Assembly: GCF_009931435.1 (NCBI RefSeq) | Contig: NZ_CP043414.1 | Length of the DNA stretch: 64,000 nt | Source of the DNA: Escherichia coli | GTDB taxonomy: Bacteria > Pseudomonadota > Gammaproteobacteria > Enterobacterales > Enterobacteriaceae | Direction: 5' to 3' (one strand) | Shown here: piece after piece, positions 1 to 64,000 of the stretch | Layout: each line of letters starts with the position of its first letter | Position numbering within the stretch: the first letter of the stretch is position 1 | Notes under the pieces: generated by a model | The model's input: only the letters and a program-made list of their open reading frames with translations | Database searches by the model: none | What the model was told of the DNA's origin: nothing | Program-made: the position numbers and the translations under genes

Positions 1-136
1 AGCACAGGCGATCAAAAACACCGATATTGCTGAAGAACTTGAACTGCCGCCGGTGAAAATTCACTGTTCTATTCTGGCAGAAGACGCGATCAAAGCCGCC
101 ATTGCGGACTATAAAAGCAAACGTGAAGCAAAATAA
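1..136 (+). CDS. iscU: Fe-S cluster scaffold protein IscU, 3' end only (5' part outside window)
   Basis: Frame 1 translates to ...EELELPPVKIHCSILAEDAIKAAIADYKSKREAK then TAA at 134-136; matches the conserved IscU C-terminus; followed 16 nt later by iscA. Confidence 0.85.
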   Translation, partial: AQAIKNTDIAEELELPPVKIHCSILAEDAIKAAIADYKSKREAK

Positions 137-152
137 GAGTTGAGGTTTGGTT

Positions 153-476
153 ATGTCGATTACACTGAGCGACAGTGCAGCAGCGCGAGTAAATACCTTT
201 CTGGCTAACCGCGGCAAAGGGTTTGGCCTGCGTCTGGGTGTGAGAACCTCCGGATGTTCAGGTATGGCTTATGTACTGGAATTTGTTGACGAACCGACGC
301 CGGAAGACATCGTGTTTGAAGACAAAGGCGTGAAAGTCGTGGTCGATGGCAAAAGCCTGCAATTTCTGGACGGTACGCAACTGGATTTCGTAAAAGAAGG
401 CCTGAACGAAGGGTTTAAATTTACCAACCCGAACGTCAAAGATGAGTGTGGTTGCGGCGAAAGCTTCCACGTTTGA
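153..476 (+). CDS. iscA: Iron-sulfur cluster assembly protein IscA (A-type carrier)
   Basis: ORF 147-476 (TTG at 147, ATG at 153 giving [13 protein letters not shown]...); C-terminal CGCGESF cysteine motif; position between iscU and hscB. Confidence 0.93.
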
Positions 477-571
477 TGCGCATACCGATAACCCCACCGT
501 GGTCAGCTGCGCGTGGGGTTTGTTTTACCTGATTCGTCGTTATTGCGGCGGATCGCAGCCCTGAGAATGTT

Positions 572-1087
572 ATGGATTACTTCACCCTCTTTGGCTTGCC
601 TGCCCGTTATCAACTCGATACCCAGGCACTGAGCCTGCGTTTTCAGGATCTACAACGTCAGTATCATCCTGATAAATTCGCCAGCGGAAGCCAGGCGGAA
701 CAACTCGCCGCCGTACAGCAATCTGCAACCATTAACCAGGCCTGGCAAACGCTGCGTCATCCGTTAATGCGCGCGGAATATTTACTTTCTTTGCACGGTT
801 TTGATCTCGCCAGCGAGCAGCATACTGTGCGCGACACCGCGTTCCTGATGGAACAGCTGGAGCTTCGCGAAGAACTGGACGAGATCGAACAGGCGAAAGA
901 TGAAGCACGGCTGGAAAGCTTTATCAAACGTGTGAAAAAGATGTTTGATACCCGCCATCAGTTGATGGTTGAACAGTTAGACAACGAGACGTGGGACGCG
1001 GCGGCGGATACCGTGCGTAAGCTGCGTTTTCTCGATAAACTGCGAAGCAGTGCCGAACAACTCGAAGAAAAACTGCTCGATTTTTAA
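572..1087 (+). CDS. hscB: Co-chaperone HscB (J-domain protein for Fe-S cluster biogenesis)
   Basis: 171-aa ORF with J-domain HPD motif (QYHPDKF); sits upstream of hscA. Confidence 0.93.
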
Positions 1088-1103
1088 TTTCTGGAAGCTA
1101 AAC

Positions 1104-2954
1104 ATGGCCTTATTACAAATTAGTGAACCTGGTTTGAGTGCTGCGCCGCATCAGCGTCGTCTGGCGGCCGGTATTGACCTGGGCACAACCAACTCGCTGG
1201 TGGCGACAGTACGCAGCGGTCAGGCCGAAACGTTAGCCGACCATGAAGGCCGTCACCTGCTGCCCTCTGTTGTTCACTATCAACAGCAGGGGCATTCGGT
1301 GGGTTATGACGCGCGCACTAACGCAGCGCTTGACACCGCCAACACCATTAGTTCTGTTAAACGCCTGATGGGGCGCTCGCTGGCTGATATCCAGCAACGC
1401 TACCCGCATTTGCCTTATCAATTCCAGGCCAGCGAAAACGGCTTGCCGATGATTGAAACAGCAGCGGGATTGCTGAATCCGGTGCGCGTTTCTGCGGACA
1501 TCCTCAAAGCACTGGCGGCGCGGGCAACTGAAGCCCTGGCAGGCGACTTGGATGGTGTCGTTATCACCGTTCCGGCGTACTTTGACGATGCCCAGCGTCA
1601 GGGCACCAAAGACGCGGCGCGTTTGGCTGGGCTGCATGTTCTGCGCTTGCTTAACGAACCGACCGCTGCGGCTATCGCCTACGGACTGGACTCCGGTCAG
1701 GAAGGCGTGATCGCTGTTTATGACCTCGGTGGCGGGACGTTTGATATTTCCATTCTTCGCTTAAGTCGCGGCGTGTTCGAAGTGCTGGCGACCGGCGGTG
1801 ATTCCGCGCTCGGCGGCGATGACTTTGACCATCTGTTAGCAGATTACATTCGCGAACAGGCGGGCATTCCTGACCGTAGCGATAACCGCGTTCAGCGTGA
1901 ACTGCTGGATGCCGCCATTGCGGCCAAAATCGCGCTGAGCGATGCGGACTCTGTGACCGTGAATGTTGCGGGCTGGCAGGGTGAAATCAGCCGTGAACAA
2001 TTCAATGAACTGATCGCGCCATTGGTAAAACGAACCTTACTGGCTTGTCGTCGTGCGCTGAAAGACGCGGGCGTTGAGGCTGACGACGTACTGGAAGTGG
2101 TGATGGTTGGTGGTTCTACCCGCGTGCCGCTGGTGCGTGAACGGGTGGGTGAATTTTTCGGTCGTCCACCGCTGACTTCCATCGACCCGGATAAAGTCGT
2201 CGCTATTGGCGCGGCGATTCAGGCGGATATTCTGGTGGGTAATAAGCCGGACAGCGAAATGCTGTTGCTTGATGTGATCCCGCTGTCGCTGGGCCTGGAA
2301 ACCATGGGCGGCCTGGTGGAGAAAGTGATCCCGCGTAACACCACAATTCCGGTGGCGCGCGCCCAGGATTTCACCACCTTTAAAGATGGTCAGACGGCGA
2401 TGTCTATCCATGTAATGCAGGGTGAGCGTGAGCTGGTGCAGGACTGCCGCTCGCTGGCGCGTTTTGCGCTGCGTGGTATTCCGGCGCTACCGGCTGGCGG
2501 CGCGCATATTCGCGTAACGTTTCAGGTCGATGCTGATGGTCTTTTGAGCGTGACGGCGATGGAGAAATCCACCGGCGTTGAGGCGTCTATTCAGGTTAAA
2601 CCGTCTTATGGTCTGACCGACAGTGAAATCGCTTCGATGATCAAAGACTCAATGAGCTATGCCGAGCAGGACGTAAAAGCCCGTATGCTGGCTGAACAAA
2701 AAGTAGAAGCAGCGCGTGTACTGGAAAGTTTGCACGGCGCGCTGGCTGCTGATGCCGCGCTGTTAAGCGCCGCAGAACGTCAGGTCATTGACGATGCTGC
2801 CGCTCACCTGAGTGAAGTGGCGCAGGGCGATGATGTTGACGCCATCGAACAAGCGATTAAAAACGTAGACAAACAAACCCAGGATTTCGCCGCTCGCCGC
2901 ATGGACCAGTCGGTTCGTCGTGCGCTGAAGGGCCATTCCGTGGACGAGGTTTAA
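1104..2954 (+). CDS. hscA: Hsp70-type chaperone HscA
   Basis: ORF 1050-2954; ATG at 1104 gives [10 protein letters not shown]... (616 aa); Hsp70 motifs IDLGTTNS and DLGGGTFD. Confidence 0.95.
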
Positions 2955-2955
2955 T

Positions 2956-3291
2956 ATGCCAAAGATTGTTATTTTACCTCATCAGGATCTCTGTCCTGAT
3001 GGCGCTGTTCTGGAAGCGAATAGCGGTGAAACCATTCTCGACGTTGCGCTGCGTAACGGCATCGAGATTGAACACGCCTGTGAAAAATCCTGTGCTTGCA
3101 CCACCTGCCACTGCATCGTTCGTGAAGGTTTTGATTCGCTGCCGGAAAGCTCAGAGCAGGAAGACGACATGCTGGACAAAGCCTGGGGGCTGGAGCCGGA
3201 AAGCCGTTTAAGCTGCCAGGCGCGCGTTACCGACGAAGATTTAGTGGTCGAAATTCCGCGTTACACTATCAACCATGCGCGTGAGCATTAA
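2956..3291 (+). CDS. fdx: [2Fe-2S] ferredoxin Fdx (isc operon)
   Basis: 111-aa ORF with cysteine cluster [12 protein letters not shown]; start 2 nt after hscA stop. Confidence 0.93.
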
Positions 3292-3302
3292 CAGAGGTTA
3301 GT

Positions 3303-3503
3303 ATGGGACTTAAGTGGACCGATAGCCGCGAAATTGGCGAAGCACTGTACGATGCATATCCCGATCTTGATCCGAAAACGGTTCGATTCACTGATATGCA
3401 TCAGTGGATTTGCGATCTGGAAGATTTCGACGACGACCCGCAGGCGTCCAACGAGAAAATCCTCGAAGCGATTTTATTAGTCTGGCTGGACGAAGCCGAG
3501 TGA
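3303..3503 (+). CDS. iscX: Fe-S assembly accessory protein IscX (YfhJ)
   Basis: 66-aa acidic ORF directly after fdx, typical isc operon position. Confidence 0.88.
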
Positions 3504-3680
3504 TTTCCGCGTCATGCTTCACGCCGCAGATGCGTTGGCTGCGCTCGTTCACCCCAGTCACATAGTTATCTATGTTCCTGAGGCTTCACTCACTTGCCGC
3601 CTTCCTGCAACGCGAATCATTTAGCGGAAAAATCCTGGGGCTGCCAACTGGTGGCCCTTTTACAAATAAGGATAACTAAA

Positions 3681-4964
3681 ATGACAGAAGCGATGAAGAT
3701 TACCCTCTCGACCCAACCTGCCGACGCGCGCTGGGGAGAAAAAGCAACTTACAGCATTAATAATGACGGCATTACCCTGCATTTGAACGGGGCAGACGAT
3801 CTGGGGCTGATCCAGCGTGCGGCGCGCAAGATTGATGGTCTGGGCATCAAGCATGTTCAGTTAAGCGGTGAAGGCTGGGATGCGGATCGTTGCTGGGCAT
3901 TCTGGCAAGGTTACAAAGCCCCGAAAGGCACGCGTAAAGTGGAGTGGCCGGATCTGGACGATGCCCAGCGTCAGGAACTGGATAACCGCCTGATGATCAT
4001 CGACTGGGTGCGTGACACCATCAACGCACCAGCAGAAGAACTGGGGCCATCGCAACTGGCACAGCGTGCTGTTGATCTGATCAGCAACGTCGCAGGCGAT
4101 CGTGTGACTTACCGGATCACCAAAGGTGAAGATCTGCGCGATCAAGATTATATGGGGCTGCACACTGTCGGGCGTGGTTCAGAACGTTCCCCGGTATTGC
4201 TGGCGCTGGATTACAACCCAACTGGCGATAAAGAAGCGCCGGTGTACGCGTGCCTGGTAGGTAAAGGCATCACCTTTGATTCCGGCGGCTACAGCATCAA
4301 ACAGACCGCGTTTATGGACTCAATGAAGTCTGACATGGGCGGTGCGGCAACGGTTACCGGGGCGCTGGCATTTGCCATTACGCGCGGTCTGAACAAGCGT
4401 GTGAAGCTGTTCCTCTGCTGTGCGGATAACCTGATTAGCGGCAACGCGTTCAAACTGGGCGATATCATTACCTATCGCAACGGTAAAAAAGTCGAAGTCA
4501 TGAACACCGATGCGGAAGGGCGTCTGGTTCTGGCAGATGGCCTGATTGACGCCAGTGCGCAGAAACCGGAACTGATTATCGATGCCGCGACACTCACCGG
4601 GGCGGCGAAAACCGCGCTGGGTAATGATTATCACGCATTGTTCAGTTTTGACGATGCGCTTGCCGGTCGCTTGCTGGCGAGTGCTACACAAGAGAACGAA
4701 CCGTTCTGGCGTCTGCCGCTGGCTGAATTCCACCGCAGCCAGCTGCCATCTAACTTTGCGGAACTGAACAATACCGGAAGCGCGGCGTATCCGGCGGGTG
4801 CAAGTACGGCGGCGGGCTTCCTGTCGCACTTTGTTGAGAACTATAAACAAGGTTGGCTGCATATCGACTGTTCGGCGACTTACCGTAAAGCACCAGTTGA
4901 ACAGTGGTCTGCGGGTGCGACCGGGCTGGGTGTGCGCACGATTGCTAATCTGTTAACGGCGTAA
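3681..4964 (+). CDS. pepB: Aminopeptidase B (M17 family peptidase)
   Basis: ORF 3594-4964; ATG at 3681 gives [10 protein letters not shown]... (427 aa); M17 active-site region NTDAEGRL. Confidence 0.93.
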
Positions 4965-4971
4965 ACTAATA

Positions 4972-5071
<100 letters not shown>

Positions 5072-5106
5072 CTTGTGCCCCGAACGTTGAATGAATTGTG
5101 GTTCTT

Positions 5107-5883
5107 ATGTCCGAAACAAAAAACGAACTTGAAGACCTGCTGGAAAAAGCAGCAACCGAACCGGCGCACCGCCCGGCCTTTTTCCGTACTCTACTGGAAT
5201 CCACTGTCTGGGTACCAGGTACGGCGGCGCAGGGCGAGGCAGTGGCTGAAGATAGCGCGCTTGATTTACAGCACTGGGAAAAAGAAGATGGCACCAGCGT
5301 TATTCCTTTTTTTACCTCGTTAGAAGCACTTCAACAGGCGGTTGAAGACGAACAGGCATTTGTCGTAATGCCCGTTCGCACATTGTTTGAGATGACCCTT
5401 GGCGAAACGCTCTTCCTTAATGCCAAACTGCCAACCGGTAAAGAATTTATGCCGCGTGAAATCAGTTTGCTGATTGGTGAAGAAGGGAATCCGCTGAGCA
5501 GTCAGGAAGTACTGGAAGGCGGTGAATCGCTGATATTATCGGAGGTCGCAGAGCCGCCAGCACAAATGATTGATTCACTTACCACCTTATTTAAAACCAT
5601 TAAGCCGGTGAAGCGTGCTTTTATTTGTTCAATTAAAGAGAACGAAGAGGCACAGCCTAATTTACTTATTGGCATTGAAGCTGATGGCGATATCGAAGAA
5701 ATTATTCAGGCGGCGGGAAGTGTAGCGACCGATACATTACCTGGTGATGAACCAATCGATATTTGCCAGGTGAAAAAAGGGGAAAAAGGAATTAGCCACT
5801 TTATTACCGAACATATTGCGCCATTCTATGAACGTCGCTGGGGTGGATTCCTGCGTGATTTTAAACAAAATCGGATAATTTAA
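5107..5883 (+). CDS. sseB: SseB (enhanced serine sensitivity protein B)
   Basis: ORF 5098-5883 (GTG at 5098); ATG at 5107 gives MSETKNELEDLLEKA... (258 aa); position between pepB and sseA. Confidence 0.85.
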   Translation: MSETKNELEDLLEKAATEPAHRPAFFRTLLESTVWVPGTAAQGEAVAEDSALDLQHWEKEDGTSVIPFFTSLEALQQAVEDEQAFVVMPVRTLFEMTLGETLFLNAKLPTGKEFMPREISLLIGEEGNPLSSQEVLEGGESLILSEVAEPPAQMIDSLTTLFKTIKPVKRAFICSIKENEEAQPNLLIGIEADGDIEEIIQAAGSVATDTLPGDEPIDICQVKKGEKGISHFITEHIAPFYERRWGGFLRDFKQNRII

Positions 5884-5887
5884 AATA

Positions 5888-5912
5888 TGCCGCCCAAAGG
5901 GCGGCATTCGGG
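5888..5912 (+). terminator. Possible sseB terminator hairpin (gccgcccaaagggcggc), weak T-tract
   Basis: Perfect GC-rich stem 5 nt after sseB stop; downstream T-run is poor. Confidence 0.4.
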
Positions 5913-5914
5913 CT

Positions 5915-6345
5915 TACTTGCTGTTCTGAAGGTTGTTAACCATCAGTAAATTGTTGCCGGAGGGACTCCGGTTATTATTTACCTCGGTTAACAGCGCACC
6001 AGAAACAATAAGTACGATACAGAAGTACCGTATCTTCATTGTGCGGTCCATGCGAAGACCGCATCACGACAGCACCACTGGCGATATTGCCGCGATAGCA
6101 AGCGCTGTGGGGTGCCTGCATTTACGGTCATGGAACATCCTTTCCTAAAGCCAGCGCCCGTTTGCGAGACGGCGAAAAGGGCCGTCACGAATAATACTCT
6201 CATATTTGAATAATTACTCTATTTATTATCTTGACTTGGCCAGGCATAAAAGAGAGTATTTCAACACTGTGGGGTGCCTGCGTTGCTCCGGCAACACAAG
6301 TCAACCTGCTGGAAAGGCCGCGAACCAGACCAGCAATAAAAAACC
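5915..6345. ncRNA. ryfA: ryfA small-RNA locus (approximate bounds, strand not resolved)
   Basis: Non-coding ~0.45 kb gap between sseB and sseA where I recall ryfA lying in E. coli; bounded by hairpins at 5888-5912 and 6347-6372; exact ends not determinable from sequence alone. Confidence 0.3.
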
Positions 6346-6346
6346 G

Positions 6347-6372
6347 CCAAATTCGGCGGTTTTTTATTGCCT
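6347..6372. terminator. Bidirectional rho-independent terminator (aaaaaaccgccaaattcggcggttttttatt)
   Basis: GC stem flanked by A-run and T-run, 10 nt downstream of the sseA stop on the minus strand. Confidence 0.65.
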
Positions 6373-6381
6373 GTAAAAAGC

Positions 6382-7227
6382 TTATTTCAATGGCTCAACC
6401 GGTAAATCTGCCCGTGCGCCCCATTCACTCCATGCGCCGTCGTACAGTTTCACGTTTGGCACATCCAGCGTCGCGAGTGCCAACAAAACCACGGCTGCCG
6501 TTACACCAGAACCGCAGCTGACGATAATTGGTTTGTCGTAGCTGACACCGCGACCAAAAAATATCGCATCCAGTTCATCGGTCGTTTTTAGTTCGCCTTC
6601 ACGGACCAGTTCCGTCCACGGAACGTTCAATGCACCGGGAATATGTCCGCGACGTAAACCTGGGCGAGGTTCATCAACTTCTGCGTTAAAACGTGTAGCC
6701 GGGCGGGCATCAATAATTTGCGCCGTATTTTCATGGCTTGCCAATAATACATCGGTTACTTTCACCACGGCTTCAGGATTAAACGCGGCGTTAAACTCTC
6801 CTTCCGGCAGCTCTACTGCGCCTTCTTCTAATAGCAGATCATCACGCTGCCAGCCTGCAAGTCCACCACCCAGAATCGACACTTTCTCTACACCAAAGGT
6901 GCGCAGCATCCACCATGCGCGTGGGGCTGAGAAAAGATTACCTTCGTCATAGACAATCAGGTGCTTATCCTGGTTAACGCCTAACTCACGCATCGCCACG
7001 GCGAACGTTTCCGGGCGCGGCAGCATGTGCGGAAGCGGGGAAGTGTGATCAGAAAGCGCTTCGATATCGAAAAACACTGCGCCGGGAATATGTCCATTCA
7101 GATACTCCTGGGCAACGTTACGATCTTCCTGTCCAGGCGGTGCCATGCGGGCATCGATAATCTGAATTTCCGGGTCATCAATATGTTCGGCGAGCCAGTC
7201 GGCTCCTACAAACCATGTCGTGGACAT
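6382..7227 (-). CDS. sseA: 3-mercaptopyruvate sulfurtransferase (tandem rhodanese)
   Basis: ORF 6382-7239; internal ATG gives MSTTWFVGADW... (281 aa); rhodanese active-site loop CGSGVTA. Confidence 0.9.
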   Translation of the reverse strand: MSTTWFVGADWLAEHIDDPEIQIIDARMAPPGQEDRNVAQEYLNGHIPGAVFFDIEALSDHTSPLPHMLPRPETFAVAMRELGVNQDKHLIVYDEGNLFSAPRAWWMLRTFGVEKVSILGGGLAGWQRDDLLLEEGAVELPEGEFNAAFNPEAVVKVTDVLLASHENTAQIIDARPATRFNAEVDEPRPGLRRGHIPGALNVPWTELVREGELKTTDELDAIFFGRGVSYDKPIIVSCGSGVTAAVVLLALATLDVPNVKLYDGAWSEWGARADLPVEPLK

Positions 7228-7432
7228 AGGCATCTCCATTTTTGCCGGGTTAGGCTAAATTGTCGGATGTTTAGTGAAAAGCGACAAGCAAAAGAGGCTG
7301 ATTTGGCTGTCTGAGCCACAATTCTCACTAAAATTCGGATTCCATGGGCGCGATACTGAATTACATAACGTAAATTCTCACGCATAATAATTATTCGACG
7401 TTGCTAACGGGCCATTGTGGCAGGGATGAAAA

Positions 7433-10400
7433 ATGAAAAAGTTACGCGTAGCCGCCTGCATGCTAATGCTGGCGCTGGCAGGGTGCGACAACGACAACAA
7501 CGATAACGCGCCAACAGCGGTGAAAAAAGATGCACCTTCTGAAGTTACTAAAGCGGCATCTTCAGAAAACGCGAGTTCAGCAAAACTCTCTGCACCGGAG
7601 CGACAAAAACTGGCACAACAGAGTGCCGGTAAGGCGCTGACATTGCTGGATCTCTCTGAAGTCCAACTCGATGGCGCAGCCACGCTGGTGCTGACCTTCT
7701 CTATCCCTCTCGACCCGGATCAGGATTTCTCGCGCGTTATTCACGTCGTTGATAAAAAAAGCGGCAAAGTGGATGGGGCCTGGGAGCTGTCAGATAATCT
7801 TAAAGAGCTGCGTTTACGCCACCTCGAGCCGAAACGTGATTTGATCGTTACTATTGGCAAGGAGGTCAAGGCACTCAACAACGCAACCTTCAGTAAAGAT
7901 TACGAAAAAACTATAACTACCCGCGATATCCAGCCCAGCGTCGGTTTTGCCAGCCGTGGTTCGCTGCTGCCTGGAAAAGTCATTGAAGGGCTGCCGGTAA
8001 TGGCGCTCAATGTTAACAATGTCGATGTTAACTTCTTCCGTGTTAAGCCAGAATCTCTGCCAGCATTTATTAGCCAATGGGAATACCGAAATTCGCTGGC
8101 GAACTGGCAGTCAGACAAACTGCTGCAAATGGCGGATCTGGTTTATACCGGACGTTTTGATCTCAATCCTGCGCGTAACACCCGTGAAAAATTATTGCTG
8201 CCGCTGGGTGATATCAAACCGCTTCAGCAGGCGGGTGTGTATCTGGCTGTGATGAATCAGGCTGGACGTTACGATTACAGTAATCCCGCGACGCTGTTTA
8301 CATTAAGTGATATCGGCGTATCGGCCCACCGTTATCACAATCGTCTGGATATCTTTACCCAAAGCCTGGAAAACGGCGCGGCCCAGCAAGGAGTTGAAGT
8401 CTCATTATTAAATGAGAAAGGGCAGACTCTGACTCAGGCAACCAGTGATGCCCAGGGGCATGTGCAGCTGGAAAATGATAAAAACGCGGCATTACTGTTG
8501 GCGCGTAAAGACGGTCAGACAACGCTACTCGATTTAAAACTTCCGGCGCTGGACTTAGCAGAATTTAACATTGCTGGCGCGCCAGGCTATAACAAACAGT
8601 TTTTCATGTTTGGCCCGCGCGATCTTTATCGCCCGGGTGAAACAGTCATCCTTAATGGTTTATTGCGTGATGCAGACGGTAAAGCGTTGCCCGATCAACC
8701 CATCAAGCTGGACGTAATTAAACCCGACGGGCAGGTACTCAGGAGCGTCGTTAGTCAGCCGGAGAATGGCCTCTATCACTTTACGTGGCCACTCGATAGT
8801 AATGCGGCCACCGGCATGTGGCATATCCGAGCCAATACGGGCGATAACCAGTATCGGATGTGGGATTTCCACGTCGAAGATTTTATGCCAGAGCGTATGG
8901 CGCTGAATCTGACCGGTGAGAAAACCCCGCTAACGCCGAAAGATGAAGTGAAATTCTCCGTGGTGGGTTACTACCTGTACGGGGCGCCTGCTAATGGTAA
9001 TACTTTGCAAGGGCAACTTTTCCTGCGCCCACTGCGTGAAGCTGTGTCAGCCTTACCTGGTTTCGAATTCGGCGATATAGCTGCTGAAAACCTTTCGCGC
9101 ACGCTGGATGAAGTTCAGTTGACGCTGGATGATAAAGGGCGCGGCGAAGTTTCTACAGAAAGCCAGTGGAAGGAAACGCATTCCCCATTACAGGTTATTT
9201 TCCAGGGCAGTTTGCTGGAGTCTGGCGGTCGCCCGGTGACGCGCCGTGCTGAGCAGGCTATCTGGCCTGCCGATGCATTGCCGGGGATCCGTCCGCAATT
9301 CGCCTCGAAATCGGTTTACGATTATCGCACTGACAGTACGGTAAAACAGCCCATTGTTGATGAAGGCAGTAACGCCGCTTTCGACATCGTTTATAGCGAT
9401 GCACAGGGCGTCAAAAAAGCTGTGTCTGGCTTACAAGTGCGCCTGATTCGCGAACGCCGCGATTACTACTGGAACTGGTCAGAAGATGAAGGCTGGCAGT
9501 CACAGTTTGATCAAAAAGATCTGATCGAAAATGAACAAACACTGGATCTTCAGGCTGATGAAACCGGTAAAGTCAGTTTCCCGGTAGAGTGGGGCGCTTA
9601 TCGTCTGGAAGTCAAAGCGCCGAATGAAGCGGTCAGTAGTGTGCGTTTCTGGGCTGGCTATAGCTGGCAGGACAATAGCGACGGTAGCGGTGCTGTGCGA
9701 CCAGACCGTGTCACGCTGAAACTGGATAAAGCCAGTTATCGCCCTGGTGATACCATTAAGTTGCACATTGCCGCACCAACGGCGGGTAAAGGCTATGCGA
9801 TGGTCGAGTCCAGTGAAGGGCCGCTGTGGTGGCAGGAGATTGATGTTCCGGCACAAGGGCTGGATCTGACGATTCCGGTCGATAAAACCTGGAATCGTCA
9901 TGATCTTTATTTAAGTACGCTGGTGGTACGTCCTGGCGATAAATCTCGCTCCGCGACGCCAAAACGCGCAGTTGGCGTGTTGCATTTGCCGCTTGGCGAT
10001 GAAAACCGTCGTCTCGATCTGGCGCTGGAAACTCCAGCGAAAATACGCCCCAATCAGCCATTAACCGTGAAAATTAAAGCCAGCAATAAAAATGGTGAGA
10101 TGCCAAAACAGGTGAATGTGCTGGTGTCTGCGGTTGATAGCGGTGTGTTGAATATTACTGATTATGTCACGCCAGATCCGTGGCAGGCATTCTTTGGTCA
10201 GAAACGCTATGGCGCAGATATTTACGATATTTACGGTCAGGTCATTGAAGGTCAGGGGCGTCTGGCAGCTCTGCGTTTTGGTGGCGATGGTGATGAACTG
10301 AAACGCGGTGGTAAACCGCCAGTAAATCACGTCAATATTGTTGCGCAACAGGCGCTACCGGTAACACTCAACGAACAGGGCGAAGGCACGGTTACATTGC

Positions 10401-12400
10401 CGATTGGTGATTTTAACGGTGAATTGCGCGTCATGGCACAAGCATGGACGGCAGATGATTTCGGTAGCAACGAAAGCAAAGTGGTTGTTGCCGCACCGGT
10501 GATAGCAGAACTGAATATGCCGCGCTTTATGGCCAGCGGTGACACCTCACGTCTGACGCTGGATATCACTAATCTTACCGATAAACCGCAAAAACTGAAC
10601 GTTGCTCTGACCGCCAGTGGCTTGCTTGAACTGGTTAGCGATTCACCCGCAGCCGTTGAATTAGCGCCGGGCGTGCGAACCACGCTGTTTATCCCGGTGC
10701 GAGCATTGCCGGGTTATGGTGATGGTGAAATTCAGGCCACTATTAGCGGGTTAGCGTTACCGGGCGAAACCGCTGCCGATCAGCATAAGCAGTGGAAAAT
10801 GGGTGTCCGTCCGGCATTTCCGGCACAAACCGTCAATTACGGTACGGCGTTGCAGCCTGGTGAGACATGGGCGATTCCAGCTGATGGATTGCAAAACTTC
10901 TCGCCTGTTACGCTGGAAGGGCAATTGTTGTTGAGCGGCAAACCACCGTTGAATATTGCACGTTATATCAAAGAGTTAAAAGCGTATCCGTACGGTTGTC
11001 TGGAGCAAACCGCCAGCGGCCTGTTCCCGTCACTTTACACCAACGCAGCCCAACTGCAGGCGTTGGGAATCAAAGGCGACAGTGATGAGAAGCGCCGTAC
11101 GGCAGTCGATATCGGCATTTCTCGTTTACTGCAAATGCAACGTGATAACGGTGGCTTTGCGCTGTGGGATAAAAACGGTGATGAAGAGTACTGGCTGACG
11201 GCTTACGTGATGGATTTTCTGGTCCGCGCAGGTGAGCAGGGTTACAGCGTGCCGACAGAAGCCATTAACCGGGGGAATGAGCGTCTACTGCGCTATTTAC
11301 AAGATCCGGGCATGATGTCGATTCCGTATGCGGATAATCTCAAAGCCAGTAAATTCGCCGTACAGTCTTACGCTGCGCTGGTGCTGGCCCGTCAGCAAAA
11401 GGCACCGCTGGGTGCGCTGCGTGAAATCTGGGAGCATCGTGCCGATGCTGCGTCTGGATTACCGCTGCTGCAACTTGGCGTTGCGCTGAAAACCATGGGC
11501 GATGCAACGCGTGGTGAAGAAGCGATTGTGCTGGCGCTGAAAACGCCGCGCAATAGTGATGAGCGGATATGGCTGGGTGATTACGGAAGTCCACTGCGCG
11601 ACAACGCATTGATGCTCTCCTTGCTGGAAGAGAACAAATTGCTACCCGATGAGCAGTACCCTCTGCTGAACACACTTTCGCAGCAGGCGTTCGGTGAACG
11701 CTGGTTATCAACTCAGGAAAGTAACGCGCTGTTCCTGGCTGCCCGTACGATTCAGGATTTACCGGGCAAATGGCAGGCGCAAACGTCTTTCTCTGCTGAG
11801 CTGCTGACAGGTGAGAAAGCGCAAACCAGCAATCTGAATAGCGATCAACTTGCCACCTTACAGGTGACCAACAGTGGCGATCAGCCGTTATGGCTGCGTG
11901 TGGATGCCAGCGGATATCCGCAATCCGCCCCTTTACCGGCGAGCAATGTGCTGCAAATCGAGCGCCATATTCTTGGCACTGACGGTAAGAGCAAATCGCT
12001 GGATTCGTTACGTAGCGGCGATCTGGTACTGGTCTGGTTGCAGGTCAAAGCCAGTAACAGCGTGCCGGATGCTTTGGTCGTTGATTTACTGCCTGCTGGC
12101 CTGGAACTGGAAAACCAGAACCTGGCTAACGGCAGCGCCAGCCTGGAGCAAAGTGGTAGCGAAGTGCAAAACCTACTCAGTCAAATGCAACAAGCGAACA
12201 TTAAGCATATTGAGTTTCGTGACGATCGCTTTGTGGCGGCGGTTGCCGTTGATGAATATCAACCAGTCACGCTGGTGTATCTGGCGCGGGCGGTAACGCC
12301 GGGAACATACAATGTTCCGCAACCAATGGTGGAATCGATGTATGTTCCCCACTGGCGGGCGACTGGCGCGGCTGAAGATCTGTTGATTGTCAGACCGTAA
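7433..12400 (+). CDS. yfhM: Alpha-2-macroglobulin family lipoprotein YfhM (ECAM)
   Basis: 1655-aa ORF; lipoprotein signal with lipobox LAGC; intact thioester motif CLEQ (YPYGCLEQTASG, ~10997-11008); stop directly abuts pbpC start. Confidence 0.9.
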   Translation: MKKLRVAACMLMLALAGCDNDNNDNAPTAVKKDAPSEVTKAASSENASSAKLSAPERQKLAQQSAGKALTLLDLSEVQLDGAATLVLTFSIPLDPDQDFSRVIHVVDKKSGKVDGAWELSDNLKELRLRHLEPKRDLIVTIGKEVKALNNATFSKDYEKTITTRDIQPSVGFASRGSLLPGKVIEGLPVMALNVNNVDVNFFRVKPESLPAFISQWEYRNSLANWQSDKLLQMADLVYTGRFDLNPARNTREKLLLPLGDIKPLQQAGVYLAVMNQAGRYDYSNPATLFTLSDIGVSAHRYHNRLDIFTQSLENGAAQQGVEVSLLNEKGQTLTQATSDAQGHVQLENDKNAALLLARKDGQTTLLDLKLPALDLAEFNIAGAPGYNKQFFMFGPRDLYRPGETVILNGLLRDADGKALPDQPIKLDVIKPDGQVLRSVVSQPENGLYHFTWPLDSNAATGMWHIRANTGDNQYRMWDFHVEDFMPERMALNLTGEKTPLTPKDEVKFSVVGYYLYGAPANGNTLQGQLFLRPLREAVSALPGFEFGDIAAENLSRTLDEVQLTLDDKGRGEVSTESQWKETHSPLQVIFQGSLLESGGRPVTRRAEQAIWPADALPGIRPQFASKSVYDYRTDSTVKQPIVDEGSNAAFDIVYSDAQGVKKAVSGLQVRLIRERRDYYWNWSEDEGWQSQFDQKDLIENEQTLDLQADETGKVSFPVEWGAYRLEVKAPNEAVSSVRFWAGYSWQDNSDGSGAVRPDRVTLKLDKASYRPGDTIKLHIAAPTAGKGYAMVESSEGPLWWQEIDVPAQGLDLTIPVDKTWNRHDLYLSTLVVRPGDKSRSATPKRAVGVLHLPLGDENRRLDLALETPAKIRPNQPLTVKIKASNKNGEMPKQVNVLVSAVDSGVLNITDYVTPDPWQAFFGQKRYGADIYDIYGQVIEGQGRLAALRFGGDGDELKRGGKPPVNHVNIVAQQALPVTLNEQGEGTVTLPIGDFNGELRVMAQAWTADDFGSNESKVVVAAPVIAELNMPRFMASGDTSRLTLDITNLTDKPQKLNVALTASGLLELVSDSPAAVELAPGVRTTLFIPVRALPGYGDGEIQATISGLALPGETAADQHKQWKMGVRPAFPAQTVNYGTALQPGETWAIPADGLQNFSPVTLEGQLLLSGKPPLNIARYIKELKAYPYGCLEQTASGLFPSLYTNAAQLQALGIKGDSDEKRRTAVDIGISRLLQMQRDNGGFALWDKNGDEEYWLTAYVMDFLVRAGEQGYSVPTEAINRGNERLLRYLQDPGMMSIPYADNLKASKFAVQSYAALVLARQQKAPLGALREIWEHRADAASGLPLLQLGVALKTMGDATRGEEAIVLALKTPRNSDERIWLGDYGSPLRDNALMLSLLEENKLLPDEQYPLLNTLSQQAFGERWLSTQESNALFLAARTIQDLPGKWQAQTSFSAELLTGEKAQTSNLNSDQLATLQVTNSGDQPLWLRVDASGYPQSAPLPASNVLQIERHILGTDGKSKSLDSLRSGDLVLVWLQVKASNSVPDALVVDLLPAGLELENQNLANGSASLEQSGSEVQNLLSQMQQANIKHIEFRDDRFVAAVAVDEYQPVTLVYLARAVTPGTYNVPQPMVESMYVPHWRATGAAEDLLIVRP

Positions 12401-14713
12401 ATGCCTCGCCTGTTAACCAAACGCGGCTGCTGGATAGCGCTGGCAGCTGCGCCTTTTCTCCTTTTTTTTGCCGCGTGGGGAGCAGATAAACTCTGGCCCC
12501 TGCCATTGCATGAAGTCAATCCCGCACGCGTAGTCGTGGCGCAGGATGGTACGCCACTCTGGCGTTTCGCCGATGCTGAGGGCATCTGGCGCTATCCGGT
12601 AACCATCGAAGATGTCTCTCCGCGTTACCTTGAAGCACTGATCAATTATGAAGATCGCTGGTTCTGGAAGCATCCGGGGGTGAATCCATTCTCGGTGGCG
12701 CGCGCAGCATGGCAAGATCTCACTTCGGGACGGGTTATTTCCGGCGGCAGCACACTCACCATGCAGGTTGCTCGTCTGCTTGATCCTCACCCCAAAACTT
12801 TTGGCGGCAAAATTCGCCAGCTCTGGCGCGCGTTTCAACTGGAATGGCACTTGTCTAAACGTGACATTCTGACCTTGTATCTTAATCGCGCTCCGTTTGG
12901 TGGTACGTTGCAGGGGATCGGTGCGGCAAGTTGGGCATATCTCGGAAAATCGCCTGCGAATTTAAGCTATTCCGAGGCGGCAATGCTGGCGGTGTTACCA
13001 CAAGCGCCCAGCCGACTGCGTCCGGATCGCTGGCCGGAACGTGCCGAGGCCGCACGTAATAAAGTGCTCAATCGGATGGCTGCGCAAGGTGTGTGGTCCC
13101 GTGAGCAGGTAAAAGAATCTAGTGAAGAGCCCATCTGGTTGGCACCCAGACAAATGCCGCAACTGGCACCGCTGTTTTCGCGCATGATGCTCGGTAAAAG
13201 CAAAAGCGACAAAATCGTTACTACGCTGGATGCTGGTTTACAGCGTCGTCTGGAAGAACTGGCGCAAAACTGGAAAGGACGATTGCCACCGCGCAGTTCG
13301 TTGGCAATGATCGTTGTTGATCATACTGATATGAGTGTGCGCGGCTGGATAGGATCGGTTGATCTTAATGATGATTCCCGCTTTGGGCATGTCGATATGG
13401 TCAATGCGATCCGATCGCCGGGATCGGTACTCAAACCGTTTGTTTATGGTCTGGCGCTGGATGAAGGCTTGATCCACCCTGCATCGCTGTTGCAAGACGT
13501 TCCCCGGCGCACTGGTGATTATCGACCAGGCAACTTTGACAGCGGTTTTCATGGCCCGATCAGCATGAGTGAGGCGCTGGTGCGCTCGCTGAATTTACCT
13601 GCTGTGCAGGTGCTGGAAGCCTATGGACCGAAACGGTTTGCGGCAAAGTTACGCAATGTTGGATTGCCGTTATATTTGCCCAACGGTGCTGCACCGAATC
13701 TTTCGCTCATTCTCGGCGGCGCAGGTGCAAAACTGGAGGATATGGCTGCAGCGTATACCGCATTTGCTCGCCACGGTAAGGCGGGTAAGTTGCGCTTACA
13801 GCCGGGGGACCCATTACTTGAGCGACCGTTAATGTCGCCGGGGGCCGCGTGGATTATCCGCCGTATTATGGCAGATGAAGCGCAGCCGCTTCCGGATGGC
13901 GCTTTGCCACGCGTCGTACCACTGGCGTGGAAAACAGGAACCAGTTATGGCTATCGCGATGCATGGGCTATTGGCGTTAACGCTCGTTACGTAATTGGGA
14001 TCTGGACTGGCAGACCGGACGGTACGCCCGTTGTCGGTCAGTTTGGCTTTGCCAGCGCCGTACCGCTGTTGAATCAGGTCAATAATATCTTACTGTCGCG
14101 CAGTGCGAATCTGCCGGAAGACCCGCGTCCTGATTCTGTAAGCCGTGGCGTTATCTGCTGGCCTGGTGGGCAATCATTGCCAGAAGGCGATAGCAATTGC
14201 CGCCGTCGTCTTGCCACCTGGCTGCTCGAAGATAGCCAGCCACCAACATTACTTTTACCGGAGCAAGAAGGAATAAGTGGGATTCGTTTCCCCATCTGGC
14301 TTGATGAGCAAGGCAAACGTGTTGCCGCTGATTGTCCTCAGGCTCGACAAGAAATGATTAATGTCTGGCCATTACCACTTGAACCCTGGCTACCTGCTGC
14401 TGAACGACGAGCAGCGCGCTTACCTGGGGCATCAACAAATTGCCCGCCGTATGGTCGTGATGCTCAGGTACCTTTACAGTTGATTGGTGTGCGTGATGGC
14501 GTAATTATCAAACGTCTGCCAGGAGCTACTGATGCGTCATTACCAGTACAATTAAGCGGAGGAACAGGCGAACGCTGGTGGTTTCTTAATGGTGAACCGT
14601 TAGCTGAACGCGGGCGTAACGTGACTCTGCATTTGACAGAGAAAGGCGATTATCAATTGCTGGTAATGGACGAAATGGGGCAGGTGGCGACAGTGAGATT
14701 TGTCATGCAGTAG
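12401..14713 (+). CDS. pbpC: Penicillin-binding protein 1C (bifunctional glycosyltransferase/transpeptidase)
   Basis: 770-aa ORF starting immediately after the yfhM stop; N-terminal TM segment; glycosyltransferase region RFWKHPGVNP and SXXK-type transpeptidase region. Confidence 0.9.
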   Translation: MPRLLTKRGCWIALAAAPFLLFFAAWGADKLWPLPLHEVNPARVVVAQDGTPLWRFADAEGIWRYPVTIEDVSPRYLEALINYEDRWFWKHPGVNPFSVARAAWQDLTSGRVISGGSTLTMQVARLLDPHPKTFGGKIRQLWRAFQLEWHLSKRDILTLYLNRAPFGGTLQGIGAASWAYLGKSPANLSYSEAAMLAVLPQAPSRLRPDRWPERAEAARNKVLNRMAAQGVWSREQVKESSEEPIWLAPRQMPQLAPLFSRMMLGKSKSDKIVTTLDAGLQRRLEELAQNWKGRLPPRSSLAMIVVDHTDMSVRGWIGSVDLNDDSRFGHVDMVNAIRSPGSVLKPFVYGLALDEGLIHPASLLQDVPRRTGDYRPGNFDSGFHGPISMSEALVRSLNLPAVQVLEAYGPKRFAAKLRNVGLPLYLPNGAAPNLSLILGGAGAKLEDMAAAYTAFARHGKAGKLRLQPGDPLLERPLMSPGAAWIIRRIMADEAQPLPDGALPRVVPLAWKTGTSYGYRDAWAIGVNARYVIGIWTGRPDGTPVVGQFGFASAVPLLNQVNNILLSRSANLPEDPRPDSVSRGVICWPGGQSLPEGDSNCRRRLATWLLEDSQPPTLLLPEQEGISGIRFPIWLDEQGKRVAADCPQARQEMINVWPLPLEPWLPAAERRAARLPGASTNCPPYGRDAQVPLQLIGVRDGVIIKRLPGATDASLPVQLSGGTGERWWFLNGEPLAERGRNVTLHLTEKGDYQLLVMDEMGQVATVRFVMQ

Positions 14714-14861
14714 TCTGTTTTGCTCATATTTGTTGCTTAAACTCGTTTTATTTTAAAAAAATGTTACCTTCATCAATAGTCAACGGCCCTGTTGCTCATT
14801 ATAATCCGCGCCATCTCGTACGCTGGTACAGACAACAACAGAATAATTTACAGAGGTAAAA

Positions 14862-15293
14862 ATGGCTATTGAACGTACTTTTTCCATCATCAAACCGAAC
14901 GCGGTAGCAAAAAACGTCATTGGCAATATCTTTGCGCGCTTTGAAGCTGCAGGGTTCAAAATTGTCGGCACCAAAATGCTGCACCTGACCGTTGAACAGG
15001 CTCGTGGCTTTTATGCTGAACACGATGGAAAACCGTTCTTTGATGGTCTGGTTGAATTCATGACCTCTGGCCCGATCGTGGTTTCCGTGCTGGAGGGTGA
15101 AAACGCCGTTCAGCGTCACCGCGATCTGCTGGGCGCGACCAATCCGGCAAACGCACTGGCCGGTACTCTGCGTGCTGATTACGCTGACAGCCTGACCGAA
15201 AATGGTACCCACGGTTCTGATTCCGTCGAATCTGCCGCTCGCGAAATCGCTTATTTCTTCGGCGAAGGCGAAGTGTGCCCGCGCACCCGTTAA
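14862..15293 (+). CDS. ndk: Nucleoside diphosphate kinase
   Basis: 143-aa [18 protein letters not shown]...; catalytic-histidine region NGTHGSDS. Confidence 0.95.
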
Positions 15294-15351
15294 TAATTTC
15301 GTAAATGCCGCGTGCAAACGTGGCATCCATGCGCCAGAATTTGTACAATGC

Positions 15352-15397
15352 AGCGCCCCCGGACGAGCAGCCGCTCACCGGGGCGTTTCTTTTTTCA
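15352..15397 (+). terminator. Probable ndk terminator (GC-rich hairpin then tttcttttttc)
   Basis: Stem-loop with T-tract about 60 nt after ndk stop. Confidence 0.5.
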
Positions 15398-15442
15398 ACC
15401 CTCCAGGGGCCATAACGTGTAATAACGAGGCCGGAATAGCAT

Positions 15443-16597
15443 ATGTCTGAACAATTAGTCACACCTGAAAACGTCACCACGAAAGATGGAAAAATCAACC
15501 TGCTGGATCTCAACCGTCAGCAGATGCGGGAGTTTTTTAAAGATTTAGGTGAAAAACCCTTCCGCGCCGATCAGGTGATGAAGTGGATGTATCACTATTG
15601 CTGCGACAACTTTGATGAGATGACCGACATCAACAAAGTGTTGCGCGGTAAACTAAAAGAGGTGGCGGAAATCCGCGCACCGGAAGTGGTTGAAGAACAG
15701 CGTTCATCTGACGGCACCATTAAATGGGCGATTGCCGTTGGCGATCAGCGCGTCGAAACGGTGTATATCCCGGAAGACGACCGTGCCACGCTTTGCGTTT
15801 CCTCGCAGGTGGGGTGTGCGCTGGAGTGTAAATTCTGTTCCACCGCCCAGCAGGGCTTTAACCGCAATCTGCGGGTGTCGGAAATTATCGGCCAGGTGTG
15901 GCGTGCAGCGAAAATCGTTGGCGCAGCAAAAGTCACCGGTCAGCGCCCAATCACTAACGTAGTGATGATGGGTATGGGCGAGCCGCTGCTCAACCTGAAC
16001 AACGTCGTTCCGGCGATGGAAATCATGCTCGATGATTTCGGTTTTGGTCTGTCTAAACGTCGCGTTACGCTCTCTACATCAGGCGTTGTTCCGGCGCTGG
16101 ATAAACTGGGCGATATGATCGACGTAGCGCTGGCAATTTCCCTGCATGCGCCGAACGACGAAATTCGTGACGAAATTGTGCCGATCAACAAAAAGTACAA
16201 TATCGAAACGTTCCTTGCTGCGGTGCGCCGCTATCTGGAGAAATCTAACGCCAATCAGGGCCGAGTCACTATTGAATACGTGATGCTTGATCACGTTAAC
16301 GACGGCACTGAACACGCGCACCAACTGGCGGAGCTGCTGAAAGATACGCCGTGTAAGATCAACCTGATCCCGTGGAACCCGTTCCCTGGCGCGCCGTATG
16401 GACGCAGCTCAAACAGTCGTATCGACCGTTTCTCTAAAGTGCTGATGAGCTACGGTTTCACCACTATTGTGCGTAAAACTCGTGGTGATGATATCGATGC
16501 TGCCTGTGGTCAGTTGGCGGGCGATGTTATCGACCGTACGAAACGTACCCTGCGTAAACGAATGCAGGGTGAGGCCATCGACATTAAAGCGGTCTGA
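15443..16597 (+). CDS. rlmN: Dual-specificity rRNA/tRNA adenosine C2 methyltransferase RlmN (radical SAM)
   Basis: 384-aa ORF; radical-SAM cysteine motif [14 protein letters not shown]. Confidence 0.95.
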
Positions 16598-16603
16598 TAG
16601 CCA

Positions 16604-16645
16604 TTACGCCACGGTTACTTTATGTACCGTGGCGTAATCTTTTAT
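16604..16645 (+). terminator. rlmN rho-independent terminator (ttacgccacggt ... accgtggcgtaa then tctttt)
   Basis: Perfect 12-bp inverted repeat 7 nt after rlmN stop followed by a T-run. Confidence 0.6.
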
Positions 16646-16881
16646 GAATGAAGTATTAAGTTGCAATTGTCTGGTCAATATTAACGGTGCGTTTTTGCTG
16701 ACTTTAAGGCAGTATGTAACGATGCAACAGTAAGTTAGCCTTAGTGAATGTGGGCTTTGTCACGAGCACACAGACGGTCTTATACTGTATGATAACGGTT
16801 AACTTAACGGATGTTTCGCGGTGTGGGTGAGCATGATGGTTCACCGGCATCTCAATTCTCATTTAAACGTACCTGCAGCGA

Positions 16882-17895
16882 ATGAATACTGAAGCCACGC
16901 ACGACCAAAATGAAGCACTTACTACCGGCGCTCGCCTGCGTAATGCTCGCGAACAACTAGGACTTAGTCAGCAGGCCGTTGCTGAGCGACTTTGCCTGAA
17001 GGTTTCCACGGTACGCGACATTGAAGAAGATAAGGCACCTGCCGATCTTGCTTCAACATTCCTGCGCGGATATATCCGCTCTTATGCGCGTCTGGTACAT
17101 ATTCCAGAAGAAGAACTGCTACCGGGGCTGGAAAAACAGGCTCCACTACGAGCTGCAAAAGTTGCGCCGATGCAGAGTTTTTCCCTCGGTAAACGCCGCA
17201 AAAAACGTGACGGCTGGCTGATGACCTTCACCTGGCTGGTGTTGTTTGTGGTTATTGGCCTGAGCGGTGCCTGGTGGTGGCAAGACCACAAAGCTCAGCA
17301 GGAAGAGATCACTACTATGGCCGATCAATCTTCTGCGGAACTGAGCAGTAATAACGAACAGGGGCAGAGTGTTCCGTTAGATACGTCGACAACCACAGAC
17401 CCGACTACGACGTCCACGCCGCCAGCGTCTGTGGATACTACCGCAACTAACACGCAAACACCTGCCATAACTTCGCCAGCACCAGCTGTTGATTCACAAC
17501 AGAATGCAGTTGTTTCACCTTCGCAGGCAAATGTTGATACCGCTGCGACCCCGGCACCAACGGCAACAACAACGCCAGATGGTGCTGCGCCGTTGCCAAC
17601 CGATCAGGCTGGCGTGACCACGCCGGCGGCTGACCCGAATGCGTTGGTGATGAACTTTACTGCCGATTGCTGGCTGGAAGTCACTGACGCTACCGGTAAA
17701 AAACTGTTTAGCGGTATGCAGCGTAAAGACGGTAATTTGAACTTAACCGGCCAGGCTCCGTACAAACTGAAAATTGGTGCGCCAGCCGCAGTACAGATCC
17801 AGTATCAAGGGAAACCTGTCGATCTGAGTCGTTTTATCAGAACTAACCAGGTTGCGCGTCTGACCCTAAATGCCGAACAATCACCGGCGCAGTAA
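16882..17895 (+). CDS. rodZ: Cytoskeleton protein RodZ (HTH-TM-periplasmic domain)
   Basis: 337-aa ORF; N-terminal HTH ([12 protein letters not shown]), single [24 protein letters not shown], Pro/Thr/Ala-rich linker. Confidence 0.9.
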
Positions 17896-17921
17896 CAGAC
17901 GGGTAACGCGGGAGATTTTTC

Positions 17922-19040
17922 ATGCATAACCAGGCTCCAATTCAACGTAGAAAATCAACACGTATTTACGTTGGGAATGTGCCGATTGGCGATGGTGCCC
18001 CCATCGCCGTACAGTCCATGACCAATACGCGTACGACAGACGTCGAAGCTACGGTCAATCAAATTAAGGCGCTGGAACGTGTTGGCGCTGATATCGTCCG
18101 TGTCTCCGTACCGACGATGGACGCGGCAGAAGCGTTCAAGCTCATCAAACAACAGGTTAACGTGCCGCTGGTGGCTGACATCCACTTCGACTATCGCATT
18201 GCGCTGAAAGTAGCGGAATACGGCGTCGATTGTCTGCGTATTAACCCTGGCAATATCGGCAATGAAGAACGCATCCGCATGGTGGTTGACTGTGCGCGCG
18301 ATAAAAACATTCCGATCCGTATTGGCGTTAACGCTGGATCGCTGGAAAAAGATCTGCAAGAAAAGTATGGCGAACCGACGCCGCAGGCGTTGCTGGAATC
18401 TGCCATGCGTCATGTTGATCATCTCGATCGCCTGAACTTCGATCAGTTCAAAGTCAGCGTGAAAGCGTCTGACGTCTTCCTCGCTGTTGAGTCTTATCGT
18501 TTGCTGGCAAAACAGATCGATCAACCGCTGCATCTTGGGATCACCGAAGCGGGTGGCGCACGTAGTGGGGCAGTAAAATCTGCCATTGGTTTAGGCCTGC
18601 TGCTGTCTGAAGGCATCGGCGACACGCTGCGCGTATCGCTGGCGGCCGATCCGGTCGAAGAGATCAAAGTCGGTTTCGATATTTTGAAATCGCTGCGTAT
18701 CCGTTCGCGCGGGATCAACTTCATCGCCTGCCCGACCTGTTCGCGTCAGGAGTTTGACGTTATCGGTACGGTTAACGCCCTGGAGCAACGCCTGGAAGAT
18801 ATCATCACCCCGATGGACGTTTCGATTATCGGCTGCGTGGTGAATGGACCAGGTGAGGCGCTGGTTTCTACACTCGGCGTCACCGGCGGCAACAAGAAAA
18901 GCGGCCTCTATGAAGATGGCGTGCGCAAAGACCGTCTGGACAACAACGATATGATCGACCAGCTGGAAGCGCGCATTCGTGCGAAAGCCAGCCAACTGGA
19001 TGAAGCGCGTCGAATTGACGTTCAGCAGGTTGAAAAATAA
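17922..19040 (+). CDS. ispG: 4-hydroxy-3-methylbut-2-enyl diphosphate synthase IspG (GcpE)
   Basis: 372-aa [31 protein letters not shown]...; conserved CPTCSR cysteine region. Confidence 0.95.
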
Positions 19041-19150
19041 TAACGTGATGGGAAGCGCCTCGCTTCCCGTGTATGATTGAACCCGCATGGCTCCCGAAAT
19101 ATTGAGGGGCGCGTTGAGGGTTCATTTTTATATTCAGAAAGAGAATAAAC

Positions 19151-20440
19151 GTGTCGAAGAAAATTCAGTCTGTACGCGGTATGAATGATTATTTGCCAGT
19201 GGAAACCGCTGTATGGCAACGCGTTGAGCGCATAATTAAAAGCGTTGTTGAGTCTTACGGATACAGTGAGATTCGCACACCTATTCTTGAGCAAACGCCA
19301 CTGTTTAAGCGCGCTATCGGTGAAGTTACCGATGTTGTTGAAAAGGAGATGTACACCTTCAACGATCGTGAGCGTGATGCAAAAGAGGTTGTCTCGTTAA
19401 CTCTTCGCCCTGAAGGTACAGCAGGATGTGTACGCGCCGGTATAGAGCATGGCCTTCTGTACAATCAGGAACAGCGTTTGTGGTATATGGGGCCGATGTT
19501 CCGTCACGAACGCCCGCAAAAAGGTCGTTATCGACAGTTCCACCAAATCGGTCTCGAAGTTTTTGGCCTACAGGGTCCAGATATCGACGCCGAACTCATT
19601 ATGCTTACTGCTCGTTGGTGGCGTGAACTGGGTATCTCTGAACACGTAACTCTTGAGCTGAACTCTATCGGTTCGCTGGAAGCACGCGCCAATTATCGCG
19701 ATGCGCTGGTTGCATTCCTTGAGCAGCATAAAGAAAAGCTGGACGAAGACTGCAAACGCCGCATGTACACTAACCCGCTGCGCGTGCTGGATTCCAAAAA
19801 TCCGGAAGTGCAGGCCCTTCTCAACGACGCCCCAGCATTAGGTGACTATCTTGACGAGGAATCTCGTGAGCACTTTGCTGGTCTGTGCAAACTGCTGGAG
19901 AGCGCGGGTATCGCTTACACCGTAAACCAGCGTCTGGTGCGTGGTCTGGATTACTATAACCGTACTGTTTTTGAGTGGGTGACTAACAGCCTCGGTTCCC
20001 AGGGCACCGTGTGCGCAGGCGGTCGTTATGACGGTCTGGTGGAACAACTGGGTGGTCGTGCAACACCGGCAGTCGGTTTCGCGATGGGCCTCGAACGTCT
20101 TGTATTGTTAGTTCAGGCCGTTAATCCGGAATTTAAAGCCGATCCTGTTGTCGATATATATCTGGTGGCTTCAGGTGCTGACACACAATCTGCGGCTATG
20201 GCATTAGCAGAGCGTCTGCGTGATGAATTACCGGGCGTGAAACTGATGACCAACCACGGCGGCGGCAACTTTAAGAAGCAGTTTGCCCGTGCTGATAAAT
20301 GGGGCGCCCGCGTTGCTGTGGTGCTGGGTGAGTCTGAAGTGGCTAACGGCACAGCAGTAGTGAAGGATTTGCGCTCTGGTGAGCAAACGGCAGTTGCGCA
20401 GGATAGCGTAGCCGCGCATTTGCGCACGTTACTGGGTTAA
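19151..20440 (+). CDS. hisS: Histidine--tRNA ligase
   Basis: 429-aa ORF with GTG start at 19151; class II aminoacyl-tRNA synthetase motifs. Confidence 0.95.
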
Positions 20441-20457
20441 GGAAGGAGAAGGACAGC

Positions 20458-21078
20458 GTGGAAATTTACGAGAACGAAAACGACCAGGTTGAAGCGGTTA
20501 AACGCTTTTTTGCTGAAAATGGCAAAGCACTGGCTGTTGGGGTGATTTTGGGCGTTGGCGCATTGATTGGCTGGCGCTACTGGAACAGCCATCAGGTTGA
20601 TTCTACACGCTCCGCTTCTCTTGCCTATCAAAATGCGGTTACCGCAGTGAGCGAAGGCAAACCGGATAGCATCCCGGCGGCGGAAAAATTTGCTGCTGAA
20701 AATAAAAATACCTATGGTGCGCTGGCTTCTTTGGAACTTGCGCAGCAATTTGTTGACAAAAATGAACTAGAGAAAGCTGCCACCCAGTTACAACAGGGAT
20801 TGGCAGACACGAGCGATGAAAATCTCAAAGCCGTGATAAATCTGCGTCTTGCCCGCGTTCAGGTACAGCTCAAGCAGGCTGATGCCGCGCTGAAAACCCT
20901 CGATACCATCAAAGGTGAAGGGTGGGCTGCCATTGTTGCCGACCTGCGTGGCGAAGCATTGCTGAGCAAAGGTGATAAGCAAGGTGCGCGTAGTGCATGG
21001 GAAGCTGGCGTGAAAAGCGATGTTACCCCGGCACTGAGCGAAATGATGCAGATGAAAATTAATAATTTGTCCATCTGA
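20458..21078 (+). CDS. yfgM: YfgM (membrane-anchored TPR-like ancillary protein)
   Basis: 206-aa ORF with GTG start at 20458; N-terminal TM (ALAVGVILGVGALIGW); conserved position between hisS and bamB. Confidence 0.85.
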   Translation: MEIYENENDQVEAVKRFFAENGKALAVGVILGVGALIGWRYWNSHQVDSTRSASLAYQNAVTAVSEGKPDSIPAAEKFAAENKNTYGALASLELAQQFVDKNELEKAATQLQQGLADTSDENLKAVINLRLARVQVQLKQADAALKTLDTIKGEGWAAIVADLRGEALLSKGDKQGARSAWEAGVKSDVTPALSEMMQMKINNLSI

Positions 21079-21088
21079 GAGGGACCCG

Positions 21089-22267
21089 ATGCAATTGCGT
21101 AAATTACTGCTGCCAGGACTGCTTTCCGTTACCCTTTTAAGCGGCTGTTCGCTGTTTAACAGCGAAGAAGATGTGGTAAAGATGTCCCCATTGCCGACCG
21201 TTGAAAACCAGTTTACGCCGACCACGGCGTGGAGCACTTCCGTGGGTAGCGGCATTGGCAACTTCTATTCCAATCTTCATCCGGCACTGGCGGACAACGT
21301 TGTCTATGCAGCAGACCGCGCTGGTTTAGTAAAAGCGCTGAATGCGGATGATGGCAAAGAAATCTGGTCTGTCAGTCTGGCCGAGAAAGATGGCTGGTTC
21401 TCTAAAGAGCCTGCATTACTTTCTGGCGGCGTGACCGTGTCTGGCGGACATGTCTACATTGGTAGCGAAAAGGCGCAGGTTTACGCGCTGAATACCAGTG
21501 ATGGTACTGTGGCATGGCAGACTAAAGTCGCGGGTGAAGCGCTTTCTCGCCCGGTGGTCAGCGACGGTCTGGTGTTAATCCACACCAGTAATGGTCAGTT
21601 GCAAGCCCTGAACGAAGCTGACGGCGCTGTCAAATGGACAGTTAACCTCGATATGCCTTCACTCTCTTTGCGTGGCGAGTCTGCGCCAGCAACGGCTTTT
21701 GGTGCGGCCGTCGTGGGTGGCGATAATGGTCGCGTCAGCGCAGTGCTAATGGAACAGGGCCAGATGATTTGGCAGCAGCGTATTTCCCAGGCGACCGGTT
21801 CTACCGAAATTGACCGCCTGAGCGATGTTGACACGACTCCCGTCATTGTTAACGGCGTTGTTTTCGCGCTGGCCTATAATGGTAACCTGACGGCGCTTGA
21901 TCTGCGCAGCGGTCAGATTATGTGGAAGCGCGAACTGGGTTCGGTGAATGATTTCATCGTCGACGGCAACCGCATCTATCTGGTCGATCAAAATGACCGG
22001 GTGATGGCGTTGACCATTGATGGCGGCGTTACGCTGTGGACACAAAGCGATCTGCTGCATCGCCTGTTGACTTCTCCGGTGCTGTATAATGGCAACCTGG
22101 TGGTAGGTGACAGTGAAGGTTATCTGCACTGGATCAACGTCGAAGATGGTCGTTTCGTTGCCCAGCAAAAAGTTGATAGCTCCGGTTTCCAGACTGAACC
22201 GGTTGCCGCTGACGGCAAACTGCTGATCCAGGCAAAAGACGGGACTGTGTACTCTATTACACGTTAA
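21089..22267 (+). CDS. bamB: Outer-membrane protein assembly factor BamB (beta-propeller lipoprotein)
   Basis: 392-aa ORF; lipoprotein signal with lipobox LLSGCS; repeated PQQ-like blades. Confidence 0.9.
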   Translation: MQLRKLLLPGLLSVTLLSGCSLFNSEEDVVKMSPLPTVENQFTPTTAWSTSVGSGIGNFYSNLHPALADNVVYAADRAGLVKALNADDGKEIWSVSLAEKDGWFSKEPALLSGGVTVSGGHVYIGSEKAQVYALNTSDGTVAWQTKVAGEALSRPVVSDGLVLIHTSNGQLQALNEADGAVKWTVNLDMPSLSLRGESAPATAFGAAVVGGDNGRVSAVLMEQGQMIWQQRISQATGSTEIDRLSDVDTTPVIVNGVVFALAYNGNLTALDLRSGQIMWKRELGSVNDFIVDGNRIYLVDQNDRVMALTIDGGVTLWTQSDLLHRLLTSPVLYNGNLVVGDSEGYLHWINVEDGRFVAQQKVDSSGFQTEPVAADGKLLIQAKDGTVYSITR

Positions 22268-22289
22268 TCGTCTCTGTCGTTCACTTTGA

Positions 22290-22330
22290 AAACGGCTCCT
22301 GGACAGGGGCCGTTTTCCTGTTTTTAACAA
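22290..22330 (+). terminator. Probable bamB terminator (aaacggc ... gccgttt then ttcctgttttt)
   Basis: Hairpin plus T-rich tract 23 nt after bamB stop. Confidence 0.5.
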
Positions 22331-22384
22331 CGACACGAATATAGCGTGCGTTGTCTGATGATTTATAAAAATGAGGCTTTAAAC

Positions 22385-23857
22385 ATGGTACCTGTGGTCG
22401 CGCTTGTCGGGCGCCCTAACGTAGGAAAATCCACGTTATTTAACCGTCTAACTCGCACCCGAGATGCGCTGGTTGCGGATTTCCCGGGTCTGACTCGTGA
22501 CCGTAAGTACGGTCGTGCGGAAATTGAAGGCCGCGAGTTTATCTGTATTGATACCGGCGGGATTGACGGAACAGAAGACGGTGTAGAAACCCGCATGGCG
22601 GAACAGTCGCTGCTGGCGATTGAAGAAGCGGACGTCGTACTGTTTATGGTGGATGCGCGCGCGGGCCTGATGCCTGCGGATGAAGCGATTGCTAAACATC
22701 TGCGCTCCCGCGAAAAACCGACCTTCCTGGTGGCAAACAAAACCGATGGTCTGGATCCGGATCAGGCCGTTGTTGATTTCTATTCGCTCGGTTTAGGTGA
22801 AATCTATCCTATCGCCGCGTCTCACGGTCGTGGCGTATTAAGTCTGCTGGAGCACGTGCTGTTGCCGTGGATGGAAGATATCGCACCACAAGAAGAAGTG
22901 GATGAAGACGCTGAATACTGGGCGCAATTTGAAGCAGAAGAAAACGGCGAAGAAGAAGAGGAAGATGACTTTGACCCGCAAAGTCTGCCAATCAAACTGG
23001 CGATAGTGGGTCGTCCTAACGTCGGTAAGTCGACACTCACTAACCGTATCCTTGGCGAAGAACGCGTCGTGGTTTACGACATGCCGGGCACTACGCGTGA
23101 CAGTATCTACATTCCAATGGAACGCGATGGGCGTGAGTATGTACTCATTGACACTGCGGGCGTACGTAAACGCGGCAAAATCACCGATGCGGTAGAGAAA
23201 TTCTCCGTAATCAAAACATTGCAGGCGATTGAAGATGCCAACGTGGTGATGTTGGTGATTGATGCTCGCGAGGGTATTTCCGATCAGGATCTCTCCTTAC
23301 TGGGCTTTATTCTCAATAGTGGGCGCTCACTTGTGATTGTAGTGAACAAGTGGGACGGCCTGAGCCAGGAAGTGAAAGAGCAAGTAAAAGAGACGCTGGA
23401 CTTCCGTCTGGGCTTTATCGACTTCGCCCGTGTGCATTTTATCTCTGCATTACACGGCAGCGGCGTTGGTAACCTGTTTGAGTCAGTACGTGAAGCGTAT
23501 GACAGCTCCACCCGTCGCGTGGGTACGTCAATGCTGACGCGTATCATGACCATGGCGGTTGAAGATCACCAGCCGCCGCTGGTTCGCGGGCGTCGTGTGA
23601 AGCTGAAATATGCCCACGCCGGGGGTTATAACCCGCCAATTGTGGTGATTCATGGCAACCAGGTGAAAGACCTGCCTGATTCCTATAAGCGTTATCTGAT
23701 GAACTACTTCCGCAAGTCTCTGGACGTGATGGGTACGCCGATTCGTATTCAGTTCAAAGAAGGGGAAAACCCATATGCGAACAAGCGTAACACCCTGACG
23801 CCGACCCAGATGCGCAAGCGTAAGCGTTTGATGAAGCATATTAAGAAAAGTAAGTAA
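22385..23857 (+). CDS. der: Ribosome-assembly GTPase Der (EngA), tandem GTPase domains
   Basis: ORF 22346-23857; ATG at 22385 gives [20 protein letters not shown]... (490 aa); two G-domains each with GRPNVGKST; acidic linker EEEEEDD. Confidence 0.95.
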
Positions 23858-23919
23858 TCACTTATCTGGTTTCCCTTTCCAAACGGAGAGGGAAACTGAA
23901 CAACAGGCGAGGAGTATTT

Positions 23920-24135
23920 ATGGAACTCAACTGCCCAACCTGCCATAACCCTCTCGAACGCAACGGTGAAACTGCCCACTGTGCAACTTGTGCCAAAGAT
24001 TTCACCATTCAGGCGCTTTGTCCTGACTGCCATCAGCCATTACAGGTGTTAAAAGCTTGTGGTGCAGTAGATTATTTCTGCCAGCATGGGCACGGTTTAA
24101 TATCCAAAAAGCGCGTTGAATTTATTGTTGCTTAA
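23920..24135 (+). CDS. yfgJ: Small zinc-ribbon protein YfgJ
   Basis: 71-aa ORF with paired CxxC motifs (CPTCH...CATC, CPDCH...); conserved position after der. Confidence 0.8.
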   Translation: MELNCPTCHNPLERNGETAHCATCAKDFTIQALCPDCHQPLQVLKACGAVDYFCQHGHGLISKKRVEFIVA

Positions 24136-24326
24136 TATTATTTAAATATATGGTGTAATCATTTGTATTCATAATATAAATGATTGCATCCTATTTTATT
24201 TGTTGAAACGCAAATGTAAGTGAGCGAAATCACTGTGTTATAAATTTAAGATTATATTTAGTTTTCCTGGCGTGCCTTTCTGAATAATCTGGAATAGAAT
24301 ATTAGAGCTAATTTTAAGCATTATTA
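24136..24326. promoter_or_regulatory. AT-rich leader/promoter region of the sinH-like island (left island boundary)
   Basis: About 190 nt of strongly AT-rich sequence (ttaatattatttaaatatatggtg...) directly upstream of the first island gene; contrasts with GC-rich flanking core genes. Confidence 0.4.
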
Positions 24327-26519
24327 ATGTCACAGGGGATGTGCATGCTGCGATGGAAACGCTGTATTATGCTAACATTTATCTCTGGAGCTGCTTTTGC
24401 GGCTCCAGAGATAAATGTTGAGCATAAAGAATCGTTACCTGATTTAGGTAGTCAGGCCGCACAACAGGAAGAGCAAACTAACAAGGGTAAATCGCTAAAA
24501 GAGCGTGGTGCCGATTACGTCATTAACTCTGCCACGCAAGGGTTTGAAAACCTCACACCCGAGGCGCTGGAGTCCCAGGCCAGAAGCTATCTGCAAAGTC
24601 AAATTACCTCTACGACACAATCTTATATTGAGGATACACTCTCCCCCTACGGTAAGGTCCGAACGAATCTTTCTCTTGGTCAGGGCGGCGATCTGGATGG
24701 CAGTTCCATCGACTATTTTGTTCCCTGGTATGATAATCAAACTACTGTTTATTTCAGCCAATTTTCTGCACAACGAAAAGAAGATCGTACGATCGGGAAT
24801 ATTGGGCTTGGTGTAAGACATAATTTTGATAGATGGTTATTGGGTGGAAATATATTTTATGATTATGATTTTACCCGTGGGCATCGCCGTTTAGGTTTAG
24901 GTGCCGAAGCCTGGACTGATTATTTAAAATTCTCTGGCAACTATTATCATCCGCTTTCTGACTGGAAAGACTCCGAAGATTTCGATTTTTATGAGGAGCG
25001 TCCTGCGCGCGGTTGGGATATTCGCGCCGAAGCCTGGCTACCTGCTTACCCGCAGCTTGGCGGTAAAATCGTTTTCGAACAGTATTACGGTGATGAAGTC
25101 GCGCTTTTTGGCACCGATAATCTGGAGAAAGATCCCTTCGCCGTCACGCTGGGTGTGAAATACCAGCCCGTACCGCTCATTGCCGTAGGAACGGATTTCA
25201 AAGCCGGCACTGGCGATAATACCGATCTTTCTGTTAACGCAACGCTGAACTACCAGTTTGGCGTCTCGCTCAAAGACCAGCTTGATCCTGACAAAGTAAG
25301 CGCGGCTCACTCGCTCATGGGCAGCCGTCACGACTTTGTTGAACGTAACAACTTTATTGTTCTGGAATACAAAGAGAAAGATCCCCTCGATGTCACTTTG
25401 TGGCTGAAAGCTGATGCGACGAATGAACATCCCGAGTGCGTGATTAAAGATACGCCAGAAGCAGCCATCGGGCTGGAAAAATGTAAGTGGACCATTAACG
25501 CGCTCATTAATCATCATTACAAAATCGTTGCTGCCTCCTGGCAGGCGAAAAACAATGCTGCACGTACGCTGGTGATGCCGGTTATCAAAGAAAATACGCT
25601 TACCGAAGGGAACAACAATCACTGGAATCTGGTGCTGCCTGCCTGGCAGTACAGCTCTGATAAAGCCGACCAGGAAAAACTCAATACCTGGCGGGTACGC
25701 CTGGCGCTGGAAGATGAAAAAGGCAATCGGCAGAACTCCGGCGTGGTGGAAATTACCGTTCAGCAGGACCGTAAAATTGAGCTCATTGTTAACAACATCG
25801 CCAATGTACCGGATGAGAACAATCACAGCCACGAAGCCAGCGCGCAAGCGGATGGTGTAGATGGTGTCGTCATGGATCTCGACGTTACCGATAGCTTTGG
25901 CGACAACACTGACCGTAACGGTAATGTCTTGCCGCAGGATAATCTCAGCCCGCAGCTGTTTGATGCCAACGATAAAAAAGTGACGCTGACGAATAAACCC
26001 TGCACCACCGAAGTGCCGTGCGTTTTTATCGTCAAACAAGATAAAGAAAAGGGGACCGTTACGCTCTCCAGTACGTTGCCCGGCACTTTCCGCTGGAAGG
26101 CGAAAGCCGCCCCTTATGATGACAGTAACTATGTTGACGTAACGTTCCTGGGTTCTGACATCGGCGGGCTGAATGCTTTTATCTACCGCGTTGGTGCAGC
26201 TAAGCCCGTCAATCTTATCGGCAACAAAGAACCGTTGCCTCTCAATAGCCGCTATCGCTTTGTGCTGTGGCGCGACGCTAACAAAGACGGCGTGTTCCAG
26301 CTTTCTGAGAAGCTCACTGACGATGAGATGAAACAGTATGACTATCAGTGGGAATTCACGGGGCATAGCGTAAATGGCAATACCGGTGCGCAAACCAATA
26401 CCACGAACGTCGATATAGAGATCCCGGCAACCAACAAGGAAGCGGCAGCAAAGTTTAGTGCCCAGGTAACCGATGGCGTGCAGGGATACGGTTTGCAGGT
26501 CAATTACAGCAAGAAATAG
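24327..26519 (+). CDS. sinH: Intimin/invasin-family outer-membrane protein (inverse autotransporter), SinH-like
   Basis: 730-aa ORF; signal-like N-terminus (alternative start at 24345, MLRWKRCIMLTFISGAAFA); central inverse-autotransporter-type beta-barrel region; located between yfgJ and xseA as in the Salmonella CS54-type island (from memory). Confidence 0.7.
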   Translation: MSQGMCMLRWKRCIMLTFISGAAFAAPEINVEHKESLPDLGSQAAQQEEQTNKGKSLKERGADYVINSATQGFENLTPEALESQARSYLQSQITSTTQSYIEDTLSPYGKVRTNLSLGQGGDLDGSSIDYFVPWYDNQTTVYFSQFSAQRKEDRTIGNIGLGVRHNFDRWLLGGNIFYDYDFTRGHRRLGLGAEAWTDYLKFSGNYYHPLSDWKDSEDFDFYEERPARGWDIRAEAWLPAYPQLGGKIVFEQYYGDEVALFGTDNLEKDPFAVTLGVKYQPVPLIAVGTDFKAGTGDNTDLSVNATLNYQFGVSLKDQLDPDKVSAAHSLMGSRHDFVERNNFIVLEYKEKDPLDVTLWLKADATNEHPECVIKDTPEAAIGLEKCKWTINALINHHYKIVAASWQAKNNAARTLVMPVIKENTLTEGNNNHWNLVLPAWQYSSDKADQEKLNTWRVRLALEDEKGNRQNSGVVEITVQQDRKIELIVNNIANVPDENNHSHEASAQADGVDGVVMDLDVTDSFGDNTDRNGNVLPQDNLSPQLFDANDKKVTLTNKPCTTEVPCVFIVKQDKEKGTVTLSSTLPGTFRWKAKAAPYDDSNYVDVTFLGSDIGGLNAFIYRVGAAKPVNLIGNKEPLPLNSRYRFVLWRDANKDGVFQLSEKLTDDEMKQYDYQWEFTGHSVNGNTGAQTNTTNVDIEIPATNKEAAAKFSAQVTDGVQGYGLQVNYSKK

Positions 26520-26574
26520 GGTCGGCGCCATGGCTGATCGGGCCACCGCTGAATATTAATCAAGGAGAGTGTTT

Positions 26575-27567
26575 ATGAAACCTGATATGAAACGTGGCCT
26601 GACAAAAGTCGCGCTCGCGTTGATGCTGGCTGGATACTGTGCCGTACCAGCCGCTATGGCGGAAGATGCCGCCTGGGTCGCCAGTGGAGCGACCGCTGAA
26701 TTCGAAGGGACTATACCCTGGCTCTATCGCGAAGGGGGGAATGCCACGATTAACTCGGAAGATGCGGATCACATTAAAGTGACGTCTGATGGTAAAGGGA
26801 CCCGCCCTGCAGGTAGCGAGACGGATAAACGCCTTTACTCAGGGGATACCATCACGCTGGGATGGGATATCGGCGATACCGAAGGGGATGTTGATGATGG
26901 TCCCGCAGGCATTGATGCGAAAACGACGGCCACTATCAAATGGTACAGCTACAGCAATAATGCGGGTGGCGATAAAACGGAGCTGACCGCAGCGGCAGGC
27001 AAGACGAGTTATAAACTCACTGATGACGATCGTGGGCGTTATATCGGTGTTGAAATCCAGCCCATCACCCAGACCGGTAATCCCTTCGAGGGAACGTCGC
27101 TGACTCTGCTGGATATTTCAACGGCCAGCGGTGGCGGCAGCGATACGGACAATGTCGATCCCGGCCCGGTTGTGAACCAGAATCTGAAAGTTGCCATCTT
27201 CGAGAAAGGCACCACTACCAACCTTATCGGTGGTAACACGGCCATTGCGCTTAATAAAACGTATGTGGCCAAACTGTACTCGGATGAAAACCAGAACGAT
27301 AAATACGACGCAGGTACGGATATGGACGTTACCGCTAACTATGACTTTGCATGGGTCTTTAACGGTAACAGTAAACAACTTGCTGCGGCGGGCGGTATTG
27401 CTAATGCCAGCTTCGATAACAATGACATTGTTATCCCGCAAACTAACGAAGAAGCAAGAACCAGCCTTAATGGTAGTGACCGTAATGGTAAGAGTGGTCT
27501 TGCGATCCCGGCAAACGGCGACGGCGTTCAGGGCTATACGCTGTCTATCATTTACAAACACCACTAA
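26575..27567 (+). CDS. sinI: Secreted SinI-like protein, homologous to the SinH C-terminal module
   Basis: ORF 26569-27567; ATG at 26575 preceded by aaggag RBS; signal peptide MKPDMKRGLTKVALALMLAGYCAVPAAMA; C-terminal DGVQGYTLSIIYKHH parallels SinH C-terminal DGVQGYGLQVNYSKK. Confidence 0.65.
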   Translation: MKPDMKRGLTKVALALMLAGYCAVPAAMAEDAAWVASGATAEFEGTIPWLYREGGNATINSEDADHIKVTSDGKGTRPAGSETDKRLYSGDTITLGWDIGDTEGDVDDGPAGIDAKTTATIKWYSYSNNAGGDKTELTAAAGKTSYKLTDDDRGRYIGVEIQPITQTGNPFEGTSLTLLDISTASGGGSDTDNVDPGPVVNQNLKVAIFEKGTTTNLIGGNTAIALNKTYVAKLYSDENQNDKYDAGTDMDVTANYDFAWVFNGNSKQLAAAGGIANASFDNNDIVIPQTNEEARTSLNGSDRNGKSGLAIPANGDGVQGYTLSIIYKHH

Positions 27568-27576
27568 TGCGCACAA

Positions 27577-27606
27577 CAGCATTCCCATATGGGAATGCTG
27601 TTTTCC
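27577..27606 (+). terminator. Hairpin plus T-tract after sinI (cagcattcccatatgggaatgctg then ttttcc)
   Basis: Perfect palindrome 10 nt after sinI stop, followed by a T-run; a second long palindrome follows at 27608-27642. Confidence 0.5.
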
Positions 27607-27676
27607 GCCTGTTTTGCTTAGCGACGCGTTAAGCAAAACAGGTTGATGTTTTGTTTATCATGCTGGAGTTTTCTAC

Positions 27677-30600
27677 ATGTCGGTATGTCTGAAACCAGGG
27701 AAAATCATTATGCTTCTGGGCATGTTGGCAGCTTTTATGCTGTCTGACTTTGCACGGGCAGGGGCGGAATGGCAGACATATCCTGATTCTACAGGCGAGT
27801 TTAACGGAACCGTTCCTTTTGCCGACAGCGCCAGCGTACCCGTCTATCAGGGCAGTGTTCAGCTTAATCCTGCTGAATCTCATGATGTCGGGTTTTCTGC
27901 TAAACCGAATGAATTTAGTGTTGACGATGACGCTGCTAACCTGATTGTTGCTAATCCTCAGGACAATGAAGGCGACCAGTTTTCCACACCACCTGCGCTG
28001 CGCTGGGAAAATCAAACACCCCCTACCGTCAGCCTGGTGTGGGCCGATGCCGCCACGCCCGATGTGCCCCTTAACCCACAACCCATTGCTAACCGTAGCT
28101 TTTGCGCTCAGGGGCTCGCCGGACGCTCGCTGGTGGCCTGGCCGCAGATTGATGCGCAGCAAACCCTCCCACTGCTCTACCTGCTGACCTCGACCGGGTA
28201 TCCCTATGCGGGGACGGTGGCGCTGGTGGACCAGAAAGTGACCCTGAACATCGCGCCCGCGCAGGGCGATTTAATCTCGGTGAGCGCCAGCGGTTATAAC
28301 GAAACGATCGCGGCGGCAAAAACCACCGTTGGCGACACCATCACGCTCACCGTCACCACTAAAGATTGTCAGGGCAACGTCGCGGGTAATATTCCGTTTA
28401 TTATCAAACGTAAAGATGCTGAAAATCGCCAGGGGGCAGTGAATAATAGTGCGCCAGTGGTACTGGATAGCACCGAGTTAACGACGACGGCTACCGAATA
28501 CCATGGCACCTCTGATTCCAACGGCACGGCCACCATCACGGTGAGCCAACCGAACGGCCCTGGTGTCAAAACGCCACTGGTGGTCAGCATTTCCGGCATT
28601 GCGCAAACCAGCGAAACCGCAGTGATTTTTACCGTACTCACCAGCCCGGACGTGGCGCAGGCTACGATGTGGGGCCATATGGCGGAGACGGTAGAAGCCC
28701 ACGGTTACACCTTCAGTCGACCAAAGCTGGCGGCAGAAGTCAGCAATGAAAGCGCCACGGTTGTCGATCATAACGAAACCTGGTCCACCTTCACCTGGAG
28801 CGGCGCAGATAGCCACTGCACCGTGCTGCCCGGCATGCGCCACTTCGGCGCGCTGGCGACCGTTATCCCCACGTCGGTGCAGACAGCCCTTGGCTGGCCG
28901 ATGCAGGGGGATTATTACTGGTCATCGCTGGCGGGCACCACCGGGCAGCACCATGCGGCGGATGTCTCTAACCGTAGTGAAACGCAAAAGCCGGATAGCA
29001 CCCCGTTTCTTGTGAGCTGCGTGGATAAACCCGCGCCTGATGTCGAACCGAAAATCGTCCTTACGCCCGAAAACTATGATGATACGGCACAGGCGATGAA
29101 ATCGCAGGTGGGCGAAGACGCCACGATGCGTCTGACGATCACCGACAATAAAAATAACGATCAACCACTGGCGTATTACTACTTCTCGCTGCATCTGGAT
29201 GACGGCGTTAACCGCAAAAATCAAACCGATTCCGCCTGGGAAGCCCATCCGGTGCAGATTACTGGTGGTTCGAATTTACAACAGGTTGATGCTCACACCT
29301 ATGAAGGCATGACCGATGTCAACGGTCAGGCTTCGCTAACCCTGAGTCAGCCCGACGGCGCAGGCGTGAAAACCCATATCACGGCGAAAATGCGCAGCAA
29401 TTTTACGGCTACAGATGCCAAAGACGTGATTTTTACTGTGATCACCAGCCCGGACAGCGACAAGGCGCGGATGTGGGGCCATATGCGCGGCATTGTTGTA
29501 TCTGGCAGTCTGTTCAAACGCCCAGTGCTGGCGGATGAAACTGAGCATGAACTGGGATCGGTGCGGGAAAATGACGAAGACTGGGCGCTGTTCGATCAAG
29601 ACACCAGTATGCAGGCTGAATGCGGCGTCGGCCATACGCCACGTCAGAGTGGGCTGGAAAGCCTGTTTTCAGCCCATCCCGGTAACGCGATTGGCACTGA
29701 GTATGGCTGGCCCACCGCCCAACAGAGCTACTTAAGCGCGGTGGAGCAAGCCACGCATTCATCGGTGAATCTGGGGAACGGAAACGTCGACAGCTACTCC
29801 GGCTTTAAGCAGAATTACCTCTCCTGTTCGGGCAATGAGATGGTAGCGAAGGTTGAAGTCAGCACCGATCACGATATCACCCCTGGCAGCAAAGCGCAGG
29901 CCAAAGTAGGTGACACCATCGTGATGACCGTGCGTACGATTAACGCGCTCAATAATACCCCGGTACCCTTTACTGCATTCACCATTACCAAAGGCATGGG
30001 GTATAACCGAGCGGGGCTGGTGAGCGGGTTTGATGACCCGAGCAGCGGCGCAATCTCGATGAATGGCACGCAATACGGCACATCACAGCCGTCGATGGTC
30101 TACACAGGTACGACAGATGCACAAGGCGTGGCAACGGTCGAAATAGAGCAACCCCAGGGGGTGGGGTTAAGAACCGTGCTGAGCATTACGCCGGTCAATT
30201 CCCATCTACCAAATGCCATTAATTACAATGTTATTTTTACCACCCCAACCAGCCCGGATGTTAGTGGGGCGCAGATGTGGGGCCATATGGATGAAACGAT
30301 TACCGTTGATTCATTAACCTTTACCCGGCCTAAGCTGGCAGCAGAAATCGCCAGTCCGGATGGCACACTAACGGAAAAAAACGAAGTCTGGGCGCGCGTT
30401 AGCCAGGCCAGTACGGCCATTACCAGTAAAGGCGGTTGCGGAACCAATATGCTGCCGCGCCGCTCCCAGCTCAGTGCGCTTTATGACGCTAATAACGGTA
30501 ATGCGGTGCAAGCCACACACGGCTGGCCGACGCAGCGTCAGCCCTACTGGAGCAGTTCCCCCGCGGATTTAACGCCGCACAATTACACCATTGCCCTGGA

Positions 30601-33600
30601 TAACGGCGCACAGGCCATCGGCGGCGATACGCCGGTTTACGTCAGTTGCCTGACGACGGCGAACAAACCTGCCAGCAGCATTACGCTGGATGTGGTTGAT
30701 AACGCACAGTGGGCTGCCGGAAATAACGCGGCGAAGCTGAAAAAAGGCGAAACGCTACGGGTTAAGGTAACGGTAAAAGATGCGCAGGGTAATCCGCTCA
30801 CGGATATGCCATTTAAACTGAGTCGCGGAGACGGTTATACCCGCACGGGCGAAAAACATATTGCCGGTAGTGGCGATGCGCTGGTGGCACCGGTGGTGAT
30901 TAACAGTGGGCTGGCGGATGAAACGACGTTGAACGACACCGCGGGATTTTATACTGCCATGACCGGTAGCGACGGCAGCAAAATCCTCAATATTACCCGC
31001 CCGGATACTCACGGCACCAAAACGGCGCTGACGGCGACGTTGTATTCCGATCCAACAAAAAAAGACAGCCTGGATACAATCTTTACTGTGGTCACCAGCC
31101 CGGATAGTAGCAAAGCGAAAATGTGGGGGCATATGCCGGAAACGGTGACGGCTGCGGACGGTACGGTATTTAAACGCCCGCTGTTGTTGAAGGAACTGGC
31201 CTATCAGACTGGGCGAACATCGACGTCTGAAGACAATGAAAACTGGGCGTTGTTTAACATTAATTATGCGAGTTCTTCCACGACGTATAGTGGCTGTGGA
31301 ACCAACTATATTCCGACTCAAGCCGGTCTGACGTCACTGTTTGCTAATAATGCGGGCAACACCATGAAAACCGTGCAGGGCTGGCCGGTGGCAACACGCT
31401 ATTTGTCCAACACGTCCGACAACGGCAGCATGGAGCAGCGTAACTACAAGGCGGTAGATCTCAGCAATGGCACGAGTGCGGCAGTGTCATCAACGGCGCT
31501 GCAACTGCTGACCTGCCAGACCACGCCGGTAACCACGGTGGGCCAAATTCTGCTGGAAGCGGCAGATCCGGCGACGCTGGATACCACCTATAACGTGGTA
31601 AAAGCGAAAAAAGGCGAAGAATCCGTGGTGCGCGTCACCACCAAAGATACGCAAGGCAACCTGGTGGGCAATACGGCATTTATCCTGACGCGTGCCAACA
31701 GCGTGAGTCGGGCTAACGCATCAGCAACCGCGAGCGTGGGCGCGCTGACGGTGACGGATGCTTGGGGAAATACGCGAAATAATTTCCAGTCGACGAGTGA
31801 AACGATTTACGGCGTGACTGGTGCAGACGGGTCAACGACATTTACCCTGAAACAGGATAACAGTACCGGGTTAAGAACCGATCTCACGGCAAAACTGGAT
31901 ACGTCCAGCAGCGTCAAGGCGACGCTACCGGTGGTCTTTACTGTCGTGACCAGCCCGGATTCGCCAAAAGCGAATTTTTGGGGACATATGGCCGAAACGG
32001 TGATGGCCTCCGACGGTACAATCTATAAACGACCACTGTTGTTGAAAGAGCTGAGTAACACCAGTGGTCGAAATTCTACGGCTGAAAACGGTGAAGATTG
32101 GGCAAGATTCACCTGGACTCAGTCGGCTGACACCAGCATGAATGGGTGTGGTACAGATTATATGCCGACGCTGGATGGACTGAAGTCTTTGTATGACGCC
32201 AATAGCGGTAATGTGATGAGTACGGTGCAGGGATGGCCGGTAAAAACGACCTATCTCACCAATACCCCGAGTGATACGCAAACAGGGAGCCGTTACTACA
32301 ATGTGGTGCAACTGAATACTGGTGCAGTCTCACAAATCTCGACGAACACAGTCGTGCAACAAACCTGCCGCACAACGCCGTTGACGGCTGCTAGCCAGAT
32401 TACGCTGGAGGCCTCAGACCCCTCGCAATTTGTCAGCATTGACAGTACGCTTAGCGCGATCAAAGTGCAGAAAGGCGATAGCGTGTCGATCCGCATTTCG
32501 ACTAAAGATGCACAGGGGAATTTAGTCGGCAATACGCCGTTTGCCCTGAAACACGCTAACCCGGTCAATCGCCAAAATGTGGCGTCAACATCGCAGAAAG
32601 TGTCGGTCACGACTGCGTCGGGTACGACGGTGGATACCACTGCATCGACCATTCTGTATGGCGTGACCGGGCCAGACGGAACCACCACGATGACACTCCG
32701 ACAGGATGTGTCTACTGGACTCAAAACCGACTTTTATGCTCTGTTGAACGATACCGGCGTGTCGTCGAACACCTTGCCAGTGATCTTCACCGTCGTCACC
32801 AGCCCGGATACACCGCTGGCGGCCAACTGGGGGCATATGGCGGAAACCTTTACCAGCAGCAAGGGCGTCACCTTCAAACGGCCTTTCCTCAAAGCTGAAC
32901 TTTCTGGTGGTACGGCGGTAACGACCAATAATGAAGTCTGGTCGCGCCTGACAGCAACGGAGAAAACGGATGCCAGCAAGGCTGGGTGTGATGAGAGTTA
33001 TCAACCGCTGATGACTGACATGCAGGGGTTGTATGCGGATTACCCTAACAACCAGTTGGGCACGGTGCTCGGCTTGCCGACTTCCGCCGGGTATATGTGG
33101 GCCTACGACATGATGACGGTTTCTGGCAGCAGCTGGAGCAACCAGGCATATTCGCTCGTTAATGGTCAGACAGTTCAGGCATCGTCCAGTTATACGGCGG
33201 TAGTGATGTGCCTGGTGGAACCGCATACCGTTCCGGCGATGATAGAGATCACTTCAACAGCACAGGATGCGGCAAAAACGGTCAGCAATGGTGGTCGACC
33301 GAGCGCCGTAGCGAAGAAAGGTGAGACGATTCCGCTGACGGTGACCGTACGTGATAGCACCGGGAATCCGGTACCCTACGCCGACTTTACCCTCACGCGT
33401 GGAACGACGCTGGATCGCTCGAAAGCAACCGTTAACTCGAGTGCGGACGATCTTACCGTGAAGTCATTGATACCCGCGAACAGCGACGCTGGGCTGACGG
33501 CAAATGGGGCAAAAGTGCTCAGAACAACGGGCAGTGATGGCACAGCCACCTTTGAAGTGAGCCAGAATGCCACGACAGGTCTGGCGACACCGATAACCGT

Positions 33601-35761
33601 CACGCTGGCGCGCGATACAACCAAAACCGCCACGCTGGATGTTATCTACACGGTGATAACCAGCCCGGACTCACCGAGCGCGAAATTCTGGGGATACATG
33701 CCGGACACCTTTACCAGTTCGGCAGGCGTCACCTTCAGACGACCGCTCCTGAAAGCCGAAGCGACTTCAGGGTCATCGATTAGCACTAACGGCAATGGTG
33801 AAGTGTGGTCGTATATGAGCAACGTTCAAAATTTAACATCGACAGATTGTCCGCTGGAGAATCAACCGCGCAGTAATGAATTGTTGGATTTGTATAATGA
33901 TCATCCCAACGGCGCGATAATGACTGACCTGGGGCTGCCGATATATGCAGGCAAGTGGTGGGCTTATGATATGGTCATGCCGGATTTATATACGTGGCAG
34001 TATCAGACTGTCAGCCTGAGCGCAGGAGATATCGCGAAGAGCTCGGCAAACAACGCGCTGATGCTTTGCCTGGCGAAGCCGCATCCGGCAGGCGTCAGCG
34101 TAATGTTGACGTCATCCGCAATGGATAACGCCAGAACCCTCAGTAATGGCGGGCGACCCAGCGCGTCAGTGAAAAAAGGTAACCCACTGCCAATTGTGGT
34201 GACGGTCAAAGATCGTGATGGCAACCCGCTGGCGGGAGAGGCCGTTACGCTCAGGCGTGGTTCAGCGATGAGCCGTTCAGGAGCAGGAGTGGGCACGCCG
34301 GCAAATGCAATGACGTTGACAGAGTTGACACCTGTGTCGGCGGAGTTTTCTCTGGCCGCACACGATACGCAATGGCAAGGTTTCACCGGCAGTGATGGTA
34401 CGGCCACTTTCAATGTTGAACAGCCTGAGACCATCGGCCTGGCCATTCCGTTCACCGCTATACTGGCGCGAGATGTCGCAACTACCAGCGTCCTTGATAC
34501 GATCTTTACCGTCGTCACCAGCCCGGATTCCGCAATGGCGACCTACTGGGGCCATATGCCGGATACGGTAACGGCGGAAAACGGCGTGGTCTTTGAACGG
34601 CCTAAATTGTTGAAAGAGCTGCCGTCGAGCGCCGGAGTCAGTCAGGTGACGGATAACAATGAAGTGTGGCCGTTGTTTAAGGCAACGCAAAGGGAAGATA
34701 GCAGCCTCAGTCCTTGTGAAGCGGCACGTCGGCCATTGAGCGATGATTTATTATCGCTCTACGCGCGCTATCCGGGGAACACGCTGACGACTCAAATCGG
34801 CTGGTCTACGAAGTATGCATGGTGGGCACTGGATAACAAGCAGGGGAATGCCCTGGTTGTCAGTCTGAATAATGGTTTTGAGTCGTCGACGGCGAGTACG
34901 GGGTATCAGGGATGTCTGGTCAATCCCCGCGCGACCGTCTCCAGCGTCACGCTGACATCGACGGTGATAGATGCCACTACGCAGGCGGCGAAGGTAAAAA
35001 AAGGTGAAGCCGCGCCCGTCGTTGTTACCGTAAAAGACAGCGCCGGGAAGCCGGTACCGAATGTCGCTTTCACCTTAAAACGTGGTGATGCCGTGCCGCG
35101 TAACAGCGGGGCGACGTTGTATGGTGATGTTGCGGCGATGGATGATATGACGGTACAACCTGCCAGCGGGACGGTGGTAACGCTGGCTGACAGTGGGAAT
35201 ACGATCGACGGTGTGACAGGGGCGGACGGTACGGCAAGTTTTGCCGTTCGTCAGGATAATACGCCAGGATATAAAACGCCGTTGACGGTGACGCTGACGG
35301 ATAACGCCACAATAACGGCGACGCTGGATACGATTTTCACCGTGCCGACCAGCCCGAATGTCGCCACGGCGTATTTCTGGGGGCATATGGCGGATACCGC
35401 CACCGTAAGTGGCAAGACGTTACATCGCCCGCTATTGCAATCAGAGTTGCCGTCAGGGGCTACAGCGGCAGTAGCGCCAACGGTGAATAATGAAATCTGG
35501 GCGCTGGCACATGTGATCGATGCTCAAAAATGGGATATTGCAAAGCAGTGCGGTGACTTTAGTAGAGCACCGAGCTATACCGATTTACAGTCGTTACATA
35601 GCAGCTTTAGCGCGCTGGGATGGCCATCATCGATAAGCTTCCCCTATTTCTCTACCGATCGGGCCGGTTCGTTCTATTGTGGCATGGATGAAGGGGCGGG
35701 GACACAAAACTGCGGTATTCAGGCATCCAGTACTGCGGGGTTTGCAACCTGTTTCCAGTAG
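27677..35761 (+). CDS. ratA: Giant RatA/RatB-like repetitive surface or secreted protein (Big_1-type Ig-like domains)
   Basis: 2694-aa uninterrupted ORF; N-terminal signal ([17 protein letters not shown]); nine tandem repeats each with a Big_1-like strand (e.g. [13 protein letters not shown]), a TSPD motif and a WGHM motif; last gene of island, convergent with xseA. Confidence 0.65.
28640..35400 (+). repeat. Nine tandem, divergent coding repeats (period 804-861 nt) inside the ratA-like gene
   Basis: The tgg-ggN-cat/tac-atg (WGHM/WGYM) motif recurs at 28670, 29474, 30278, 31124, 31979, 32828, 33689, 34547, 35378; each is preceded by accagcccgga (TSPD). Confidence 0.85.
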
Positions 35762-35816
35762 TCTTAACGGGTCTGTAAATGGGGGCCAAGATGTAAATAA
35801 GATTCGCAATACGTCA

Positions 35817-37214
<1,398 letters not shown>

Positions 37215-37261
37215 TTATTCAGTCGATAGTAACCCGCCCTCCGGGGATAGCAAGCATTTTT

Positions 37262-37310
37262 TGCAAAAAGGGGTAGATGCAATCGGTTACGCTCTGTATA
37301 ATGCCGCGGC
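37262..37310 (+). promoter_or_regulatory. Probable guaBA promoter (-10 tataat at 37297-37302, GC-rich discriminator gccgcggc)
   Basis: Consensus -10 hexamer about 45 nt upstream of guaB ATG with upstream A/T tract; the -35 element is not confidently placed. Confidence 0.45.
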
Positions 37311-37345
37311 AATATTTATTAACCACTCTGGTCGAGATATTGCCC

Positions 37346-38812
37346 ATGCTACGTATCGCTAAAGAAGCTCTGACGTTTGACGACGTTCTCCTCGTTCCTG
37401 CACATTCTACCGTTCTGCCGAATACCGCTGACCTCAGCACCCAGCTGACGAAAACTATTCGTCTGAATATCCCTATGCTCTCCGCAGCAATGGATACCGT
37501 AACGGAAGCGCGCCTGGCTATCGCCCTGGCTCAGGAAGGCGGTATCGGCTTTATCCACAAAAACATGTCCATTGAACGCCAGGCTGAAGAAGTTCGCCGC
37601 GTGAAAAAACACGAATCTGGCGTGGTAACCGATCCGCAGACTGTTCTGCCGACAACCACCCTGCGTGAAGTGAAAGAACTGACCGAGCGTAACGGCTTTG
37701 CAGGCTATCCGGTAGTTACCGAAGAAAACGAACTGGTCGGCATCATCACCGGTCGTGACGTGCGTTTTGTTACCGACCTGAACCAGCCGGTCAGCGTTTA
37801 CATGACGCCGAAAGAGCGTCTGGTAACCGTGCGTGAAGGCGAAGCCCGTGAAGTTGTGCTGGCAAAAATGCACGAAAAACGCGTTGAAAAAGCGCTGGTG
37901 GTTGATGATGAATTCCACCTGATCGGCATGATCACTGTGAAGGACTTCCAGAAAGCGGAGCGTAAACCGAACGCCTGTAAAGACGAGCAAGGCCGTCTGC
38001 GTGTTGGTGCAGCGGTTGGTGCAGGTGCGGGTAACGAAGAGCGTGTTGATGCGCTGGTTGCCGCAGGCGTTGACGTTCTGCTGATCGACTCCTCTCACGG
38101 TCACTCTGAAGGCGTTCTGCAGCGTATCCGTGAAACTCGCGCTAAATATCCTGATCTGCAAATCATCGGCGGCAACGTGGCAACAGCTGCAGGTGCCCGC
38201 GCGCTGGCAGAAGCCGGTTGCAGTGCCGTTAAAGTGGGTATCGGCCCTGGTTCTATTTGTACTACCCGCATTGTTACTGGCGTCGGTGTTCCGCAGATCA
38301 CCGCCGTTGCTGACGCAGTAGAAGCCCTGGAAGGCACCGGGATTCCGGTTATCGCAGACGGTGGTATTCGTTTCTCTGGCGATATCGCGAAAGCTATCGC
38401 TGCTGGTGCAAGCGCGGTGATGGTAGGCTCCATGCTGGCGGGTACTGAAGAATCCCCGGGTGAAATCGAACTCTACCAGGGCCGTTCTTACAAGTCTTAC
38501 CGTGGGATGGGCTCTCTGGGCGCGATGTCCAAAGGTTCTTCTGACCGTTACTTCCAGAGCGACAACGCTGCCGACAAACTGGTGCCGGAAGGTATCGAAG
38601 GCCGTGTAGCCTACAAAGGTCGTCTGAAAGAGATCATTCACCAGCAGATGGGCGGCCTGCGCTCCTGTATGGGCCTGACCGGCTGTGGTACTATCGACGA
38701 ACTGCGTACTAAAGCGGAGTTTGTACGTATCAGCGGTGCGGGCATTCAGGAAAGCCACGTTCACGACGTGACCATTACTAAAGAGTCCCCGAACTACCGT
38801 CTGGGCTCCTGA
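37346..38812 (+). CDS. guaB: IMP dehydrogenase
   Basis: ORF 37277-38812; ATG at 37346 gives [16 protein letters not shown]... (488 aa); catalytic Cys loop [11 protein letters not shown]. Confidence 0.97.
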
Positions 38813-38880
38813 TTCTCTTCGCCCGACTTCATGTCGGGCGATTTATATTATCTGTTTCACTTGCCTCGGAATAAGCGTCA

Positions 38881-40458
38881 ATGACGGAAAACATTCATAA
38901 GCATCGCATCCTCATTCTGGACTTCGGTTCTCAGTACACCCAACTGGTTGCGCGCCGCGTGCGTGAACTGGGTGTTTACTGCGAACTGTGGGCGTGGGAT
39001 GTGACAGAAGCACAAATTCGTGACTTCAATCCAAGCGGCATTATTCTTTCCGGCGGCCCGGAAAGCACCACCGAAGAAAACAGCCCGCGTGCGCCGCAGT
39101 ATGTCTTTGAAGCAGGCGTACCGGTATTCGGCGTTTGCTATGGTATGCAGACCATGGCAATGCAGTTGGGTGGTCATGTTGAAGCCTCTAACGAACGTGA
39201 ATTTGGCTATGCGCAGGTTGAAGTCGTAAACGACAGCGCACTGGTTCGCGGTATCGAAGATGCTCTGACAGCAGACGGTAAACCTCTGCTCGATGTCTGG
39301 ATGAGCCACGGCGATAAAGTTACCGCTATCCCGTCCGACTTCATCACCGTAGCCAGCACCGAAAGCTGCCCGTTCGCCATCATGGCAAATGAAGAAAAAC
39401 GCTTCTATGGCGTACAGTTCCACCCGGAAGTGACTCATACCCGCCAGGGGATGCGCATGCTGGAGCGTTTTGTGCGTGATATCTGCCAGTGTGAAGCCCT
39501 GTGGACGCCAGCGAAAATTATCGACGATGCAGTAGCCCGTATCCGCGAGCAGGTAGGCGACGATAAAGTGATCCTCGGCCTCTCTGGTGGCGTGGATTCC
39601 TCCGTGACTGCAATGCTGCTGCACCGCGCAATCGGCAAAAACCTGACTTGCGTATTCGTTGACAACGGCCTGCTGCGTCTCAACGAAGCAGAGCAGGTTC
39701 TGGATATGTTTGGCGATCACTTTGGTCTGAACATTGTTCACGTTCCGGCAGAAGATCGCTTCTTGTCAGCGCTGGCTGGTGAAAACGATCCGGAAGCAAA
39801 ACGTAAAATCATCGGTCGCGTTTTCGTTGAAGTATTCGATGAAGAAGCGCTGAAACTGGAAGATGTGAAGTGGCTGGCGCAGGGTACTATCTACCCTGAT
39901 GTTATCGAATCTGCCGCGTCTGCAACCGGTAAAGCTCACGTCATCAAATCTCACCACAACGTGGGCGGCCTGCCGAAAGAGATGAAGATGGGCCTGGTTG
40001 AACCGCTGAAAGAGCTGTTCAAAGACGAAGTGCGTAAAATTGGTCTGGAGCTGGGCCTGCCGTACGACATGCTGTACCGTCACCCGTTCCCGGGACCAGG
40101 GCTTGGCGTTCGTGTGCTGGGCGAAGTGAAGAAAGAGTACTGCGACCTGCTGCGCCGTGCTGATGCCATCTTCATTGAAGAACTGCGTAAAGCGGACCTG
40201 TACGACAAAGTTAGCCAGGCGTTTACCGTGTTCCTGCCGGTACGTTCTGTTGGCGTAATGGGCGATGGTCGTAAATACGACTGGGTTGTGTCTCTGCGTG
40301 CCGTCGAAACCATCGACTTTATGACCGCACACTGGGCACATCTGCCGTACGATTTCCTTGGTCGCGTTTCCAACCGCATTATCAATGAAGTGAACGGTAT
40401 TTCCCGCGTGGTGTATGACATCAGCGGCAAGCCGCCAGCGACTATTGAGTGGGAGTAG
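38881..40458 (+). CDS. guaA: GMP synthase (glutamine-hydrolysing)
   Basis: 525-aa ORF; GATase motif GVCYGMQ; PP-loop SGGVDSSV; C-terminal ...PPATIEWE. Confidence 0.97.
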
Positions 40459-40503
40459 GACTGGCTATAAATAGTAAATTAAGCCTTTCCAACTAACTTT
40501 AAT

Positions 40504-40536
40504 GCCAGTCAGTTTGCTGACTGGCATTTTTTATTG
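40504..40536 (+). terminator. guaA rho-independent terminator (gccagtcagtttgctgactggc then attttttatt)
   Basis: Perfect hairpin plus T-tract 45 nt after guaA stop. Confidence 0.7.
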
Positions 40537-40604
40537 GTTTTTCATTGAGTTTATGACTTCTATTTTTAAGGCCGTAACTCTATAACATCGGCTATGGCCT
40601 AAAG

Positions 40605-40632
40605 ATAAAAGCCATTACCAACAAAATGGCGG
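40605..40632 (-). terminator. Probable minus-strand terminator downstream of the membrane receiver-like gene
   Basis: Minus-strand reading gccattttgttggtaatggc followed by ttttatcttt; lies about 120 nt downstream of the ORF ending at 40753. Confidence 0.45.
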
Positions 40633-40752
40633 TATTCCAAAACAGTCTAGCCGGAAGTGCTTACAATGAGATCGATCAAATCGACAAATGAGATACTGGC
40701 CGTTGTGAGCGCCCGGCAACCGTAGCCGTAGGGGGCGAATTTAATGGCTTTG

Positions 40753-41529
40753 TTATGAGCCATTGGTAATCGCACCCATGACAATTTGAAAGAGTTCTTC
40801 TGCTCGATTAGTGGAGCCAATTGCACCTCTTTCTCTCGCCATTCTCTTGTGCTCTGGTAGATCTGAGGACGCATAGATCATAAAAGGAGTTTTGTCTCCC
40901 ATTGCGCGTAATCTTTCTAGTAAGACATAACCTTCTTGCGCCCCTTCTTTGCGATCCATATCCGAAATAATAGCTGCAAACTTATTTGTTTTTAACAATT
41001 CCAAGGCTTCGTCAGTTGAAAGAGCTAAAGCGAACTCTATTCCCTGTGCCTCAAATGCCTGTCTTTCGTAAACATTATTTTCTGGTCGATCATCCACCCA
41101 TAAAATACGATTTCGCCATTTTTCATGCTTACTCTGCCGTTTTGCATTGGATACAACGTTGACGATTTTTTGCAGTTGGCTTTCAGTGACCCCTGCACTA
41201 TTTTCAGGCTGTTTTGCTGTGGCGGCGGTCAATGATGCTGCTGTAGCTATTTGCGCTCTTAAAAAATTATTTTCATCTTTGAAATCTGACGGCCCGTAAA
41301 GCTTATTATGATGTTTCGCAACAAGCCAGAGAAAGCCAAGAAACACAATGACAGGAAAGAAAACCATGAAATAAATAAGGGGAGCTATATGCTCTGATAA
41401 GCCATTACCAAAGCCAACGACGAAAGAGGCAAATCCATAAACGAGAACAATAAAGAGTGCAATGATACCAAGAGGGCTTTTGGTAAATCCTATTGCAGTT
41501 TCAGCAAATTTCTCTGGTTCCATATCCAT
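40753..41529 (-). CDS. Hypothetical membrane protein: two N-terminal TM helices plus a C-terminal CheY-like receiver-like domain (accessory gene, not in K-12 layout)
   Basis: 258-aa ORF; TM segments GIIALFIVLVYGFASFVVGF and IAPLIYFMVFFPVIVFLGFLWLV; C-terminal REC-like pattern ILWVDDRPENN / AAIISDMDR / TPFMIYASSD / GAIGSTNRAEEL with N/R where the conserved REC Lys is expected; AT-rich codon usage. Confidence 0.7.
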   Translation of the reverse strand: MDMEPEKFAETAIGFTKSPLGIIALFIVLVYGFASFVVGFGNGLSEHIAPLIYFMVFFPVIVFLGFLWLVAKHHNKLYGPSDFKDENNFLRAQIATAASLTAATAKQPENSAGVTESQLQKIVNVVSNAKRQSKHEKWRNRILWVDDRPENNVYERQAFEAQGIEFALALSTDEALELLKTNKFAAIISDMDRKEGAQEGYVLLERLRAMGDKTPFMIYASSDLPEHKRMARERGAIGSTNRAEELFQIVMGAITNGS

Positions 41530-41616
41530 CCTCAGTATTGCTCATAACACAGTTAAGTTGTATTAGATCAGACCTGATCTGACAATTACCGGCTATTTAT
41601 AAAGGTATCTGTCAGA

Positions 41617-42012
41617 TTACATCTGGCTTAAGTTTTTCTCATCCCAGATGTGCTTTCCATCAAGTAACGTTTCCATCGGCGTTCGGCCACTGCACATTTT
41701 TCCCTGATGGGTTCGCTCATTATTATAGTGAACCCGCCATTCATCAAGAACCGATTGTAATGCTTCAAGATCATCATATAACTTTTTGCGGAACGTCACC
41801 TGATAAAACTCGTTCAGTATCGTTTTATGGAACTGCTCGCAGATACTATTGGTCTTAGATGACATTGCTTTCGTTTTCGTATGCTCAATATCATTTATCG
41901 CCAGATAAAGCTGGTAATCATGCTGCTCCACTTTACCGCAATCTCTTGGTGTATTGAGAGGCGGGTTATAAAATAAATACTGATACCATGAGGGCGGATC
42001 AATCGTGGTCAT
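41617..42012 (-). pseudogene. Truncated DDE (rve-type) transposase, C-terminal fragment only: IS remnant
   Basis: 131-aa ORF with integrase-core C-terminal signatures NSICEQFHKTILNEF and WRVHYNNERTHQG...GRTP; upstream DD catalytic region and DNA-binding N-terminus are absent. Confidence 0.6.
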
Positions 42013-42027
42013 AGTATCAGGTCATTC

Positions 42028-43542
42028 TCATGGGTTTATTGCGTCCCTGAAGATGACGTCGCTGACCATCTCTCCTCCAAGAAAATCGATCAACATATTC
42101 GAGTTTTCAAGGTCTTCTCTGGTCAATGCCCCGATTGCTTGTCCAACTACTACCTCCCAAGGTTTTTTACACTCAACAATAGCACAGACGAGTTGGCGGA
42201 TTTTCTTGATCTTCTTGTGACGCAATCGGTCGTTCGATTCCATTAGTTCTGCAATCAACGCTATGTCGGAGTGTGTTTGATTATCCTCAACCCATTTTTT
42301 GGCTGCGTCTACAAATTCCACCCATGTAACATTCATTACTGCAAGGCATGAATCAGTCAAAAGAACATTTTCGATAGCGTAGCATCGTAAGCGATAGCGT
42401 TTAAGAGGTAGGCGATGTTCAAGCGACTTGTTGATTACACCATCGCCATCACGAAGGGAAAAGGCGATTGGATTGTCATAGAGTGTACTAAGGAGGTCTA
42501 CGCAAAAATCCTCAAGTTGACTCTGTTGATCTACGCTACCTGCTAGTACGGGAAAGATTTTTATTCGACCCTGTGATGTTCTGGCCGCTTGTTGCCAGAC
42601 TCGTTCGTCGTCCTCTCCTTCCAAAATTAATGCAGCGTCTTCGCTAAGAGAAAGCGATAGGGGGTGCCCGAAGAATGGTGCAATCTTTCGAAGTTCATCG
42701 CTGGCCGGTATCAATGAGATTTCATTTACTGCAAAGCTCTTCGTGCCGATTGATACATATGGGGAGGCGGCAAGAGAACAGACGAGCGGGGAACTATGGG
42801 TGGATAAGCATATGGCAATACTGTTCGCGTGTGTTCTAAATTCGTCGAGCATACTGATTATCAGCTTGCCCAGTCTAGCTTGGAGGTCGGGGTGCAGATG
42901 TACATCAGGCTCATCGAGGAGGAGTACGTTGAATTTCTCCGGATCTATTGTGTCGAAGAAATAGATGATTTCCGCGGCTAATGCAACCGCTTCCGATTCA
43001 CCGCTACTGATTTGGGCCGGATCAATAATCTGACCATCTACAAGTGATCGAAACTCATAATCGACATTACCCATCTCGAGCGAAATGTTAGTGAGAAGCT
43101 GATTAATTTTACTTAATCGGTCTGTCTGAAAGTTTCGCGTTAGATCAGTTCGAATTTCCGGAGTATTGGCAAGTCGACGTAAGTAAAGCGTCTCGGCCTC
43201 GCGAAATAGCATAGCCGATGCAGCTTTGAAGTTGCTTGCCTGATTAACTGCCCGAGTGTGCCTCAGCCATTCGGGGTTGTCGCTCATATTTGTGAGGACG
43301 GTGCCATCACGCTTGAACGATCCTGCTCGCTCTGGACTTACATACCGGACATAAAATTGCTGCTTGTTCTGGCTGATTGTTTGTTCGATATCGCGAAGGA
43401 AACGACTTTTTCCCGCACCGTTTCGGCCCATAATTATGTTGATGTTGTTTAAGCCGTAAAGTCGGCCAATTTGGCTAGATAACTCGCTTACTTTCAAGAT
43501 TGTAACTCCATTTCTTGTTGCCACATACGGTAACAAATACAC
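42028..43542 (-). CDS. OLD-family-like ATPase-nuclease (ABC-type ATPase fused to TOPRIM-like domain); accessory gene
   Basis: 504-aa ORF with GTG start at 43542; Walker A GRNGAGKS (43405-43428), ABC-signature-like ISSGES, Walker B/D-loop VLLLDEPDVHLHP, H-loop STHS; C-terminal TOPRIM-like LILEGEDDE (~42610-42630) and RDGDG (~42440-42454). Confidence 0.75.
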   Translation of the reverse strand: MYLLPYVATRNGVTILKVSELSSQIGRLYGLNNINIIMGRNGAGKSRFLRDIEQTISQNKQQFYVRYVSPERAGSFKRDGTVLTNMSDNPEWLRHTRAVNQASNFKAASAMLFREAETLYLRRLANTPEIRTDLTRNFQTDRLSKINQLLTNISLEMGNVDYEFRSLVDGQIIDPAQISSGESEAVALAAEIIYFFDTIDPEKFNVLLLDEPDVHLHPDLQARLGKLIISMLDEFRTHANSIAICLSTHSSPLVCSLAASPYVSIGTKSFAVNEISLIPASDELRKIAPFFGHPLSLSLSEDAALILEGEDDERVWQQAARTSQGRIKIFPVLAGSVDQQSQLEDFCVDLLSTLYDNPIAFSLRDGDGVINKSLEHRLPLKRYRLRCYAIENVLLTDSCLAVMNVTWVEFVDAAKKWVEDNQTHSDIALIAELMESNDRLRHKKIKKIRQLVCAIVECKKPWEVVVGQAIGALTREDLENSNMLIDFLGGEMVSDVIFRDAINP

Positions 43543-43573
43543 TAACTGAATAGGTGCGTTGATGCCTCATTTT

Positions 43574-43606
43574 GTTCACATCTATGTTGAAATTAGTGAT
43601 GTGAAC
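43574..43606. promoter_or_regulatory. 9-bp perfect inverted repeat (gttcacatc N15 gatgtgaac) upstream of the ATPase gene: candidate operator
   Basis: Read directly: gttcacatc at 43574-43582 and gatgtgaac at 43598-43606, 32-64 nt upstream of the GTG start at 43542. Confidence 0.35.
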
Positions 43607-43802
43607 GAGCTAAGGACTCTATTAGGAGTAGAGCGGCCATATTGTTCGTCTGAACAGCCTGTAGACAGCTCTATTATTGAGACATGGTATTTTTCGTGGT
43701 ATCTGCTAAGTAGTTTGTTTCAAGGCATTGATTTATTTATATTTTATTTTCTCATTGATAGCTGAGTGGGAATGATTTGATCCCTGCACTATGAATTAGC
43801 AA

Positions 43803-43835
43803 AACCCTCTGTTACTACAGAGGGTTTTTTATACT
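43803..43835. terminator. Hairpin (aaaccctctgttactacagagggtttttt) downstream of yfgI at the right edge of the insertion
   Basis: 10-bp stem with T-run on the plus strand and TTTTGC on the minus strand; 34 nt beyond the yfgI stop. Confidence 0.5.
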
Positions 43836-43868
43836 CACGAATCATAGGATTGAAGTTACTGACATCGC

Positions 43869-44408
43869 TTAGTTAAACCAGCTGTCCGATTTGTTCTCTT
43901 CTGCTTTGCCCACGCTTTTCATCAGATCGCGACCGCCTTCAGTCATATTCCTGTTTGCGTCAGCTTCAGATTGCACCACATCGGTTTGCGCAGCTTTGTG
44001 CTTCAGTTCCTGATCGATAAATTCGTTTTCTCGCTTAACGCGGGCTTCTTCTTTCGCCAGCGCCAGTTTTTGTTTCTGAATCTCTAAGCTGCGTAGCTCA
44101 TCTTCATAACTTTGATCGCGTTTCTTGTCCGCAGTGGCTTCGGCGTCCAGTTTATCCTGACGAGCTTTCTTATTTGCCGCTGCCGTTGCCGCTCTTTTGT
44201 TAGCGGCGGCCTGGGCGTTTGCGCGACGTTGCTTCTCTTGCTGGATTTCCCTGTTGCGCTCCGCGACCCATTCGTCATGCTGCCTTTGCTCTTCATTTTT
44301 ACCTTGCTGTTCCGCTTCTGCGACAGCAGAGAGTTGATCCTGCAATGATGAGGCGATAGCCGGATAGCTTAAGGAGGCTAAGATGGCGCAAAGAAAAACT
44401 TTCTTCAT
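43869..44408 (-). CDS. yfgI: YfgI (secreted/periplasmic coiled-coil protein)
   Basis: 179-aa ORF with signal peptide MKKVFLCAILASLSYPAIA and charged low-complexity body; conserved position relative to yfgH. Confidence 0.8.
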   Translation of the reverse strand: MKKVFLCAILASLSYPAIASSLQDQLSAVAEAEQQGKNEEQRQHDEWVAERNREIQQEKQRRANAQAAANKRAATAAANKKARQDKLDAEATADKKRDQSYEDELRSLEIQKQKLALAKEEARVKRENEFIDQELKHKAAQTDVVQSEADANRNMTEGGRDLMKSVGKAEENKSDSWFN

Positions 44409-44423
44409 GACTCCTCCTGATTA

Positions 44424-44942
44424 TTAGCTCTTTTCAGGACATTTGGTATTTGGCTGAATACGCGTTTCGTTATACGTCGTGGTAATAACAACGGCTAAAC
44501 CTGTCGTAAACTGGCACTCTTTACCCACCTGGGTGGAGGTATACACTTTGGTGCCTTCCTTATACGTTAGAGAAACACCTTCCACTAAGGTTTTATCATT
44601 CACCATAGAACCTGCTGCCGCGCCAACAGCTCCGCCGCCAACTGCACCTGCCGTCGTTCCGGAATTGCTGCCAGACCCCACGTTGTGGCCGATAACACCG
44701 CCAGCGACTGCACCAATAAGCGCGCCGAAGGCTTGTGCGTTTCGTTTATTTTGGGAGTTGTCTACGGCAACTTTTGCGGGAAGAATGGAAATAATATTAA
44801 CGGTTTTAGTTTCTTGTTTGGTATTCAGTTGATCGGTTTGATAAACATCGGCGGCATGATCATCAGCATTTGACTGGCATCCTGCCAGAGTGAATGACGC
44901 TAACATTGCCACAGGCAGAAGACATTTTTTAAATTTCATCAC
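44424..44942 (-). CDS. yfgH: YfgH outer-membrane lipoprotein (glycine-zipper family)
   Basis: 172-aa ORF; lipobox LAGC; glycine-zipper GALIGAVAGGVIGHNVGSG...GAVGGGAVGAAAG. Confidence 0.8.
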   Translation of the reverse strand: MMKFKKCLLPVAMLASFTLAGCQSNADDHAADVYQTDQLNTKQETKTVNIISILPAKVAVDNSQNKRNAQAFGALIGAVAGGVIGHNVGSGSNSGTTAGAVGGGAVGAAAGSMVNDKTLVEGVSLTYKEGTKVYTSTQVGKECQFTTGLAVVITTTYNETRIQPNTKCPEKS

Positions 44943-45252
44943 TATTCCTTGTTATACACATTACGAAAAATAAGACATTTAAGATCATCAAAAGAGGAAA
45001 GTAAATGTATTGCGTATAAAGGAATAGATTAAATTTATTAAAATTCATGTGGAAAATAATTTATAAAAATACATCATTAAAACATATGTATTAATTTTAT
45101 ATTTATTTCGCAGCCAAACAGGATAAACATCAGTCAGGACAAAGACGTAAAATTTAAGATGAAAGAATATCTGCCGCTTTGATAATCTCAAAGAGCAACT
45201 GCATCCGACAGCGAGGTGCCGTTATGTTCAGTGAAGGTGGAGAAGGTAACCG

Positions 45253-45444
45253 CTAACGTTGTACCGGTGATTCGACGGAGAGTGTGGATTGTTGAGCTTC
45301 TTTTTTGCTCTGATGGTGCTGCCAGGCACCGACGGACGAGTAGATAAAGCGGCCAAAGAAGAAGATAAAGCTGATGAGCAGTACGATACGGGTCATGCGA
45401 CTGTTAAATCGGTGTCGTTTTCGCATACTGGTTGCCTGACTCAC
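45253..45444 (-). CDS. yfgG: YfgG small membrane protein
   Basis: 63-aa ORF with one hydrophobic helix (IVLLISFIFFFGRFIY); conserved position between yfgH and pdeF. Confidence 0.65.
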   Translation of the reverse strand: MSQATSMRKRHRFNSRMTRIVLLISFIFFFGRFIYSSVGAWQHHQSKKEAQQSTLSVESPVQR

Positions 45445-45795
45445 AAAAGGTTCCTTGAAGTATGTCCCACGCCGTGGACGGTACTTACATTAAGGCACAA
45501 CAGGACAAAATGGTCAATTCTTCGTTATGTAAAAAAGCGTCAGTGGATACATATTTTAATGTTATGGAAGTTAATTTAATTATTTACAATGATGATGTAA
45601 TAATGATGAATTAACATGATAAACGTAATAATTCATTAATCAGGGTTATTTTGTTTGATATATATCAATTGGAACTTTCATATGACACTTAGAATCAATG
45701 CTCTCTATAGTGATGAATAATCATCATTCGAAGTCAGGTGGGATGCCTGTCTGAATACACCTCCTTCACGATGTGGGGGATTCTGCTGAGCATCT

Positions 45796-48039
45796 ATGAA
45801 ACTGAATGCAACCTATATAAAAATACGTGATAAATGGTGGGGGCTTCCGCTGTTCCTGCCTTCTTTCATCTTGCCCATTTTCGCCCATATTAATACTTTC
45901 GCGCATATTTCTTCCGGTGAGGTTTTTCTCTTTTACCTGCCTTTGGCACTGATGATCAGCATGATGATGTTTTTCAGCTGGGCGGCATTGCCAGGGATCG
46001 CCTTAGGGATTTTTGTCCGCAAATATGCAGAGCTGGGTATTTACGAAACGCTCTCATTAACAGCTAATTTTATTATCATTATCATTCTCTGTTGGGGCGG
46101 TTACAGGGTCTTTACTCCCCGGCGTAACAACGTTTCACATGGTGATACCCGTTTAATTGCCCAGCGTATATTCTGGCAGATTGTATTTCCTGCAACGCTG
46201 TTTCTAATACTTTTCCAATTTGCTGCGTTTGTTGGATTACTGGCGAGCAGAGAAAATCTGGTCGGCGTCATGCCTTTTAACCTCGGGACCTTAATCAATT
46301 ATCAGGCCTTACTGGTGGGCAATCTGATTGGTGTTCCGCTGTGCTACTTCATCATTCGGGTGGTGCGAAATCCGTTTTATTTACGCAGCTATTATTCGCA
46401 ATTAAAACAGCAAGTTGATGTCAAAGTCACCAAAAAAGAGTTCGCGCTCTGGCTACTGGCATTAGGTGCGTTGTTGTTGCTGTTATGCATGCCGTTAAAT
46501 GAAAAAAGCACGATTTTCAGCACCAATTATACCTTGTCATTATTGCTACCCCTGATGATGTGGGGAGCCATGCGCTATGGTTATAAGTTGATTTCGCTGC
46601 TCTGGGCGGTCGTGCTGATGATCAGCATCCACAGCTATCAAAATTACATTCCCATTTATCCTGGCTATACCACGCAACTGACCATAACCTCCTCCAGTTA
46701 TCTGGTATTCTCTTTTATTGTCAATTATATGGTTGTACTGGCAACCCGTCAGCGAGCGGTAGTCAGACGCATTCAGCGGCTTGCGTATGTGGACCCGGTG
46801 GTTCATCTGCCAAATGTTCGCGCCCTGAATCGCGCGTTGCGTGATGCCCCCTGGTCTGCGCTTTGTTATTTACGCATCCCCGGCATGGAAATGCTGGTTA
46901 AGAACTATGGCATCATGCTACGGATTCAATACAAGCAAAAACTTTCTCACTGGCTGTCACCATTGCTGGAACCGGGTGAAGATGTTTATCAGCTTTCGGG
47001 TAACGATCTCGCGCTGCGACTGAATACAGAATCGCACCAGGAGCGCATTACCGCACTGGATAGCCATCTCAAGCAATTTCGTTTCTTTTGGGATGGAATG
47101 CCGATGCAACCGCAGATTGGCGTCAGTTACTGCTATGTGCGCTCGCCAGTGAATCATATCTACTTACTGCTGGGAGAGCTAAATACGGTCGCCGAACTTT
47201 CCATCGTGACCAACGCCCCGGAAAATATGCAGCGTCGCGGGGCAATGTATTTGCAACGCGAATTGAAAGATAAAGTCGCGATGATGAATCGGCTACAGCA
47301 GGCGCTGGAACACAACCATTTTTTCCTGATGGCCCAGCCGATTACCGGTATGCGTGGTGATGTCTACCATGAGATCCTTCTGCGCATGAAAGGTGATAAT
47401 GATGAACTGATCAGCCCCGACAGCTTCTTGCCGGTCGCGCACGAATTTGGTTTATCGTCGAGTATCGACATGTGGGTCATTGAGCATACGCTGCAATTTA
47501 TGGCTGAAAACAGAGCGAAGATGCCCGCTCACCGTTTTGCGATTAATCTGTCGCCAACCTCGGTATGTCAGGCTCGTTTTCCCGTTGAAGTCAGTCAGCT
47601 GCTGGCTAAATACCAGATTGAAGCGTGGCAACTTATTTTTGAAGTCACCGAAAGTAATGCGCTGACCAATGTTAAGCAGGCGCAAATCACCTTGCAGCAT
47701 CTTCAGGAATTAGGCTGCCAGATTGCGATTGATGATTTCGGCACCGGCTACGCCAGCTATGCGCGGCTTAAAAATGTGAATGCCGATCTCCTTAAAATTG
47801 ACGGCAGTTTTATCCGCAATATTGTGTCAAATAGTCTGGATTACCAGATAGTGGCGTCGATTTGTCACCTGGCGCGAATGAAGAAAATGCTGGTAGTGGC
47901 AGAGTACGTTGAAAACGAAGAGATCCGCGAGGCGGTGCTTTCTTTAGGGATAGATTATATGCAGGGTTATCTTATTGGTAAGCCGCAACCGTTAATTGAT
48001 ACGCTGAATGAAATCGAACCCATTCGCGAAAGTGCCTGA
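45796..48039 (+). CDS. pdeF: Cyclic-di-GMP phosphodiesterase PdeF (YfgF): MASE1 membrane domain, degenerate GGDEF, EAL
   Basis: 747-aa ORF; multi-TM N-terminus; no intact GG(D/E)EF (SGNDL at expected place); EAL-domain motifs EVTES and DDFGTGYAS. Confidence 0.85.
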   Translation: MKLNATYIKIRDKWWGLPLFLPSFILPIFAHINTFAHISSGEVFLFYLPLALMISMMMFFSWAALPGIALGIFVRKYAELGIYETLSLTANFIIIIILCWGGYRVFTPRRNNVSHGDTRLIAQRIFWQIVFPATLFLILFQFAAFVGLLASRENLVGVMPFNLGTLINYQALLVGNLIGVPLCYFIIRVVRNPFYLRSYYSQLKQQVDVKVTKKEFALWLLALGALLLLLCMPLNEKSTIFSTNYTLSLLLPLMMWGAMRYGYKLISLLWAVVLMISIHSYQNYIPIYPGYTTQLTITSSSYLVFSFIVNYMVVLATRQRAVVRRIQRLAYVDPVVHLPNVRALNRALRDAPWSALCYLRIPGMEMLVKNYGIMLRIQYKQKLSHWLSPLLEPGEDVYQLSGNDLALRLNTESHQERITALDSHLKQFRFFWDGMPMQPQIGVSYCYVRSPVNHIYLLLGELNTVAELSIVTNAPENMQRRGAMYLQRELKDKVAMMNRLQQALEHNHFFLMAQPITGMRGDVYHEILLRMKGDNDELISPDSFLPVAHEFGLSSSIDMWVIEHTLQFMAENRAKMPAHRFAINLSPTSVCQARFPVEVSQLLAKYQIEAWQLIFEVTESNALTNVKQAQITLQHLQELGCQIAIDDFGTGYASYARLKNVNADLLKIDGSFIRNIVSNSLDYQIVASICHLARMKKMLVVAEYVENEEIREAVLSLGIDYMQGYLIGKPQPLIDTLNEIEPIRESA

Positions 48040-48046
48040 ACAGCGA

Positions 48047-48069
48047 GGGCCGACATTTCTCGTCGGCCC
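48047..48069. terminator. Hairpin between convergent pdeF and ppx (gggccgac atttctc gtcggccc)
   Basis: 8-bp GC stem in the 38-nt gap between convergent stops; no strong T-run. Confidence 0.35.
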
Positions 48070-48077
48070 GCAAAGCA

Positions 48078-51690
<3,613 letters not shown>

Positions 51691-51819
51691 TACCACTTTT
51701 ACTCCGTTTTATTCACGGGACACTGCCTGGATATTATGGCGAGCAATATTGGCAGATGTCCAACTATGCCAGAAAAGGGGGAAAAAAACTGCTGGAGCTT
51801 GCGATTTACAGGTGAATTG

Positions 51820-51848
51820 AAAAACGCCAGCGGCAGAGCTGGCGCTTT
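51820..51848 (-). terminator. purN rho-independent terminator (minus strand: gcgccagctctgccgctggcg then tttttcaattc)
   Basis: Hairpin plus T-tract 15-40 nt downstream of purN stop. Confidence 0.55.
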
Positions 51849-51861
51849 AACTACGGGGGCA

Positions 51862-52499
51862 TTACTCGTCGGCAGCGTAGCCCTGCGGCGGCAGACGTTG
51901 ACCATCCAGCCACGCGGCGTTTTCGTGCATTTTCAGACGACCATCGGCAAACCAGCTAATCACCAGTGGATAAATAGCGTGTTCCTGGGTTTGCACGCGG
52001 GCGGTGATGTCATCCTCCGTATCACCAGCAAATACCGGGACTTTCGCCTGTAAAATAACCGGGCCACCGTCCAGTTCATCGGTGACGAAATGCACCGATG
52101 TACCGTGCTCTTCATCGCCATTTTCCAGCGCCTGACGATGGGTGTGTAATCCGGGATATTTCGGCAGCAGAGAAGGGTGAATGTTCAGCAAACGCCCGGC
52201 ATAGTGGGAGACAAACGCCGGGCTGAGAATGCGCATAAAACCAGCCAGCACGACCACATCGGGTGCGTACATGTCGATTTCATGAATCAACTCCCGGTCA
52301 TAGGCTTCACGACTGTCAAACGCGCTGGCGATGAGCGTATGCGTTGCAATACCCGCCTGGCGGGCGCGTTCAAGGCCGAACGCGTCGGCCTTATTGCTGA
52401 AAACTGCCCGTACGGTGCCTTTAATTTTATTGGTTTTGCAGGAGTCAATAATTGCCTGCAAATTACTTCCGTTGCCGGAAATAAGCACCACAATATTCA

Positions 52500-52500
<1 letters not shown>
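51862..52500 (-). CDS. purN: Phosphoribosylglycinamide formyltransferase
   Basis: 212-aa ORF MNIVVLISGNGSNLQAIIDSC...; start overlaps purM stop (TAATG). Confidence 0.95.
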
Positions 52501-53555
<1,055 letters not shown>

Positions 53556-53600
53556 TTACTTGCGGTAGAAAAATAAAATTCGGCGCAATTCTAACAGGGA

Positions 53601-53616
53601 AAGCAAACGTTTGCGA
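53601..53616. promoter_or_regulatory. PurR operator (pur box) aagcaaacgtttgcga in the purM control region
   Basis: Near-perfect match to the palindromic pur-box core GCAAACGTTTGC, about 65 nt upstream of the purM start. Confidence 0.7.
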
Positions 53617-53861
53617 GACTGCTTTACACAACCTTTTTGCACGTCTTTTCCCCAGGCGCGCGGCGAAAGAATACTTGTACCAGGGCAAAGGATCGTTTTC
53701 GGATGGAATAATCTTCTTCCATAACCATTTGAATACAAAATAACTTTATCTCAAACCGTTATCATTTTGACTAAAGTCAACGAAAATAATATTGCCGCCT
53801 TGAAGAAAGGAGGTATAATCCGTCGATTTTTTTTGTGGCTGCCCCTCAAAGGAGAAAGAGT

Positions 53862-54488
53862 ATGAAGATCGTGGAAGTCAAACACCCACTCGTCAAACAC
53901 AAGCTGGGACTGATGCGTGAGCAAGATATCAGCACCAAGCGCTTTCGCGAACTCGCTTCCGAAGTGGGTAGCCTGCTGACTTACGAAGCGACCGCCGACC
54001 TCGAAACGGAAAAAGTAACTATCGAAGGCTGGAACGGCCCGGTAGAAATCGACCAGATCAAAGGTAAGAAAATTACCGTGGTGCCAATTTTACGTGCCGG
54101 TCTGGGGATGATGGACGGTGTGCTGGAAAACGTTCCGAGCGCGCGCATCAGCGTCGTCGGTATGTACCGTAATGAAGAAACGCTGGAGCCGGTACCGTAC
54201 TTCCAGAAACTGGTTTCTAACATCGATGAGCGTATGGCGCTGATCGTTGACCCAATGCTGGCAACCGGTGGTTCCGTTATCGCGACCATCGACCTGCTGA
54301 AAAAAGCGGGCTGCAGCAGCATCAAAGTTCTGGTGCTGGTAGCTGCGCCAGAAGGTATCGCAGCGCTGGAAAAAGCGCACCCGGACGTCGAACTGTATAC
54401 TGCATCGATTGACCAGGGACTGAACGAGCACGGATACATTATTCCGGGCCTCGGCGATGCCGGTGACAAAATCTTTGGTACGAAATAA
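53862..54488 (+). CDS. upp: Uracil phosphoribosyltransferase
   Basis: ORF 53835-54488; ATG at 53862 gives [20 protein letters not shown]... (208 aa). Confidence 0.95.
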
Positions 54489-54504
54489 AGAATAAAAATT
54501 ATTA

Positions 54505-54534
54505 AAGCCGACTTTAAGAGTCGGCTTTTTTTTG
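54505..54534 (+). terminator. Hairpin plus T-tract after upp (gccgactttaagagtcggc then tttttttt), upp-uraA attenuator/terminator
   Basis: Perfect stem and 8-T run 17 nt after upp stop. Confidence 0.7.
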
Positions 54535-54573
54535 AGTAAAGCGCCTATAACACATAATACAGAGGAATATACT

Positions 54574-55863
54574 ATGACGCGCCGTGCTATCGGGGTGAGT
54601 GAAAGACCGCCACTTTTACAAACAATCCCGCTTAGTTTGCAACATTTGTTCGCCATGTTTGGTGCAACCGTCCTGGTGCCCGTCTTATTTCATATTAACC
54701 CGGCGACTGTACTGTTATTCAATGGTATCGGGACGCTGCTGTATCTCTTCATCTGTAAAGGGAAAATCCCGGCTTATCTTGGTTCCAGCTTTGCCTTTAT
54801 TTCACCGGTATTGTTACTGTTGCCGTTAGGGTATGAAGTCGCGCTGGGCGGCTTTATTATGTGCGGCGTGCTGTTCTGCCTGGTTTCTTTTATCGTGAAG
54901 AAAGCGGGGACCGGCTGGCTGGACGTGCTGTTTCCACCTGCGGCAATGGGCGCAATCGTTGCCGTCATCGGTCTGGAGTTGGCGGGCGTAGCTGCCGGTA
55001 TGGCAGGTTTACTCCCGGCTGAAGGGCAAACGCCAGACTCCAAAACCATCATCATCTCCATTACCACGCTGGCAGTCACGGTTTTAGGTTCCGTGCTGTT
55101 TCGTGGTTTCCTGGCAATTATCCCGATTTTAATTGGCGTGCTGGTGGGCTACGCGCTCTCTTTCGCAATGGGAATTGTCGATACTACGCCGATTATTAAT
55201 GCTCACTGGTTTGCGCTGCCAACTCTCTATACGCCGCGCTTCGAGTGGTTTGCCATTCTGACTATTCTGCCAGCGGCGTTAGTGGTTATTGCCGAACACG
55301 TAGGGCACCTGGTGGTAACGGCTAATATCGTCAAAAAAGATCTGCTGCGCGATCCAGGTCTGCACCGTTCGATGTTTGCTAACGGCTTGTCGACCGTGAT
55401 CTCCGGCTTCTTTGGCTCCACGCCAAATACTACCTACGGGGAAAACATTGGCGTGATGGCGATCACCCGTGTTTACAGTACCTGGGTTATCGGCGGGGCG
55501 GCGATTTTCGCTATCCTGCTTTCCTGCGTCGGTAAACTGGCTGCTGCTATCCAGATGATCCCATTGCCGGTGATGGGCGGCGTTTCGCTGCTGCTTTATG
55601 GTGTTATCGGTGCTTCCGGTATTCGTGTTTTGATCGAATCGAAAGTGGATTACAACAAAGCACAGAACCTGATCCTGACTTCTGTCATTTTGATCATCGG
55701 TGTCAGTGGCGCGAAGGTAAACATCGGCGCGGCGGAGCTGAAAGGTATGGCGCTGGCGACCATCGTCGGTATCGGCTTAAGTTTGATCTTCAAACTGATT
55801 AGTGTGCTGCGCCCTGAAGAAGTGGTGCTGGACGCAGAAGACGCGGATATAACAGACAAATAA
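54574..55863 (+). CDS. uraA: Uracil:proton symporter
   Basis: ORF 54532-55863; ATG at 54574 gives [20 protein letters not shown]... (429 aa); polytopic NCS2-family membrane protein. Confidence 0.95.
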
Positions 55864-55957
55864 TGTACCGACCGGGCAGTGTTGCTGCCCGGTTCAAACA
55901 TCATGGGATTCTGTGGTAAACTTCTCGCGATTTTGTGAAATCCTGGTTGAGGTATCT

Positions 55958-56659
55958 CTGAACACACCGGCACAGCTCTCTTTGCCACTTTATCTTCCTG
56001 ACGACGAAACCTTTGCAAGTTTCTGGCCGGGGGATAACTCCTCTTTACTGGCCGCGCTGCAAAACGTGCTGCGTCAGGAACATAGCGGTTACATCTATCT
56101 CTGGGCACGCGAAGGCGCGGGGCGCAGCCATCTGCTGCACGCGGCTTGCGCGGAATTGTCGCAGCGTGGCGATGCGGTGGGCTATGTCCCGCTGGATAAA
56201 CGCACCTGGTTTGTTCCGGAAGTGCTCGACGGTATGGAGCATTTGTCGCTGGTCTGTATCGACAACATTGAGTGTATTGCAGGCGATGAGTTGTGGGAGA
56301 TGGCGATTTTCGATCTCTACAATCGAATTCTGGAATCGGGTAAAACACGGTTGTTAATCACCGGCGATCGTCCACCGCGGCAGTTGAATCTGGGATTACC
56401 GGATCTCGCGTCGCGACTCGACTGGGGGCAGATCTACAAATTGCAGCCTCTTTCTGATGAAGATAAGTTGCAGGCGCTACAGTTACGCGCGCGTTTGCGT
56501 GGTTTTGAACTGCCGGAAGATGTGGGGCGTTTCTTGCTGAAGCGGCTCGACAGAGAGATGCGCACGTTATTTATGACGTTGGATCAGTTGGATCGTGCGT
56601 CGATTACCGCGCAACGTAAGCTGACCATTCCGTTTGTGAAAGAAATTCTGAAACTGTAG
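55958..56659 (+). CDS. hda: DnaA-inactivating protein Hda (RIDA); probable non-AUG (CTG) start
   Basis: ORF 55913-56659 (GTG at 55913); product ...[19 protein letters not shown]...; AAA+ core; CTG at 55958 would give the 233-aa form I recall. Confidence 0.85.
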
Positions 56660-56674
56660 ACAAGACGTTTATCG

Positions 56675-56736
56675 TCGGATGCGCGCCCATCGTATTCGTA
56701 GGCCGGATAAGACGCGGCAAGCGTCGTATCCGGCAA
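56675..56736. repeat. REP element(s) downstream of hda (gccggataagacgcggcaagcgtcgtatccggca)
   Basis: Canonical REP palindrome read directly in the hda-yfgD intergenic region. Confidence 0.75.
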
Positions 56737-56764
56737 CGTGACTTAACTCGCGAAAGGGCGCATA

Positions 56765-57124
56765 TTAACCCACGATTTCCAGTACCTGCTCCGGTGGACG
56801 ACCAATCCGCGCTTTGCCATTGGCGACCACAATTGGGCGCTCCATTAGCTTCGGATTATCCACCATTGCCTGAATCAGCGCCTCTTCGCTAAGCGAACTG
56901 TCAGTCAGGTTCAGCTCTTTATAAAGATCCTCTTTCTGGCGCATCAACTCACGGGCACTATTCATCCCAAGCATTTTAAGCAAATCGCGCAGCGTTGCCG
57001 CATCGGCGGGTGTCTCAAGGTAGAGCACCACTTCTGGCTCCACGCCGTTTTCTTTCAGCAGGTTCAGCGTTTCCCGGCTCTTTGAACAGCGTGGATTATG
57101 GTAGATTTTTACCTGTTTGGTCAT
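56765..57124 (-). CDS. yfgD: ArsC-family protein YfgD (Spx/ArsC-like thioredoxin fold)
   Basis: 119-aa ORF MTKQVKIYHNPRCSKSRETL...; conserved N-terminal Cys. Confidence 0.85.
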   Translation of the reverse strand: MTKQVKIYHNPRCSKSRETLNLLKENGVEPEVVLYLETPADAATLRDLLKMLGMNSARELMRQKEDLYKELNLTDSSLSEEALIQAMVDNPKLMERPIVVANGKARIGRPPEQVLEIVG

Positions 57125-57144
57125 GGTTCTTCCTTTAATGCGAA

Positions 57145-58608
57145 TTACATCTTGGTATAAGGCTTAAAGCGTTCCTGCAGCTGGCGCAACTGGTCGATGC
57201 GCGCATCGTAACGTGCTTGTTGCAGGCTGCCTAATTTCACCTGAGAACTGGCGCTACTCAACAAGGAAATGGCCTGATCGAGTCGCCCGGCGAGCGCATA
57301 ACCTTCTGCTCGCGCAGCCAGTTCCTGATCGCGGTTATTTAGTGCGGCTTCCGCCTGTGCCAGTAAATCCCAGCCGTTGCTGTCATCTTTATTGTTAAAA
57401 GTGTAGCGATTCAGAATATTGGCCGCTTCCTGTGGTTGCCCCCCTTGCAGATAAGCGTTCGCCAGGTTGAGCTGCAACACCGGATTGGTGCGCAAATCGC
57501 GGGCATTTTTCAGGCGATTGATAGCGTCATTGGCTTTGTTTTGCCCAAGGTCGATATCGGTAGCCAGATCGAGATACCATGCGTTGCCAGGTTCTGCCGC
57601 CAGTAACGGTTGCAGCGTTTTACGCGCTTCGTCGTATTTATTGGCTTCCATCGCCTGTAAAGCACGACCATATTGCGCCGCTCGTTGCTGACGAACGTTT
57701 CCTTTCGCCCATTCATCCAGCAAATCACTGGTGAGCTGATTACGTCCGGAATTATACATCCCCAGTGTGCGCGCTTTCGCCAGATAGAAATCCTCCGACG
57801 ACTGCACCACCATCGGGCGCATCTGATTAGCACGGTTGCGGGCATCTGCCAGACGACTTTCCGGCAACGGGTGAGTCAACAAAATTTCCGGTGGACGCGA
57901 GGAGTAACGTGCCTGATCGAGCAATTTTTCGAGGAAGGTCGGCATCGCCTGCGGATCGAATCCTGAGCGTTGCAGCACCTGAATACCAATGCGATCCGCT
58001 TCCTGTTCATTTTGCTGGGTGAAGCTGATCATCCCCTGGCGCGTTCCCGCCAGTGTACCGGTCAGCGCTGCCATCCCCGCCTGCGGACTGGCCATCGCCA
58101 GTAAAATAGAACCTAACGCGCCGACCCAGGTCAGCGGCGCGCTGCGCTGTTGATCTTCCATCGCTCGCGCCAGGTGACGTTGGGTGACGTGGGAGATTTC
58201 GTGCGCCATAACTGAAGCCAGTTGACTTTCGTTATCGGAATAACGGAACAGGGCAGAGTGCAGCACCACGTTGCCGCCAAAGAAAGCAAAGGCGTTAATT
58301 TCGTCGTTGTTGATCAGAAAAAAATGAAACGGTGTCTTAACCGAATTGGCATGCGAAACCAGACGCATTCCTAGTGAATTAATGTACTGCGTTAATAGTG
58401 GATCATTAATTAACGGCGCGCTACCGCGTAGCTGGCGGACATAATAGTCGCCCATCTGCATTTCCTGACCAATGGAAAGCGTGCTTCCTGCGGAGGTTCC
58501 CATATCCGGCAAGGTGTCTGCACTATCGGCAAACGCCGGGGCTACCTGACCAATGGTCATGGCAGCAATGAGGGTTGCAACCAGGTTTTTTTTCAACTGC
58601 CTGAACAT
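57145..58608 (-). CDS. bepA: Periplasmic beta-barrel assembly-enhancing protease BepA (M48 peptidase with TPR)
   Basis: 487-aa ORF; signal peptide; zinc-metalloprotease motif HEISHV; C-terminal TPR-like repeats. Confidence 0.9.
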
Positions 58609-58820
58609 AACCTCTGTCCTGTGTTTCTGGAGATAGTCATTTGACCGATACTGTGAAATATCGTTCCCACCGCGCCGCCTTTGAGTGTAACGGCGAAGAT
58701 TAGCCCACTCAAATGACTTTTCAGTTTCCTGAATTCGTCATAAAAAGCGAAGTCTTTTTTGTGACATTTCGATACAATTGCGGATCGCAATCCCGCTCTT
58801 GAGGTTCAGGGAAGGTCTTT

Positions 58821-59882
58821 ATGCTCGAAATGTTGATGCAATGGTATCGCCGCCGTTTTAGTGACCCGGAAGCGATTGCCTTGCTGGTTATTTTAGTTGC
58901 CGGATTTGGCATTATCTTTTTCTTTAGCGGCCTACTCGCACCGTTGCTGGTGGCGATTGTGCTGGCCTATTTACTGGAATGGCCAACCGTGCGCCTACAA
59001 TCAATAGGCTGCTCCCGACGTTGGGCGACATCGATTGTATTGGTCGTTTTCGTCGGTATTTTGCTGCTGATGGCGTTCGTGGTAATGCCTATCGCCTGGC
59101 AACAGGGCATCTACTTAATCCGTGATATGCCGGGGATGCTCAATAAGCTCTCTGATTTTGCCGCCACGTTGCCGCGCCGCTATCCGGCGTTAATGGATGC
59201 GGGGATTATTGATGCAATGGCCGAAAATATGCGCAGCCGAATGCTCACCATGGGCGATTCGGTGGTGAAAATTTCCCTCGCCTCGCTGGTCGGTTTGCTG
59301 ACCATTGCCGTCTATCTGGTGCTGGTGCCATTGATGGTCTTCTTCCTGCTGAAAGACAAAGAGCAAATGTTGAACGCCGTTCGCCGGGTGCTGCCGCGTA
59401 ACCGTGGTCTGGCAGGCCAGGTGTGGAAGGAGATGAATCAACAAATCACCAACTATATCCGTGGGAAAGTGCTGGAGATGATCGTGGTGGGGATTGCCAC
59501 CTGGCTGGGATTCTTACTCTTCGGGCTGAACTATTCGCTGCTGCTGGCGGTGCTGGTCGGCTTCTCGGTACTTATTCCGTACATTGGTGCATTTGTGGTG
59601 ACCATTCCGGTGGTTGGCGTGGCGCTATTCCAGTTTGGTGCTGGCACGGAATTCTGGAGCTGCTTCGCGGTGTATCTGATCATTCAGGCGCTGGACGGCA
59701 ACCTGTTAGTACCTGTGTTGTTCTCCGAAGCGGTTAACCTGCATCCGCTGGTCATTATTTTATCAGTAGTGATCTTCGGTGGTTTGTGGGGATTCTGGGG
59801 CGTATTCTTCGCCATTCCATTGGCGACGCTGATCAAAGCCGTGATTCACGCCTGGCCCGATGGGCAAATCGCGCAAGAATAA
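58821..59882 (+). CDS. perM: AI-2E-family transporter PerM (YfgO)
   Basis: 353-aa polytopic membrane ORF; conserved position between bepA and focB. Confidence 0.85.
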   Translation: MLEMLMQWYRRRFSDPEAIALLVILVAGFGIIFFFSGLLAPLLVAIVLAYLLEWPTVRLQSIGCSRRWATSIVLVVFVGILLLMAFVVMPIAWQQGIYLIRDMPGMLNKLSDFAATLPRRYPALMDAGIIDAMAENMRSRMLTMGDSVVKISLASLVGLLTIAVYLVLVPLMVFFLLKDKEQMLNAVRRVLPRNRGLAGQVWKEMNQQITNYIRGKVLEMIVVGIATWLGFLLFGLNYSLLLAVLVGFSVLIPYIGAFVVTIPVVGVALFQFGAGTEFWSCFAVYLIIQALDGNLLVPVLFSEAVNLHPLVIILSVVIFGGLWGFWGVFFAIPLATLIKAVIHAWPDGQIAQE

Positions 59883-59886
59883 TCTT

Positions 59887-59925
59887 CAGCCCGACGAACT
59901 GTTTCGCCGGGCTGATTTTTAGGGT
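59887..59925. terminator. Hairpin (cagcccg ... cgggctg then atttttagg) between perM and focB
   Basis: Inverted repeat with T-run in the 36-nt gap between convergent perM and focB. Confidence 0.55.
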
Positions 59926-60767
59926 TCCTGACGTAAATAAATAGCCCGATAACAAATACTCACCAGCACTGCACCGCCGATAATATTACCCAGCATCACC
60001 GGGAGCAGATTGGCGGTAATAAAATGGCTGACCGTCAGTGCCGGAAAATTGTCTGCGCTACTGTGCGCCAGTTGCCAGAAGGAGGTAGGGGCGAAATGGC
60101 GAATGGCAATGGCGAACGGAATCACAAACAAATTGGCGATACAGTGCTCAAAGCCACTGGCGACAAACAGGGTGATGGGCAAAATCATGGCGACGATTTT
60201 GTCGCATAATGAACGTCCGCAATAACTCATCCACAGCGCCAGACAAACCATCAGATTGCACATAATGCCGAGGCTGACTGATTCAGTAAATGTATGATGC
60301 ATTTTGCCCTCGGCGCAGTGTAAAACCGCGACTCCCCACATCGCGTTTTCACTCATCACCAGCCCGGAAAACCAGATTAACAAACTGAAACAGGCAATAC
60401 CTGCCAGATTACCGCAGGCCACCAGAAGTGCATTAATCAGCCATGTTCGCAAGCTAATAACGCCCCGACTTTTTGCCATCACCGTCATTACCGACGAGGT
60501 GAACAGGCTGGTGCCGCAAACCGCCAGCAAAATAAAGCCGAGTGTAAAGCAAAGGCCACCCACCAGATGGGTTAATGCCTGTGAAGACGGGGCATCGGCG
60601 ATAACGGTAAGGTAAAAAGTAAATCCGATCGCCATAAACACGCCTGCGGACATCGCCATTAAAAAGACCGACACTTTGCTGCGGGCAATTTTATGGGCGG
60701 CAATCCGTTCAGCGATTGCCGCTTTTCTGGCGCTCAACTGCAAGTCGAAAGAGAGTTTGTTTCTCAT
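59919..60767 (-). CDS. focB: Formate channel FocB (formate/nitrite transporter family)
   Basis: 282-aa polytopic ORF downstream of hyfR on the same strand. Confidence 0.85.
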   Translation of the reverse strand: MRNKLSFDLQLSARKAAIAERIAAHKIARSKVSVFLMAMSAGVFMAIGFTFYLTVIADAPSSQALTHLVGGLCFTLGFILLAVCGTSLFTSSVMTVMAKSRGVISLRTWLINALLVACGNLAGIACFSLLIWFSGLVMSENAMWGVAVLHCAEGKMHHTFTESVSLGIMCNLMVCLALWMSYCGRSLCDKIVAMILPITLFVASGFEHCIANLFVIPFAIAIRHFAPTSFWQLAHSSADNFPALTVSHFITANLLPVMLGNIIGGAVLVSICYRAIYLRQEP

Positions 60768-60788
60768 GCATACTCCTGCAAAAACAGA

Positions 60789-62804
60789 TTACAACACCTC
60801 GCGAACCGAGATCCCCAGCCGCTGCATTCGTGACAGCAGCGTGGTGCGCTTCATCCCTAATCGCGTCGCCGCGCCACGGGGCCCGGCAACAATGCCATTG
60901 GTTTCTCGCAATACCTGAACAATGCGCTGACGTTCTTCTTCGTCATTCTCTGGCGTCGTCGGGTGCAGTAACTGCGCCATTGAACTGCGAAGCGCCGAAT
61001 TTTCATTTAACGTCGGCAGTAAACGGCTTTGTCGGACATTAAGATGTAAATTCAGACTGTTACCGCGAGTCAGTAGTACCGCTCGCTCAATCACGTTTTC
61101 CAGCTCGCGCACGTTGCCCGGCCAGTCCCACGACATCAACTGGCGTAGCGCCTCGGTCGGGATGGCGTCAATTGCGCGATTCATATGGCGCGCCATTTTT
61201 TGCGTGAAATGCTTTGCTAAAAGAGGGATATCTTCCGGACGGTCGCGCAGTGGCGGCAGTTCCAGTGGGAAGACATTCAGGCGATAAAAGAGATCGCTGC
61301 GAAACTGGCGATCTTCAACCATTTGCCACAAATCACGGTTGGTGGCGGCAATGACTCTGACATTCACCGGGATCGTTCTACTCCCACCGAGACGCTCAAT
61401 TTCCCGCTCCTGTAATACGCGTAGCAGTTTGGGCTGAAGTTCTAACGGCAGATCGCCAATTTCATCGAGAAATAACGTGCCGCCATCGGCAATTTCAAAA
61501 CGACCACGATGAGTGTTAATCGCGCCAGTAAATGCCCCTTTGTCGTGACCGAATAACTCACTTTCCAGAAGACTGGCGGGGATAGCGGCGCAGTTGATTT
61601 TGACCAGCGGCTTGTCGCGTCGCGGGCTCAGTTGATGGATCGCCCTGGCGATCACCTCTTTGCCGGTTCCGGTTTCACCACAAATCAACACCGTACTGTC
61701 GCTCTTCGCCACAATATCTACCTGCTGGAGTAAATCTTCCATTGCCTGGCTTTGGTAGATAATGTCACCGACGCCCAGATTCGAAAGGAGCTGCTCGCTA
61801 AGCTGGTGGTTTTCTTGCTGCAAGCTTTCCTGCAAATCGGTCATGCTGCGCCAGGCATCGGCATTGCCAACGGCAATAGCGATGCGATCGGCAATATGTT
61901 GTAGTAGCTGGCAGTTTTCCTCACTAAAGAGAGTGGGAGAGGTATGCGCCAGCAACAATGCACCCGGTGTATGGTTGCCAAAGGTGAGCGGTATAAGGAG
62001 CGCAGATTCGCAGCCGTTAGATGCAAGTAAGTGTAATAACGGGTCGCGTTGCCAGAGAAACAGATCGTCTGCACGGTGCGTCAAGGTCGGTTGTCGGGTT
62101 TGTAGCGTTTGTGTCAGCAATACACTTTCGCCAGGCATACAGCGTGGCAGACACGCACAATGTGAGGCAGAAAGATCGCTGCACCACAGGCTGAACTTCT
62201 CGTTCTTTCGATGATCGCCCAGTACCATACTGACTGAAGCCAGACCGAAAAAATGATGGATCTCACGAGCGACGTCAGCGATCAGATCGTCGAGATCAAG
62301 ATGTGACAACACTGCATTAGTGATATCCACCAGTACCCGATGATGATCGCGATCTTTCTCCAGCAAACGCAGCGCCACCTGCTGTTCTTCATCATTGAGC
62401 CATGATTGCAGAACCGGAGTGATTATGTGTGCCAGCCAGTTAAACAGTGTGCAATCCTGGGGAGTAAAACGACTGCCGTGGGTGCGAATAAAGCGTAGCT
62501 CCGCCATTCCACTACTGCCGAGAAGGACGGCGTGGCGCGAATAATCGACCATCTCGCCCTGATACTCTGTTGTTGCCGTCACATCGCTGCCATCATCATG
62601 GTAGCGGTAATAGAAGTTGCTTTTGAGAACATGCAGTTCAATAAGTTGTACCGGGCTGAACGGCGGCGGCAGCGGGATGAAGGCGCGTAATAAAGACGCC
62701 TTGCCGTGTTTCTGCGCTAACCGCTCCGCGAGCATTCCGTTTACCGCTTCAATTGTTATTCCTTGTGGCGGGGCAAACATCGCCTCGTCTGACATAGCCA
62801 TCAA
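60789..62804 (-). CDS. hyfR: Sigma-54-dependent transcriptional activator HyfR (formate-sensing)
   Basis: 671-aa ORF (tandem Met start, MMAMSDEAMF...); AAA+ sigma-54 activator motifs GETGTGKE and GAFTGA; C-terminal HTH. Confidence 0.9.
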   Translation of the reverse strand: MMAMSDEAMFAPPQGITIEAVNGMLAERLAQKHGKASLLRAFIPLPPPFSPVQLIELHVLKSNFYYRYHDDGSDVTATTEYQGEMVDYSRHAVLLGSSGMAELRFIRTHGSRFTPQDCTLFNWLAHIITPVLQSWLNDEEQQVALRLLEKDRDHHRVLVDITNAVLSHLDLDDLIADVAREIHHFFGLASVSMVLGDHRKNEKFSLWCSDLSASHCACLPRCMPGESVLLTQTLQTRQPTLTHRADDLFLWQRDPLLHLLASNGCESALLIPLTFGNHTPGALLLAHTSPTLFSEENCQLLQHIADRIAIAVGNADAWRSMTDLQESLQQENHQLSEQLLSNLGVGDIIYQSQAMEDLLQQVDIVAKSDSTVLICGETGTGKEVIARAIHQLSPRRDKPLVKINCAAIPASLLESELFGHDKGAFTGAINTHRGRFEIADGGTLFLDEIGDLPLELQPKLLRVLQEREIERLGGSRTIPVNVRVIAATNRDLWQMVEDRQFRSDLFYRLNVFPLELPPLRDRPEDIPLLAKHFTQKMARHMNRAIDAIPTEALRQLMSWDWPGNVRELENVIERAVLLTRGNSLNLHLNVRQSRLLPTLNENSALRSSMAQLLHPTTPENDEEERQRIVQVLRETNGIVAGPRGAATRLGMKRTTLLSRMQRLGISVREVL

Positions 62805-62830
62805 CAGTCCTTATTAATGAGAAATCCTTC

Positions 62831-63244
62831 TCATGCAATTTTTCTGGCCATCATATAGATGGCCGGTTCCTGCACAATTTCATCCAACAGATGAATGAAT
62901 TGAATGCTACGCGCCTGCCACACAGACGTCGCGTCATCTGCCAGTGGCGCGAATGCCCGGGTCAACAGGGCGGTGTGGCTGGCGTCAATAACAATCTCAC
63001 CAAAGGTCATCACCCCCAGCATCTTACGTCGGGCTTGCTCCTCTTCGACCTGTGCAAGCCAATCTTCGTATTCCGTCTGTGGGCAGCGGAAGGCGACATT
63101 CAGACAATCAATCACGCCAACGTGATGACCGATAGCCAACGAGTAATACATTACCTGGGAGCTGTGTTCCGGCATCTCGTCGCTACTGGCGATAAATTTT
63201 TTTCGCAGCGTCCAGAAAACAATTTCCCCGCACTCCTCAGCCAT
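62831..63244 (-). CDS. hyfJ: Hydrogenase-4 component J (HycH-like maturation factor)
   Basis: 137-aa ORF; start overlaps hyfI stop by 8 nt; position in the hyf operon. Confidence 0.85.
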
Positions 63245-63995
63245 GTAACCCCCGGAGAACGCGAAAGAGTTGCTGAACGATACTATTGAGACGCGGATCG
63301 TCGGCTTCGCGCAACCAGGTGTTAACCCGATTTCCTGTAGGATCGTCGCTTAAATGGCGCAGGAGCCGATCGCAAATTTCTCGCCCCTGACGATAGCCCG
63401 CCAGCCGCCTCGCTTCTCGCTCAATGGCGATACGCTGTGATGGCGGGATCTGCGGCCACAGCGGTTGCATGGTCACCCCGGTGGGATCGCGATAATCCAC
63501 CGCGTGAATCTTCTGTTGTAGCAAACCGAGCGCCACGGCGAAACCGTGAATGGTGGCGGCCGGTGTTGGCGGGCAGCCGGGGATCCAAACATCAATGGGG
63601 ACAATGGTGTCGCTGCCGCCCCAGACGCTGTAGAGATCGTGGAAAATACCGCCGCCGACACCGCACGCGCCGTAGGAAACACAGATTTTATGATCGGGGG
63701 CAGACTCATATGCCCGAAGTGCAGGCATACGCATCGCCCGGGTGACTGCGCCAGTAAATAACAAAATATCGGCGTGACGCGGTGATGAAACAACCTTAAT
63801 GCCAAAACGTTCTGCGTCGAATACTGGTGTGATGGCGGCAAAAATTTCGATTTCGCAGGCGTTGCAGCCGCCGCAATCGACGCGATAAACGTAGGCCGAG
63901 CGACGGATATCCTGTAACAAATGCTGCTTCATCTTTTGCGTTTGTTCGTCCAGCGTGATGGGCTGGCTGACATGTTGCGTAAGCACTGGACTCAT
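63237..63995 (-). CDS. hyfI: Hydrogenase-4 small subunit I (NuoB-like Fe-S subunit)
   Basis: 252-aa ORF with cysteine ligand motifs CGGC...C and GCPP; remaining 5 nt of window belong to the upstream hyf gene. Confidence 0.85.
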
Positions 63996-64000
63996 AGCTG

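Follow-up and report, generated by a model that had tools for sequence, protein, structure and literature searches.

The gap of 498 nt (5884-6381) that separates the end of sseB (plus strand, 5883) from the end of sseA (minus strand, 6382) in the 64,000-nt stretch of Escherichia coli DNA analyzed here (the window) almost certainly holds the E. coli form of timPR/ryfA, historically ryfA/ryfB. Taking identity and operation together, it is very probably a chromosomal type I toxin-antitoxin locus, and by analogy with Salmonella the pair is likely to function as a toxin-antitoxin system in the source strain as well. The identity and position of the elements (Table 1), their pairing potential and the covariation between TimR and timP were all observed here. 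An earlier, sequence-only reading had proposed a possible small-toxin/sRNA pair in this same interval; the gene ends bear out the interval, and the elements of such a pair are all present, namely a match to the Rfam family RF00126, a match to the protein family NF040796 and a divergent timR gene. It is one of the ordinary, annotated loci of E. coli and is already known, as ryfA since 2001, as RyfA1/RyfB1 since 2017 and as timPR from work of 2020-2026; what is added here is its precise layout on the coordinates of the window, with the position of the open reading frame (ORF) that had been missed earlier.

Table 1. Elements of the timPR locus, in window coordinates; numbers preceded by a plus sign are positions in the timP transcript.
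Feature	Position	Strand	Description
timP mRNA, formerly sRNA RyfA	6183..5882	-	~302 nt: 144-nt 5'-UTR, ORF, 3'-UTR, terminator
timP -10 box TATTAT	6191..6196	-	7 nt upstream of +1; without a good -35 box
Site 1, upper SL1	6150..6156	-	+28..+34; pseudoknot 5' half; G33, C34 as in Salmonella
Site 2, GACCGU	6124..6129	-	+55..+60; partner of site 4; C57, C58, G59 as in Salmonella
TimR-binding site in timP 5'-UTR, predicted	6105..6122	-	+62..+79; SL2 5' arm plus loop, with the 'variable region' CACCC
Site 3, SL3 loop	6076..6082	-	+102..+108; pseudoknot 3' half; G102, C103 as in Salmonella
SL4, SD-sequestering hairpin	6043..6062	-	+122..+141; 7 bp, in the predicted MFE fold
Site 4, SL4 5' arm	6057..6062	-	+122..+127; partner of site 2
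Putative Shine-Dalgarno (SD) UGGA	6047..6050	-	7 nt upstream of AUG, SL4 3' arm; inferred, assigned by position
timP CDS	5914..6039	-	41 aa plus stop, MKIRYFCIVLIVSGALLTEVNNNRSPSGNNLLMVNNLQNSK; +145..+270 of the mRNA
Bidirectional terminator hairpin for timP (-) and sseB (+)	5887..5907	both	9-bp stem, 7 GC pairs; minus-strand tail ATTTTAAATT
timR promoter	6231..6259	+	-35 TTGACT 6231-6236, 17-nt spacer, -10 GAGTAT 6254-6259
TimR antitoxin sRNA	6267..6368	+	~100 nt; start inferred within 6265-6267; pairing stretch 6267-6284
Bidirectional intrinsic terminator for TimR (+) and sseA (-)	6335..6368	both	14-bp stem, A and T runs flanking

The toxin half of the locus lies on the minus strand. When the entire window was scanned with Rfam, the ryfA family (RF00126) was matched at 6185..5882 with 308.1 bits, against a gathering threshold of 80, over model positions 1-296 of 296, which substantiates the earlier statement that this gap carries ryfA and fixes its strand as minus. 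The timP +1 was put at 6183 because the Salmonella +1 oligonucleotides begin GGCCCTTTCCGCCGTC and the window reads GGCCCTTTTCGCCGTC from there, so that a transcript position n equals 6184 minus the window coordinate. Upstream of this start, the TATTAT hexamer and its spacing are identical to those in the Salmonella oligonucleotide EHO-1348 (...GGTATTATCTTTCCC followed directly by GGCCC), and the box is kept as TAYTAT in every aligned locus; the timP promoter shows no recognizable -35 box and went uncalled in a generic consensus promoter scan. The predicted fold of the transcript is far more stable than that of its shuffled versions (z = -5.74). Over 901 nt the window is 100% identical to E. 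coli 2020CK-00188, and the K-12 timP mRNA is 90-95% identical to that of the window, with flanks and terminators alike.

Within this transcript, the six-frame ORF list includes a minus-strand ORF at 5914..6051, whose second ATG, at 6039, gives the 41-residue product MKIRYFCIVLIVSGALLTEVNNNRSPSGNNLLMVNNLQNSK. The sequence-only reading had named a small toxic peptide, TimP, without being able to spot its frame by eye, and had suggested a six-frame scan for it; its statement stands, and the scan supplies the frame. TimP from the window scores 83.1 bits against the NCBIfam profile NF040796 (toxic_TimP; cut-off 45), with residues 1-39 aligned to profile positions 1-39 of 40, and in the identical record of E. 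coli 2020CK-00188 RefSeq has, at these coordinates, a CDS named 'small toxic inner membrane protein TimP'. The same annotation stands between sseB and sseA in K-12-like, LF82 and O157:H7 records, and of the 5426 complete E. coli genomes 5422 carry the ORF. Its start, +145, is also that of Salmonella timP. The peptide begins with a hydrophobic part and continues with a polar one, the mean Kyte-Doolittle value being 1.95 for residues 5-19 vs -1.03 for residues 20-41, and this division recurs in the pattern of conservation: residues 1-17 are near-invariant among 10 loci, at all of which the ORF is intact and in frame, and the C-terminus is wholly divergent in Citrobacter, where indels of 6 and 3 nt occur. 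Codon changes among Escherichia alleles are more often non-synonymous than synonymous (e.g., 7 vs 0 against O157), so by sequence comparison the protein-level constraint looks weak outside the hydrophobic core, and the C-terminal half may be under weak constraint. Such an excess is nevertheless expected if RNA structure constrains silent sites, because the start-codon region pairs with codons 8-11 in a hairpin. A protein search with TimP returned Escherichia and Shigella entries only.

On the opposite strand, the hexamer TTGACT, noted earlier at 6231-6236 as resembling a -35 box, sits exactly there and is the -35 element of timR. This assignment rests on the Salmonella oligonucleotide EHO-1349 (timR deletion arm), in which TTGACA-17-GAGTAT stands immediately upstream of the TimR +1, and on the arrangement TTGAC[AT]-17-GA[GCT]TAT that Escherichia and Citrobacter have in common although the spacer sequence is wholly different. 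A generic scan left the timR promoter uncalled because its -10 box matches at 3/6 positions only; both promoters were instead called by comparison with published Salmonella promoter sequences. The Salmonella TimR begins CTACGGTGTGCCTGCGTTGC at its +1 and the window reads CTGTGGGGTGCCTGCGTTGC from 6267. Over their full length, the 97-nt Salmonella TimR and window positions 6267-6370 are identical in 83/105 columns (79%), the Salmonella RNA having been rebuilt from two published T7-template oligonucleotides and timP having been compared through fragments in the oligonucleotide tables. With this similarity and the full-length RF00126 match, the comparison with ryfA and timPR that the sequence-only reading had called for came out in favor of that identity. 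In the predicted fold of TimR (z = -3.9), two hairpins, the first of them small, precede the terminator, and the pairing stretch has its first 7 nt single-stranded. Rfam has no family for TimR, and no RefSeq feature covers it in any record inspected, which makes half of the timPR system invisible to standard annotation pipelines. The matches there to sraL, AgrB, the rimP leader and RNAI are sub-threshold and driven by the terminator; that to SraL RNA (RF01408), for instance, reaches 32.2 bits against a threshold of 39 in an alignment carried by the terminator, with the central hairpin deleted.

Both hairpins that had been described as flanking the gap exist. The left one, given earlier as 5888-5912, is near that estimate: it consists of ATGCCGCCC-AAA-GGGCGGCAT at 5887-5907, folds at about -17 kcal/mol on both strands with a T-rich tail on the minus strand only, and coincides with the 3' end of the RF00126 model. 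The right one is equally real, but its proposed coordinates, 6347-6372, were off, as they cover, besides the loop and the 3' arm, no more than the end of the 5' arm, and run 4 nt past the hairpin; the stem-loop spans 6335-6368, with a GC core at 6343-6360, and folds at -18.7 kcal/mol on the plus strand and -18.5 on the other. The latter, the TimR terminator, was called by direct folding and was not reported by a generic terminator scan, probably because the A and T runs lengthen its stem.

The two RNAs are linked by an exact 15-nt direct repeat, CTGTGGGGTGCCTGC, present on the plus strand at 6105-6119 and at 6267-6281; the longest repeated word in 500 shuffles was 11 nt. Taken with the ryfA match (E = 9e-85) and the fold z-scores, a repeat that exceeds 500/500 shuffles sets the region far from random. 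As timP is read from the minus strand, a plus-strand RNA that starts at 6267 is complementary to timP +62..+79, and TimR 6267-6284 and timP 6122..6105 indeed form 18 contiguous pairs, one of them G-U (two A-U pairs and the G-U pair lie at the end). The TimR-timP pairing of Salmonella is likewise 18 nt long (PMC7667032). The transcripts themselves do not overlap, since timP occupies 6183..5882 and TimR 6267-6368, with starts 83 bp apart. The earlier proposal of a divergent antisense TimR is correct as to the divergent gene, with the correction that TimR does not overlap timP, the complementarity being confined to 18 nt, and an overlapping cis-antisense layout of the hok/sok kind can be rejected on the same grounds.

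Comparison among related loci shows covariation in this duplex. Four E. coli alleles were taken from annotated genomes, and a pattern scan through genomes representative of their species gave six more loci (E. coli, E. whittamii, Escherichia sp. E1V33 and three Citrobacter); the timP 5'-UTR could be aligned among them without gaps. The six loci were obtained with the SL4-plus-start pattern GCGGTCNNNGCANNGACCGCACNANNAAG, and Salmonella is absent from them because it reads GACCGCAAC there. The alignment joined timP +1..+150 to a part of TimR that was positioned by the hairpin after the pairing site, and not by the pairing itself. Across 9 Escherichia and Citrobacter loci, a fairly close set of sequences, a helix of 20 bp is 95% paired and shows compensatory double changes at 8/20 positions. 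This covariation score was reached by 0/500 shuffles, and sliding the partner by 1-3 columns lowered the pairing to 25-55%. A full-length RNAduplex calculation on both RNAs was uninformative (-72 kcal/mol vs -64.5 +/- 4.9 for shuffles), and a search for contiguous pairing together with pair counts was used in its place.

Correspondingly, changes in the SL2 site and in the TimR 5' end go together among loci. The window and O157 have CACCCCACAG as pairing site, LF82 and E. whittamii have CGCGUCUCAG, K-12 has UGUUUCACAG, and Citrobacter has CACACCUCAG and CACACCGUAG. Site and TimR 5' end form discrete cassettes of specificity that co-vary at a single chromosomal locus, with at least three in E. 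coli (CACCC, CGCGU and UGUUU, of which the window has CACCC and K-12 UGUUU) and further ones in Citrobacter. K-12 also has a second timR copy with a poorer match to the timP site, and in C. amalonaticus AUH_CA_2023_1 a deletion between the two repeat copies has removed both promoters. One could speculate that selection for toxin-antitoxin pairs orthogonal to one another keeps this polymorphism, and that a weakened site 1-2 lock (see below) shifts the window mRNA toward an active, TimR-dependent state; we regard this as a tentative and rather unlikely proposal. The variable region and its overlap with the RyfB pairing were described in 2017, so that the allele polymorphism is not new and only the selective interpretation would be. 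E. coli has several non-identical pairing-site alleles, and K-12, with its additional timR copy, is atypical; what is found in one strain may therefore fail to hold in the next.

The elements of the published translational switch are colinear with the window sequence, comprising the pairing of sites 1 and 3, that of site 2 with site 4, and the SD-sequestering stem-loop, which the Salmonella papers describe with the SD within the 3' flank of SL4 (PMC11228461, PMC13000454). The 7 base pairs of SL4 are unchanged in 9/9 sequences, and the Rfam stem-loops SL1-SL4 are 98% paired. The predicted pseudoknot between sites 1 and 3 has 7 bp, paired in 63/63 cells of the nine-sequence alignment, with one-sided changes only (G-U to A-U, C-G to U-G); at this phylogenetic depth, no double covariation was seen for sites 1-3 across the 9 sequences. 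Likewise, the 6 bp between sites 2 and 4 are 100% paired in 9 sequences, again with one-sided changes only. Among the 12 nucleotides singled out by name in Salmonella through mutants and structure probing, 11 are the same base in the window (G33, C34, C57, C58, G59, G81, G102, C103, G125, G131 and C138), and the twelfth, G76, falls in the variable loop. A further pairing, between sites 1 and 2, has been proposed to lock the inactive conformation in Salmonella (PMC11228461, PMC13000454). Of this interaction, U31-G59, G32-C58 and G33-C57 can pair in the window, and C34-A56 is a mismatch there and in 5 other sequences; position 56 is G in K-12 and Citrobacter. The A at this position would weaken the site 1-2 pairing of the window relative to that of Salmonella.

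By homology with the experimental work in Salmonella (PMC7667032, PMC11228461, PMC13000454), which demonstrated that TimP is translated, is toxic and is repressed by TimR, and which also established the structural switch, the locus would operate as follows. The minus-strand promoter (-10 TATTAT, 6196..6191) would drive constitutive synthesis of the ~302-nt mRNA 6183..5882, the 144-nt 5'-UTR of which is predicted to fold into four stem-loops, SL4 burying the SD. Translation would then need both the pseudoknot between sites 1 and 3 and the pairing of site 2 with the SL4 5' arm, which would free the SD. The 41 residues of TimP, which begin with positive charges (MKIR) and include a hydrophobic segment that resembles a Sec signal, would anchor in the inner membrane, the signal-like segment remaining uncleaved, and overproduction would make the membrane leaky; in Salmonella, TimP was found to localize to the inner membrane and, upon overexpression, to cause membrane leakage and growth inhibition (PMC7667032). 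From the opposite strand, 83 bp away, the TTGACT-17-GAGTAT promoter would drive TimR (6267-6368), whose first 18 nt are expected to pair with SL2 (+62..+79), thereby destabilizing the active pseudoknotted conformer and blocking initiation. In agreement with such a step, compensatory mutants and cell-free translation established for Salmonella that TimR represses TimP translation both in vivo and in vitro (PMC7667032). Depletion of TimR would accordingly let TimP be made and inserted in the inner membrane, leading to leakage. Translation and toxicity of TimP have been demonstrated in Salmonella only and would extend to E. coli and Shigella by analogy, and a study in avian pathogenic E. coli (APEC) says of them that this 'remains to be determined' (PMC13188913, 2026). 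Given its perfect 18-bp duplex and its single timR copy, the window allele offers a clean test case for the toxicity of the 41-aa peptide.

Other type I systems in which the antitoxin is divergent and does not overlap the toxin gene provide a useful background for this layout. In tisB/istR-1, shoB/ohsC and zorO/orzO, a small hydrophobic inner-membrane toxin is accompanied by an antitoxin transcribed divergently from a nearby promoter, and this antitoxin pairs with ~18-20 nt of the toxin 5'-UTR, well upstream of the ribosome binding site. The mRNAs of these three systems require nucleolytic processing to become translatable. To our knowledge, none of the three shares sequence similarity with timPR. 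Judged by analogy, the divergent antitoxin and limited complementarity of timPR resemble the tisB/istR-1 type more closely than overlapping antisense systems. As for translatability, the timP primary transcript is reported in the Salmonella literature to switch conformation without processing.

The closest relative described experimentally is timP/TimR of Salmonella (Andresen 2020, PMC7667032; Eleftheraki 2024, PMC11228461; Eleftheraki 2026, PMC13000454), which lies in the same sseB neighborhood in the same divergent arrangement. The two timP 5'-UTRs are colinear without indels: the +1, the upstream AUG at 53-55, C57, C58 and G59, G102 and C103 all correspond, as do SL4 (122-141) and the ORF (+145). 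Also shared are the 18-nt pairing of the TimR 5' end at SL2, the timR promoter architecture, TimR itself (79% identity) and the N-terminus of TimP (MKIRYFCIVLIVSGALL in the window and MKVRCFCVVLLVSGTLC in Salmonella). Differences lie elsewhere: TimP has 41 aa in the window vs 38 aa in Salmonella, with unrelated C-terminal halves (EVNNNRSPSGNN... vs HADR...GNSVPVTLNVQSR); the TimR pairing site reads CACCCCACAG in the window vs CACACCGUAG in Salmonella; and, unlike Salmonella, the window lacks an STM2534-like gene on the way from the locus to sseA. RyfA1/RyfB1 of Shigella dysenteriae (Fris 2017, PMC5333039) represents the same locus, with the same five-nucleotide variable region, CACCC, although S. 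dysenteriae carries two tandem ryfA/ryfB units and the window one. There, RyfB is a divergent transcript of ~100 nt with 16-17 nt of complementarity that overlaps the variable region, and RyfB1 specifically lowers RyfA1; the authors of that study treated RyfA as non-coding (PMC5333039).

This treatment leads to the alternative that survives best. It is possible, although in our judgment the less favored view by some distance, that the ~300-nt transcript is mainly a trans-acting regulatory RNA, RyfA, perhaps a sponge or partner of TimR, with an ORF that would be irrelevant or silent and with stress resistance, fimbriae, motility and virulence under its control; the regulatory and the coding function would be compatible. 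In uropathogenic E. coli (UPEC) CFT073, all phenotypes of a ryfA deletion were complemented by ryfA alleles with a destroyed ORF (PMC8205139). In APEC, the ryfA deletion mutant is attenuated, and the timR deletion and double mutants are wild-type-like (PMC13188913), a pattern that suggests that the phenotypes stem from free TimR and points to interplay at the RNA level. Additionally, overproduction of RyfA1 in S. dysenteriae lowers ompC without a growth defect, growth being unimpaired even at 100-fold overproduction of an RNA with the same CACCC region (PMC5333039), and binding of ProQ to RyfA is mentioned in one paper. The prevalence of non-synonymous over synonymous changes in the timP ORF points the same way. 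Against a purely non-coding transcript, however, stands the fact that the frame, the +145 start and the hydrophobic core have outlasted the in-frame indels that separate Escherichia and Citrobacter, and the apparatus of translational control (the SD in SL4, the pseudoknot and the site 2-4 pairing) is conserved whole, which would be pointless in a non-coding RNA. Moreover, the RyfA literature consulted defines no direct mRNA target. A dual-function RNA is thus plausible, and an exclusively non-coding RyfA less so.

Accepting timP as a coding gene, its peptide could conceivably start at the in-frame upstream AUG at 6051, as was assumed for UPEC CFT073, where the ORF was drawn as 45 aa at +135..+270 (PMC8205139). 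An ORF counted from the first ATG does span 5914-6051 (MDRTMKIRYF...). This start is improbable nonetheless, as AUG 6051 would lie in the loop and 3' arm of SL4 with no SD upstream, the NF040796 profile begins at residue 5 of the 45-aa form, and RefSeq starts at 6039. In addition, the start codon mutated in Salmonella is +145, equivalent to window position 6039 (PMC7667032), and the Salmonella SL4 oligonucleotide reads AAGG where the window has the upstream AUGG.

It is still less probable that the source strain carries a decaying remnant, in which sequence has been kept and regulation or expression lost. Natural inactivation is known from the promoter loss in C. amalonaticus AUH_CA_2023_1, and the C34-A56 mismatch could be taken as a sign of decay. 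However, the window retains an intact ORF, the two promoters and the two terminators, every switch site and the perfect 18-bp TimR duplex, and the same module occurs in 578 complete E. coli genomes.

That the plus-strand ORFs (71 aa at 5933-6148, and those at 6206-6376 and 6231-6521) are real protein-coding genes is hardly credible: they stay open over 56-96 codons, and the 71-aa frame is uninterrupted in several Escherichia alleles, but the 71-aa and 56-aa ORFs, the two that were scanned, have no NCBIfam match, none of the three is annotated in four RefSeq records, and the 71-aa ORF, which exists as the sequence-only reading listed it, begins with TTG, is wholly antisense to timP and is interrupted by stops in LF82, E. 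whittamii and both Citrobacter loci. The earlier remark that it does not look like a membrane peptide agrees with the lack of a family match and with these interruptions, and by its sequence the frame is an antisense shadow of timP.

A match of the window to IS128 RNA (RF00125), at 36.2 bits against a threshold of 80, covers only the last 78 model positions (132-209) and was rejected. Only the K-12-type insertion contains the complete IS128 model (L002 2118-2326, 261 bits); this extra 319 bp of the K-12 intergenic region carries the second timR copy as well.

The stretch running from the TimR-pairing site in SL2 of timP to the 5' end of TimR, both promoters included, varies in a cassette-like manner between E. 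coli strains, as seen when the window is compared with loci L003, L004 and L008, and the timP ORF and the 3' half of TimR that flank it are near-identical everywhere. The window-type module is present, at a query coverage of at least 80%, in 578 of the 5426 complete E. coli genomes, among them O157:H7. The LF82-type cassette is shared by E. whittamii, which suggests that the cassettes differ through exchange rather than stepwise change. Additionally, the window encodes a rare TimP variant with Y5, P26 and M33, the residues in most E. coli being C5, L26 and V33; only 15 of the 5426 genomes reach at least 99% identity over the timP ORF, and the nearest cluster representative in a large protein collection is 95% identical to the window protein.

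Judging from the K-12-like locus L002, the region separating the timR terminator from sseA is 319 bp longer in K-12-type strains than in the window. The added segment holds a second timR copy, the remains of a timP 5' end with its promoter, and a match to the full Rfam IS128 RNA model (261 bits). The proximal timR copy is of the LF82 type and forms 18 of 20 pairs with K-12 timP (two mismatches, three G-U), whereas the distal copy fits better, with 20 contiguous pairs, three of them G-U. Another rearrangement is found in Citrobacter amalonaticus AUH_CA_2023_1 (L007), where ~162 bp have been deleted between the two direct repeats of the pairing site, each end of the deletion lying within one copy. 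The TimR reverse complement is thereby joined directly to timP from +66 on, with the loss of both promoters and of timP +1..+65; the timP ORF is still intact. This deletion looks like the product of recombination between repeats that the design of timPR itself creates.

Smaller changes occur within the timP 5'-UTR. Two Escherichia genomes (L005 and L009) carry G68A in timP with no matching change in TimR, so that their duplex, otherwise of the window type, contains a single internal A-C mismatch. The upstream AUG at +53..+55, tested in Salmonella and dispensable there, is AUG in the window, whereas K-12 has GUG at this position and both LF82 and E. whittamii have CGC, a variation that fits with its being non-functional. 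In the Rfam ryfA consensus structure, the three nucleotides immediately downstream (+56..+58) are paired with +184..+186 in the coding region (codons 14-15). This pairing is feasible in the window (A-U, C-G, C-G) and takes in C57 and C58, both of which the 2026 switch model assigns to site 2; it is not discussed in any of the papers examined.

TimR has no entry in Rfam 15 and is missing from the RefSeq feature tables of every record inspected; therefore, the antitoxin half of a published system goes unannotated by standard pipelines. Elsewhere in the window, the known sRNA family sroE (RF00371) gives a full-length match that scores 110 bits, where the threshold is 51.

Coordinates of features in the window and in compared loci
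Feature	Location	Strand	Source
TimP ORF	window 5914-6039	minus	
+56..+58 / +184..+186 pairing	window 6126-6128 with 5998-6000	minus	Rfam ryfA consensus structure
Upstream AUG	window 6129-6131	minus	
Variable cassette	window 6100-6300		
TimR	window 6267-6368	plus	
K-12-type extra segment	L002 2180-2500 versus window 6381		
IS128 RNA	L002 2118-2326	minus	Rfam model
Citrobacter deletion	L007 ~8040-8070		
sroE	window 19040-19131	plus	RF00371

Follow-up and report, generated by a model that had tools for sequence, protein, structure and literature searches.

The CLEQ thioester motif of the alpha-2-macroglobulin YfhM in an Escherichia coli genome: a conserved and already annotated site

Introduction

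The question raised by this locus is whether a CLEQ tetrapeptide, encoded in a 64-kb stretch of Escherichia coli DNA (the window), is the reactive thioester site of an alpha-2-macroglobulin (A2M), and whether its presence predicts a working protease trap. The site is almost certainly the thioester motif of YfhM (ECAM), a periplasmic, inner-membrane-anchored A2M, in a complete and conserved allele. The CLEQ site of YfhM was correctly recognized, and it is an ordinary, already annotated site that adds nothing new. Structural and biochemical work since 2008–2015 has already characterized YfhM/ECAM together with its CLEQ thioester and its mode of activation, and has included a structure of cleaved ECAM in which roles were assigned to Cys1187/Gln1190, Tyr1183/1185, RDDR and EXMY (PMC4498604).

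Results

Bases 10997–11008 of the + strand are tgtctggagcaa, which read tgt ctg gag caa. In frame 1, they are part of the yfhM coding sequence (7433–12400, + strand, 1655 aa and a TAA stop codon), the sole long open reading frame (ORF) over the site. As (10997 − 7433)/3 is exactly 1188, the Cys is residue 1189, and the encoded peptide is Cys1189-Leu-Glu-Gln1192 (K-12 Cys1187-Gln1190) inside AYPYGCLEQTASG. The local peptide around the motif is KELKAYPYGCLEQTASGLFPSLY, as the original prediction had claimed. Together with the preceding residues, the motif forms YPYGCLEQ (10985–11008, + strand), which contains the shielding tyrosines Tyr1185 and Tyr1187 (K-12 1183 and 1185). The YfhM protein contains CLEQ once, and translating all 64 kb in six frames gives one CLEQ and four CxEQ. 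Cysteines occur only at residues 9, 18 and 1189 of YfhM, and therefore the mature protein keeps just two, one lipidated and one in the thioester. An antisense gene was considered as another reading of the site and was rejected, because no opposite-strand ORF of at least 100 aa overlaps CLEQ.

The identification of the gene as the A2M YfhM, part of the same prediction, was confirmed by comparison with known proteins. The protein has 98.0% amino acid identity to E. coli K-12 YfhM/ECAM over its full length (94.1% at the nucleotide level), and it is identical to RefSeq WP_032184886.1, named "alpha2-macroglobulin". The NCBIfam scan of YfhM gave zero family matches, so this name was not derived from an NCBIfam HMM. 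The yfhM-pbpC pair was found in 5425 of 5426 complete E. coli genomes, in which yfhM is annotated. Full-length phmmer matches with E = 0 were obtained to ECAM (PDB 4rtd, 4ziq, 5a42 and 4ziu) and to Salmonella A2M (4u48 and 4u4j), with scores of 3626 bits for ECAM vs 3044 bits for Salmonella A2M. Misalignment of the motif relative to the thioester domain (TED) would have undermined the prediction, and the alignment to ECAM/YfhM was free of it. CLEQ aligned without gaps to K-12 Cys1187-Gln1190, with 40 residues around the motif identical, to the ECAM thioester in 4rtd, 4ziq, 5a42 and 4ziu, and to the Salmonella A2M motif in 4u48. The Pfam TED_complement match, on the N-terminal part of the TED (residues 1178–1286; 10964–11290, + strand; 33.8 bits, cut-off 22), includes CLEQ as well.

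In total, 11 Pfam domains matched above the gathering cut-off, in the expected order along the ORF: bMG1, A2M_bMG2, bMG3, MG2, bMG5, bMG6, A2M_BRD, A2M, TED_complement, CUB_A2MG and bMG10. At the N-terminus, a lipoprotein signal peptide, MKKLRVAACMLMLALAGC, is predicted at 7433–7486 (+ strand), with the lipobox LAGC at residues 15–18 (7475–7486) followed by D19 at position +2. Lipoproteins with Asp at +2 are retained at the inner membrane, and by the lipobox rule YfhM is predicted to be a membrane-anchored periplasmic protein. ECAM has been described as a membrane-anchored lipoprotein (PMC3328433, PMC4498604). Directly after the lipidated Cys, a 6-bp duplication GACAAC-GACAAC (7487–7498, + strand) adds an extra Asp-Asn to the tether (CDNDNNDN vs CDNNDN in K-12). 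No other length difference separates the protein from that of K-12 (1655 vs 1653 aa).

The predicted protease-cleavable bait region comprises residues 925–965 (K-12 923–963; 10205–10327, + strand), placed by identity to K-12 and by literature boundaries, according to which Arg923-Leu942 is disordered and Phe947-Asn963 rebinds the C-terminal MG domain (PMC4498604). Identity is complete over K-12 residues 915–968 and is then broken by V969A. The C-terminal MG domain carries the RDDR motif at residues 1596–1599 (12218–12229, + strand) and ESMY, the EXMY motif, at residues 1634–1637 (12332–12343, + strand); both are conserved with ECAM and Salmonella A2M (Sa-A2M). RDDR has the TED as its contact in the native state and switches to the cleaved bait in the induced state, the Met and Tyr of EXMY close a hydrophobic pocket over the thioester, and Tyr1183 and Tyr1185 (K-12 numbering) shield it (PMC4498604). 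All three shielding elements, YPYG (YPYGCLEQ from residue 1185), RDDR (from 1596) and ESMY (from 1634), are intact, and YPYGCLEQ, FRDDRF and ESMY are kept across all aligned sequences of the ECAM and Salmonella A2M structures.

The yfhM stop codon TAA occupies 12398–12400, and the ATG of pbpC is at the next base, 12401, in the same orientation. The pbpC gene (12401–14713, + strand) encodes PBP1c of 770 aa, as supported by its ORF, by NCBIfam (equivalog NF008414, 1548.8 bits, cut-off 1121) and by the Pfam domains Transgly, Transpeptidase and BiPBP_C. It is the usual operon partner of type I bacterial A2Ms (PMC5764988). The flanking genes are sseA and ndk, as in K-12. A weak candidate promoter-like site, ATTACA-17-CATAAT (7360–7388, + strand; 9/12 matches), lies 45 nt upstream of the yfhM ATG, and it is no better than chance, with eight promoter-like sites found in the region vs 8.0 by shuffle. 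The counts of the combined promoter and terminator scan equal the shuffle expectation, and the terminator scan gave none between yfhM and pbpC. A hairpin at 12422–12451 lies within pbpC.

Compared with K-12, yfhM has dN 0.009 and dS 0.259 (dN/dS 0.035 over 1654 codons). This ratio at a dS of 0.26 shows that the whole YfhM protein is under long-term purifying selection. The differences from the crystallized protein are 33 substitutions and the 2-aa (Asp-Asn) insertion, and none of the substitutions relative to K-12 falls within 30 residues of CLEQ or in the bait, YPYG, RDDR or ESMY. The E. coli lineage to which the stretch belongs is rare and divergent. The rlmN-ispG segment has about 97% identity to 5410 genomes, and the neighborhood is divergent throughout; the 94% nucleotide identity of yfhM is therefore mainly lineage divergence, and a special yfhM allele as its cause was rejected. 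The dS relative to K-12 climbs along yfhM-pbpC, from ~0.19 at the yfhM 5' end to 0.46 in the last 150 yfhM codons (those of the C-terminal MG domain, the lock of the thioester) and 0.9–1.4 in the last third of pbpC, whereas it is 0.08–0.15 in the flanking housekeeping genes. The 3' third of pbpC is only about 82% identical to nearly all other E. coli genomes, and the 3' end of this gene is the sole divergence outlier of the neighborhood.

Discussion

In this work, the identity of the gene, the alignment of the motif, the conservation of its partner elements, the purifying selection and the operon context were shown. Judged from its sequence, the protein is a type I bacterial A2M, with CLEQ, the domains, the bait sequence, the shielding residues, the lipobox and the adjacent pbpC all present. 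Its closest characterized counterpart is the orthologous ECAM/YfhM of K-12 (b2520; 4rtd, 4ziq, 4ziu, 5a42), which has the same architecture of 13 domains (for type I, ten MG domains, a bait-region domain, a CUB domain and the TED). The CLEQ context, bait, lipobox, RDDR and ESMY are identical in both, and the sseA / yfhM-pbpC / ndk neighborhood is shared, whereas the substitutions, the tether insertion and the nucleotide divergence described above hit no known functional element. Sa-A2M of Salmonella enterica (4u48, 4u4j, 4u59) is also type I, aligns over the full length and has CLEQ under the same Tyr-x-Tyr and EXMY lock (PMC4498604, PMC5764988). It is more distant, with 82% identity to ECAM (PMC4498604) and many substitutions in the TED and CUB domains.

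On the other hand, the type II bacterial A2Ms, such as MagD of P. aeruginosa (a form also present in E. coli), are periplasmic multi-MG proteins with a protease-trapping bait, but they lack CxEQ, bind proteases non-covalently and belong to a six-gene mag operon (PMC5764988). A type II identity was rejected on the presence of CLEQ, the pbpC neighbor and the sseA/ndk flanks; the flanks of yfhM-pbpC contain no mag-like genes. Human A2M, A2ML1, complement C3 and CD109 belong to the same superfamily, with a CxEQ thioester in an alpha-helical TED that is proteolytically exposed. The phmmer matches to human A2M, the C3 beta chain and CD109 were weak but significant (E from 3.6e-6 to 6.2e-4), and the Pfam domains MG2, A2M, A2M_BRD and TED_complement, all above cut-off, are shared with the eukaryotic thioester proteins. 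ECAM and human A2M are about 12% identical (PMC4498604). The bacterial protein differs from the eukaryotic ones in being a lipid-anchored monomer and in carrying two additional MG domains at its N-terminus. Furthermore, human A2M is a tetramer that cages proteases even without covalent linkage, whereas ECAM needs the linkage (PMC7864068, PMC9156758, PMC12939704).

By the mechanism characterized for the orthologue, YfhM would be exported and lipidated at Cys18, and its folded TED would join the thiol of Cys1189 internally to the side-chain carbonyl of Gln1192. In the native state, this bond would be buried by Tyr1185 and Tyr1187 of the TED together with the Met and Tyr of ESMY in the C-terminal MG domain. 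The trigger would be an endopeptidase that reaches the periplasm and cuts the disordered bait (residues about 925–965). The freed bait segment may then push the TED off the C-terminal MG domain, so that the TED would swing outward by ~36 Å and the exposed thioester could attack a surface lysine of the protease. The protease would be covalently tethered, and steric hindrance would bar very large substrates (snap-trap). PBP1c, the peptidoglycan glycosyltransferase encoded by pbpC, is proposed to repair the wall within the same defense. The snap-trap was reportedly described by Garcia-Ferrer et al. 2015, whose conclusions are given in later papers (PMC7864068, PMC9156758, PMC12939704). In this allele, bond formation, protease capture and the physiological role would be those of the characterized ECAM, by analogy. 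For ECAM, methylamine, elastase and chymotrypsin cause a conformational change (PMC3328433), and thioester-based protease conjugation has been demonstrated for the K-12 and BL21 proteins (PMC3328433, PMC4498604, PMC9918453). E. coli A2M also serves as a covalent protease-capture reagent (PMC9918453).

The motif had been taken to predict a functional protease-trap protein, and this claim is supported, with two qualifications. A thioester requires CxEQ but is not guaranteed by it, so the motif alone does not carry the prediction. The thioester inference is strong here because the shielding residues, the bait and the whole fold are conserved under strong purifying selection, and no sequence evidence contrary to the thioester reading was found. 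The word trap is also apt only in the sense of a covalent snap-trap and not of a closed cage (PMC7864068, PMC9156758, PMC12939704). ECAM is a monomer that requires covalent trapping (PMC7864068), it must bind the protease covalently and hinders its action on very large substrates only (PMC7864068, PMC9156758, PMC12939704), and from a bound protease only substrates of at least 160 kDa are kept out (PMC9156758).

It is quite unlikely that the thioester is real but serves a physiological use other than protease defense, for example in tagging a different molecule of the envelope or the host covalently or in a cell-wall function linked to PBP1c, and that protease capture is seen mainly in vitro. 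Periplasmic defense by ECAM and PBP1c is still a postulate or hypothesis in vivo (PMC4498604, PMC5764988), trapped proteases stay active on all but very large substrates (PMC9156758), and a search of the yfhM literature since 2015 found no in vivo phenotype study and nothing altering the picture. However, a disordered cleavable bait coupled to thioester exposure is the defining logic of A2Ms and is fully conserved here, and ECAM has been found again and again to bind several proteases covalently (PMC3328433, PMC4498604, PMC9918453). Moreover, such a use bears on the physiology and not on the identity or chemistry of the site.

An intact motif in an impaired allele, with a destabilized or over-stabilized thioester, or in a silent gene, is very improbable. 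The 33 substitutions and the Asp-Asn insertion could be cited for it, as could Q1625N and Q1638H (K-12 numbering), which flank the ESMY lock at sites where both K-12 and Salmonella have Gln, and the scan yielded no convincing promoter. Against this, the dN/dS is very low over the whole gene, the key motifs, the bait and the 30 residues on either side of CLEQ are free of substitutions, and the ORF is complete with its signal peptide and lipobox. Sa-A2M is far more divergent (PMC4498604), yet its thioester has been seen crystallographically. A chance tetrapeptide unrelated to any thioester domain has a negligible probability, its only point being the shortness of the motif, and is ruled out because CLEQ matches the thioester of the solved ECAM and Sa-A2M structures column for column and lies within the Pfam TED match, while the YfhM composition gives an expectation of 0.001 CLEQ (0.009 CxEQ) per 1655 aa.

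Apart from the identity of the thioester site, the rise in dS along yfhM-pbpC could mark an old foreign import covering the PBP1c C-terminal domain in pbpC and perhaps the yfhM 3' end, so that the A2M lock domain and the C-terminal domain of PBP1c would have been exchanged together, but we regard this as unlikely. If true, the joint exchange would be a hint that these two domains are coupled physically or functionally.

The finding matters little beyond correct annotation of the site as the CLEQ thioester of YfhM. Strong purifying selection has preserved the complete A2M-PBP1c periplasmic module even in an Escherichia lineage as divergent as this one, and this conservation, read from the genes, is consistent with the module having a real physiological role, as has been hypothesized.

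Thioester motif and gene identity

The bases tgt ctg gag caa were read at 10997-11008, within yfhM (7433-12400, + strand), a 1655-codon ORF that is the sole long ORF covering this site; on the opposite strand, no overlapping ORF of at least 100 aa was found there. Since (10997-7433)/3 is exactly 1188, the four codons correspond to Cys1189-Leu-Glu-Gln1192, which sits within the peptide ...KELKAYPYGCLEQTASGLFPSLY..., and the in-frame translation thus agreed with the peptide quoted in the original prediction of an intact thioester motif. CLEQ occurs exactly once in YfhM, where the chance expectation in 1655 residues of the protein's own composition is 0.001 for CLEQ and 0.009 for CxEQ. Across all six reading frames of the whole 64 kb, CxEQ occurs just four times and CLEQ once. 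In a global alignment with YfhM of E. coli K-12, 1621 of 1654 aligned residues were identical (98.0%), with 33 substitutions and one 2-residue insertion. K-12 residues 1187-1190 align with CLEQ, the 40 surrounding residues are identical, and the PDB sequences of the crystallised K-12 protein (ECAM) and of the Salmonella enterica alpha-2-macroglobulin (Sa-A2M) align in the same register. A misalignment of the motif relative to the thioester domain (TED), the refuting outcome that the original prediction had itself named, was tested and not found, as the register is shared with K-12, ECAM, and Sa-A2M.

The DNA at 7300-12500 was matched in 5425 of 5426 complete E. coli genomes, in one chromosomal place annotated as "yfhM: alpha2-macroglobulin" and "pbpC". 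The yfhM of the closest genome is one synonymous base apart, and its protein (WP_032184886.1) is identical. YfhM gave full-length matches (E = 0) to ECAM 4rtd, 4ziq, and 5a42 with the fragments 4ziu, 4zjg, and 4zjh, and to the Salmonella structures 4u48 and 4u4j. Human A2M, the C3 beta chain, and CD109 gave weak yet significant matches; at the level of detectable sequence homology, YfhM belongs to the A2M/C3 superfamily. The Pfam families bMG1, A2M_bMG2, bMG3, MG2, bMG5, bMG6, A2M_BRD, A2M, TED_complement (residues 1178-1286), CUB_A2MG, and bMG10, all above gathering thresholds, make up the whole bacterial A2M architecture. NCBIfam release 20 assigned no family to YfhM (1655 aa, 7433-12397), while PbpC alongside was identified by its equivalog NF008414 and by Pfam. 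For a protein universally conserved in E. coli, the absent match is a gap in the library and not a property of the gene.

The pbpC ATG at 12401 is the base directly after the yfhM TAA, and in genomes the type I bacterial A2Ms, which contain the thioester, are recognised by having pbpC next to them (PMC5764988). All six of the type I defining features tested at the level of sequence and context were found. YfhM is therefore a member, indeed an orthologue, of the type I family, and not of the MagD-like type II, which lacks CxEQ and lies in a mag operon. The thioester site is already known and is nothing new; with 98% identity to solved structures, the question of its identity was already settled.

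At 12422-12451 (+ strand), 22 nt inside the pbpC start and just past the yfhM stop, there is a hairpin whose 12-bp stem has 8 G-C pairs, with CCTTTTCTCC after it. It was flagged by a terminator-like scan whose total count was near the shuffle expectation, and it could be due to chance or could be an attenuating structure between yfhM and pbpC. The promoter scan returned no more sites than the chance level.

Conservation of the trap elements and predicted membrane anchoring

In ECAM, the thioester bond is shielded by Tyr1183 and Tyr1185 (YPYG), and two lock motifs are described in the C-terminal macroglobulin-type (MG) domain, namely RDDR and EXMY, the latter through its Met and Tyr (PMC4498604). 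The shielding tyrosines (residues 1185 and 1187), RDDR (1596-1599), and ESMY (1634-1637) are all intact in YfhM, and K-12 residues 915-968, spanning the bait region Arg923-Asn963, are identical. CLEQ with 30 residues to either side, the bait region, and the named motifs are free of substitutions relative to K-12. The closest changes of note, Q1625N and Q1638H in K-12 numbering (residue 1627, 12311-12313, and residue 1640, 12350-12352), lie on either side of the ESMY lock, where K-12 ECAM and Salmonella A2M both have Gln. In yfhM, 249 codons differ synonymously and 33 non-synonymously from the K-12 gene (94.1% DNA and 98.0% protein identity), which gives a dN of 0.009, a dS of 0.259, and a dN/dS of 0.035.

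The N-terminus of YfhM is a lipoprotein signal peptide with the lipobox LAGC and Asp at +2. According to the Lol-avoidance rule, Asp at +2 leads to inner-membrane retention, which is thus predicted for YfhM. ECAM has likewise been described as a periplasmic lipoprotein anchored in the membrane (PMC3328433, PMC4498604). Cysteines occur only at positions 9, 18, and 1189, and therefore mature YfhM has just the lipidated and the thioester Cys. A tandem GACAAC-GACAAC at 7487-7498 gives CDNDNNDN from the lipobox Cys onwards, compared with CDNNDN in K-12. The resulting Asp-Asn insertion, the sole length difference from K-12, arises from the duplicated hexamer and makes the flexible membrane tether 2 residues longer.

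Lineage divergence and possible recombination

Only 14-18 of 5426 complete "E. coli" genomes match the window at 99% or more (tested at 7300-12500, 13751-14713, and 15443-19040), among them strains 2020CK-00188 (human rectal swab, USA) and R32_14_1F (goat). Against nearly all remaining genomes, identity is 96-97% for the rlmN-rodZ-ispG block and 90-95% for yfhM; for housekeeping genes it is about 97%. The lineage, filed as E. coli, is rare and divergent, and is possibly a cryptic Escherichia clade. Over its last 963 bp (13751-14713), pbpC is only 80-90% identical to 5405 of 5424 genomes (81-83% in sampled matches), with 18 genomes at 95% or more. The dS relative to K-12, computed in 150-codon windows along yfhM-pbpC, is about 0.19 at the yfhM start, 0.19-0.36 over most of the gene, and 0.46 in its last 150 codons (11939-12400, C-terminal MG domain). 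In pbpC it reaches 0.93-1.37 in the last third, where dN/dS is still near 0.05, vs. 0.25-0.36 in the remainder; neighbouring genes have 0.08-0.18. This dS pattern suggests that the 3' end of the operon received foreign sequence through an old recombination event.

Strain 2020CK-00188 differs from the window at three positions over 1-20500 and diverges from about 37650 (guaB-guaA region), with many mismatches at third-codon spacing over about 37650-40460. The position-by-position comparison then loses register and ends with 17,715 mismatches overall, which points to an indel further on. The window's strain and 2020CK-00188 thus seem to be separated by a recombination boundary here.

Other loci

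About 11.5 kb between der/yfgJ and xseA (24327-35761, +) are absent from K-12, where xseA adjoins yfgJ. This island encodes the inverse autotransporter SinH with an IAT_beta domain (24327-26519, +), a SinI-family protein (26569-27567, +), and a 2694-aa adhesin with nine BIg21/adhesion-domain repeats (27677-35761, +), and resembles the Salmonella CS54/ExPEC sinH locus. TimP, a 41-aa small toxic inner-membrane protein (MKIRYFCIVLIVSGALLTEVNNNRSPSGNNLLMVNNLQNSK), lies at 5914-6039 (-), as annotated in a near-identical genome and in K-12, whose annotation there includes the ryfA and timR sRNAs. The stretch 6039-6538 around it is among the less conserved (89.6% vs. K-12).

Proposed mechanism and physiological role

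From the literature, we infer that the ECAM mechanism would apply to this allele. Bait-region cleavage would free a disordered segment that takes the place of the TED on the C-terminal MG domain; the TED would shift by about 36 A, and the thioester, its hydrophobic cover gone, would react with the attacking protease or water (PMC4498604). Methylamine, elastase, or chymotrypsin cause a conformational change in ECAM (PMC3328433). For the monomeric ECAM, covalent conjugation is required for inhibition (PMC7864068), only very large substrates (at least 160 kDa) are shut out (PMC9156758), and its mode of action has been named a bacterial "snap-trap" (PMC12939704). The chemistry of E. coli A2M is robust enough for a covalent protease-capture reagent (PMC9918453). 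The coupling of periplasmic protease defence to peptidoglycan repair by PBP1c, the pbpC product, is still termed a hypothesis (PMC4498604, PMC5764988), and no later in vivo test of this defence model was found in the literature on yfhM. The original reading of YfhM as a functional protease trap is supported, with two qualifications: CxEQ is necessary and not sufficient, and the word "trap" stands for a covalent tether combined with steric hindrance rather than for a closed cage. The case for YfhM function is supported by the whole set of conserved parts together with purifying selection.

Follow-up and report, generated by a model that had tools for sequence, protein, structure and literature searches.

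RodZ (YfgA) of Escherichia coli K-12 is the closest described counterpart of the protein considered here. RodZ is a bitopic protein of the inner membrane and links MreB filaments in the cytoplasm with the machinery for cell-wall synthesis in the periplasm. The transmembrane (TM) helix has been placed at residues 112-133, and in the periplasmic part a disordered domain precedes a folded domain rich in beta structure (PMC6946637). The disordered periplasmic domain is thus an already known feature of RodZ, and has been described as promoting RodZ self-interaction (Ikebe et al. 2018, Genes Cells 23:307, as cited in PMC6946637). Cells with RodZ 1-142 or 1-155 remain rods (PMC6946637). With periplasmic truncations, cells largely keep their rod shape but have fewer MreB polymers (PMC6052060), and thus the periplasmic part is not functionless. 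In Bacillus subtilis, the RodZ ectodomain likewise comprises an extracytoplasmic disordered segment and then a beta-rich folded domain (Pereira et al. 2015, NMR, as cited in PMC6946637). The B. subtilis protein differs in being a distant ortholog, with a linker sequence unrelated to that of E. coli.

Low-complexity, poorly conserved segments, flexible or Pro-rich and spanning the envelope, also let membrane-anchored proteins place a small folded domain away in the periplasm, as in LpoB (its N-terminal linker), TonB, TolA (domain II) and FtsN, where they act by length and flexibility. They are analogous, and not homologous, to the RodZ linker, which is acidic and rich in Thr, Ala, Pro, Ser and Gln but has neither the Pro-Lys/Pro-Glu repeats nor the long helix of segments of this type. 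We know of no demonstration that RodZ reaches through the peptidoglycan. The PT linkers of secreted enzymes (e.g., cellulases) resemble the RodZ linker in T/P/S/A composition, unconserved sequence and variable length. In secreted proteins these linkers connect catalytic modules with binding modules and are often O-glycosylated; to our knowledge, O-glycosylation of the RodZ linker is neither known nor implied.

The gene studied here lies in a 64-kb window (the whole stretch of E. coli DNA that was analysed) and is, by its sequence matches, rodZ. The NCBIfam model NF008109, 'cytoskeleton protein RodZ', covers residues 1-333 of 337 with a score of 608.7 bits (cutoff 208), and a Streptococcus-type RodZ model from NCBIfam scores 33.8 bits on the same protein. 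The N-terminal cytoplasmic XRE-type helix-turn-helix (HTH) domain is present (Pfam HTH_25, residues 18-79, E = 2.6e-14), as is the C-terminal domain RodZ_C (PF13464, residues 256-328, E = 2.6e-24, 85.4 bits vs. a cutoff of 23.9), for which an AlphaFold2 (AF2) model predicts beta-strands across residues 255-329 (pLDDT 74-82). A single TM helix probably follows the basic juxtamembrane segment, as indicated by the sequence, by an AF2 helix at residues 111-151, and by a match of residues 106-138 to the TM peptide 'Cytoskeleton protein RodZ' in the PDB (6s0k, chain k). Beyond this peptide, the PDB sequence search returned weak HTH matches only, and no structure of the linker or of the E. coli C-domain was found.

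The K-12 protein (cluster P0001) is the product of the same gene at the same position, has the same length of 337 aa, and shares the architecture of HTH domain, basic juxtamembrane segment, TM helix, disordered segment and beta-domain. It is 97% identical to the protein from the window and 100% identical in the cytoplasmic domain; the nine nonsynonymous differences between the two alleles (Nei-Gojobori count) are all in the linker. MreB binding and a requirement for rod shape are known for the K-12 protein. The genes next to rodZ match RlmN and IspG in NCBIfam, and the conserved enterobacterial order rlmN-rodZ-ispG-hisS is present, within a longer series (ndk-rlmN-rodZ-ispG-hisS-yfgM-bamB-der) that has the E. 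coli K-12 order. Over the 11 kb around rodZ, a single base distinguishes the window from E. coli R32_14_1F, a goat isolate (NZ_CP074749). The gene is single-copy and chromosomal in 5,425 of 5,426 complete E. coli genomes. Its parts are listed in the table.

Table. Parts of rodZ in the window, with the mean column entropy of the linker segments among close homologs.
Feature	Position (nt)	Strand	Basis or remark
rodZ coding sequence (337 aa + stop)	16882..17895	+	ORF; NCBIfam NF008109 match; annotated rodZ in NZ_CP074749 and K-12
Cytoplasmic part, residues 1-111: helix-turn-helix domain and basic juxtamembrane KRRKKR	16882..17214	+	Pfam HTH_25
Transmembrane helix (predicted), residues 112-132	17215..17277	+	hydrophobic stretch after KRRKKR
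Conserved periplasmic juxtamembrane segment, residues 133-154	17278..17343	+	0.16 bits; TM helix predicted to extend into it
Variable patch 1, residues 155-161 (SSNNEQG)	17344..17364	+	1.74 bits
Conserved island, residues 162-170 (QSVPLDTST)	17365..17391	+	0.43 bits
Variable patch 2, residues 171-206, core Thr/Pro/Ala/Ser-rich low-complexity stretch	17392..17499	+	1.47 bits
Conserved island, residues 207-223	17500..17550	+	0.27 bits
Variable patch 3, residues 224-236	17551..17589	+	1.34 bits; length varies between species
Conserved island, residues 237-255, leading into the folded domain	17590..17646	+	0.38 bits
C-terminal periplasmic beta-domain (RodZ_C), residues 256-337	17647..17892	+	Pfam PF13464

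A preliminary description of the window had reported a Pro/Thr/Ala-rich low-complexity stretch at 17300-17650 and had assigned it to the periplasmic linker of RodZ. Both statements hold. The interval corresponds to RodZ residues 140-256, between the membrane helix and the RodZ_C domain, and the two peptides quoted from it are found exactly (33 aa at residues 170-202, nt 17389-17487, and 22 aa at residues 223-244, nt 17548-17613). The first ~15 residues of the interval (140-154) are not of low complexity; they are conserved and predicted to form a helical extension of the membrane helix.

For residues 133-255, which we refer to as the linker, T+P+A+S account for 58.5% of residues vs. 26.6% in the remainder of RodZ. 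The background, taken from 16,153 windows of 123 aa in those stop-free frames of the whole 64-kb window that are at least 200 aa long, is 26.9% (sd 7.2%), and the value of 58.5% is reached only by windows within RodZ itself. The linker is 20% Thr, 16% Ala, 12% Pro, 10% Ser, 9% Gln and 8% Asp, and T+P+A+S+Q+N+D+G reach 82.9%; in composition the linker is an outlier against all long frames of the 64 kb. K+R make up 0.8% of the linker (13.6% elsewhere in RodZ) and hydrophobic residues 12% (32% elsewhere), and the Shannon entropy of its composition is 3.42 bits (4.08 elsewhere). A bias toward disorder-promoting residues that is far beyond chance, and a depletion of hydrophobic residues, are thereby confirmed.

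On either strand, rodZ is the sole ORF of 60 aa or more that overlaps 17329-17650; no Rfam family matches within rodZ, and the linker itself contains no sites resembling promoters or terminators. A single promoter-like match was found, upstream of rodZ (16757-16786), and such matches are not above shuffle expectation. Tandem Repeats Finder and a direct-repeat search revealed no long or substantial repeats in the linker: direct repeats are imperfect and 12-13 nt long, and the sole tandem repeat is weak (9 bp x 2.1, score 31, at 17552-17570). Repeat-driven length variation, as at a simple-sequence contingency locus, was considered and rejected as the mechanism of the common indels, given the lack of substantial repeats and the nature of the indels, which are single in-frame events at short microhomologies.

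The explanation that we favor, with a probability of about 0.85, is that the stretch is an intrinsically disordered periplasmic tether that works mainly via its bulk properties. About 100 residues (~152-250), rich in Thr, Pro, Ala, Ser, Gln and Asp, would join the membrane helix and its short helical extension to the C-terminal beta-domain and position that domain away from the inner membrane. Judging from polymer and envelope dimensions, a disordered chain of ~100 residues should be able to span a distance on the order of that between the inner membrane and the peptidoglycan. The bulk properties at work would be flexibility, solubility, approximate length, and the self-interaction that has been published. 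Because the segment would act mainly through these properties, selection would retain its composition and rough length rather than its sequence. Amino acid substitutions accumulate ~20-fold faster in the linker than in the folded parts, and in-frame indels, probably arising by slippage or by microhomology-mediated deletion between the many similar ACN, CCN and GCN codons, are tolerated. The AF2 model is consistent with disorder: past the helix that ends at residue 151, residues 151-250 have no predicted secondary structure and a pLDDT of 30-35. The model is weak overall because the alignment behind it is shallow (32 close homologs; mean pLDDT 49.9, with the known HTH domain also below 50), and we use it as support only.

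Comparison with homologs is in line with selection on composition and rough length. Among 120 close homologs from Escherichia spp., Citrobacter and Salmonella, all hits not truncated at one end have an N-terminal part of 132 aa and a C-terminal part of 82 aa; linker length varies between 73 and 124 aa. The linkers are 58-95% identical to that in the window, vs. 91-100% for the flanking parts. In 126 distant full-length representatives (at most 50% identity), the linker is 77-191 aa long (median 120), with a median T+P+A+S of 44% and K+R of 3%. Little of it can be aligned past a juxtamembrane start resembling WQNHKAQQ, which is recognizable in about half of these proteins. All length change across the 120 close and 126 distant homologs is in the linker. 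By these alignments, composition and approximate length are conserved and sequence is not, except for islands shared by close genera.

These islands give the linker a finer structure. It is not uniformly variable: three patches do vary, but four conserved islands interrupt them. In a shallow set of 32 sequences from Escherichia, Citrobacter and Salmonella, mean column entropy is 1.3-1.7 bits in the patches, 0.16-0.43 bits in the islands and ~0.1 bits in the folded parts. Invariant residues in this set include Q162; Q207, A209, V210, V211, P213, S214, Q215, A216, N217, D219 and A221; and L238, A243, D251, N253 and A254. In these close genera, three hypervariable patches alternate with four conserved islands along the linker, a mosaic whose islands suggest possible interaction motifs. 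Island conservation nearly as strong as that of the folded domains is unexpected under a pure passive-spacer model.

Within E. coli, we aligned 14 rodZ alleles from a systematic spread of genomes, which encode eight distinct proteins. In the genomes providing these alleles, RlmN and IspG are almost always represented by one protein accession each. Of 28 variable alignment columns, 27 fall in residues 133-255 (binomial P = 2.8e-11) and the other is at residue 262; variable patch 2 holds most of the substitutions. Most replacements exchange T, A, S and P conservatively for one another, and composition is retained. There is no amino acid change in residues 1-111 (dN = 0, mean pairwise dS 0.034, dN/dS 0; mean column entropy among the close homologs 0.11 bits). 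Residues 112-132 likewise have dN and dN/dS of 0 (dS 0.074), and residues 256-337 have a dN of 0.0009 and a dS of 0.054 (dN/dS 0.016). For the linker, mean dN is 0.044 and dS 0.147, giving a dN/dS of 0.30 (the mean of 12 alleles; all dN/dS values are region-wide averages). Pairwise tests gave 0.37 and 0.23 for the linker, and every comparison is well below 1.

The comparison of K-12 with ST131 places 18 nonsynonymous differences in the 268 such sites of the linker and one in the 487 sites elsewhere (Fisher P = 7e-8). Because dN/dS is below 1 and nonsynonymous changes concentrate in the linker, we conclude that it is under relaxed purifying selection, not positive selection. In the same comparison, divergence across the surrounding 11 kb peaks most sharply at the linker, with 91% identity vs. 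98-100% for rlmN and ispG. Linker dS is also raised, at 0.19 vs. ~0.06 in the rest of rodZ (~3-fold, Fisher P = 0.008; a second P value for the raised synonymous divergence is 0.001). Relaxed protein constraint alone is insufficient to explain a raised dS. Together with dense clusters of differences, it gives a hint of ancient allele families or of short patches brought in by recombination.

The preliminary description had also called the linker variable and indel-prone across strains, and this proved correct. We queried each allele type against ~5,425 complete genomes, and the identity bands are sharply separated (trimodal). Linker length is not identical across strains, though ~77% of genomes share one length: the 337-aa allele type (1014 bp) was found in 4,162 genomes (~77%), the 335-aa type (1008 bp) in 1,094 (~20%) and the 336-aa type (1011 bp) in ~164 (~3%). 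The common length polymorphism thus amounts to 1-2 codons only. The 337-aa alleles are separated from those of 335 and 336 aa by a 6-bp indel at ~17353-17358 in patch 1, in an AAT/AGC-rich run at codons 158-159 (AGCAGTAATAACGAACAG vs. AATAATAAT------CAA). The 3-bp indel of the 336-aa allele is in patch 2 (~17464-17478, near codons 195-199) and adjoins an ACG ACG duplication; around codons 195-206 of this allele, 11 of 36 nt differ in a dense cluster.

The suggestion that the linker could serve as a strain marker stands only in part. Linker alleles mark deep lineages, which they do separate, not strains, and form three families with many sub-alleles that are partly shared across phylogroups. 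The 336-aa linker allele (468 bp) is 100% identical in LF82, NRG 857C, IAI39 and CE10; we take the first two to belong to phylogroup B2 and the last two to phylogroup F. The allele in the window (WP_032184883) is rare, with 15-17 of 5,425 genomes at least 99% identical. Use of rodZ as a typing marker was not found in the literature on the RodZ periplasmic domain, in a search that was not specific to typing. Typing by the linker adds nothing beyond standard MLST or core-genome typing.

Larger changes are rare. The protein database contains rare Escherichia RodZ variants of 287-331 aa, and every one that is not truncated is missing linker residues. DNA was recovered for three of them, in which the deletions are in-frame and the rlmN-rodZ-ispG-hisS contexts intact. 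P0096 has lost 50 codons, with 6 nt of microhomology at the junction (CCCGGC); P0068 has lost 34, with 3 nt of microhomology and an imperfect 18-nt repeat; and P0072 has lost 25, with 8 nt of microhomology (GCACCAGC). The right-hand junction of all three independent deletions is at codon 223 (nt 17548-17550), the 3' end of the island 207-223. P0072 was seen in five contigs of independent samples, including NCBI GCA_024846065.1. SRR13347169 and DRR184230 are further sources of natural deletion alleles. All three variants lack the island at 207-222 yet persist in isolates, which agrees with the published rod shape of cells with RodZ 1-142 and 1-155.

Could the linker be a functional disordered region, in which the islands (133-154, 162-170, 207-223 and 237-255) are short linear motifs and the patches are spacers? 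The partner could be another RodZ molecule, PBP2, MreC or peptidoglycan. This reading would refine the tether explanation and is compatible with it, and we regard it as possible, if on balance doubtful. It would account for the entropy contrast between islands and patches and for the many island residues that are invariant across three genera, and a motif resembling AVVSPSQ (island 207-223) is kept in five of the 126 distant representatives, at ~50% identity. It also fits published reports of self-interaction via the disordered domain and of an interaction between the periplasmic part and PBP2 (PMC6946637). Most of the distant representatives, however, lack the island motifs, and the islands are defined in close genera only, so that their conservation may partly reflect a lack of time. 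The natural alleles without the entire 207-222 island, and the rod shape supported by the two truncated proteins, also argue against this reading. The more specific proposal that the islands, above all 207-221 and 237-255, are undescribed motifs contacting a RodZ or elongasome partner (PBP2, MreC), with the patches as tunable spacers, strikes us as rather unlikely. If the islands are motifs, the natural deletions ending at codon 223 would be partial loss-of-function or compensated alleles.

Other readings concern the origin of the variation. Old allele families, or short stretches imported by recombination that happen to span the linker, are improbable as the main source of the divergence peak, since the same segment is the sole length-variable and the least conserved part between genera and among the 126 representatives, and since the rise in dN far exceeds that in dS. 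Such events would be a contributor at most, for which the ~3-fold raised dS, the dense cluster of differences in the 336-aa allele, the sharply trimodal identity bands and the sharing of one allele by LF82, NRG 857C, IAI39 and CE10 all speak, as does a mosaic neighborhood in the strain of the window, at hisS and pbpC. Diversifying (positive) selection on an exposed segment, e.g., by phage, colicins or host factors, could also produce a sharp divergence peak and three discrete allele families. We consider it very improbable, as dN/dS is 0.23-0.37 in all comparisons and never exceeds 1, and the swaps are mostly conservative; the segment is, moreover, placed in the periplasm, behind the outer membrane (PMC6946637). 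Least probable of all, to the point of being negligible, is an origin of the length differences in faulty sequencing or assembly of a low-complexity region. One genome (P276M) does have a broken, frameshifted rodZ, but pbpC and rlmN are frameshifted in this low-quality assembly as well, which indicates a general quality problem, and we do not interpret its rodZ biologically. The length classes recur in thousands of complete genomes (and the rarest still in ~164), the indels are all multiples of three, and no long repeats able to collapse in assembly are present.

In annotation, rodZ alleles that differ in length by 1-2 codons, or the occasional ones lacking 25-50 codons, should not be taken as errors or pseudogenes. 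The map of islands and patches, combined with the natural deletion series, could guide structure-function dissection of the periplasmic part of RodZ.

We identified an excess of synonymous divergence in the rodZ region that encodes the disordered, Thr/Pro/Ala-rich periplasmic linker. dS in this segment is about 3-fold above that of the rest of rodZ and of rlmN and ispG. For K-12 versus ST131, the values are 0.19 in the linker and 0.05-0.08 elsewhere (Fisher P = 0.008 and 0.001). The linker differences occur in dense clusters, and rodZ sequences fall into three sharply separated allele families; one linker allele is common to LF82, NRG 857C, IAI39 and CE10. The raised dS, together with the clustering, is not accounted for by relaxed protein constraint alone.

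Features of the window and of one comparison sequence
Feature	Position (window unless stated)	Strand	Remarks
ryfA sRNA	5882-6185	-	Rfam, 308 bits
pbpC	12401-14713		most notable part 14132-14631
sigma-70-like site	16757-16786	+	TTGTCA, 18-nt spacer, TATACT; 10/12 matches
rodZ linker	17278-17646	+	raised dS
sroE sRNA	19040-19131	+	Rfam, 110 bits; between ispG and hisS
hisS	19151-20440		diverged 5' third, 19151-19630
inverse-autotransporter gene	first in 24327-35761		730 aa; IAT_beta, E = 1e-105
332-aa ORF	within 24327-35761		after the inverse-autotransporter gene
2,694-aa protein	within 24327-35761		after the 332-aa ORF; adhesion-domain repeats (9 BIg21 + 9 InvE_AD)
rodZ allele with 50-codon deletion	1501-2364 of L016 (Logan SRR13347169 contig)		deletion in linker

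In the Logan contig, 50 codons of the rodZ linker are missing in frame, the remaining rodZ sequence has one mismatch to that of K-12, and the adjoining rlmN is 100% identical to its K-12 counterpart. The source may be a laboratory strain derived from K-12, or an evolved line, in which the linker deletion arose spontaneously. Strain P276M (NZ_CP044293, labelled 'complete') is the sole complete E. coli genome with an apparently broken rodZ. In it, pbpC, rlmN and rodZ are all frameshifted or partial within 6 kb, which almost certainly reflects poor assembly quality rather than gene decay.

Located in the 284-bp rlmN-rodZ spacer, roughly 100 bp before the start of rodZ, the sigma-70-like site is a plausible rodZ promoter, but matches of this kind are no more numerous than shuffling would lead one to expect. 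Both sRNAs identified are previously known in E. coli. Among the reading frames of the window, only the 2,694-aa ORF, besides rodZ, has a moderately high combined Thr, Pro, Ala and Ser content (peak 0.49). It is encoded in a region that we take to be a SinH/SinI/RatA-like adhesin island.

Based on comparison with other strains, hisS of the window has a mosaic structure. Over the first ~480 bp it shares only 73-78% identity with K-12, ST131 and DEF2, which are mutually 99-100% identical across this interval. The diverged part encodes ~160 altered residues with a 5-aa insertion (AKEVV), beyond which HisS is identical to the K-12 protein. Among 5,426 complete genomes of E. coli, megablast finds the segment in only 54. 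It appears to have been acquired by recombination from a different species. Divergence of pbpC from K-12 is also unusually high (dS 0.53, dN 0.03; 0.08-0.15 is the dS range of the neighbouring genes), with nucleotide identity of the 3' end falling to 76-82%. This pbpC is probably another imported allele or an ancient one.

Follow-up and report, generated by a model that had tools for sequence, protein, structure and literature searches.

The yfgJ–xseA interval of an Escherichia coli genome very probably carries a rare allele of the probably ancestral ila (sinH–sinI–ratA-like) locus

The interval between yfgJ and xseA in the Escherichia coli DNA analyzed here (a 64-kb stretch of contig NZ_CP043414.1, referred to as the window) very probably corresponds to the E. 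coli ila locus, formed by sinH (iatB), sinI, and a ratA-like gene, in a rare lineage-specific allele of a locus that would be ancestral and lost in K-12-like genomes. This locus is already published as the ila/iatB cluster of extraintestinal pathogenic E. coli. It is a recognized colonization/virulence module of these pathogens, so its finding in a genome is a matter of routine annotation, and SinH is under development as a vaccine antigen. The interval between the stop codons of yfgJ (plus strand, 23920–24135) and xseA (minus strand, 35817–37184) comprises exactly positions 24136–35816, and it is filled by three intact genes, all on the plus strand, according to the list of open reading frames (ORFs) and to the annotation of a near-identical RefSeq genome. 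The ORFs are located at 24327/24345–26519 (730/724 aa), 26569/26575–27567 (332/330 aa), and 27677–35761 (2694 aa), the second start of each pair (24345 and 26575) being the one annotated in the near-identical genome. This arrangement of co-directional sinH, sinI, and ratA genes in about 11.7 kb between yfgJ and xseA is that of the ila locus.

Both neighbors are conserved genes. The left one, yfgJ, is a 71-aa ORF annotated as a zinc-ribbon protein in the near-identical genome; its product shares 67.6% amino acid identity with YfgJ of K-12 and 71–89% with the YfgJ proteins of genomes that carry the island, Salmonella, Citrobacter, and Pseudocitrobacter among them. The right one, xseA, was identified by TIGR00237 (531 bits) and is convergent with the ratA-like gene, from which it is separated by 55 nt. 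In K-12 MG1655, nothing separates yfgJ from xseA, which overlap by 4 bp; the genome is thus not K-12-like at this locus, as the original prediction had stated. Its description of an AT-rich leader followed by three co-directional plus-strand genes between yfgJ and xseA proved exact in its coordinates, and the SinH, SinI-family, and RatA-like identities it proposed were supported by scores above the curated NCBIfam cut-offs for all three proteins.

The first gene, sinH (24345–26519, plus strand), codes for a 724-aa type Ve inverse autotransporter. The ORF matched the SinH model NF033423 with 1474 bits (cut-off 999), its residues 7–730 covering positions 1–730 of 730. Residues 63–336 of SinH correspond to Pfam IAT_beta PF11924 (E 2e-105), and the barrel matches those of invasin (4E1T, 8e-74) and intimin (4E1S). 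The protein is organized as a predicted Sec signal peptide (MLRWKRCIMLTFISGAAFA), an inverse-autotransporter beta-barrel, and a C-terminal passenger (residues 337–724; boundaries as in PMC9937491), and it is 73% identical to the main Salmonella SinH. The signal peptide would carry SinH to the periplasm, the N-terminal 12-stranded barrel would insert into the outer membrane, and the C-terminal ~390 aa, with three Ig-like domains, would be displayed as an adhesin. Orthologues have been linked to biofilm formation under the name iatB (PMC6714894), and their surface localization, distribution, and vaccine use have been reported (PMC9937491). A 21-bp hairpin (24374–24419, plus strand; inverted repeat I2, 95% complementary, 4-nt loop) lies within the signal-peptide codons; allele comparison showed that Escherichia retains it, with GGA/GCT replaced by GGT/GCA as a synonymous compensatory change, and that its conservation does not extend to Salmonella or Citrobacter. 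Upstream of sinH, the AT-rich leader (24136–24344, plus strand; 209 nt, 27.8% GC versus 52.9% for the whole interval) constitutes the sinH promoter region. It contains the boxes TTAAGAaTATATTTAG and GAATAnAATATTA (-10-like), conserved in E. coli alleles, Citrobacter, and Salmonella; a consensus promoter/terminator scan of the region as a whole gave matches no better than chance. The orthologous iatB promoter is activated upon LeuO overexpression (PMC6714894), and expression would probably be silenced at the leader, with LeuO lifting this silencing.

The second gene, sinI (26575–27567, plus strand), starts 55 nt past the sinH stop codon and codes for a 330-aa partner protein with two Ig-like domains and a predicted Sec signal peptide. 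It belongs to the SinI family of autotransporter-associated proteins (NF040711, 377 bits; cut-off 165), and a Pfam search revealed no barrel in it. It had been described beforehand as a small secreted paralog of SinH. This was supported: a signal peptide is predicted, and SinI is a partial paralogue of SinH, with 31% identity over its last ~110 aa (BLASTP to SinH residues 622–721, E 1e-9).

The third gene (27677–35761, plus strand) codes for a predicted Sec-exported RatA-like protein of 2694 aa, formed by an N-terminal domain of ~190 aa and nine modules in which BIg21 and InvE_AD domains alternate (Pfam); no beta-barrel domain was found in it by domain search. Residues 3–2694 matched positions 1–2683 of the 2683-position RatA-like model NF011844/PRK15316 (5410 bits; cut-off 3870). 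The Salmonella RatA (NF011843) and RatB (NF011842) models gave 2015 and 2238 bits, below their cut-offs of 3700 and 4079, and collinearity with them was limited to the N-terminal ~1450 aa, which makes the protein a relative, and not an equivalog, of either. The nine units are spaced 804–861 nt in the DNA and 268–287 aa in the protein, and the first Ig plus adhesion module (residues 167–427) aligned with the structure 5N40, a putative invasin (E 2.7e-30).

The original prediction had noted that this protein is longer than Salmonella RatA, which is correct (model 1860 aa; S. salamae 1863 aa), and had taken this as a sign of repeat expansion, which was not borne out. That the length reflects a recent strain-specific expansion is extremely improbable, even if orthologues do differ in module number, from about one to nine, with six in Citrobacter and S. 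salamae. The protein fits the 2683-aa family model from end to end, and E. coli alleles diverged by 12–24% in DNA code for proteins of 2693 and 2683 aa with nine modules as well. Moreover, the modules are 26–52% identical among themselves and 80–94% identical to their positional counterparts in JJ1886, those additional to the six-module orthologues are old paralogues (42–52% amino acid identity), and Tandem Repeats Finder detected no tandem DNA repeat. A recent expansion was also rejected on the absence of near-identical adjacent modules.

Among 5426 complete E. coli genomes, 1749 (about a third) gave a match to the cluster, which occurs in ST131 and ST1193 (PMC9937491, PMC6714894); this agrees with the anticipated occurrence in only some E. 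coli lineages, extraintestinal pathogens included. The allele of the window is rare, being found at ≥90% identity in 18 of the 5426. It shares 87% DNA identity with JJ1886 over 100% of the query; compared with ST131, the differences amount to 4% in SinH, 6% in SinI, and, over the first 500 aa of the RatA-like protein, about 7%.

The locus had been regarded as inserted between yfgJ and xseA. A recent insertion by horizontal transfer at this junction of the lineage is an improbable explanation, for which several observations can nevertheless be adduced: K-12 and most A/B1 genomes do not contain the locus (PMC9937491), the leader is AT-rich, reviews label the locus as horizontally acquired (PMC12525524), allele types are common to different genera, and the island genes diverge far more than the flanks (SinI identity of 45–94% among E. 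coli alleles versus 99.4–99.8% for Der). Against it, the same trio was found between yfgJ and xseA in E. albertii, E. ruysiae, S. enterica, S. salamae, three Citrobacter, and Pseudocitrobacter, with conserved order in 12 loci from four genera and three Escherichia species. The GC content of the island (52.9%) is like that of its flanks (52.3 and 54.2%), compared with 42.9% in a real insert nearby. There was no tRNA gene anywhere in the 64-kb window, no direct repeat at the island boundaries, and no integrase or other mobility function among the ORFs of the interval or its three annotated genes; by these marks and by its composition it does not qualify as a mobile genomic island. The allele also tracks a rare host lineage, since 18 genomes were retrieved by the island (≥90% identity) and 18 by the yfhM–pbpC flank (≥99%), an agreement in counts only. 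Based on the shared interval in four genera, the flank-like GC content, and the lack of mobility marks, an ancestral locus of the Escherichia/Salmonella/Citrobacter group, later lost from K-12-like lineages, would fit the sequence data better. Against this reading, allele sharing, as judged from protein comparisons, shows that lateral replacement of alleles between genera does occur: window-type SinI is nearer to that of Pseudocitrobacter (79–80% identity) than to other E. coli alleles (about 45%). The nearby insert mentioned above, a 3.3-kb defence-like segment located after guaA, is a truly inserted one, unlike the island.

Two hairpins are located between sinI and the ratA-like gene. Hairpin 1 (27575–27602, plus strand), after the sinI stop codon, resembles an intrinsic terminator and is followed by UUUUCC; all its cells were paired in 11 taxa, with changes on both sides in 6 of 10 pairs. 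Hairpin 2 (27607–27643, plus strand), of 17 bp and upstream of the ratA-like gene, had 92.5% of cells paired and compensatory changes in 9 of 17 pairs. Both together showed 95% of cells paired and double changes in 15 of 27 pairs, a pairing equalled by none of 500 shuffles (slid controls, 35–48%), and their joint fold reached z = -8.6 against shuffles. The double hairpin matched no Rfam family. Co-transcription of sinH and sinI and UTI attenuation have been described for the ila locus (PMC12928451, PMC12525524); sinH and sinI would form one transcript, and the conserved terminator-like double hairpin would limit read-through into ratA.

The two barrel-less proteins share a sequence motif, TGxI(N/Q)GTxP, which occurs once each in 13 of 13 SinI and 13 of 14 Rat proteins, at residues 27–50 and 10–20 residues beyond the signal peptide; the single Rat protein without the exact motif has a near variant. 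It never occurs in SinH, and in six frames of the 64-kb window its only sites are in sinI and the ratA-like gene. Comparison of SinI with the Rat N-terminus by hhalign gave a probability of 92% (E 6e-7), a similarity at the profile–profile level only, from shallow alignments (Neff ~1.9), and SinI was not among the matches when a HMMER profile built from the N-terminal domain of Rat was searched against 1.84 billion proteins. Elsewhere in another genome, a distant paralogous trio with the same arrangement combines a barrel protein of SinH type, a member of the SinI family, and a third protein in which the Rat N-terminal domain is joined to a different body that resembles intimin.

SinI and Rat have been proposed as SinH substrates (PMC4943183). 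SinH would most likely help SinI and the RatA-like protein, which have predicted signal peptides as it does, to get to the surface or to remain there, much as in the two-partner-like model proposed for ZirT/ZirS/ZirU, and the motif is a candidate common recognition handle for both. SinH-dependent export is inferred, with indirect support from co-inheritance (12 loci and the distant trio) and from the shared motif, and so are the putative roles of the motif and the hairpins. Tentatively, and with low confidence, SinH, SinI, and Rat could constitute a dedicated type Ve two-partner export system. The motif, heading a domain of ~80 aa that SinI shares with all Rat-type proteins, that of the distant trio included, would be recognized by the barrel or the periplasmic region of SinH, and the hairpins would set the SinH/SinI to RatA stoichiometry. 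It is also possible, if rather doubtful, that SinH is a self-sufficient adhesin and that SinI and the RatA-like protein, products of merely linked genes, use another route such as type II secretion or stay in the periplasm. Consistent with this, biofilm formation by IatB does not require the downstream gene (PMC6714894), in an occupied inverse-autotransporter barrel the protein's own linker acts as a plug (PMC4943183), the invasin-like InvL of Acinetobacter is a T2SS substrate (PMC9245377), and the terminator-like element would uncouple ratA from sinH–sinI. However, the trio is strictly co-inherited across four genera, it persists at an orthologous locus with a Rat shortened to 524 aa, and it is kept at the distant paralogous locus despite the different body of the third protein; in addition, the unique N-proximal motif is common to both barrel-less proteins, and the C-terminal domain of SinI also occurs in SinH. 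The N-proximal motif and the double hairpin are testable handles on the surface routing and dosage of SinI and Rat. The synteny across four genera argues for loss in K-12-like strains and not for gain by pathogens. The partner proteins are highly polymorphic (SinI alleles, only ~45% identical within E. coli; Rat, about 1 to 9 modules), which bears on antigen choice, and a domain of SinI is related to the vaccine fragment SinH-3, the tip domain of SinH.

Among known systems, the E. coli ila/iatB cluster has the same three genes, order, junction, and size of ~11.7 kb (PMC12928451: 2704047..2715732), and SinH is of 724 aa, as in ST131 (PMC9937491). It is also the region named GR17 (xseA..yfgJ) in APEC BEN2908, CFT073, RS218, and others. 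The Salmonella CS54 island occupies the same chromosomal interval and contains the sinH–sinI–rat core in the same order (PMC10048834), with SinH 73–74% identical and the SinI–Rat motif and double hairpin conserved. The correspondence initially drawn with CS54 (shdA, ratB, ratA, sinI, sinH) holds for the sinH–sinI–ratA part at the equivalent der/yfgJ-to-xseA site and fails for shdA and ratB: only three genes are annotated in the interval, and since those two are absent, the window locus represents the three-gene core only. CS54, with shdA and a second rat gene, extends over 25 kb, compared with 11.7 kb here, and its Rat proteins are RatA (about six modules, model 1860 aa) and RatB (2435 aa), whereas the window codes for one nine-module Rat. 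Salmonella ZirT/ZirS/ZirU, the model invoked for SinH/SinI/Rat (PMC4943183, PMC6714894), is alike by description, in that a barrel protein precedes Ig-like proteins which have no barrel of their own but do have sequence in common with the passenger of the first protein. Finally, the Yersinia invasin-like protein 5N40 has the same InvE_AD and BIg21 Pfam domains as the RatA-like protein, and each of the nine modules is related to its tip; however, in an inverse autotransporter the Ig plus adhesion unit occurs once, as the distal tip, whereas the RatA-like protein has nine such units and no barrel.

The island comprises three genes on the plus strand: a sinH ORF (24327-26519, 730 aa), a sinI ORF (26569-27567, 332 aa), and a ratA-like ORF (27677-35761, 2694 aa). 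In a near-identical RefSeq genome, the first two are annotated from starts at 24345 and 26575, giving proteins of 724 and 330 aa. The limits of the island (24136-35816) are the exact interval from the stop codon of yfgJ, a 71-aa ORF ending at 24135, to that of xseA, a 455-aa ORF on the minus strand ending at 35817. The 209-nt leader has 27.8% GC versus 52.9% for the whole interval; base composition and ORF coordinates confirmed the predicted arrangement of three co-directional genes after an AT-rich leader. A scan for consensus promoters and terminators gave counts not above those of shuffles, a 17-bp stem being the only standout. The signal-peptide codons of sinH hold a 21-bp near-perfect hairpin (24374-24419), which a synonymous compensatory change preserves in Escherichia alleles and which Salmonella and Citrobacter lack. 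This hairpin may influence translation or mRNA stability.

Proteins were assigned using NCBI curated family models with their cut-offs. The first protein scored 1474 bits against the SinH model (cut-off 999), the second 377 bits against the SinI family model (cut-off 165), and the third 5410 bits against "RatA-like protein" PRK15316 (cut-off 3870), end-to-end over 2683 positions; the third scored below the cut-offs of both Salmonella RatA (2015 vs 3700) and RatB (2238 vs 4079). The flanking genes encode YfgJ and XseA. In K-12 MG1655, this junction is a 4-bp overlap of the two genes. The identification, the location and the contrast with K-12 made in the original prediction hold. All three proteins start with a Sec-type signal peptide. 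Pfam analysis assigned SinH residues 63-336 to an inverse-autotransporter barrel, which matched the solved invasin and intimin barrels with E values of 8e-74 and 2e-65, respectively. The RatA-like protein consists of an N-terminal domain of about 190 aa followed by alternating Pfam BIg21 and InvE_AD ("adhesion domain") units, forming nine modules that recur every 268-287 aa. Its residues 167-427 align to the solved "putative invasin" 5N40 (E 2.7e-30); this is the deposited name, and a literature search found no paper mentioning that PDB entry. SinI had no significant match in Pfam or among PDB sequences.

Of 5426 complete E. coli genomes, 1749 match the island; all matches lie on the chromosome, at a median of one location per genome. 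Identity to the window was at least 99% in two genomes and 90-99% in 16, and therefore its allele is rare; 743 genomes carry alleles at 80-90% (including ST131 strain JJ1886, 87%), and 988 carry alleles at 60-80% (e.g., ST1193), of which megablast detects only the first two-thirds. The host lineage is itself a rare, deep E. coli branch: the yfhM-pbpC segment is at least 99% identical in 18 of the 5426 complete genomes and 90-95% identical in all others, bamB-der shows about 95% identity to almost every E. coli, and the window matches K-12 unevenly, with per-kb identities between 86% and 99%. Since 18 genomes have the island at 90% or more and 18 have yfhM-pbpC at 99% or more, two sets compared by count alone, the island allele appears to track this deep, uncommon branch.

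The original prediction described the island as inserted between yfgJ and xseA. Exact-protein look-ups of diverse SinH homologues revealed cross-genus loci in which the order yfgJ-sinH-sinI-rat-xseA is kept: in E. albertii and E. ruysiae, in Citrobacter sp. S-77, C. portucalensis and C. freundii, and in Pseudocitrobacter cyperus. S. enterica and S. salamae show the same order with extra genes ahead of xseA, the examined S. enterica stretch stopping short of xseA itself. The GC content of the island (52.9%) is close to that of its flanks (52.3% and 54.2%), versus 42.9% in a real insertion 5 kb away. Searches turned up neither a tRNA gene nor direct repeats at the boundaries, and no ORF of the island has a mobility function. 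The conserved order across genera, the flank-like GC and the lack of mobility marks argue against a recent insertion; the simplest reading is that the island has long belonged to this enterobacterial group and was lost by K-12-like lineages.

Lateral allelic replacement clearly also occurs at this locus. SinI exists as two allelic types that are only about 45% identical to each other within E. coli. The type of the window and ST131 is closest to that of Pseudocitrobacter (79-80% identity for the window type) and of some E. albertii, and the other type is common to E. ruysiae, Citrobacter, and Salmonella. Types that cut across genera in this way imply allelic exchange between genera at sinI. 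The empty K-12 junction may be an imported haplotype and not the product of a simple deletion. This is hinted at by its differences on both sides: YfgJ of the window (23920-24135) is 67.6% identical to that of K-12 and 77-85% identical to those of Salmonella and Pseudocitrobacter, and the K-12 XseA C-terminus (region 35817-35880 in the window) resembles the Citrobacter type.

Elsewhere in the window, a 3.3-kb insertion with 42.9% GC lies directly 3' of the guaA stop (40455-43762). It is absent from K-12, JJ1886, and the otherwise near-identical strain 2020CK-00188, which means that the window derives from a different strain. The insertion contains three minus-strand ORFs, coding for a 504-aa AAA/ABC-type ATPase with weak matches to defence families (PDC-M01A, 1e-17; AriA, PtuA, and GajA), an IS481/IS3 transposase fragment, and a membrane protein of 258 aa whose C-terminal domain is receiver-like.

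The length of the RatA-like protein relative to Salmonella RatA had been ascribed to repeat expansion. Counting with a module HMM gave nine modules in the proteins of the window, JJ1886, and ST1193 (2694, 2693, and 2683 aa), eight in Pseudocitrobacter (2411 aa), seven in E. coli 33F4 and E. albertii (2139 and 2140 aa), six in three Citrobacter and S. salamae (1844-1870 aa), and about one in E. ruysiae (524 aa). Modules 1-3 are one-to-one orthologous to Citrobacter modules 1-3 (67-74% identity), and modules 4/5 (52%) and 6/7/8 (42-46%) form old paralogue groups that are the source of the extra three modules. Compared position by position with those of JJ1886, the modules show 80-94% identity. 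Tandem Repeats Finder detected nothing in 24000-36000, and therefore there was no recent repeat expansion at the DNA level. Recent expansion was rejected on this basis, on the low identity of the modules among themselves (26-52%), and on the presence of nine modules in common alleles. The surplus of modules over Salmonella RatA is thus real, but it consists of ancient duplications fixed in common E. coli alleles. The reduced E. ruysiae protein (13318-14892 of its locus, L012) retains the N-terminal domain and about one module, and that strain still has sinH, sinI, and the double hairpin described below.

The 109-nt spacer between sinI and ratA contains two adjacent hairpins (27575-27602, with UUUUCC directly 3', and 27607-27643) that fold with z = -8.6. 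They are conserved with compensatory changes across 11 taxa of Escherichia, Salmonella, Citrobacter, and Pseudocitrobacter: pairing is kept in 95.2% of cells, and both sides have changed in 15 of the 27 pairs. None of 500 shuffles did as well, and slid controls gave 35-48%. An Rfam scan of 23800-36000 returned only two sub-threshold chance matches, leaving the hairpins without a known family. Taken together with the reported co-transcription of sinH and sinI (PMC12525524, a 2025 review), the double hairpin suggests a terminator or attenuator that would lower ratA expression relative to sinH-sinI. In E. coli 33F4, the strain with the seven-module, 2139-aa Rat, a REP-like insertion of about 170 nt lies inside hairpin 1 (L010, the locus of this strain, 10760-10940).

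SinI resembles both of its partners. Over its last 110 aa or so it is 31% identical to SinH residues 622-721 (E 1e-9), which lie in the SinH-3 region, and a profile-profile comparison with hhalign aligned the first 80 or so residues of mature SinI with the mature Rat N-terminus (92% probability, E 6.4e-7, 79 columns). Both N-termini carry the motif T-[GADEN]-x-[IVLF]-[NQSE]-G-[TS]-x-P, in short TGxI(N/Q)GTxP, which occurs once within residues 27-50 in 13/13 SinI and 13/14 Rat proteins, the exception being a near variant; the set includes RatB and a distant paralogous locus, and the motif was never found in SinH. A six-frame translation of the 64-kb window contains it at two places only, in each case soon after the signal peptide: as TAEFEGTIP at residues 40-48 of SinI (26692-26718) and as TGEFNGTVP at residues 39-47 of the RatA-like protein (27791-27817). 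Searching 1.84 billion proteins with a HMMER profile built on the N-terminal domain of Rat yielded 54 representative proteins, namely Rat-type proteins with the domain at the N-terminus in full-length matches, short fragments thereof, and at least one low-complexity chance match (P0294). SinI was not retrieved in that search, and because of this the SinI-Rat link rests on hhalign and the motif. The distant locus (L017 4656-9242, GCA_041359215.1) lies in a different genomic context and encodes a SinH-like barrel (659 bits, below the cut-off), a SinI-family protein (294 bits) also bearing the motif, and, directly downstream of these two, a 413-aa protein, one of the 54 retrieved, in which the Rat N-terminal domain is fused to intimin-like distal domains. 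The SinI-Rat likeness, the motif, the narrow distribution of the Rat N-terminal domain, and this distant trio support, although they do not prove, a putative common N-terminal handle through which the barrel-less partners would be linked to the protein with the barrel.

The island is an already well-described adhesin locus, present here as a rare allele. Goh et al. named its first gene iatB, the SinH orthologue, gave its prevalence as 35% among genomes with presence in 37 of 39 B2 strains, noted the downstream sinI-like gene, showed surface biofilm activity, and reported activation of the iatB promoter by leuO overexpression (PMC6714894). Xing et al. put the frequency of sinH at 98% in B2, 100% in F and G, and 67% in D strains, did not detect it in A/B1 commensals, and used SinH Ig-like domain 3 (residues 602-724) as vaccine antigen (PMC9937491). 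The BEN2908 paper lists an 11.7-kb "GR17 xseA..yfgJ" and names an "ila cluster (sinH, sinI, ratA)", "probably derived from CS54" (PMC12928451). The motif near the N-termini of SinI and Rat and the pair of covarying hairpins offer modest new handles on the export question, for which Heinz et al. hypothesized that the SinH barrel takes SinI and Rat-like proteins as its substrates, in analogy to the Salmonella barrel protein ZirT and its secreted partners ZirS and ZirU (PMC4943183).

Follow-up and report, generated by a model that had tools for sequence, protein, structure and literature searches.

The AT-rich DNA between yfgJ and sinH is, on balance, probably a composite control region of the sinH-sinI-ratA-like adhesin operon of a CS54-type island, combining a transcriptional terminator, a platform for H-NS and a promoter activated from a conserved upstream box. 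The window, i.e., the whole stretch of DNA that was analysed, comprises 64 kb (64,000 nucleotides). The feature is an ordinary, largely anticipated promoter region of a cryptic adhesin. That sinH stays cryptic in laboratory culture, can be induced by LeuO and is probably under H-NS control was already in the literature. What is added here is a base-level map of putative terminator, conserved box, -10 hexamer, true start codon and mRNA hairpin, which provides precise sites to mutate. The conserved box and the mRNA hairpin in the coding region are the only elements for which no earlier description was found. The mapped features are listed below, with positions referring to the window.

23920-24135, plus strand: yfgJ, encoding a double zinc-ribbon protein of 71 aa (Pfam Zn_ribbon_6, E = 4.8e-30; PGAP)
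24136-24344, no strand assigned: complete yfgJ-sinH intergenic region, 209 nt, 72% A+T, with the start codon revised to 24345
24152-24190, plus strand: 18-bp AT-rich hairpin followed by CCUAUUUUAUUUG (terminator scan; RNA fold)
24165-24183, no strand assigned: weak match to the LeuO core (10/14), GTATTCA-TAATA-TAAATGA, not above chance (palindrome match)
24245-24261, plus strand: 17-bp box TTTAAGATTATATTTAG, a candidate activator-binding site (conservation across spacers)
24272-24277, plus strand: poor -35 hexamer GTGCCT (3/6), 17 bp upstream of the -10 hexamer (read from the sequence)
24295-24300, plus strand: -10 hexamer TAGAAT of the predicted sinH promoter (conserved spacing to the box)
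24334-24347, plus strand: Shine-Dalgarno sequence AGGGGA (24334-24339) and sinH ATG (24345-24347) (PGAP; orthologues)
24367-24427, plus strand: 28-pair mRNA hairpin in sinH codons 8-28, which encode the signal peptide (fold, recoding, covariation)

The PGAP annotation of strain 2020CK-00188 was used, to which an 841-nt query (23860-24700) spanning the feature was 100% identical. The annotated gene order is hisS-yfgM-bamB-der-yfgJ-sinH-sinI-'adhesion domain protein'-xseA-guaB-guaA, with the 'adhesion domain protein' 3' of sinI being a RatA-like protein of 2694 aa. The island of E. coli has been called the 'ila locus', and sinH and sinI are co-transcribed (PMC12525524); the sinH gene was named iatB by Goh et al. 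(PMC6714894). The last gene in common with K-12 is yfgJ. Its stop codon (24133-24135) forms the left edge of the island, and in the alignment to K-12 the similarity is lost directly past this TAA. The original prediction had placed the stretch at the island boundary upstream of sinH, and this placement was confirmed. As yfgJ and xseA overlap by 4 nt at their stop codons in K-12, all DNA from 24136 on is absent there. K-12 thus lacks the segment from 24136 to about 35816, of which the AT-rich stretch is the first DNA. The segment was present in about 31% of complete E. coli genomes (1697/5426); most of these carriers were only about 85% identical to the window, and the allele of the window was found at an identity of at least 99% in 15 complete E. 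coli genomes.

The premise of horizontally acquired, AT-rich DNA failed for the island itself. The G+C content of the island (24136-35816) was 52.9% compared to 51.4% for the whole window, hence not lower than that of the host as would be expected of H-NS-silenced foreign DNA, and the order der-yfgJ-sinH-sinI-rat is common to Escherichia species, Salmonella, Pseudocitrobacter and Superficieibacter, i.e., the same site is used in several genera. This sets the locus apart from typical AT-rich foreign islands. Identity to K-12 was 97-100% left of about 22740, 88-93% across der, 82-93% across xseA and dropped to 43-68% over the 5' half of yfgJ together with the spacer that separates it from der. 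The lowered identity in the flanking core genes means that the island-bearing haplotype reaches into them, as expected if homologous recombination exchanges whole alleles of the region.

For comparison, yfgJ-sinH spacers were gathered from 20 further loci: seven E. coli/Escherichia alleles including SMS-3-5, E. albertii, three Salmonella, four Citrobacter, three Pseudocitrobacter and two Superficieibacter. Spacer length was 200-236 nt with 21-30% G+C at 12 of the other loci and 205-345 nt at 7 more. Two of the three Salmonella spacers reached 333-345 nt owing to a G+C-rich, REP-like insert after yfgJ. The spacer sequence diverges almost freely outside a few blocks, namely the position of the hairpin, the box, the -10 hexamer and the ribosome-binding region. 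Judged from this comparison, the conserved box, -10 hexamer, Shine-Dalgarno sequence and hairpin show functional constraint on the region. The locus is organised like the iatB locus of SMS-3-5 (Goh et al. 2019, mSphere, PMC6714894), with der-yfgJ, a 209-nt spacer, sinH-sinI, a large adhesin and xseA in the same order. Box region, -10 hexamer, Shine-Dalgarno sequence and start codon lie at the same places in both spacers, and the segment GCCTTTCTGAATAATC between box and -10 hexamer is identical; the spacers as a whole, however, differ, with a mean column identity of about 80% in a five-allele alignment. Neither promoter anatomy nor an H-NS test or a binding site was described for iatB in that study (PMC6714894).

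The marked AT-richness of the stretch was borne out, and the string quoted in the original prediction was found from 24141. G+C content was 25.1% (75% A+T) for 24136-24326 and 27.8% for 24136-24344, against the 51.4% of the window, and only 0.28% of all 191-nt windows in the 64 kb were as G+C-poor as 24136-24326. A G+C content of 32% or less was reached at two further places in the 64 kb, both of them core-genome intergenic regions flanking yfgG. The AT-rich tract is short (about 200 bp), with normal composition on both flanks. The end coordinate of 24326 had presumed translation from the ATG at 24327. This first ATG of the open reading frame is not conserved in orthologues, and the start that is conserved and annotated by PGAP lies at 24345; the upstream motif ACAGGG(A/G)A and the N-terminus MLRW/MVQW are conserved in the sinH orthologues. 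With the start at 24345 the non-coding stretch comprises 209 nt, of which 24136-24326 represents the first 191 nt.

The sequence had also been described as curved-DNA-like. Curvature was calculated with a Bolshoy/Trifonov wedge model, in which a phased A6 control gave 0.45, i.e., strongly curved as expected. For the spacer the ratio of end-to-end distance to contour length was 0.984-0.988 (120-bp windows, starts at 24100-24200), which ranks at the 84th-93rd percentile for straightness among those of the window; the model predicted the spacer to be straighter than 88% of its own shuffles. Only four A/T tracts were present, all of them short, while TpA steps occurred at 12.9 per 100 nt compared to 4.5 window-wide. 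According to the model, the spacer is flexible, TpA-rich DNA rather than phased A-tract DNA, and the description as curved was not upheld. Intrinsically curved DNA serving as a structural signal, or a compositional accident devoid of function, is highly improbable as an explanation of the stretch. The strong AT-richness and the classical role of curved, AT-rich DNA ahead of promoters as a target of H-NS (PMC2094087) would speak for it; straightness above average, few A-tracts, many TpA steps and the constraint on box, -10 hexamer, Shine-Dalgarno sequence and hairpin argue against it. Signals of phase variation by Dam or homopolymers were looked for; GATC does not occur in the spacer, and all its homopolymer runs stay below 6. 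Two small open reading frames of 24 and 31 aa on the minus strand of the spacer were considered, and nothing was found to support them.

The first element downstream of yfgJ is the hairpin at 24152-24190. It folds at -18.5 kcal/mol (z = -6.4) and none of 200 shuffles was as stable. A hairpin was found 15-30 nt past the yfgJ stop codon in most orthologous spacers, its position being kept and its sequence differing. As the stem contains just 3 G-C pairs, it is atypical for a terminator, and the U-run is absent in several orthologues. The hairpin is likely an intrinsic terminator or insulator of yfgJ (der-yfgJ) transcription. Together with its U-rich tail it would end transcription of yfgJ in a first step and thereby insulate sinH from read-through.

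Alternatively, sinH might be transcribed from the der-yfgJ promoter or from a start near the yfgJ stop codon, giving a 5' UTR of roughly 200 nt in which the hairpin at 24152-24190 would act as an attenuator and control would be mainly post-transcriptional. This possibility draws on the atypical hairpin with its AT-rich stem and the orthologues lacking a U-run, on the rise of mRNA without detectable protein caused by LeuO in SMS-3-5 and on the strong, covarying mRNA hairpin just inside the coding region (both described below). Furthermore, a yfgJ-like gene lies beside sinH in Citrobacter freundii, C. portucalensis and Citrobacter S-77, where the gene upstream is not der, suggesting that yfgJ and sinH travel as a unit. 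Against it stand the conserved -10 hexamer shortly upstream of the start codon, the free divergence of the spacer outside box and -10 hexamer, which is unlike that of a structured leader, and the outcome of an Rfam scan of 23000-25500 at E <= 1, which returned no relevant family. Taken together, a long leader appears improbable. The stretch had been termed a leader in the original prediction, and this term has to be narrowed: with transcription predicted to start at about 24306-24307 and a predicted 5' UTR of about 38 nt, most of it would be the putative yfgJ terminator and upstream promoter DNA.

Returning to the composite control region, its promoter part was mapped by conservation. The 17-bp box at 24245-24261 has the consensus TTT[A/C][A/G]GA[A/T]TNNATTTAG and is the only strongly conserved block in the otherwise divergent spacer. 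It was matched exactly in 18/20 spacers scanned (Escherichia, Salmonella, Citrobacter, Pseudocitrobacter, Superficieibacter); of the other two, E. whittamii was one base off and E. coli P0003 more degenerate, as was also SMS-3-5, the latter reading AATAATGATATATTTAT in contrast to the box of the window. Within the 64 kb the box occurs once, against 0.09 matches expected, and it likewise occurs once per locus. A hexamer TAnA[A/C]T follows 33-34 bp downstream of the box in 16/20 spacers and reads TATAAT in Salmonella and Citrobacter. Its A at position 2 and T at position 6 are invariant, it lies 44-50 nt before the start codon, and its distance to the box is fixed at 33-34 bp across five genera. 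Such a constant distance points to a specific activator, beyond generic counter-silencing.

In the window the hexamer reads TAGAAT and is preceded by the poor -35 hexamer GTGCCT. The predicted sinH promoter was not reported by a consensus promoter scan, owing to its weak -35 region. Such a miss is as expected of an activator-dependent promoter. The sole site that the scan returned was on the minus strand (CTTACA-16-TAAAAT, 24220 to 24193), pointing into yfgJ. Relative to the predicted transcription start the box is centred at about -54. From there it would, as a third step of the proposed mechanism, recruit a specific activator to a sigma-70 promoter with a good -10 and a poor -35 hexamer. In a fourth step the 5' UTR of 38 nt, which was predicted to be unstructured (z = 0.29) and carries a strong ribosome-binding site, would lead to the ATG at 24345. 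A CRP-like site, aGTGA-N6-TCACt, at 24219-24234 matched 8/10 here and in one other E. coli allele and was dismissed, as it is not conserved elsewhere. For Salmonella sinH a sigma-54 site has been reported; it lies within the gene and has no relation to the leader.

Concerning the candidate regulator of the box, a partial resemblance to RcsB sites was observed. The distal half of the box reads TAAGAAT or TAGGAAT, with the reverse complement TATTCCTA in Salmonella and Citrobacter; in these two genera the box reads as the direct repeat TTTAGG-N6-TTTAGG. The published RcsAB box consists of TaAGaa followed by tatTCctA, the core of BglJ-RcsB sites is wwTTCykA, and BglJ-RcsB sites have their centres 52-79 bp ahead of the transcription start (PMC3950696). 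In the sinH box the distal half matches the RcsB half-site ('tatTCctA', 'wwTTCykA') at 7-8/8 positions, where an RcsB-like 8-mer is expected by chance about 0.4 times per spacer, and the position of the box at about -54 falls into the range of the BglJ-RcsB sites. However, the TC that is essential to an RcsAB box is missing from the other half of the box (ATTTAG), and BglJ and GadE do not occur in all genera retaining the box. The canonical RcsAB box, a 14-bp pseudo-palindrome TaAGaatatTCctA, was accordingly rejected, its left half fitting and the right half ATTTA having no TC. A heteromer might bind through the one RcsB half-site. Consensus sequences were also compared by eye for sigma-54, the marbox, PhoP, PmrA and CpxR as well as for Lrp, SlyA, the GAD-box and YpdB, and none of them fitted the sequence and spacing of the box. 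SsrB was discarded, given that genera lacking SPI-2 retain the box and that PMC2837388 makes no mention of sinH. A metagenome scan for the box (TTTTTAGGAATNNATTTAG) returned 120 stretches, of which 119 were chance matches in AT-rich contigs (mean G+C 33.5%) and one was a sinH locus. With a single sinH locus among the matches, no regulon can be deduced from the box.

SinH is a leading ExPEC vaccine antigen in development and contributes to bladder colonisation. Its usefulness as a vaccine target hinges on whether and when it is expressed. The expression data used here were published for an orthologue. In SMS-3-5 the IatB protein was undetectable in LB or M9 at 28, 37 or 42 degrees C, and in a screen of 30,000 transposon mutants with an iatB promoter-lacZ fusion all 12 up-mutants overexpressed leuO (PMC6714894). 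Overexpression of LeuO raised the iatB mRNA about 15-fold, again without detectable protein (SMS-3-5, PMC6714894). Furthermore, sinH was reported as upregulated in human urinary tract infection (PMC9937491). By analogy to SMS-3-5, the promoter of the window looks like one that is silent by default. The original interpretation of conditional expression is reasonable and partly supported, agreeing with the silent and LeuO-inducible orthologue and with the upregulation in infection; it is imprecise in that the DNA is not predicted to be curved, most of the stretch would not be a leader and the island is not AT-rich.

H-NS prefers AT-rich, TpA-rich DNA (PMC2094087). An A+T content of roughly 65-70% or more over the promoter, as is typical of H-NS-silenced promoters, was found for the sinH spacer. 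In order to locate putative binding sites, a matrix was built from eleven published H-NS sites (PMC2094087) and applied with the 99.5th percentile of the window as cutoff. In the 209 nt 13 matches were obtained (5.4-7.1 bits), compared to 2 expected from the window-wide rate and to 7.1 +/- 2.6 in composition-matched shuffles, which is a modest excess (P about 0.03). Nowhere in the 64 kb did H-NS-motif matches cluster as densely as in the area 24001-24300. The highest score was just 7.1 bits, with published sites at 5.5-11.7 bits, and no 10-mer of the spacer scored like the better half of the eleven published sites (8-11.7 bits); hence there is no clear high-affinity nucleation site (motif tCGATAAATT). 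The literature was searched for H-NS ChIP or hns-mutant results on this locus and none were found. Silencing of the sinH promoter of the H-NS type is plausible. In the second step of the mechanism about 50-90 bp of very AT- and TpA-rich DNA would serve as a platform for nucleoid proteins (H-NS/StpA), which would keep the promoter off in ordinary growth and could be antagonised by LeuO.

LeuO is an antagonist and co-regulator of H-NS (PMC6698644). Its core palindrome ATATTCA-N5-TGAATAT was worked out from the cas and leuO regions of K-12, guided by PMC6698644. This allele contains no near-perfect 7-5-7 palindrome, with 10-11/14 for its matches. The best match of the window (11/14) was at 24284-24302, overlapping the -10 hexamer (P = 0.11), and the spacer of SMS-3-5 likewise gave 10-11/14, not above chance. 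LeuO might thus act indirectly. At the place that corresponds to 24165-24183, about 180 nt ahead of the ATG, Citrobacter MGH106 and S-77 have perfect matches (14/14), and several spacers of Escherichia and Pseudocitrobacter score 12/14. For the 20 spacers taken together the LeuO-core score was 226 compared to 194.5 +/- 3.4 in shuffles, where the sequences are related and not independent. Like the cas (CRISPR Cascade), bgl and leuO promoters of E. coli (PMC6698644, PMC3950696), the sinH promoter is AT-rich and, going by the orthologue, silent in the laboratory and activated by LeuO. Those promoters differ in their footprinted LeuO sites (ATATTCA-N5-TGAATAT), for which the sinH spacer offers 10-11/14 at best, and in their demonstrated repression by H-NS; in contrast to them, the AT-rich tract of sinH is short and its downstream genes are not AT-rich. 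A second comparison concerns fdeC (eaeH), an inverse-autotransporter adhesin of E. coli which is reportedly regulated by H-NS and temperature (Easton et al. 2014). Like SinH, FdeC is an intimin-like type Ve adhesin and cryptic in laboratory culture, and it is reportedly under the control of nucleoid proteins. sinH differs from it in locus and promoter.

As an alternative, a simple activator-dependent promoter free of any role of H-NS was considered. The promoter with its poor -35 hexamer would fire only with a regulator on the box, the AT-richness would be that of usual enterobacterial intergenic and terminator DNA, and LeuO would act indirectly, e.g., via another regulator. In line with this, the box and its fixed distance to the -10 hexamer are the only features conserved across genera, the -35 hexamer is weak, no strong H-NS motif was found, chance suffices to explain the LeuO-core matches of the window and of SMS-3-5, and the two core-genome intergenic regions flanking yfgG are equally AT-rich. 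Nevertheless, the transposon screen in SMS-3-5 yielded only LeuO-overexpressing insertions and no dedicated regulator, and 72% A+T with many TpA steps over 200 bp is DNA of the kind preferred by H-NS (PMC2094087). Moreover, the reported regulation by H-NS of FdeC, another inverse autotransporter of E. coli, speaks against it. We regard the activator acting on its own as rather unlikely, with a real chance of being right, and continue to favour the composite region with H-NS-type silencing.

Downstream of the start codon and outside the coordinates of the original prediction, a second hairpin was observed at 24367-24427. It probably belongs to the same control region. The hairpin folds at -44.2 kcal/mol (z = -12.4), and 1000 synonymous recodings of the peptide were all less stable (mean -21.5, native -44.9). 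In an ungapped alignment of 18 sequences 73.6% of the cells were paired, compared to 38-43% with the 3' partner slid; the covariation score was 0.303 versus 0.08-0.13, and 40 cells were changed on both sides versus 17-25. In E. albertii ACAUUU/AAAUGU is replaced by ACGCUU/AAGCGU, a double compensatory change by which two amino acids are altered too. Many G-U pairs form on the sense strand, indicating a structure at the RNA level. Among the orthologues compared, the hairpin is full-length in all Escherichia alleles; Citrobacter MGH106 and Pseudocitrobacter have a shortened version of 10-12 bp, and S. enterica and C. freundii have none. A terminator was considered and rejected since no U-run follows. 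Our guess is that it acts as a translation brake or as a substrate of RNase III, either of which would fit the iatB mRNA without protein in SMS-3-5.

Tentatively, sinH may be held silent by two conserved cis elements, namely the box, to which a regulator of the enterobacterial core, perhaps a heteromer with RcsB, would bind, and the 28-bp mRNA hairpin as RNase III substrate or translation brake; we consider this possible, and clearly less probable than the composite region as such. If it were true, the hairpin could explain why LeuO induced iatB mRNA in SMS-3-5 without detectable protein. The sole match of the Rfam scan, a spurious one to a plant miRNA, fell onto this coding-region hairpin.

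The core genes on both sides of the sinH-sinI-rat island, der (22741-23857) and xseA (35817-37184), shared just 82-93% identity with K-12. By contrast, identity was 97-100% in bamB and the beginning of der. The haplotype block carrying the island therefore reaches into der and xseA, a pattern that suggests an exchange of alleles through homologous recombination. The gene yfgJ was found to be mosaic relative to the K-12 locus. Across 23858-24040, a segment made up of the spacer between der and yfgJ and the 5' half of the latter gene, DNA identity to K-12 was 43-68%, as opposed to 87%. At the protein level, the N-terminal zinc ribbon of YfgJ (first ~31 amino acids) showed about 35% identity to K-12, and the C-terminal 40 amino acids were identical at 38 of 40 positions. 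Among the orthologous sinH loci of relatives, a yfgJ-like gene encoding a double zinc ribbon was located immediately 5' of sinH in Citrobacter portucalensis (L027), C. freundii (L028) and Citrobacter sp. S-77 (L030). There, the preceding gene encoded an MFS transporter or a GFO/IDH oxidoreductase and was not der. As the yfgJ-like gene occurs next to sinH without der, the small zinc-ribbon gene appears to travel together with the sinH-sinI-rat module.

Within 23700-24700 a single consensus promoter match was found, directed back into yfgJ in antisense orientation:

24220 to 24193, minus strand, promoter-like site CTTACA-16-TAAAAT

The yfgJ-sinH spacer varied among the relatives. In Salmonella (S. 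enterica, L025, 1156-1300; S. salamae, L026) it measured 333-345 nt compared to about 210 nt, due to a G+C-rich, REP-like palindromic insert immediately 3' of yfgJ. The AT-rich part, the conserved 17-bp box and the predicted -10 element were retained 3' of this insert. One further E. coli locus (L029) carried a divergent sinH-like allele (SinH-like protein P0085, 70% identical) located after der, with yfgJ not called. Its upstream region comprised 656 nt of different sequence, in which the box was absent at its usual position.

The signal-peptide coding region of sinH contained a nearly perfect mRNA hairpin:

24367-24427, plus strand, hairpin of 28 pairs spanning sinH codons 8-28

Its folding energy was -44.2 kcal/mol (z = -12.4), and none of 1,000 synonymous recodings was as stable. 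Covariation was observed across 18 orthologues, and G-U pairs were numerous on the sense strand. The full-length form was found in Escherichia only. The hairpin may serve as a translation brake or as an RNase III substrate.

Outside the island, a low-G+C insert (41-46%) was observed between guaA and yfgI at about 40500-43800, which is missing in E. coli strain 2020CK-00188. It contained three open reading frames:

40753-41529, minus strand, open reading frame
41617-42012, minus strand, open reading frame
42028-43542, minus strand, open reading frame

The insert products were an AAA_15/AAA_21 ATPase (504 amino acids), an integrase-core fragment (rve_3) and a receiver-domain protein; the insert may represent a small cassette of mobile or defence type.

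Follow-up and report, generated by a model that had tools for sequence, protein, structure and literature searches.

A short N-terminal leader common to the SinI and Rat proteins of the sinH-sinI-rat adhesin locus

The sinH-sinI-rat adhesin locus raises the question of which parts its three products have in common, and whether any of them could bring the two products that have no membrane barrel together with the inverse autotransporter encoded beside them. That SinI and Rat reach the surface and work with SinH is a hypothesis standing since 2003-2016, and the proteins themselves matter: SinH is a leading vaccine antigen against ExPEC, and the products of the CS54 island are factors in gut colonisation and persistence. 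We analysed the locus in a 64,000-nucleotide stretch of Escherichia coli DNA (the window), where it occupies the site between der/yfgJ and xseA (Table 1). In E. coli it is also named iatB or ila, and it is the counterpart of the Salmonella CS54 island genes; in the accessible text of the sources, sinH-sinI-ratA-ratB of CS54 (Kingsley 2003 via PMC4943183) and iatB/ila (PMC6714894, PMC12525524) have the same genes in the same order. The SinH, SinI and RatA-like proteins of the window pass the corresponding NCBIfam equivalog and subfamily cutoffs, and their alleles are divergent: the window represents a rare class, with 18 of 5,426 E. coli genomes at least 95% identical, and its SinI is only about 40-45% identical to that of Salmonella, Citrobacter and most other E. 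coli. What we describe here is a known system plus one new, testable detail.

Table 1. Positions of the genes, protein segments and intergenic elements discussed, in window coordinates.
Feature	Position	Strand	Size or score	Evidence
sinH (iatB), intimin-like inverse autotransporter	24345..26519	+	724 aa (RefSeq start 24345)	
sinH longest ORF	starts 24327	+	730 aa	
SinH C-terminal Ig-like domain (residues ~613-730)	26163..26516	+		hhalign, BLASTP, SinI-model match
sinI-family gene	26575..27567 (longest ORF from 26569)	+	330 aa	
SinI leader (residues 30-50, EDAAWVASGATAEFEGTIPWL)	26662..26724	+		family alignments, hhalign, AF2
SinI C-terminal domain (residues ~204-330), ends ...DGVQGYTLSIIYKHH	27184..27564	+		BLASTP, NCBIfam models, hhalign, AF2
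two tandem hairpins, sinI-ratA intergenic	27575..27643	+		folding
ratA-like gene	27677..35761	+	2694 aa; NF011844, 5410 bits vs cutoff 3870	
RatA leader (residues 29-49)	27761..27823	+		family alignments, HMM searches, hhalign, AF2

SinH, whose residues are numbered here along the 730-residue reading frame except in the definition of SinH-3, passes the NCBIfam equivalog NF033423 (1474 bits against a cutoff of 999) and carries the Pfam IAT_beta barrel (PF11924) at residues 69-342 (E=1.2e-105). In a sequence search of the PDB its only matches are invasin and intimin barrels (4e1t and 4e1s), and the SinI family has none. SinI, which consists of a signal peptide, a leader, a first Ig-like domain and a SinH-like C-terminal domain, passes NF040711 (377.2 bits against a cutoff of 165), with residues 8-329 covering positions 1-299 of the 299-position profile. 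The RatA-like protein is a DUF823/DUF824 repeat adhesin (NF011844) in which a signal peptide, a leader and an N-terminal beta-sandwich domain are followed by nine units of BIg21 and InvE_AD, with nine Pfam matches to each. Pfam scans find no barrel domain in SinI or the RatA-like protein, and both have Sec signal peptides. Among 30 loci from Escherichia, Salmonella, Citrobacter, Pseudocitrobacter, Superficieibacter and Leminorella, the order sinH-sinI-rat is kept in 28, that is, in every locus read far enough, the remaining two being a contig whose sequence begins within sinI and another of 1.7 kb. Co-transcription of sinH and sinI has been reported.

At the C-terminal end, BLASTP aligns SinH 628-727 with SinI 217-329 at 31% identity over 115 columns (E=1e-9), the SinI model NF040711 matches SinH 624-727 (E=9.5e-23) and the SinH NCBIfam model matches SinI 213-331 (E=3.7e-11). 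Between the family alignments, of which the SinH one has 18 sequences, hhalign finds a match of 113 columns (P=3.9e-22) that involves only the last SinH domain. By these comparisons, the last Ig-like domain of SinH, of about 115 residues, and the C-terminal domain of SinI are homologues that go back to one ancient domain duplication. An earlier note on this DNA, whose quoted SinH, SinI and RatA peptides are all present as written, had taken SinI for a paralogue of the SinH C-terminal module, and the relationship extends over the whole Ig-like domain. It is not new, since the accessible text of Heinz 2016 (PMC4943183, citing Kingsley 2003) and of Goh 2019 shows that the SinH/SinI sequence similarity was already published. 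RatA has no significant similarity to SinH (best BLASTP E=0.17).

Both copies of the domain end with the motif DGVQGYxLxxxY (or DGVQGYxLxIxY), which is conserved in the 18 aligned SinH sequences; in SinI, D316, G317, V318, Q319 and G320 are invariant across 47 sequences. It had been proposed that this ending could be a binding or targeting module in its own right, and its near-invariance in both families, together with an alternating hydrophobic pattern closing on an aromatic residue, would suit a signal such as the outer-membrane beta-signal. Typical beta-signals end in a terminal aromatic residue, whereas here two to three charged, basic residues trail the motif; moreover, SinI has no barrel, and the homology spans the whole domain. 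In the AF2 model, the SinI C-terminal domain has strands at 204-210, 228-236, 256-265, 272-275, 285-287 and 322-329 with high pLDDT, and the motif forms the last of these (10-residue block means of 83-96 over residues 301-330). The motif amounts to the last strand of the domain that the two proteins share, and a separate signalling role for it is very improbable.

This domain is also the part of SinH known as a protective antigen: 'SinH-3' (residues 602-724 of the 724-residue protein; PMC9937491) is exactly the domain duplicated in SinI. Because the invariant DGVQGY strand is common to both copies, anti-SinH-3 antibodies may also recognise SinI, a possible cross-recognition that bears on how the protection data are read.

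SinI has a second relationship, at its other end, with the Rat proteins. Directly after the predicted signal peptides (residues 1-29 in SinI and 1-28 in RatA) lies a leader of about 20 residues with the consensus (N)LK-x-G-x-W-Q-x4-S-T-G/D-x-I/F-Q/N-G-T-x-P, which occurs once per protein, at the mature N terminus, and takes this position in 30 of 30 SinI and 31 of 31 Rat proteins from the loci examined. Taken alone, the SinI and RatA N termini of the window are not significantly similar (BLASTP E=1.0), which would have told against the motif that the earlier note saw in them, by the measure of alignment statistics that it had itself proposed; the family profiles overturned that result. When a profile of mature SinI is compared with a 235-column profile of the Rat N terminus, the best local hhalign match (P=8.4e-6, 21 columns) sits at the extreme N termini of both, as against P=0.27 in a reversed-profile control, and profiles restricted to the motif match at P=1.8e-12. 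Among 898 open reading frames, an HMM built from the SinI motif only ranks 15 Rat proteins right behind 20 SinI proteins, with the inspected matches at Rat residues ~27-68, just past the signal peptide; the reciprocal search with the Rat motif behaves likewise, and each search retrieves only the other family. A chance or compositional resemblance beside signal peptides, which the window pair by itself would fit, is refuted by the profile-profile, reciprocal HMM and database-wide searches and by the identical position of the leader throughout the loci, and its probability is negligible. Judged from sequence, the homology of the SinI and Rat leaders is real at the family level.

The leader is also distinctive. 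A combined profile searched against 1.84e9 proteins returned 53 matches at E<=1e-3, and every match adjoining a signal peptide is a SinI or a Rat protein, the four long matches checked against NCBIfam including both RatA-like and RatB-like ones. Because no third family appears among the 1.84e9 proteins, the leader, as an N-terminal element identified by its profile, is confined to the SinI and Rat families. In a six-frame translation of the whole window nothing matches outside SinI and RatA, so that SinH has no copy either; since SinI and RatA are both in the profile, this result speaks for absence elsewhere only. The common leader is apparently unreported before, and Heinz 2016 (PMC4943183) calls the Rat N terminus 'highly divergent'. 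A reading of the motif as an N-glycosylation sequon (NGT) was ruled out, as most SinI proteins have QGT. The only other profile matches traceable to a named domain are He_PIG repeat proteins (PF05345, motif LPxGLxLNxSTGxISGTP), whose generic hairpin is matched by the leader core of about ten residues, STGxIxGTxP, a resemblance that counts against a dedicated docking function. Unlike He_PIG, the leader has an additional conserved half, LKxGxWQ, and stands as a single copy at the mature N terminus; SinI and RatA were not assigned to that family, having no He_PIG match at E<=1.

With a Rat-type leader and a SinH-type C-terminal domain, SinI looks modular, and this much of the modular origin by duplication and shuffling that had been suggested for the island stands. 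Recent duplication or shuffling is not seen: the C-terminal domains of SinH and SinI are only 31-44% identical, and identical leader residues in SinI and Rat use different codons, with synonymous differences at nearly every one, which also rules out that the 5' ends of sinI and rat were recently homogenised by gene conversion.

In SinI, pLDDT is below 50 for residues 1-32, with block means of 40-64 over residues 21-40 (64 for 31-40) and 80 for 41-50; in RatA, it is below 50 for residues 27-39, with block means of 79 for 41-50 and 94-97 for 51-90 (AF2). Despite the low or very low confidence of its first half, the leader is as conserved, column by column, as the folded domains. The second half, with block means of about 80 and isolated beta-bridges, joined in SinI by a short strand at 49-51, may for that reason belong to domain 1 and be partly structural, which would weaken the case for docking.

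We propose, giving it an even chance of being right, that the leader serves, within a partner system like ZirTSU that is built around an inverse autotransporter, as a short linear peptide for docking or recognition. SinI and RatA would leave the cytoplasm by Sec export, whereupon the leader would let them engage one common partner, either SinH or, mutually, SinI and RatA themselves; functionally, it would then correspond to the recognition signal that systems of the ZirT/ZirS/ZirU or two-partner kind need. For this N-terminal leader, a role in binding or targeting would be a better fit than for the C-terminal motif. Low model confidence combined with high conservation, the restriction to two families, the kept synteny and the concordance of leader types described below all favour docking. 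Against it, IatB alone has been reported to mediate biofilm formation without the downstream gene, and the barrel of an inverse autotransporter is already occupied by its own linker, a difficulty for any substrate that would have to pass through it.

Alternatively, the similarity may be purely structural and ancestral, with SinI domain 1 and the Rat N-terminal domain as remote homologues and the leader as their best-conserved first strand or hairpin, of the generic Ig type 'TGxIxGTP' and without any docking role; we consider this possible, though doubtful. The He_PIG-like core and the beta-bridges of the second half would fit such an origin, as would a collinear global hhalign alignment of the N-terminal half of SinI with the Rat N terminus (P=1.7e-6). 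However, the global score of 34.7 is below the local motif score of 45.0, so what lies outside the motif brings no net gain. Once the motif is removed, a second collinear island, TxTGxP, stays (P=0.009, z about 3.5, reached by 0 of 95 column shuffles) and weakly hints at whole N-terminal domains that are remotely homologous, but the global comparison is then not significant (P=0.15). Nor would a mere strand explain why the first half, LKxGxWQ, is strongly conserved at low model confidence, and the lack of any He_PIG match in either protein also speaks against a purely structural origin.

The natural variants of the leader bear on both readings. At position -2 from the invariant G, SinI and Rat agree in having F or one of I, V and L in 29 of 29 pairs. 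Two deeply separated SinI lineages, with only ~40% identity between them, both include F-type proteins, and the same Rat leader type is paired with different SinI lineages (loci L003 and L024), mixed pairings which imply that modules were shuffled by recombination with the concordance unbroken. For the structural and ancestral reading, the concordance would be linkage within one recombination block; sinI directly joins the 3' end of sinH to the 5' end of rat, so that haplotype linkage could account for it, and all Rat-side columns that discriminate leader type lie in the signal peptide and leader, beside sinI. Its survival of shuffled module combinations, however, argues against that explanation and is in keeping with a docking peptide.

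Three known systems offer points of comparison for a docking leader. In the accessible text of the sources, Salmonella ZirT/ZirS/ZirU (PMC2270342; Prehna 2012 via PMC4943183) pairs an inverse autotransporter with Ig-domain partners that have no barrel and are encoded alongside it; SinH likewise combines a barrel with a short Ig passenger, the genes after it encode proteins that have signal peptides and lack a barrel, and the C-terminal domain of SinI resembles the passenger Ig domain of its transporter, as shown by the profile match above. SinI and Rat are likened to ZirS and ZirU by description. The analogy, with SinI and Rat as partners or substrates of SinH, has already been proposed in the literature; ZirT-dependent secretion of ZirS has been reported (PMC2270342), and transporter-dependent secretion has been shown only for that pair.

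In concept, the arrangement also recalls two-partner secretion (type Vb), with a conserved N-terminal element behind the signal peptide of an exoprotein that has no barrel, and a gene for an outer-membrane barrel beside it. The TPS domain of TpsA is recognised by the POTRA domains of TpsB and is a beta-helix of ~250 residues, unlike the leader, which has ~20 and lacks NPNL/NPNGI. Pfam scans at E<=1 find neither a TPS-type domain in the barrel-less SinI and RatA nor Omp85 or POTRA in SinH, which has a type Ve barrel (IAT_beta), and type Vb membership was rejected. By analogy, the leader may also be compared with the N-terminal extension of chaperone-usher pilus subunits, being a short, conserved, low-confidence peptide after the signal peptide of Ig-fold surface proteins. 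In donor-strand exchange, the next subunit supplies its N-terminal extension to an acceptor whose Ig fold would otherwise be incomplete, and here too the leader would be on one protein and the acceptor domain on the previous one; unlike that system, the SinI and SinH C-terminal domains are modelled as complete, and no usher or chaperone is present.

A bolder version of docking, which we regard as unlikely, makes the C-terminal Ig domain the lock for which the leader is the key. SinH would bind the SinI leader and SinI the Rat leader, by beta-strand addition akin to donor-strand exchange, so that SinI would be an adaptor tying the giant Rat protein to the SinH barrel in a non-covalent, modular 'split inverse autotransporter' fibre whose specificity co-evolves as F- versus I-type; more weakly, the leader would be the long-sought recognition signal for export or display of partners by an inverse autotransporter. 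The distribution of parts is what a head-to-tail chain requires, with a C-terminal domain only in SinH, leader and C-terminal domain in SinI, and a leader only in Rat; ZirS and ZirU, in the accessible text, are reported to resemble the ZirT Ig domains and to form a 'multiprotein immunoglobulin adhesion system'. In SinH, the columns with the strongest association to leader type (623, 693, 697, 636 and 715) are all in the C-terminal domain, and several correspond to segments holding associated columns of the SinI C-terminal domain (226, 228, 240, 282 and 331): in the BLASTP alignment, SinH 633-639 faces SinI 222-228, and SinH 693 faces SinI 281, beside column 282. Yet no SinH column discriminates leader type perfectly, and linkage confounds these associations, the C-terminal domain being the most variable part of SinH and adjoining sinI. 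The AF2 model also gives the SinI C-terminal domain as a complete sandwich that supplies its last strand itself, and the SinH tip is extracellular whereas SinI and Rat arrive in the periplasm, so that they would still need a way through the outer membrane. The SinH segment 601-640 as a tracker of leader type was ruled out by the Escherichia albertii locus L017, which has an I-type leader and yet the F-clade's GSDIGGLNAF stretch at the start of that segment.

For the docking peptide as for these narrower models, the leader is a concrete handle, with its ~20 residues and its natural F-type and I-type variants, on which translocator/substrate and adaptor models can be tested.

Between sinI and ratA, the first of the two hairpins (27575-27602) looks like an intrinsic terminator, and the second (27607-27643) carries a sequence-conserved palindrome core, TTGCTTA-N-TAAGCAA, which occurs once in the window. 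An Rfam search of these hairpins gave no family match, and they are present in all 29 of the intergenic regions folded.

The window is E. coli chromosome, matching strain R32_14_1F at 100% identity, and carries a three-gene locus in the der/yfgJ to xseA interval, whose SinH, SinI and RatA-like products all pass curated NCBIfam cutoffs and are therefore members of those families. Pfam assigns SinH an inverse-autotransporter barrel and RatA nine BIg21 plus InvE_AD units, and across sinH/sinI/rat loci synteny is kept and the genes are packed in an operon-like manner. Every peptide quoted in the earlier note was located in the window. The allele is rare, with at least 95% identity in 18 of 5,426 complete E. 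coli genomes, 1,745 of which have the locus itself. Within E. coli, SinI alleles diverge up to ~55–60%, and SinH is ~86% identical throughout. The near-identity of positions 24000–28500 to Pseudocitrobacter vendiensis (locus L002; SinI 97%, Rat N-terminus 99.5%, SinH 93%) suggests, at the sequence level, inter-genus exchange.

Features of the sinH–sinI–ratA locus and their positions in the window
Feature	Position	Description
sinH	24345..26519	First of the three genes
SinH C-domain	26163-26516	Last Ig-like domain
SinI-family gene	26575..27567	Between sinH and the RatA-like gene
SinI C-domain	27184-27564	C-terminal domain
Hairpin 1	27575-27602	GC-rich stem, then U run
Hairpin 2	27607-27643	Palindrome core TTGCTTA-N3-9-TAAGCAA, then GTTGAA
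RatA-like gene	27677..35761	2694 aa; last of the three genes

The proposed paralogy of the SinI and SinH C-termini is borne out by BLASTP (SinH 628–727 versus SinI 217–329, 31% identity, E=1e-9), by the NCBIfam SinI model, which matches SinH 624–727 (E=9.5e-23), and by profile–profile comparison of the two families (P=3.9e-22, 113 columns), in which the rest of SinH gave no other match to SinI. As the similarity extends over 113 columns, the duplicated unit is the entire ~115-residue domain, and a single ancient duplication of the SinH tip Ig domain gave SinI its copy. The two C-domains are 31–44% identical, with an identical DGVQGY strand. In its AlphaFold model the SinI C-domain is a confident β-sandwich whose last strand, 322–329 (...DGVQGYTLSIIY), is what had been taken for a shared end motif; it is the best-conserved strand of the duplicated domain instead, and a separate C-terminal targeting motif is accordingly very improbable. 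SinH/SinI similarity was reported by Kingsley et al. 2003, as cited by Heinz et al. 2016, who drew the analogy of ZirT/ZirS/ZirU to SinH/SinI and proposed Rat-like proteins as further substrates; Goh et al. 2019 made an equivalent statement for IatB of E. coli. The system and the SinH/SinI paralogy are thus already known. SinH-3, the protective vaccine antigen comprising residues 602–724 of the 724-aa SinH (PMC9937491), coincides exactly with the domain duplicated in SinI, and on sequence grounds antibodies raised against SinH-3 could plausibly also bind SinI.

SinI and Rat, both barrel-less, share a family-specific leader. Across the SinI homologues and Rat N-termini sampled, and in 20 genome loci plus 10 more, all SinI and Rat proteins carry, directly after the signal peptide, ~20 residues of the pattern (N)LK-x-G-x-W-Q-x4-S-T-G/D-x-I/F-Q/N-G-T-x-P (for example, ANGNLKSGQWQIVSESTGTIQGTVPW in SinI and AVLKGGQWQQSRASTDAINGTVPF in Rat). 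The N-terminal similarity that the earlier note saw in the window pair does not stand for that pair alone (BLASTP, E=1.0) but does for the families: with signal peptides removed, the top local hhalign alignment of the mature SinI profile (292 columns) and the Rat N-terminus (235 columns) joins both extreme N-termini over 21 columns (P=8.4e-6; P=0.27 with a reversed profile). A motif HMM built from one family ranks the other next, above every remaining ORF of 898 searched, at the same position among the matches whose coordinates were inspected. Against 1.84 billion representative proteins, the combined leader profile gave 53 matches at E≤1e-3; among these, SinI and Rat proteins are the only ones in which the match follows a signal peptide, and four long matches checked against NCBIfam include RatA-like and RatB-like proteins. 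The remaining few lie away from the N-terminus, and the one assignable match outside SinI and Rat is a He_PIG repeat protein sharing only the generic core STGxISGTP; the leader itself, tested against Pfam, is not a He_PIG domain. That the resemblance arose by chance is extremely improbable. SinH lacks the motif, as judged by motif HMM search and six-frame translation of the window. Heinz et al. 2016 described the Rat N-terminus as 'highly divergent', and the leader goes unmentioned in the accessible literature on the locus, within which Kingsley 2003 and Prehna 2012 are represented through citation. What appears to be new is the leader common to SinI and Rat, together with its specificity across the database and the concordance of its variants.

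We hypothesize, with evenly balanced confidence, that through this peptide SinI and Rat dock to, or are recognised by, one shared partner, be it SinH or, mutually, each other, within a multiprotein adhesin or secretion system resembling ZirTSU. In its genes and sequences the locus has the hallmarks of a ZirTSU-like system, whose defining functional criterion is transporter-dependent export. Tested as a type Vb two-partner system, the locus did not qualify. Alternatively, the SinI and Rat N-domains could be remote homologues and the leader merely their conserved opening element, as a second weak collinear island would suggest, but the global score gives no support and we consider this unlikely.

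Per column, the leader is at least as conserved as the folded domains, and AlphaFold models its first half with low confidence in SinI and RatA alike (pLDDT <50 for RatA 27–39 and SinI 1–32; mean 64 for SinI block 31–40). Peptides that fold on a partner typically combine conservation with the lack of a confident predicted fold, and the leader may be one. The second half, EFxGTxP[WF], reaches pLDDT ~80 with isolated β-bridges, to which SinI adds a short strand (49–51), and so may belong to the first domain.

Leaders occur as F-type (xEFxGT, without LKxG) and I-type (xI/V/LxGT, mostly with LKxG), and SinI and Rat types are concordant in 29/29 pairs. F-type SinI occurs in two deep lineages, ~40% identical overall, and one Rat leader type pairs with differing SinI lineages (loci L003 and L024). 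Rat proteins of L003 and L017 have near-identical N-domain bodies but differ in signal peptide and leader, which in either locus match the SinI encoded there. In L003, L017 and L024 alike, unrelated signal peptides and leaders precede almost identical bodies, switching right after the leader GTxP and just before a highly conserved 12-residue stretch; the leader end is therefore a recombination boundary, at a module edge. Codons for identical residues carry synonymous differences, both inside the window and from locus to locus, which excludes recent gene conversion. Linkage is the main confounder of this co-variation, since one contiguous stretch holds the sinH 3′ end, sinI and the rat 5′ end.

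In SinH, leader type is associated most strongly with columns of the C-domain (623, 633, 636, 693, 697 and 715; ORF numbered from 24327); in SinI, the strongest associations fall only partly in the C-domain, at columns 226, 228, 240, 282 and 331 (ORF numbered from 26569). Several occupy corresponding paralogue segments in the BLASTP alignment. This clustering could, as a lead only, mark a putative leader-binding surface, or reflect linkage alone. An adaptor chain SinH–SinI–Rat, with the C-domain binding the leader, would fit the module distribution exactly, yet we rate it as quite improbable.

Two variant loci (L022 and L023, an NCBI genome-assembly contig and a Logan run-assembly contig), both encoding the SinI named after E. 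coli E2348/69, have a Phage_AlpA gene upstream of sinH, a Rat of only 760 aa, and a Zn-ribbon (yfgJ-like) gene downstream of rat rather than upstream of sinH; their SinI leader, ...STGAINSTVPW, has S in place of the G invariant elsewhere. On a 1674-bp ENA contig (L027), too short to judge the absence of rat, which is not visible there, sinI has an intact LK-type leader and the next gene is convergent on the opposite strand.

The sinI–ratA intergenic region (27568–27676) contains two tandem hairpins, found in 29/29 intergenic regions folded among the compared loci (L001–L032). Hairpin 1, whose stem differs in sequence among loci with pairing preserved, looks from this and its U run like a putative terminator. 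Hairpin 2, single-copy in the window and with no matching Rfam family, has a core that is conserved in sequence and lies ~35 nt before the start codon of rat, which suggests a candidate protein operator or sequence-specific RNA element setting the sinI:rat expression ratio.
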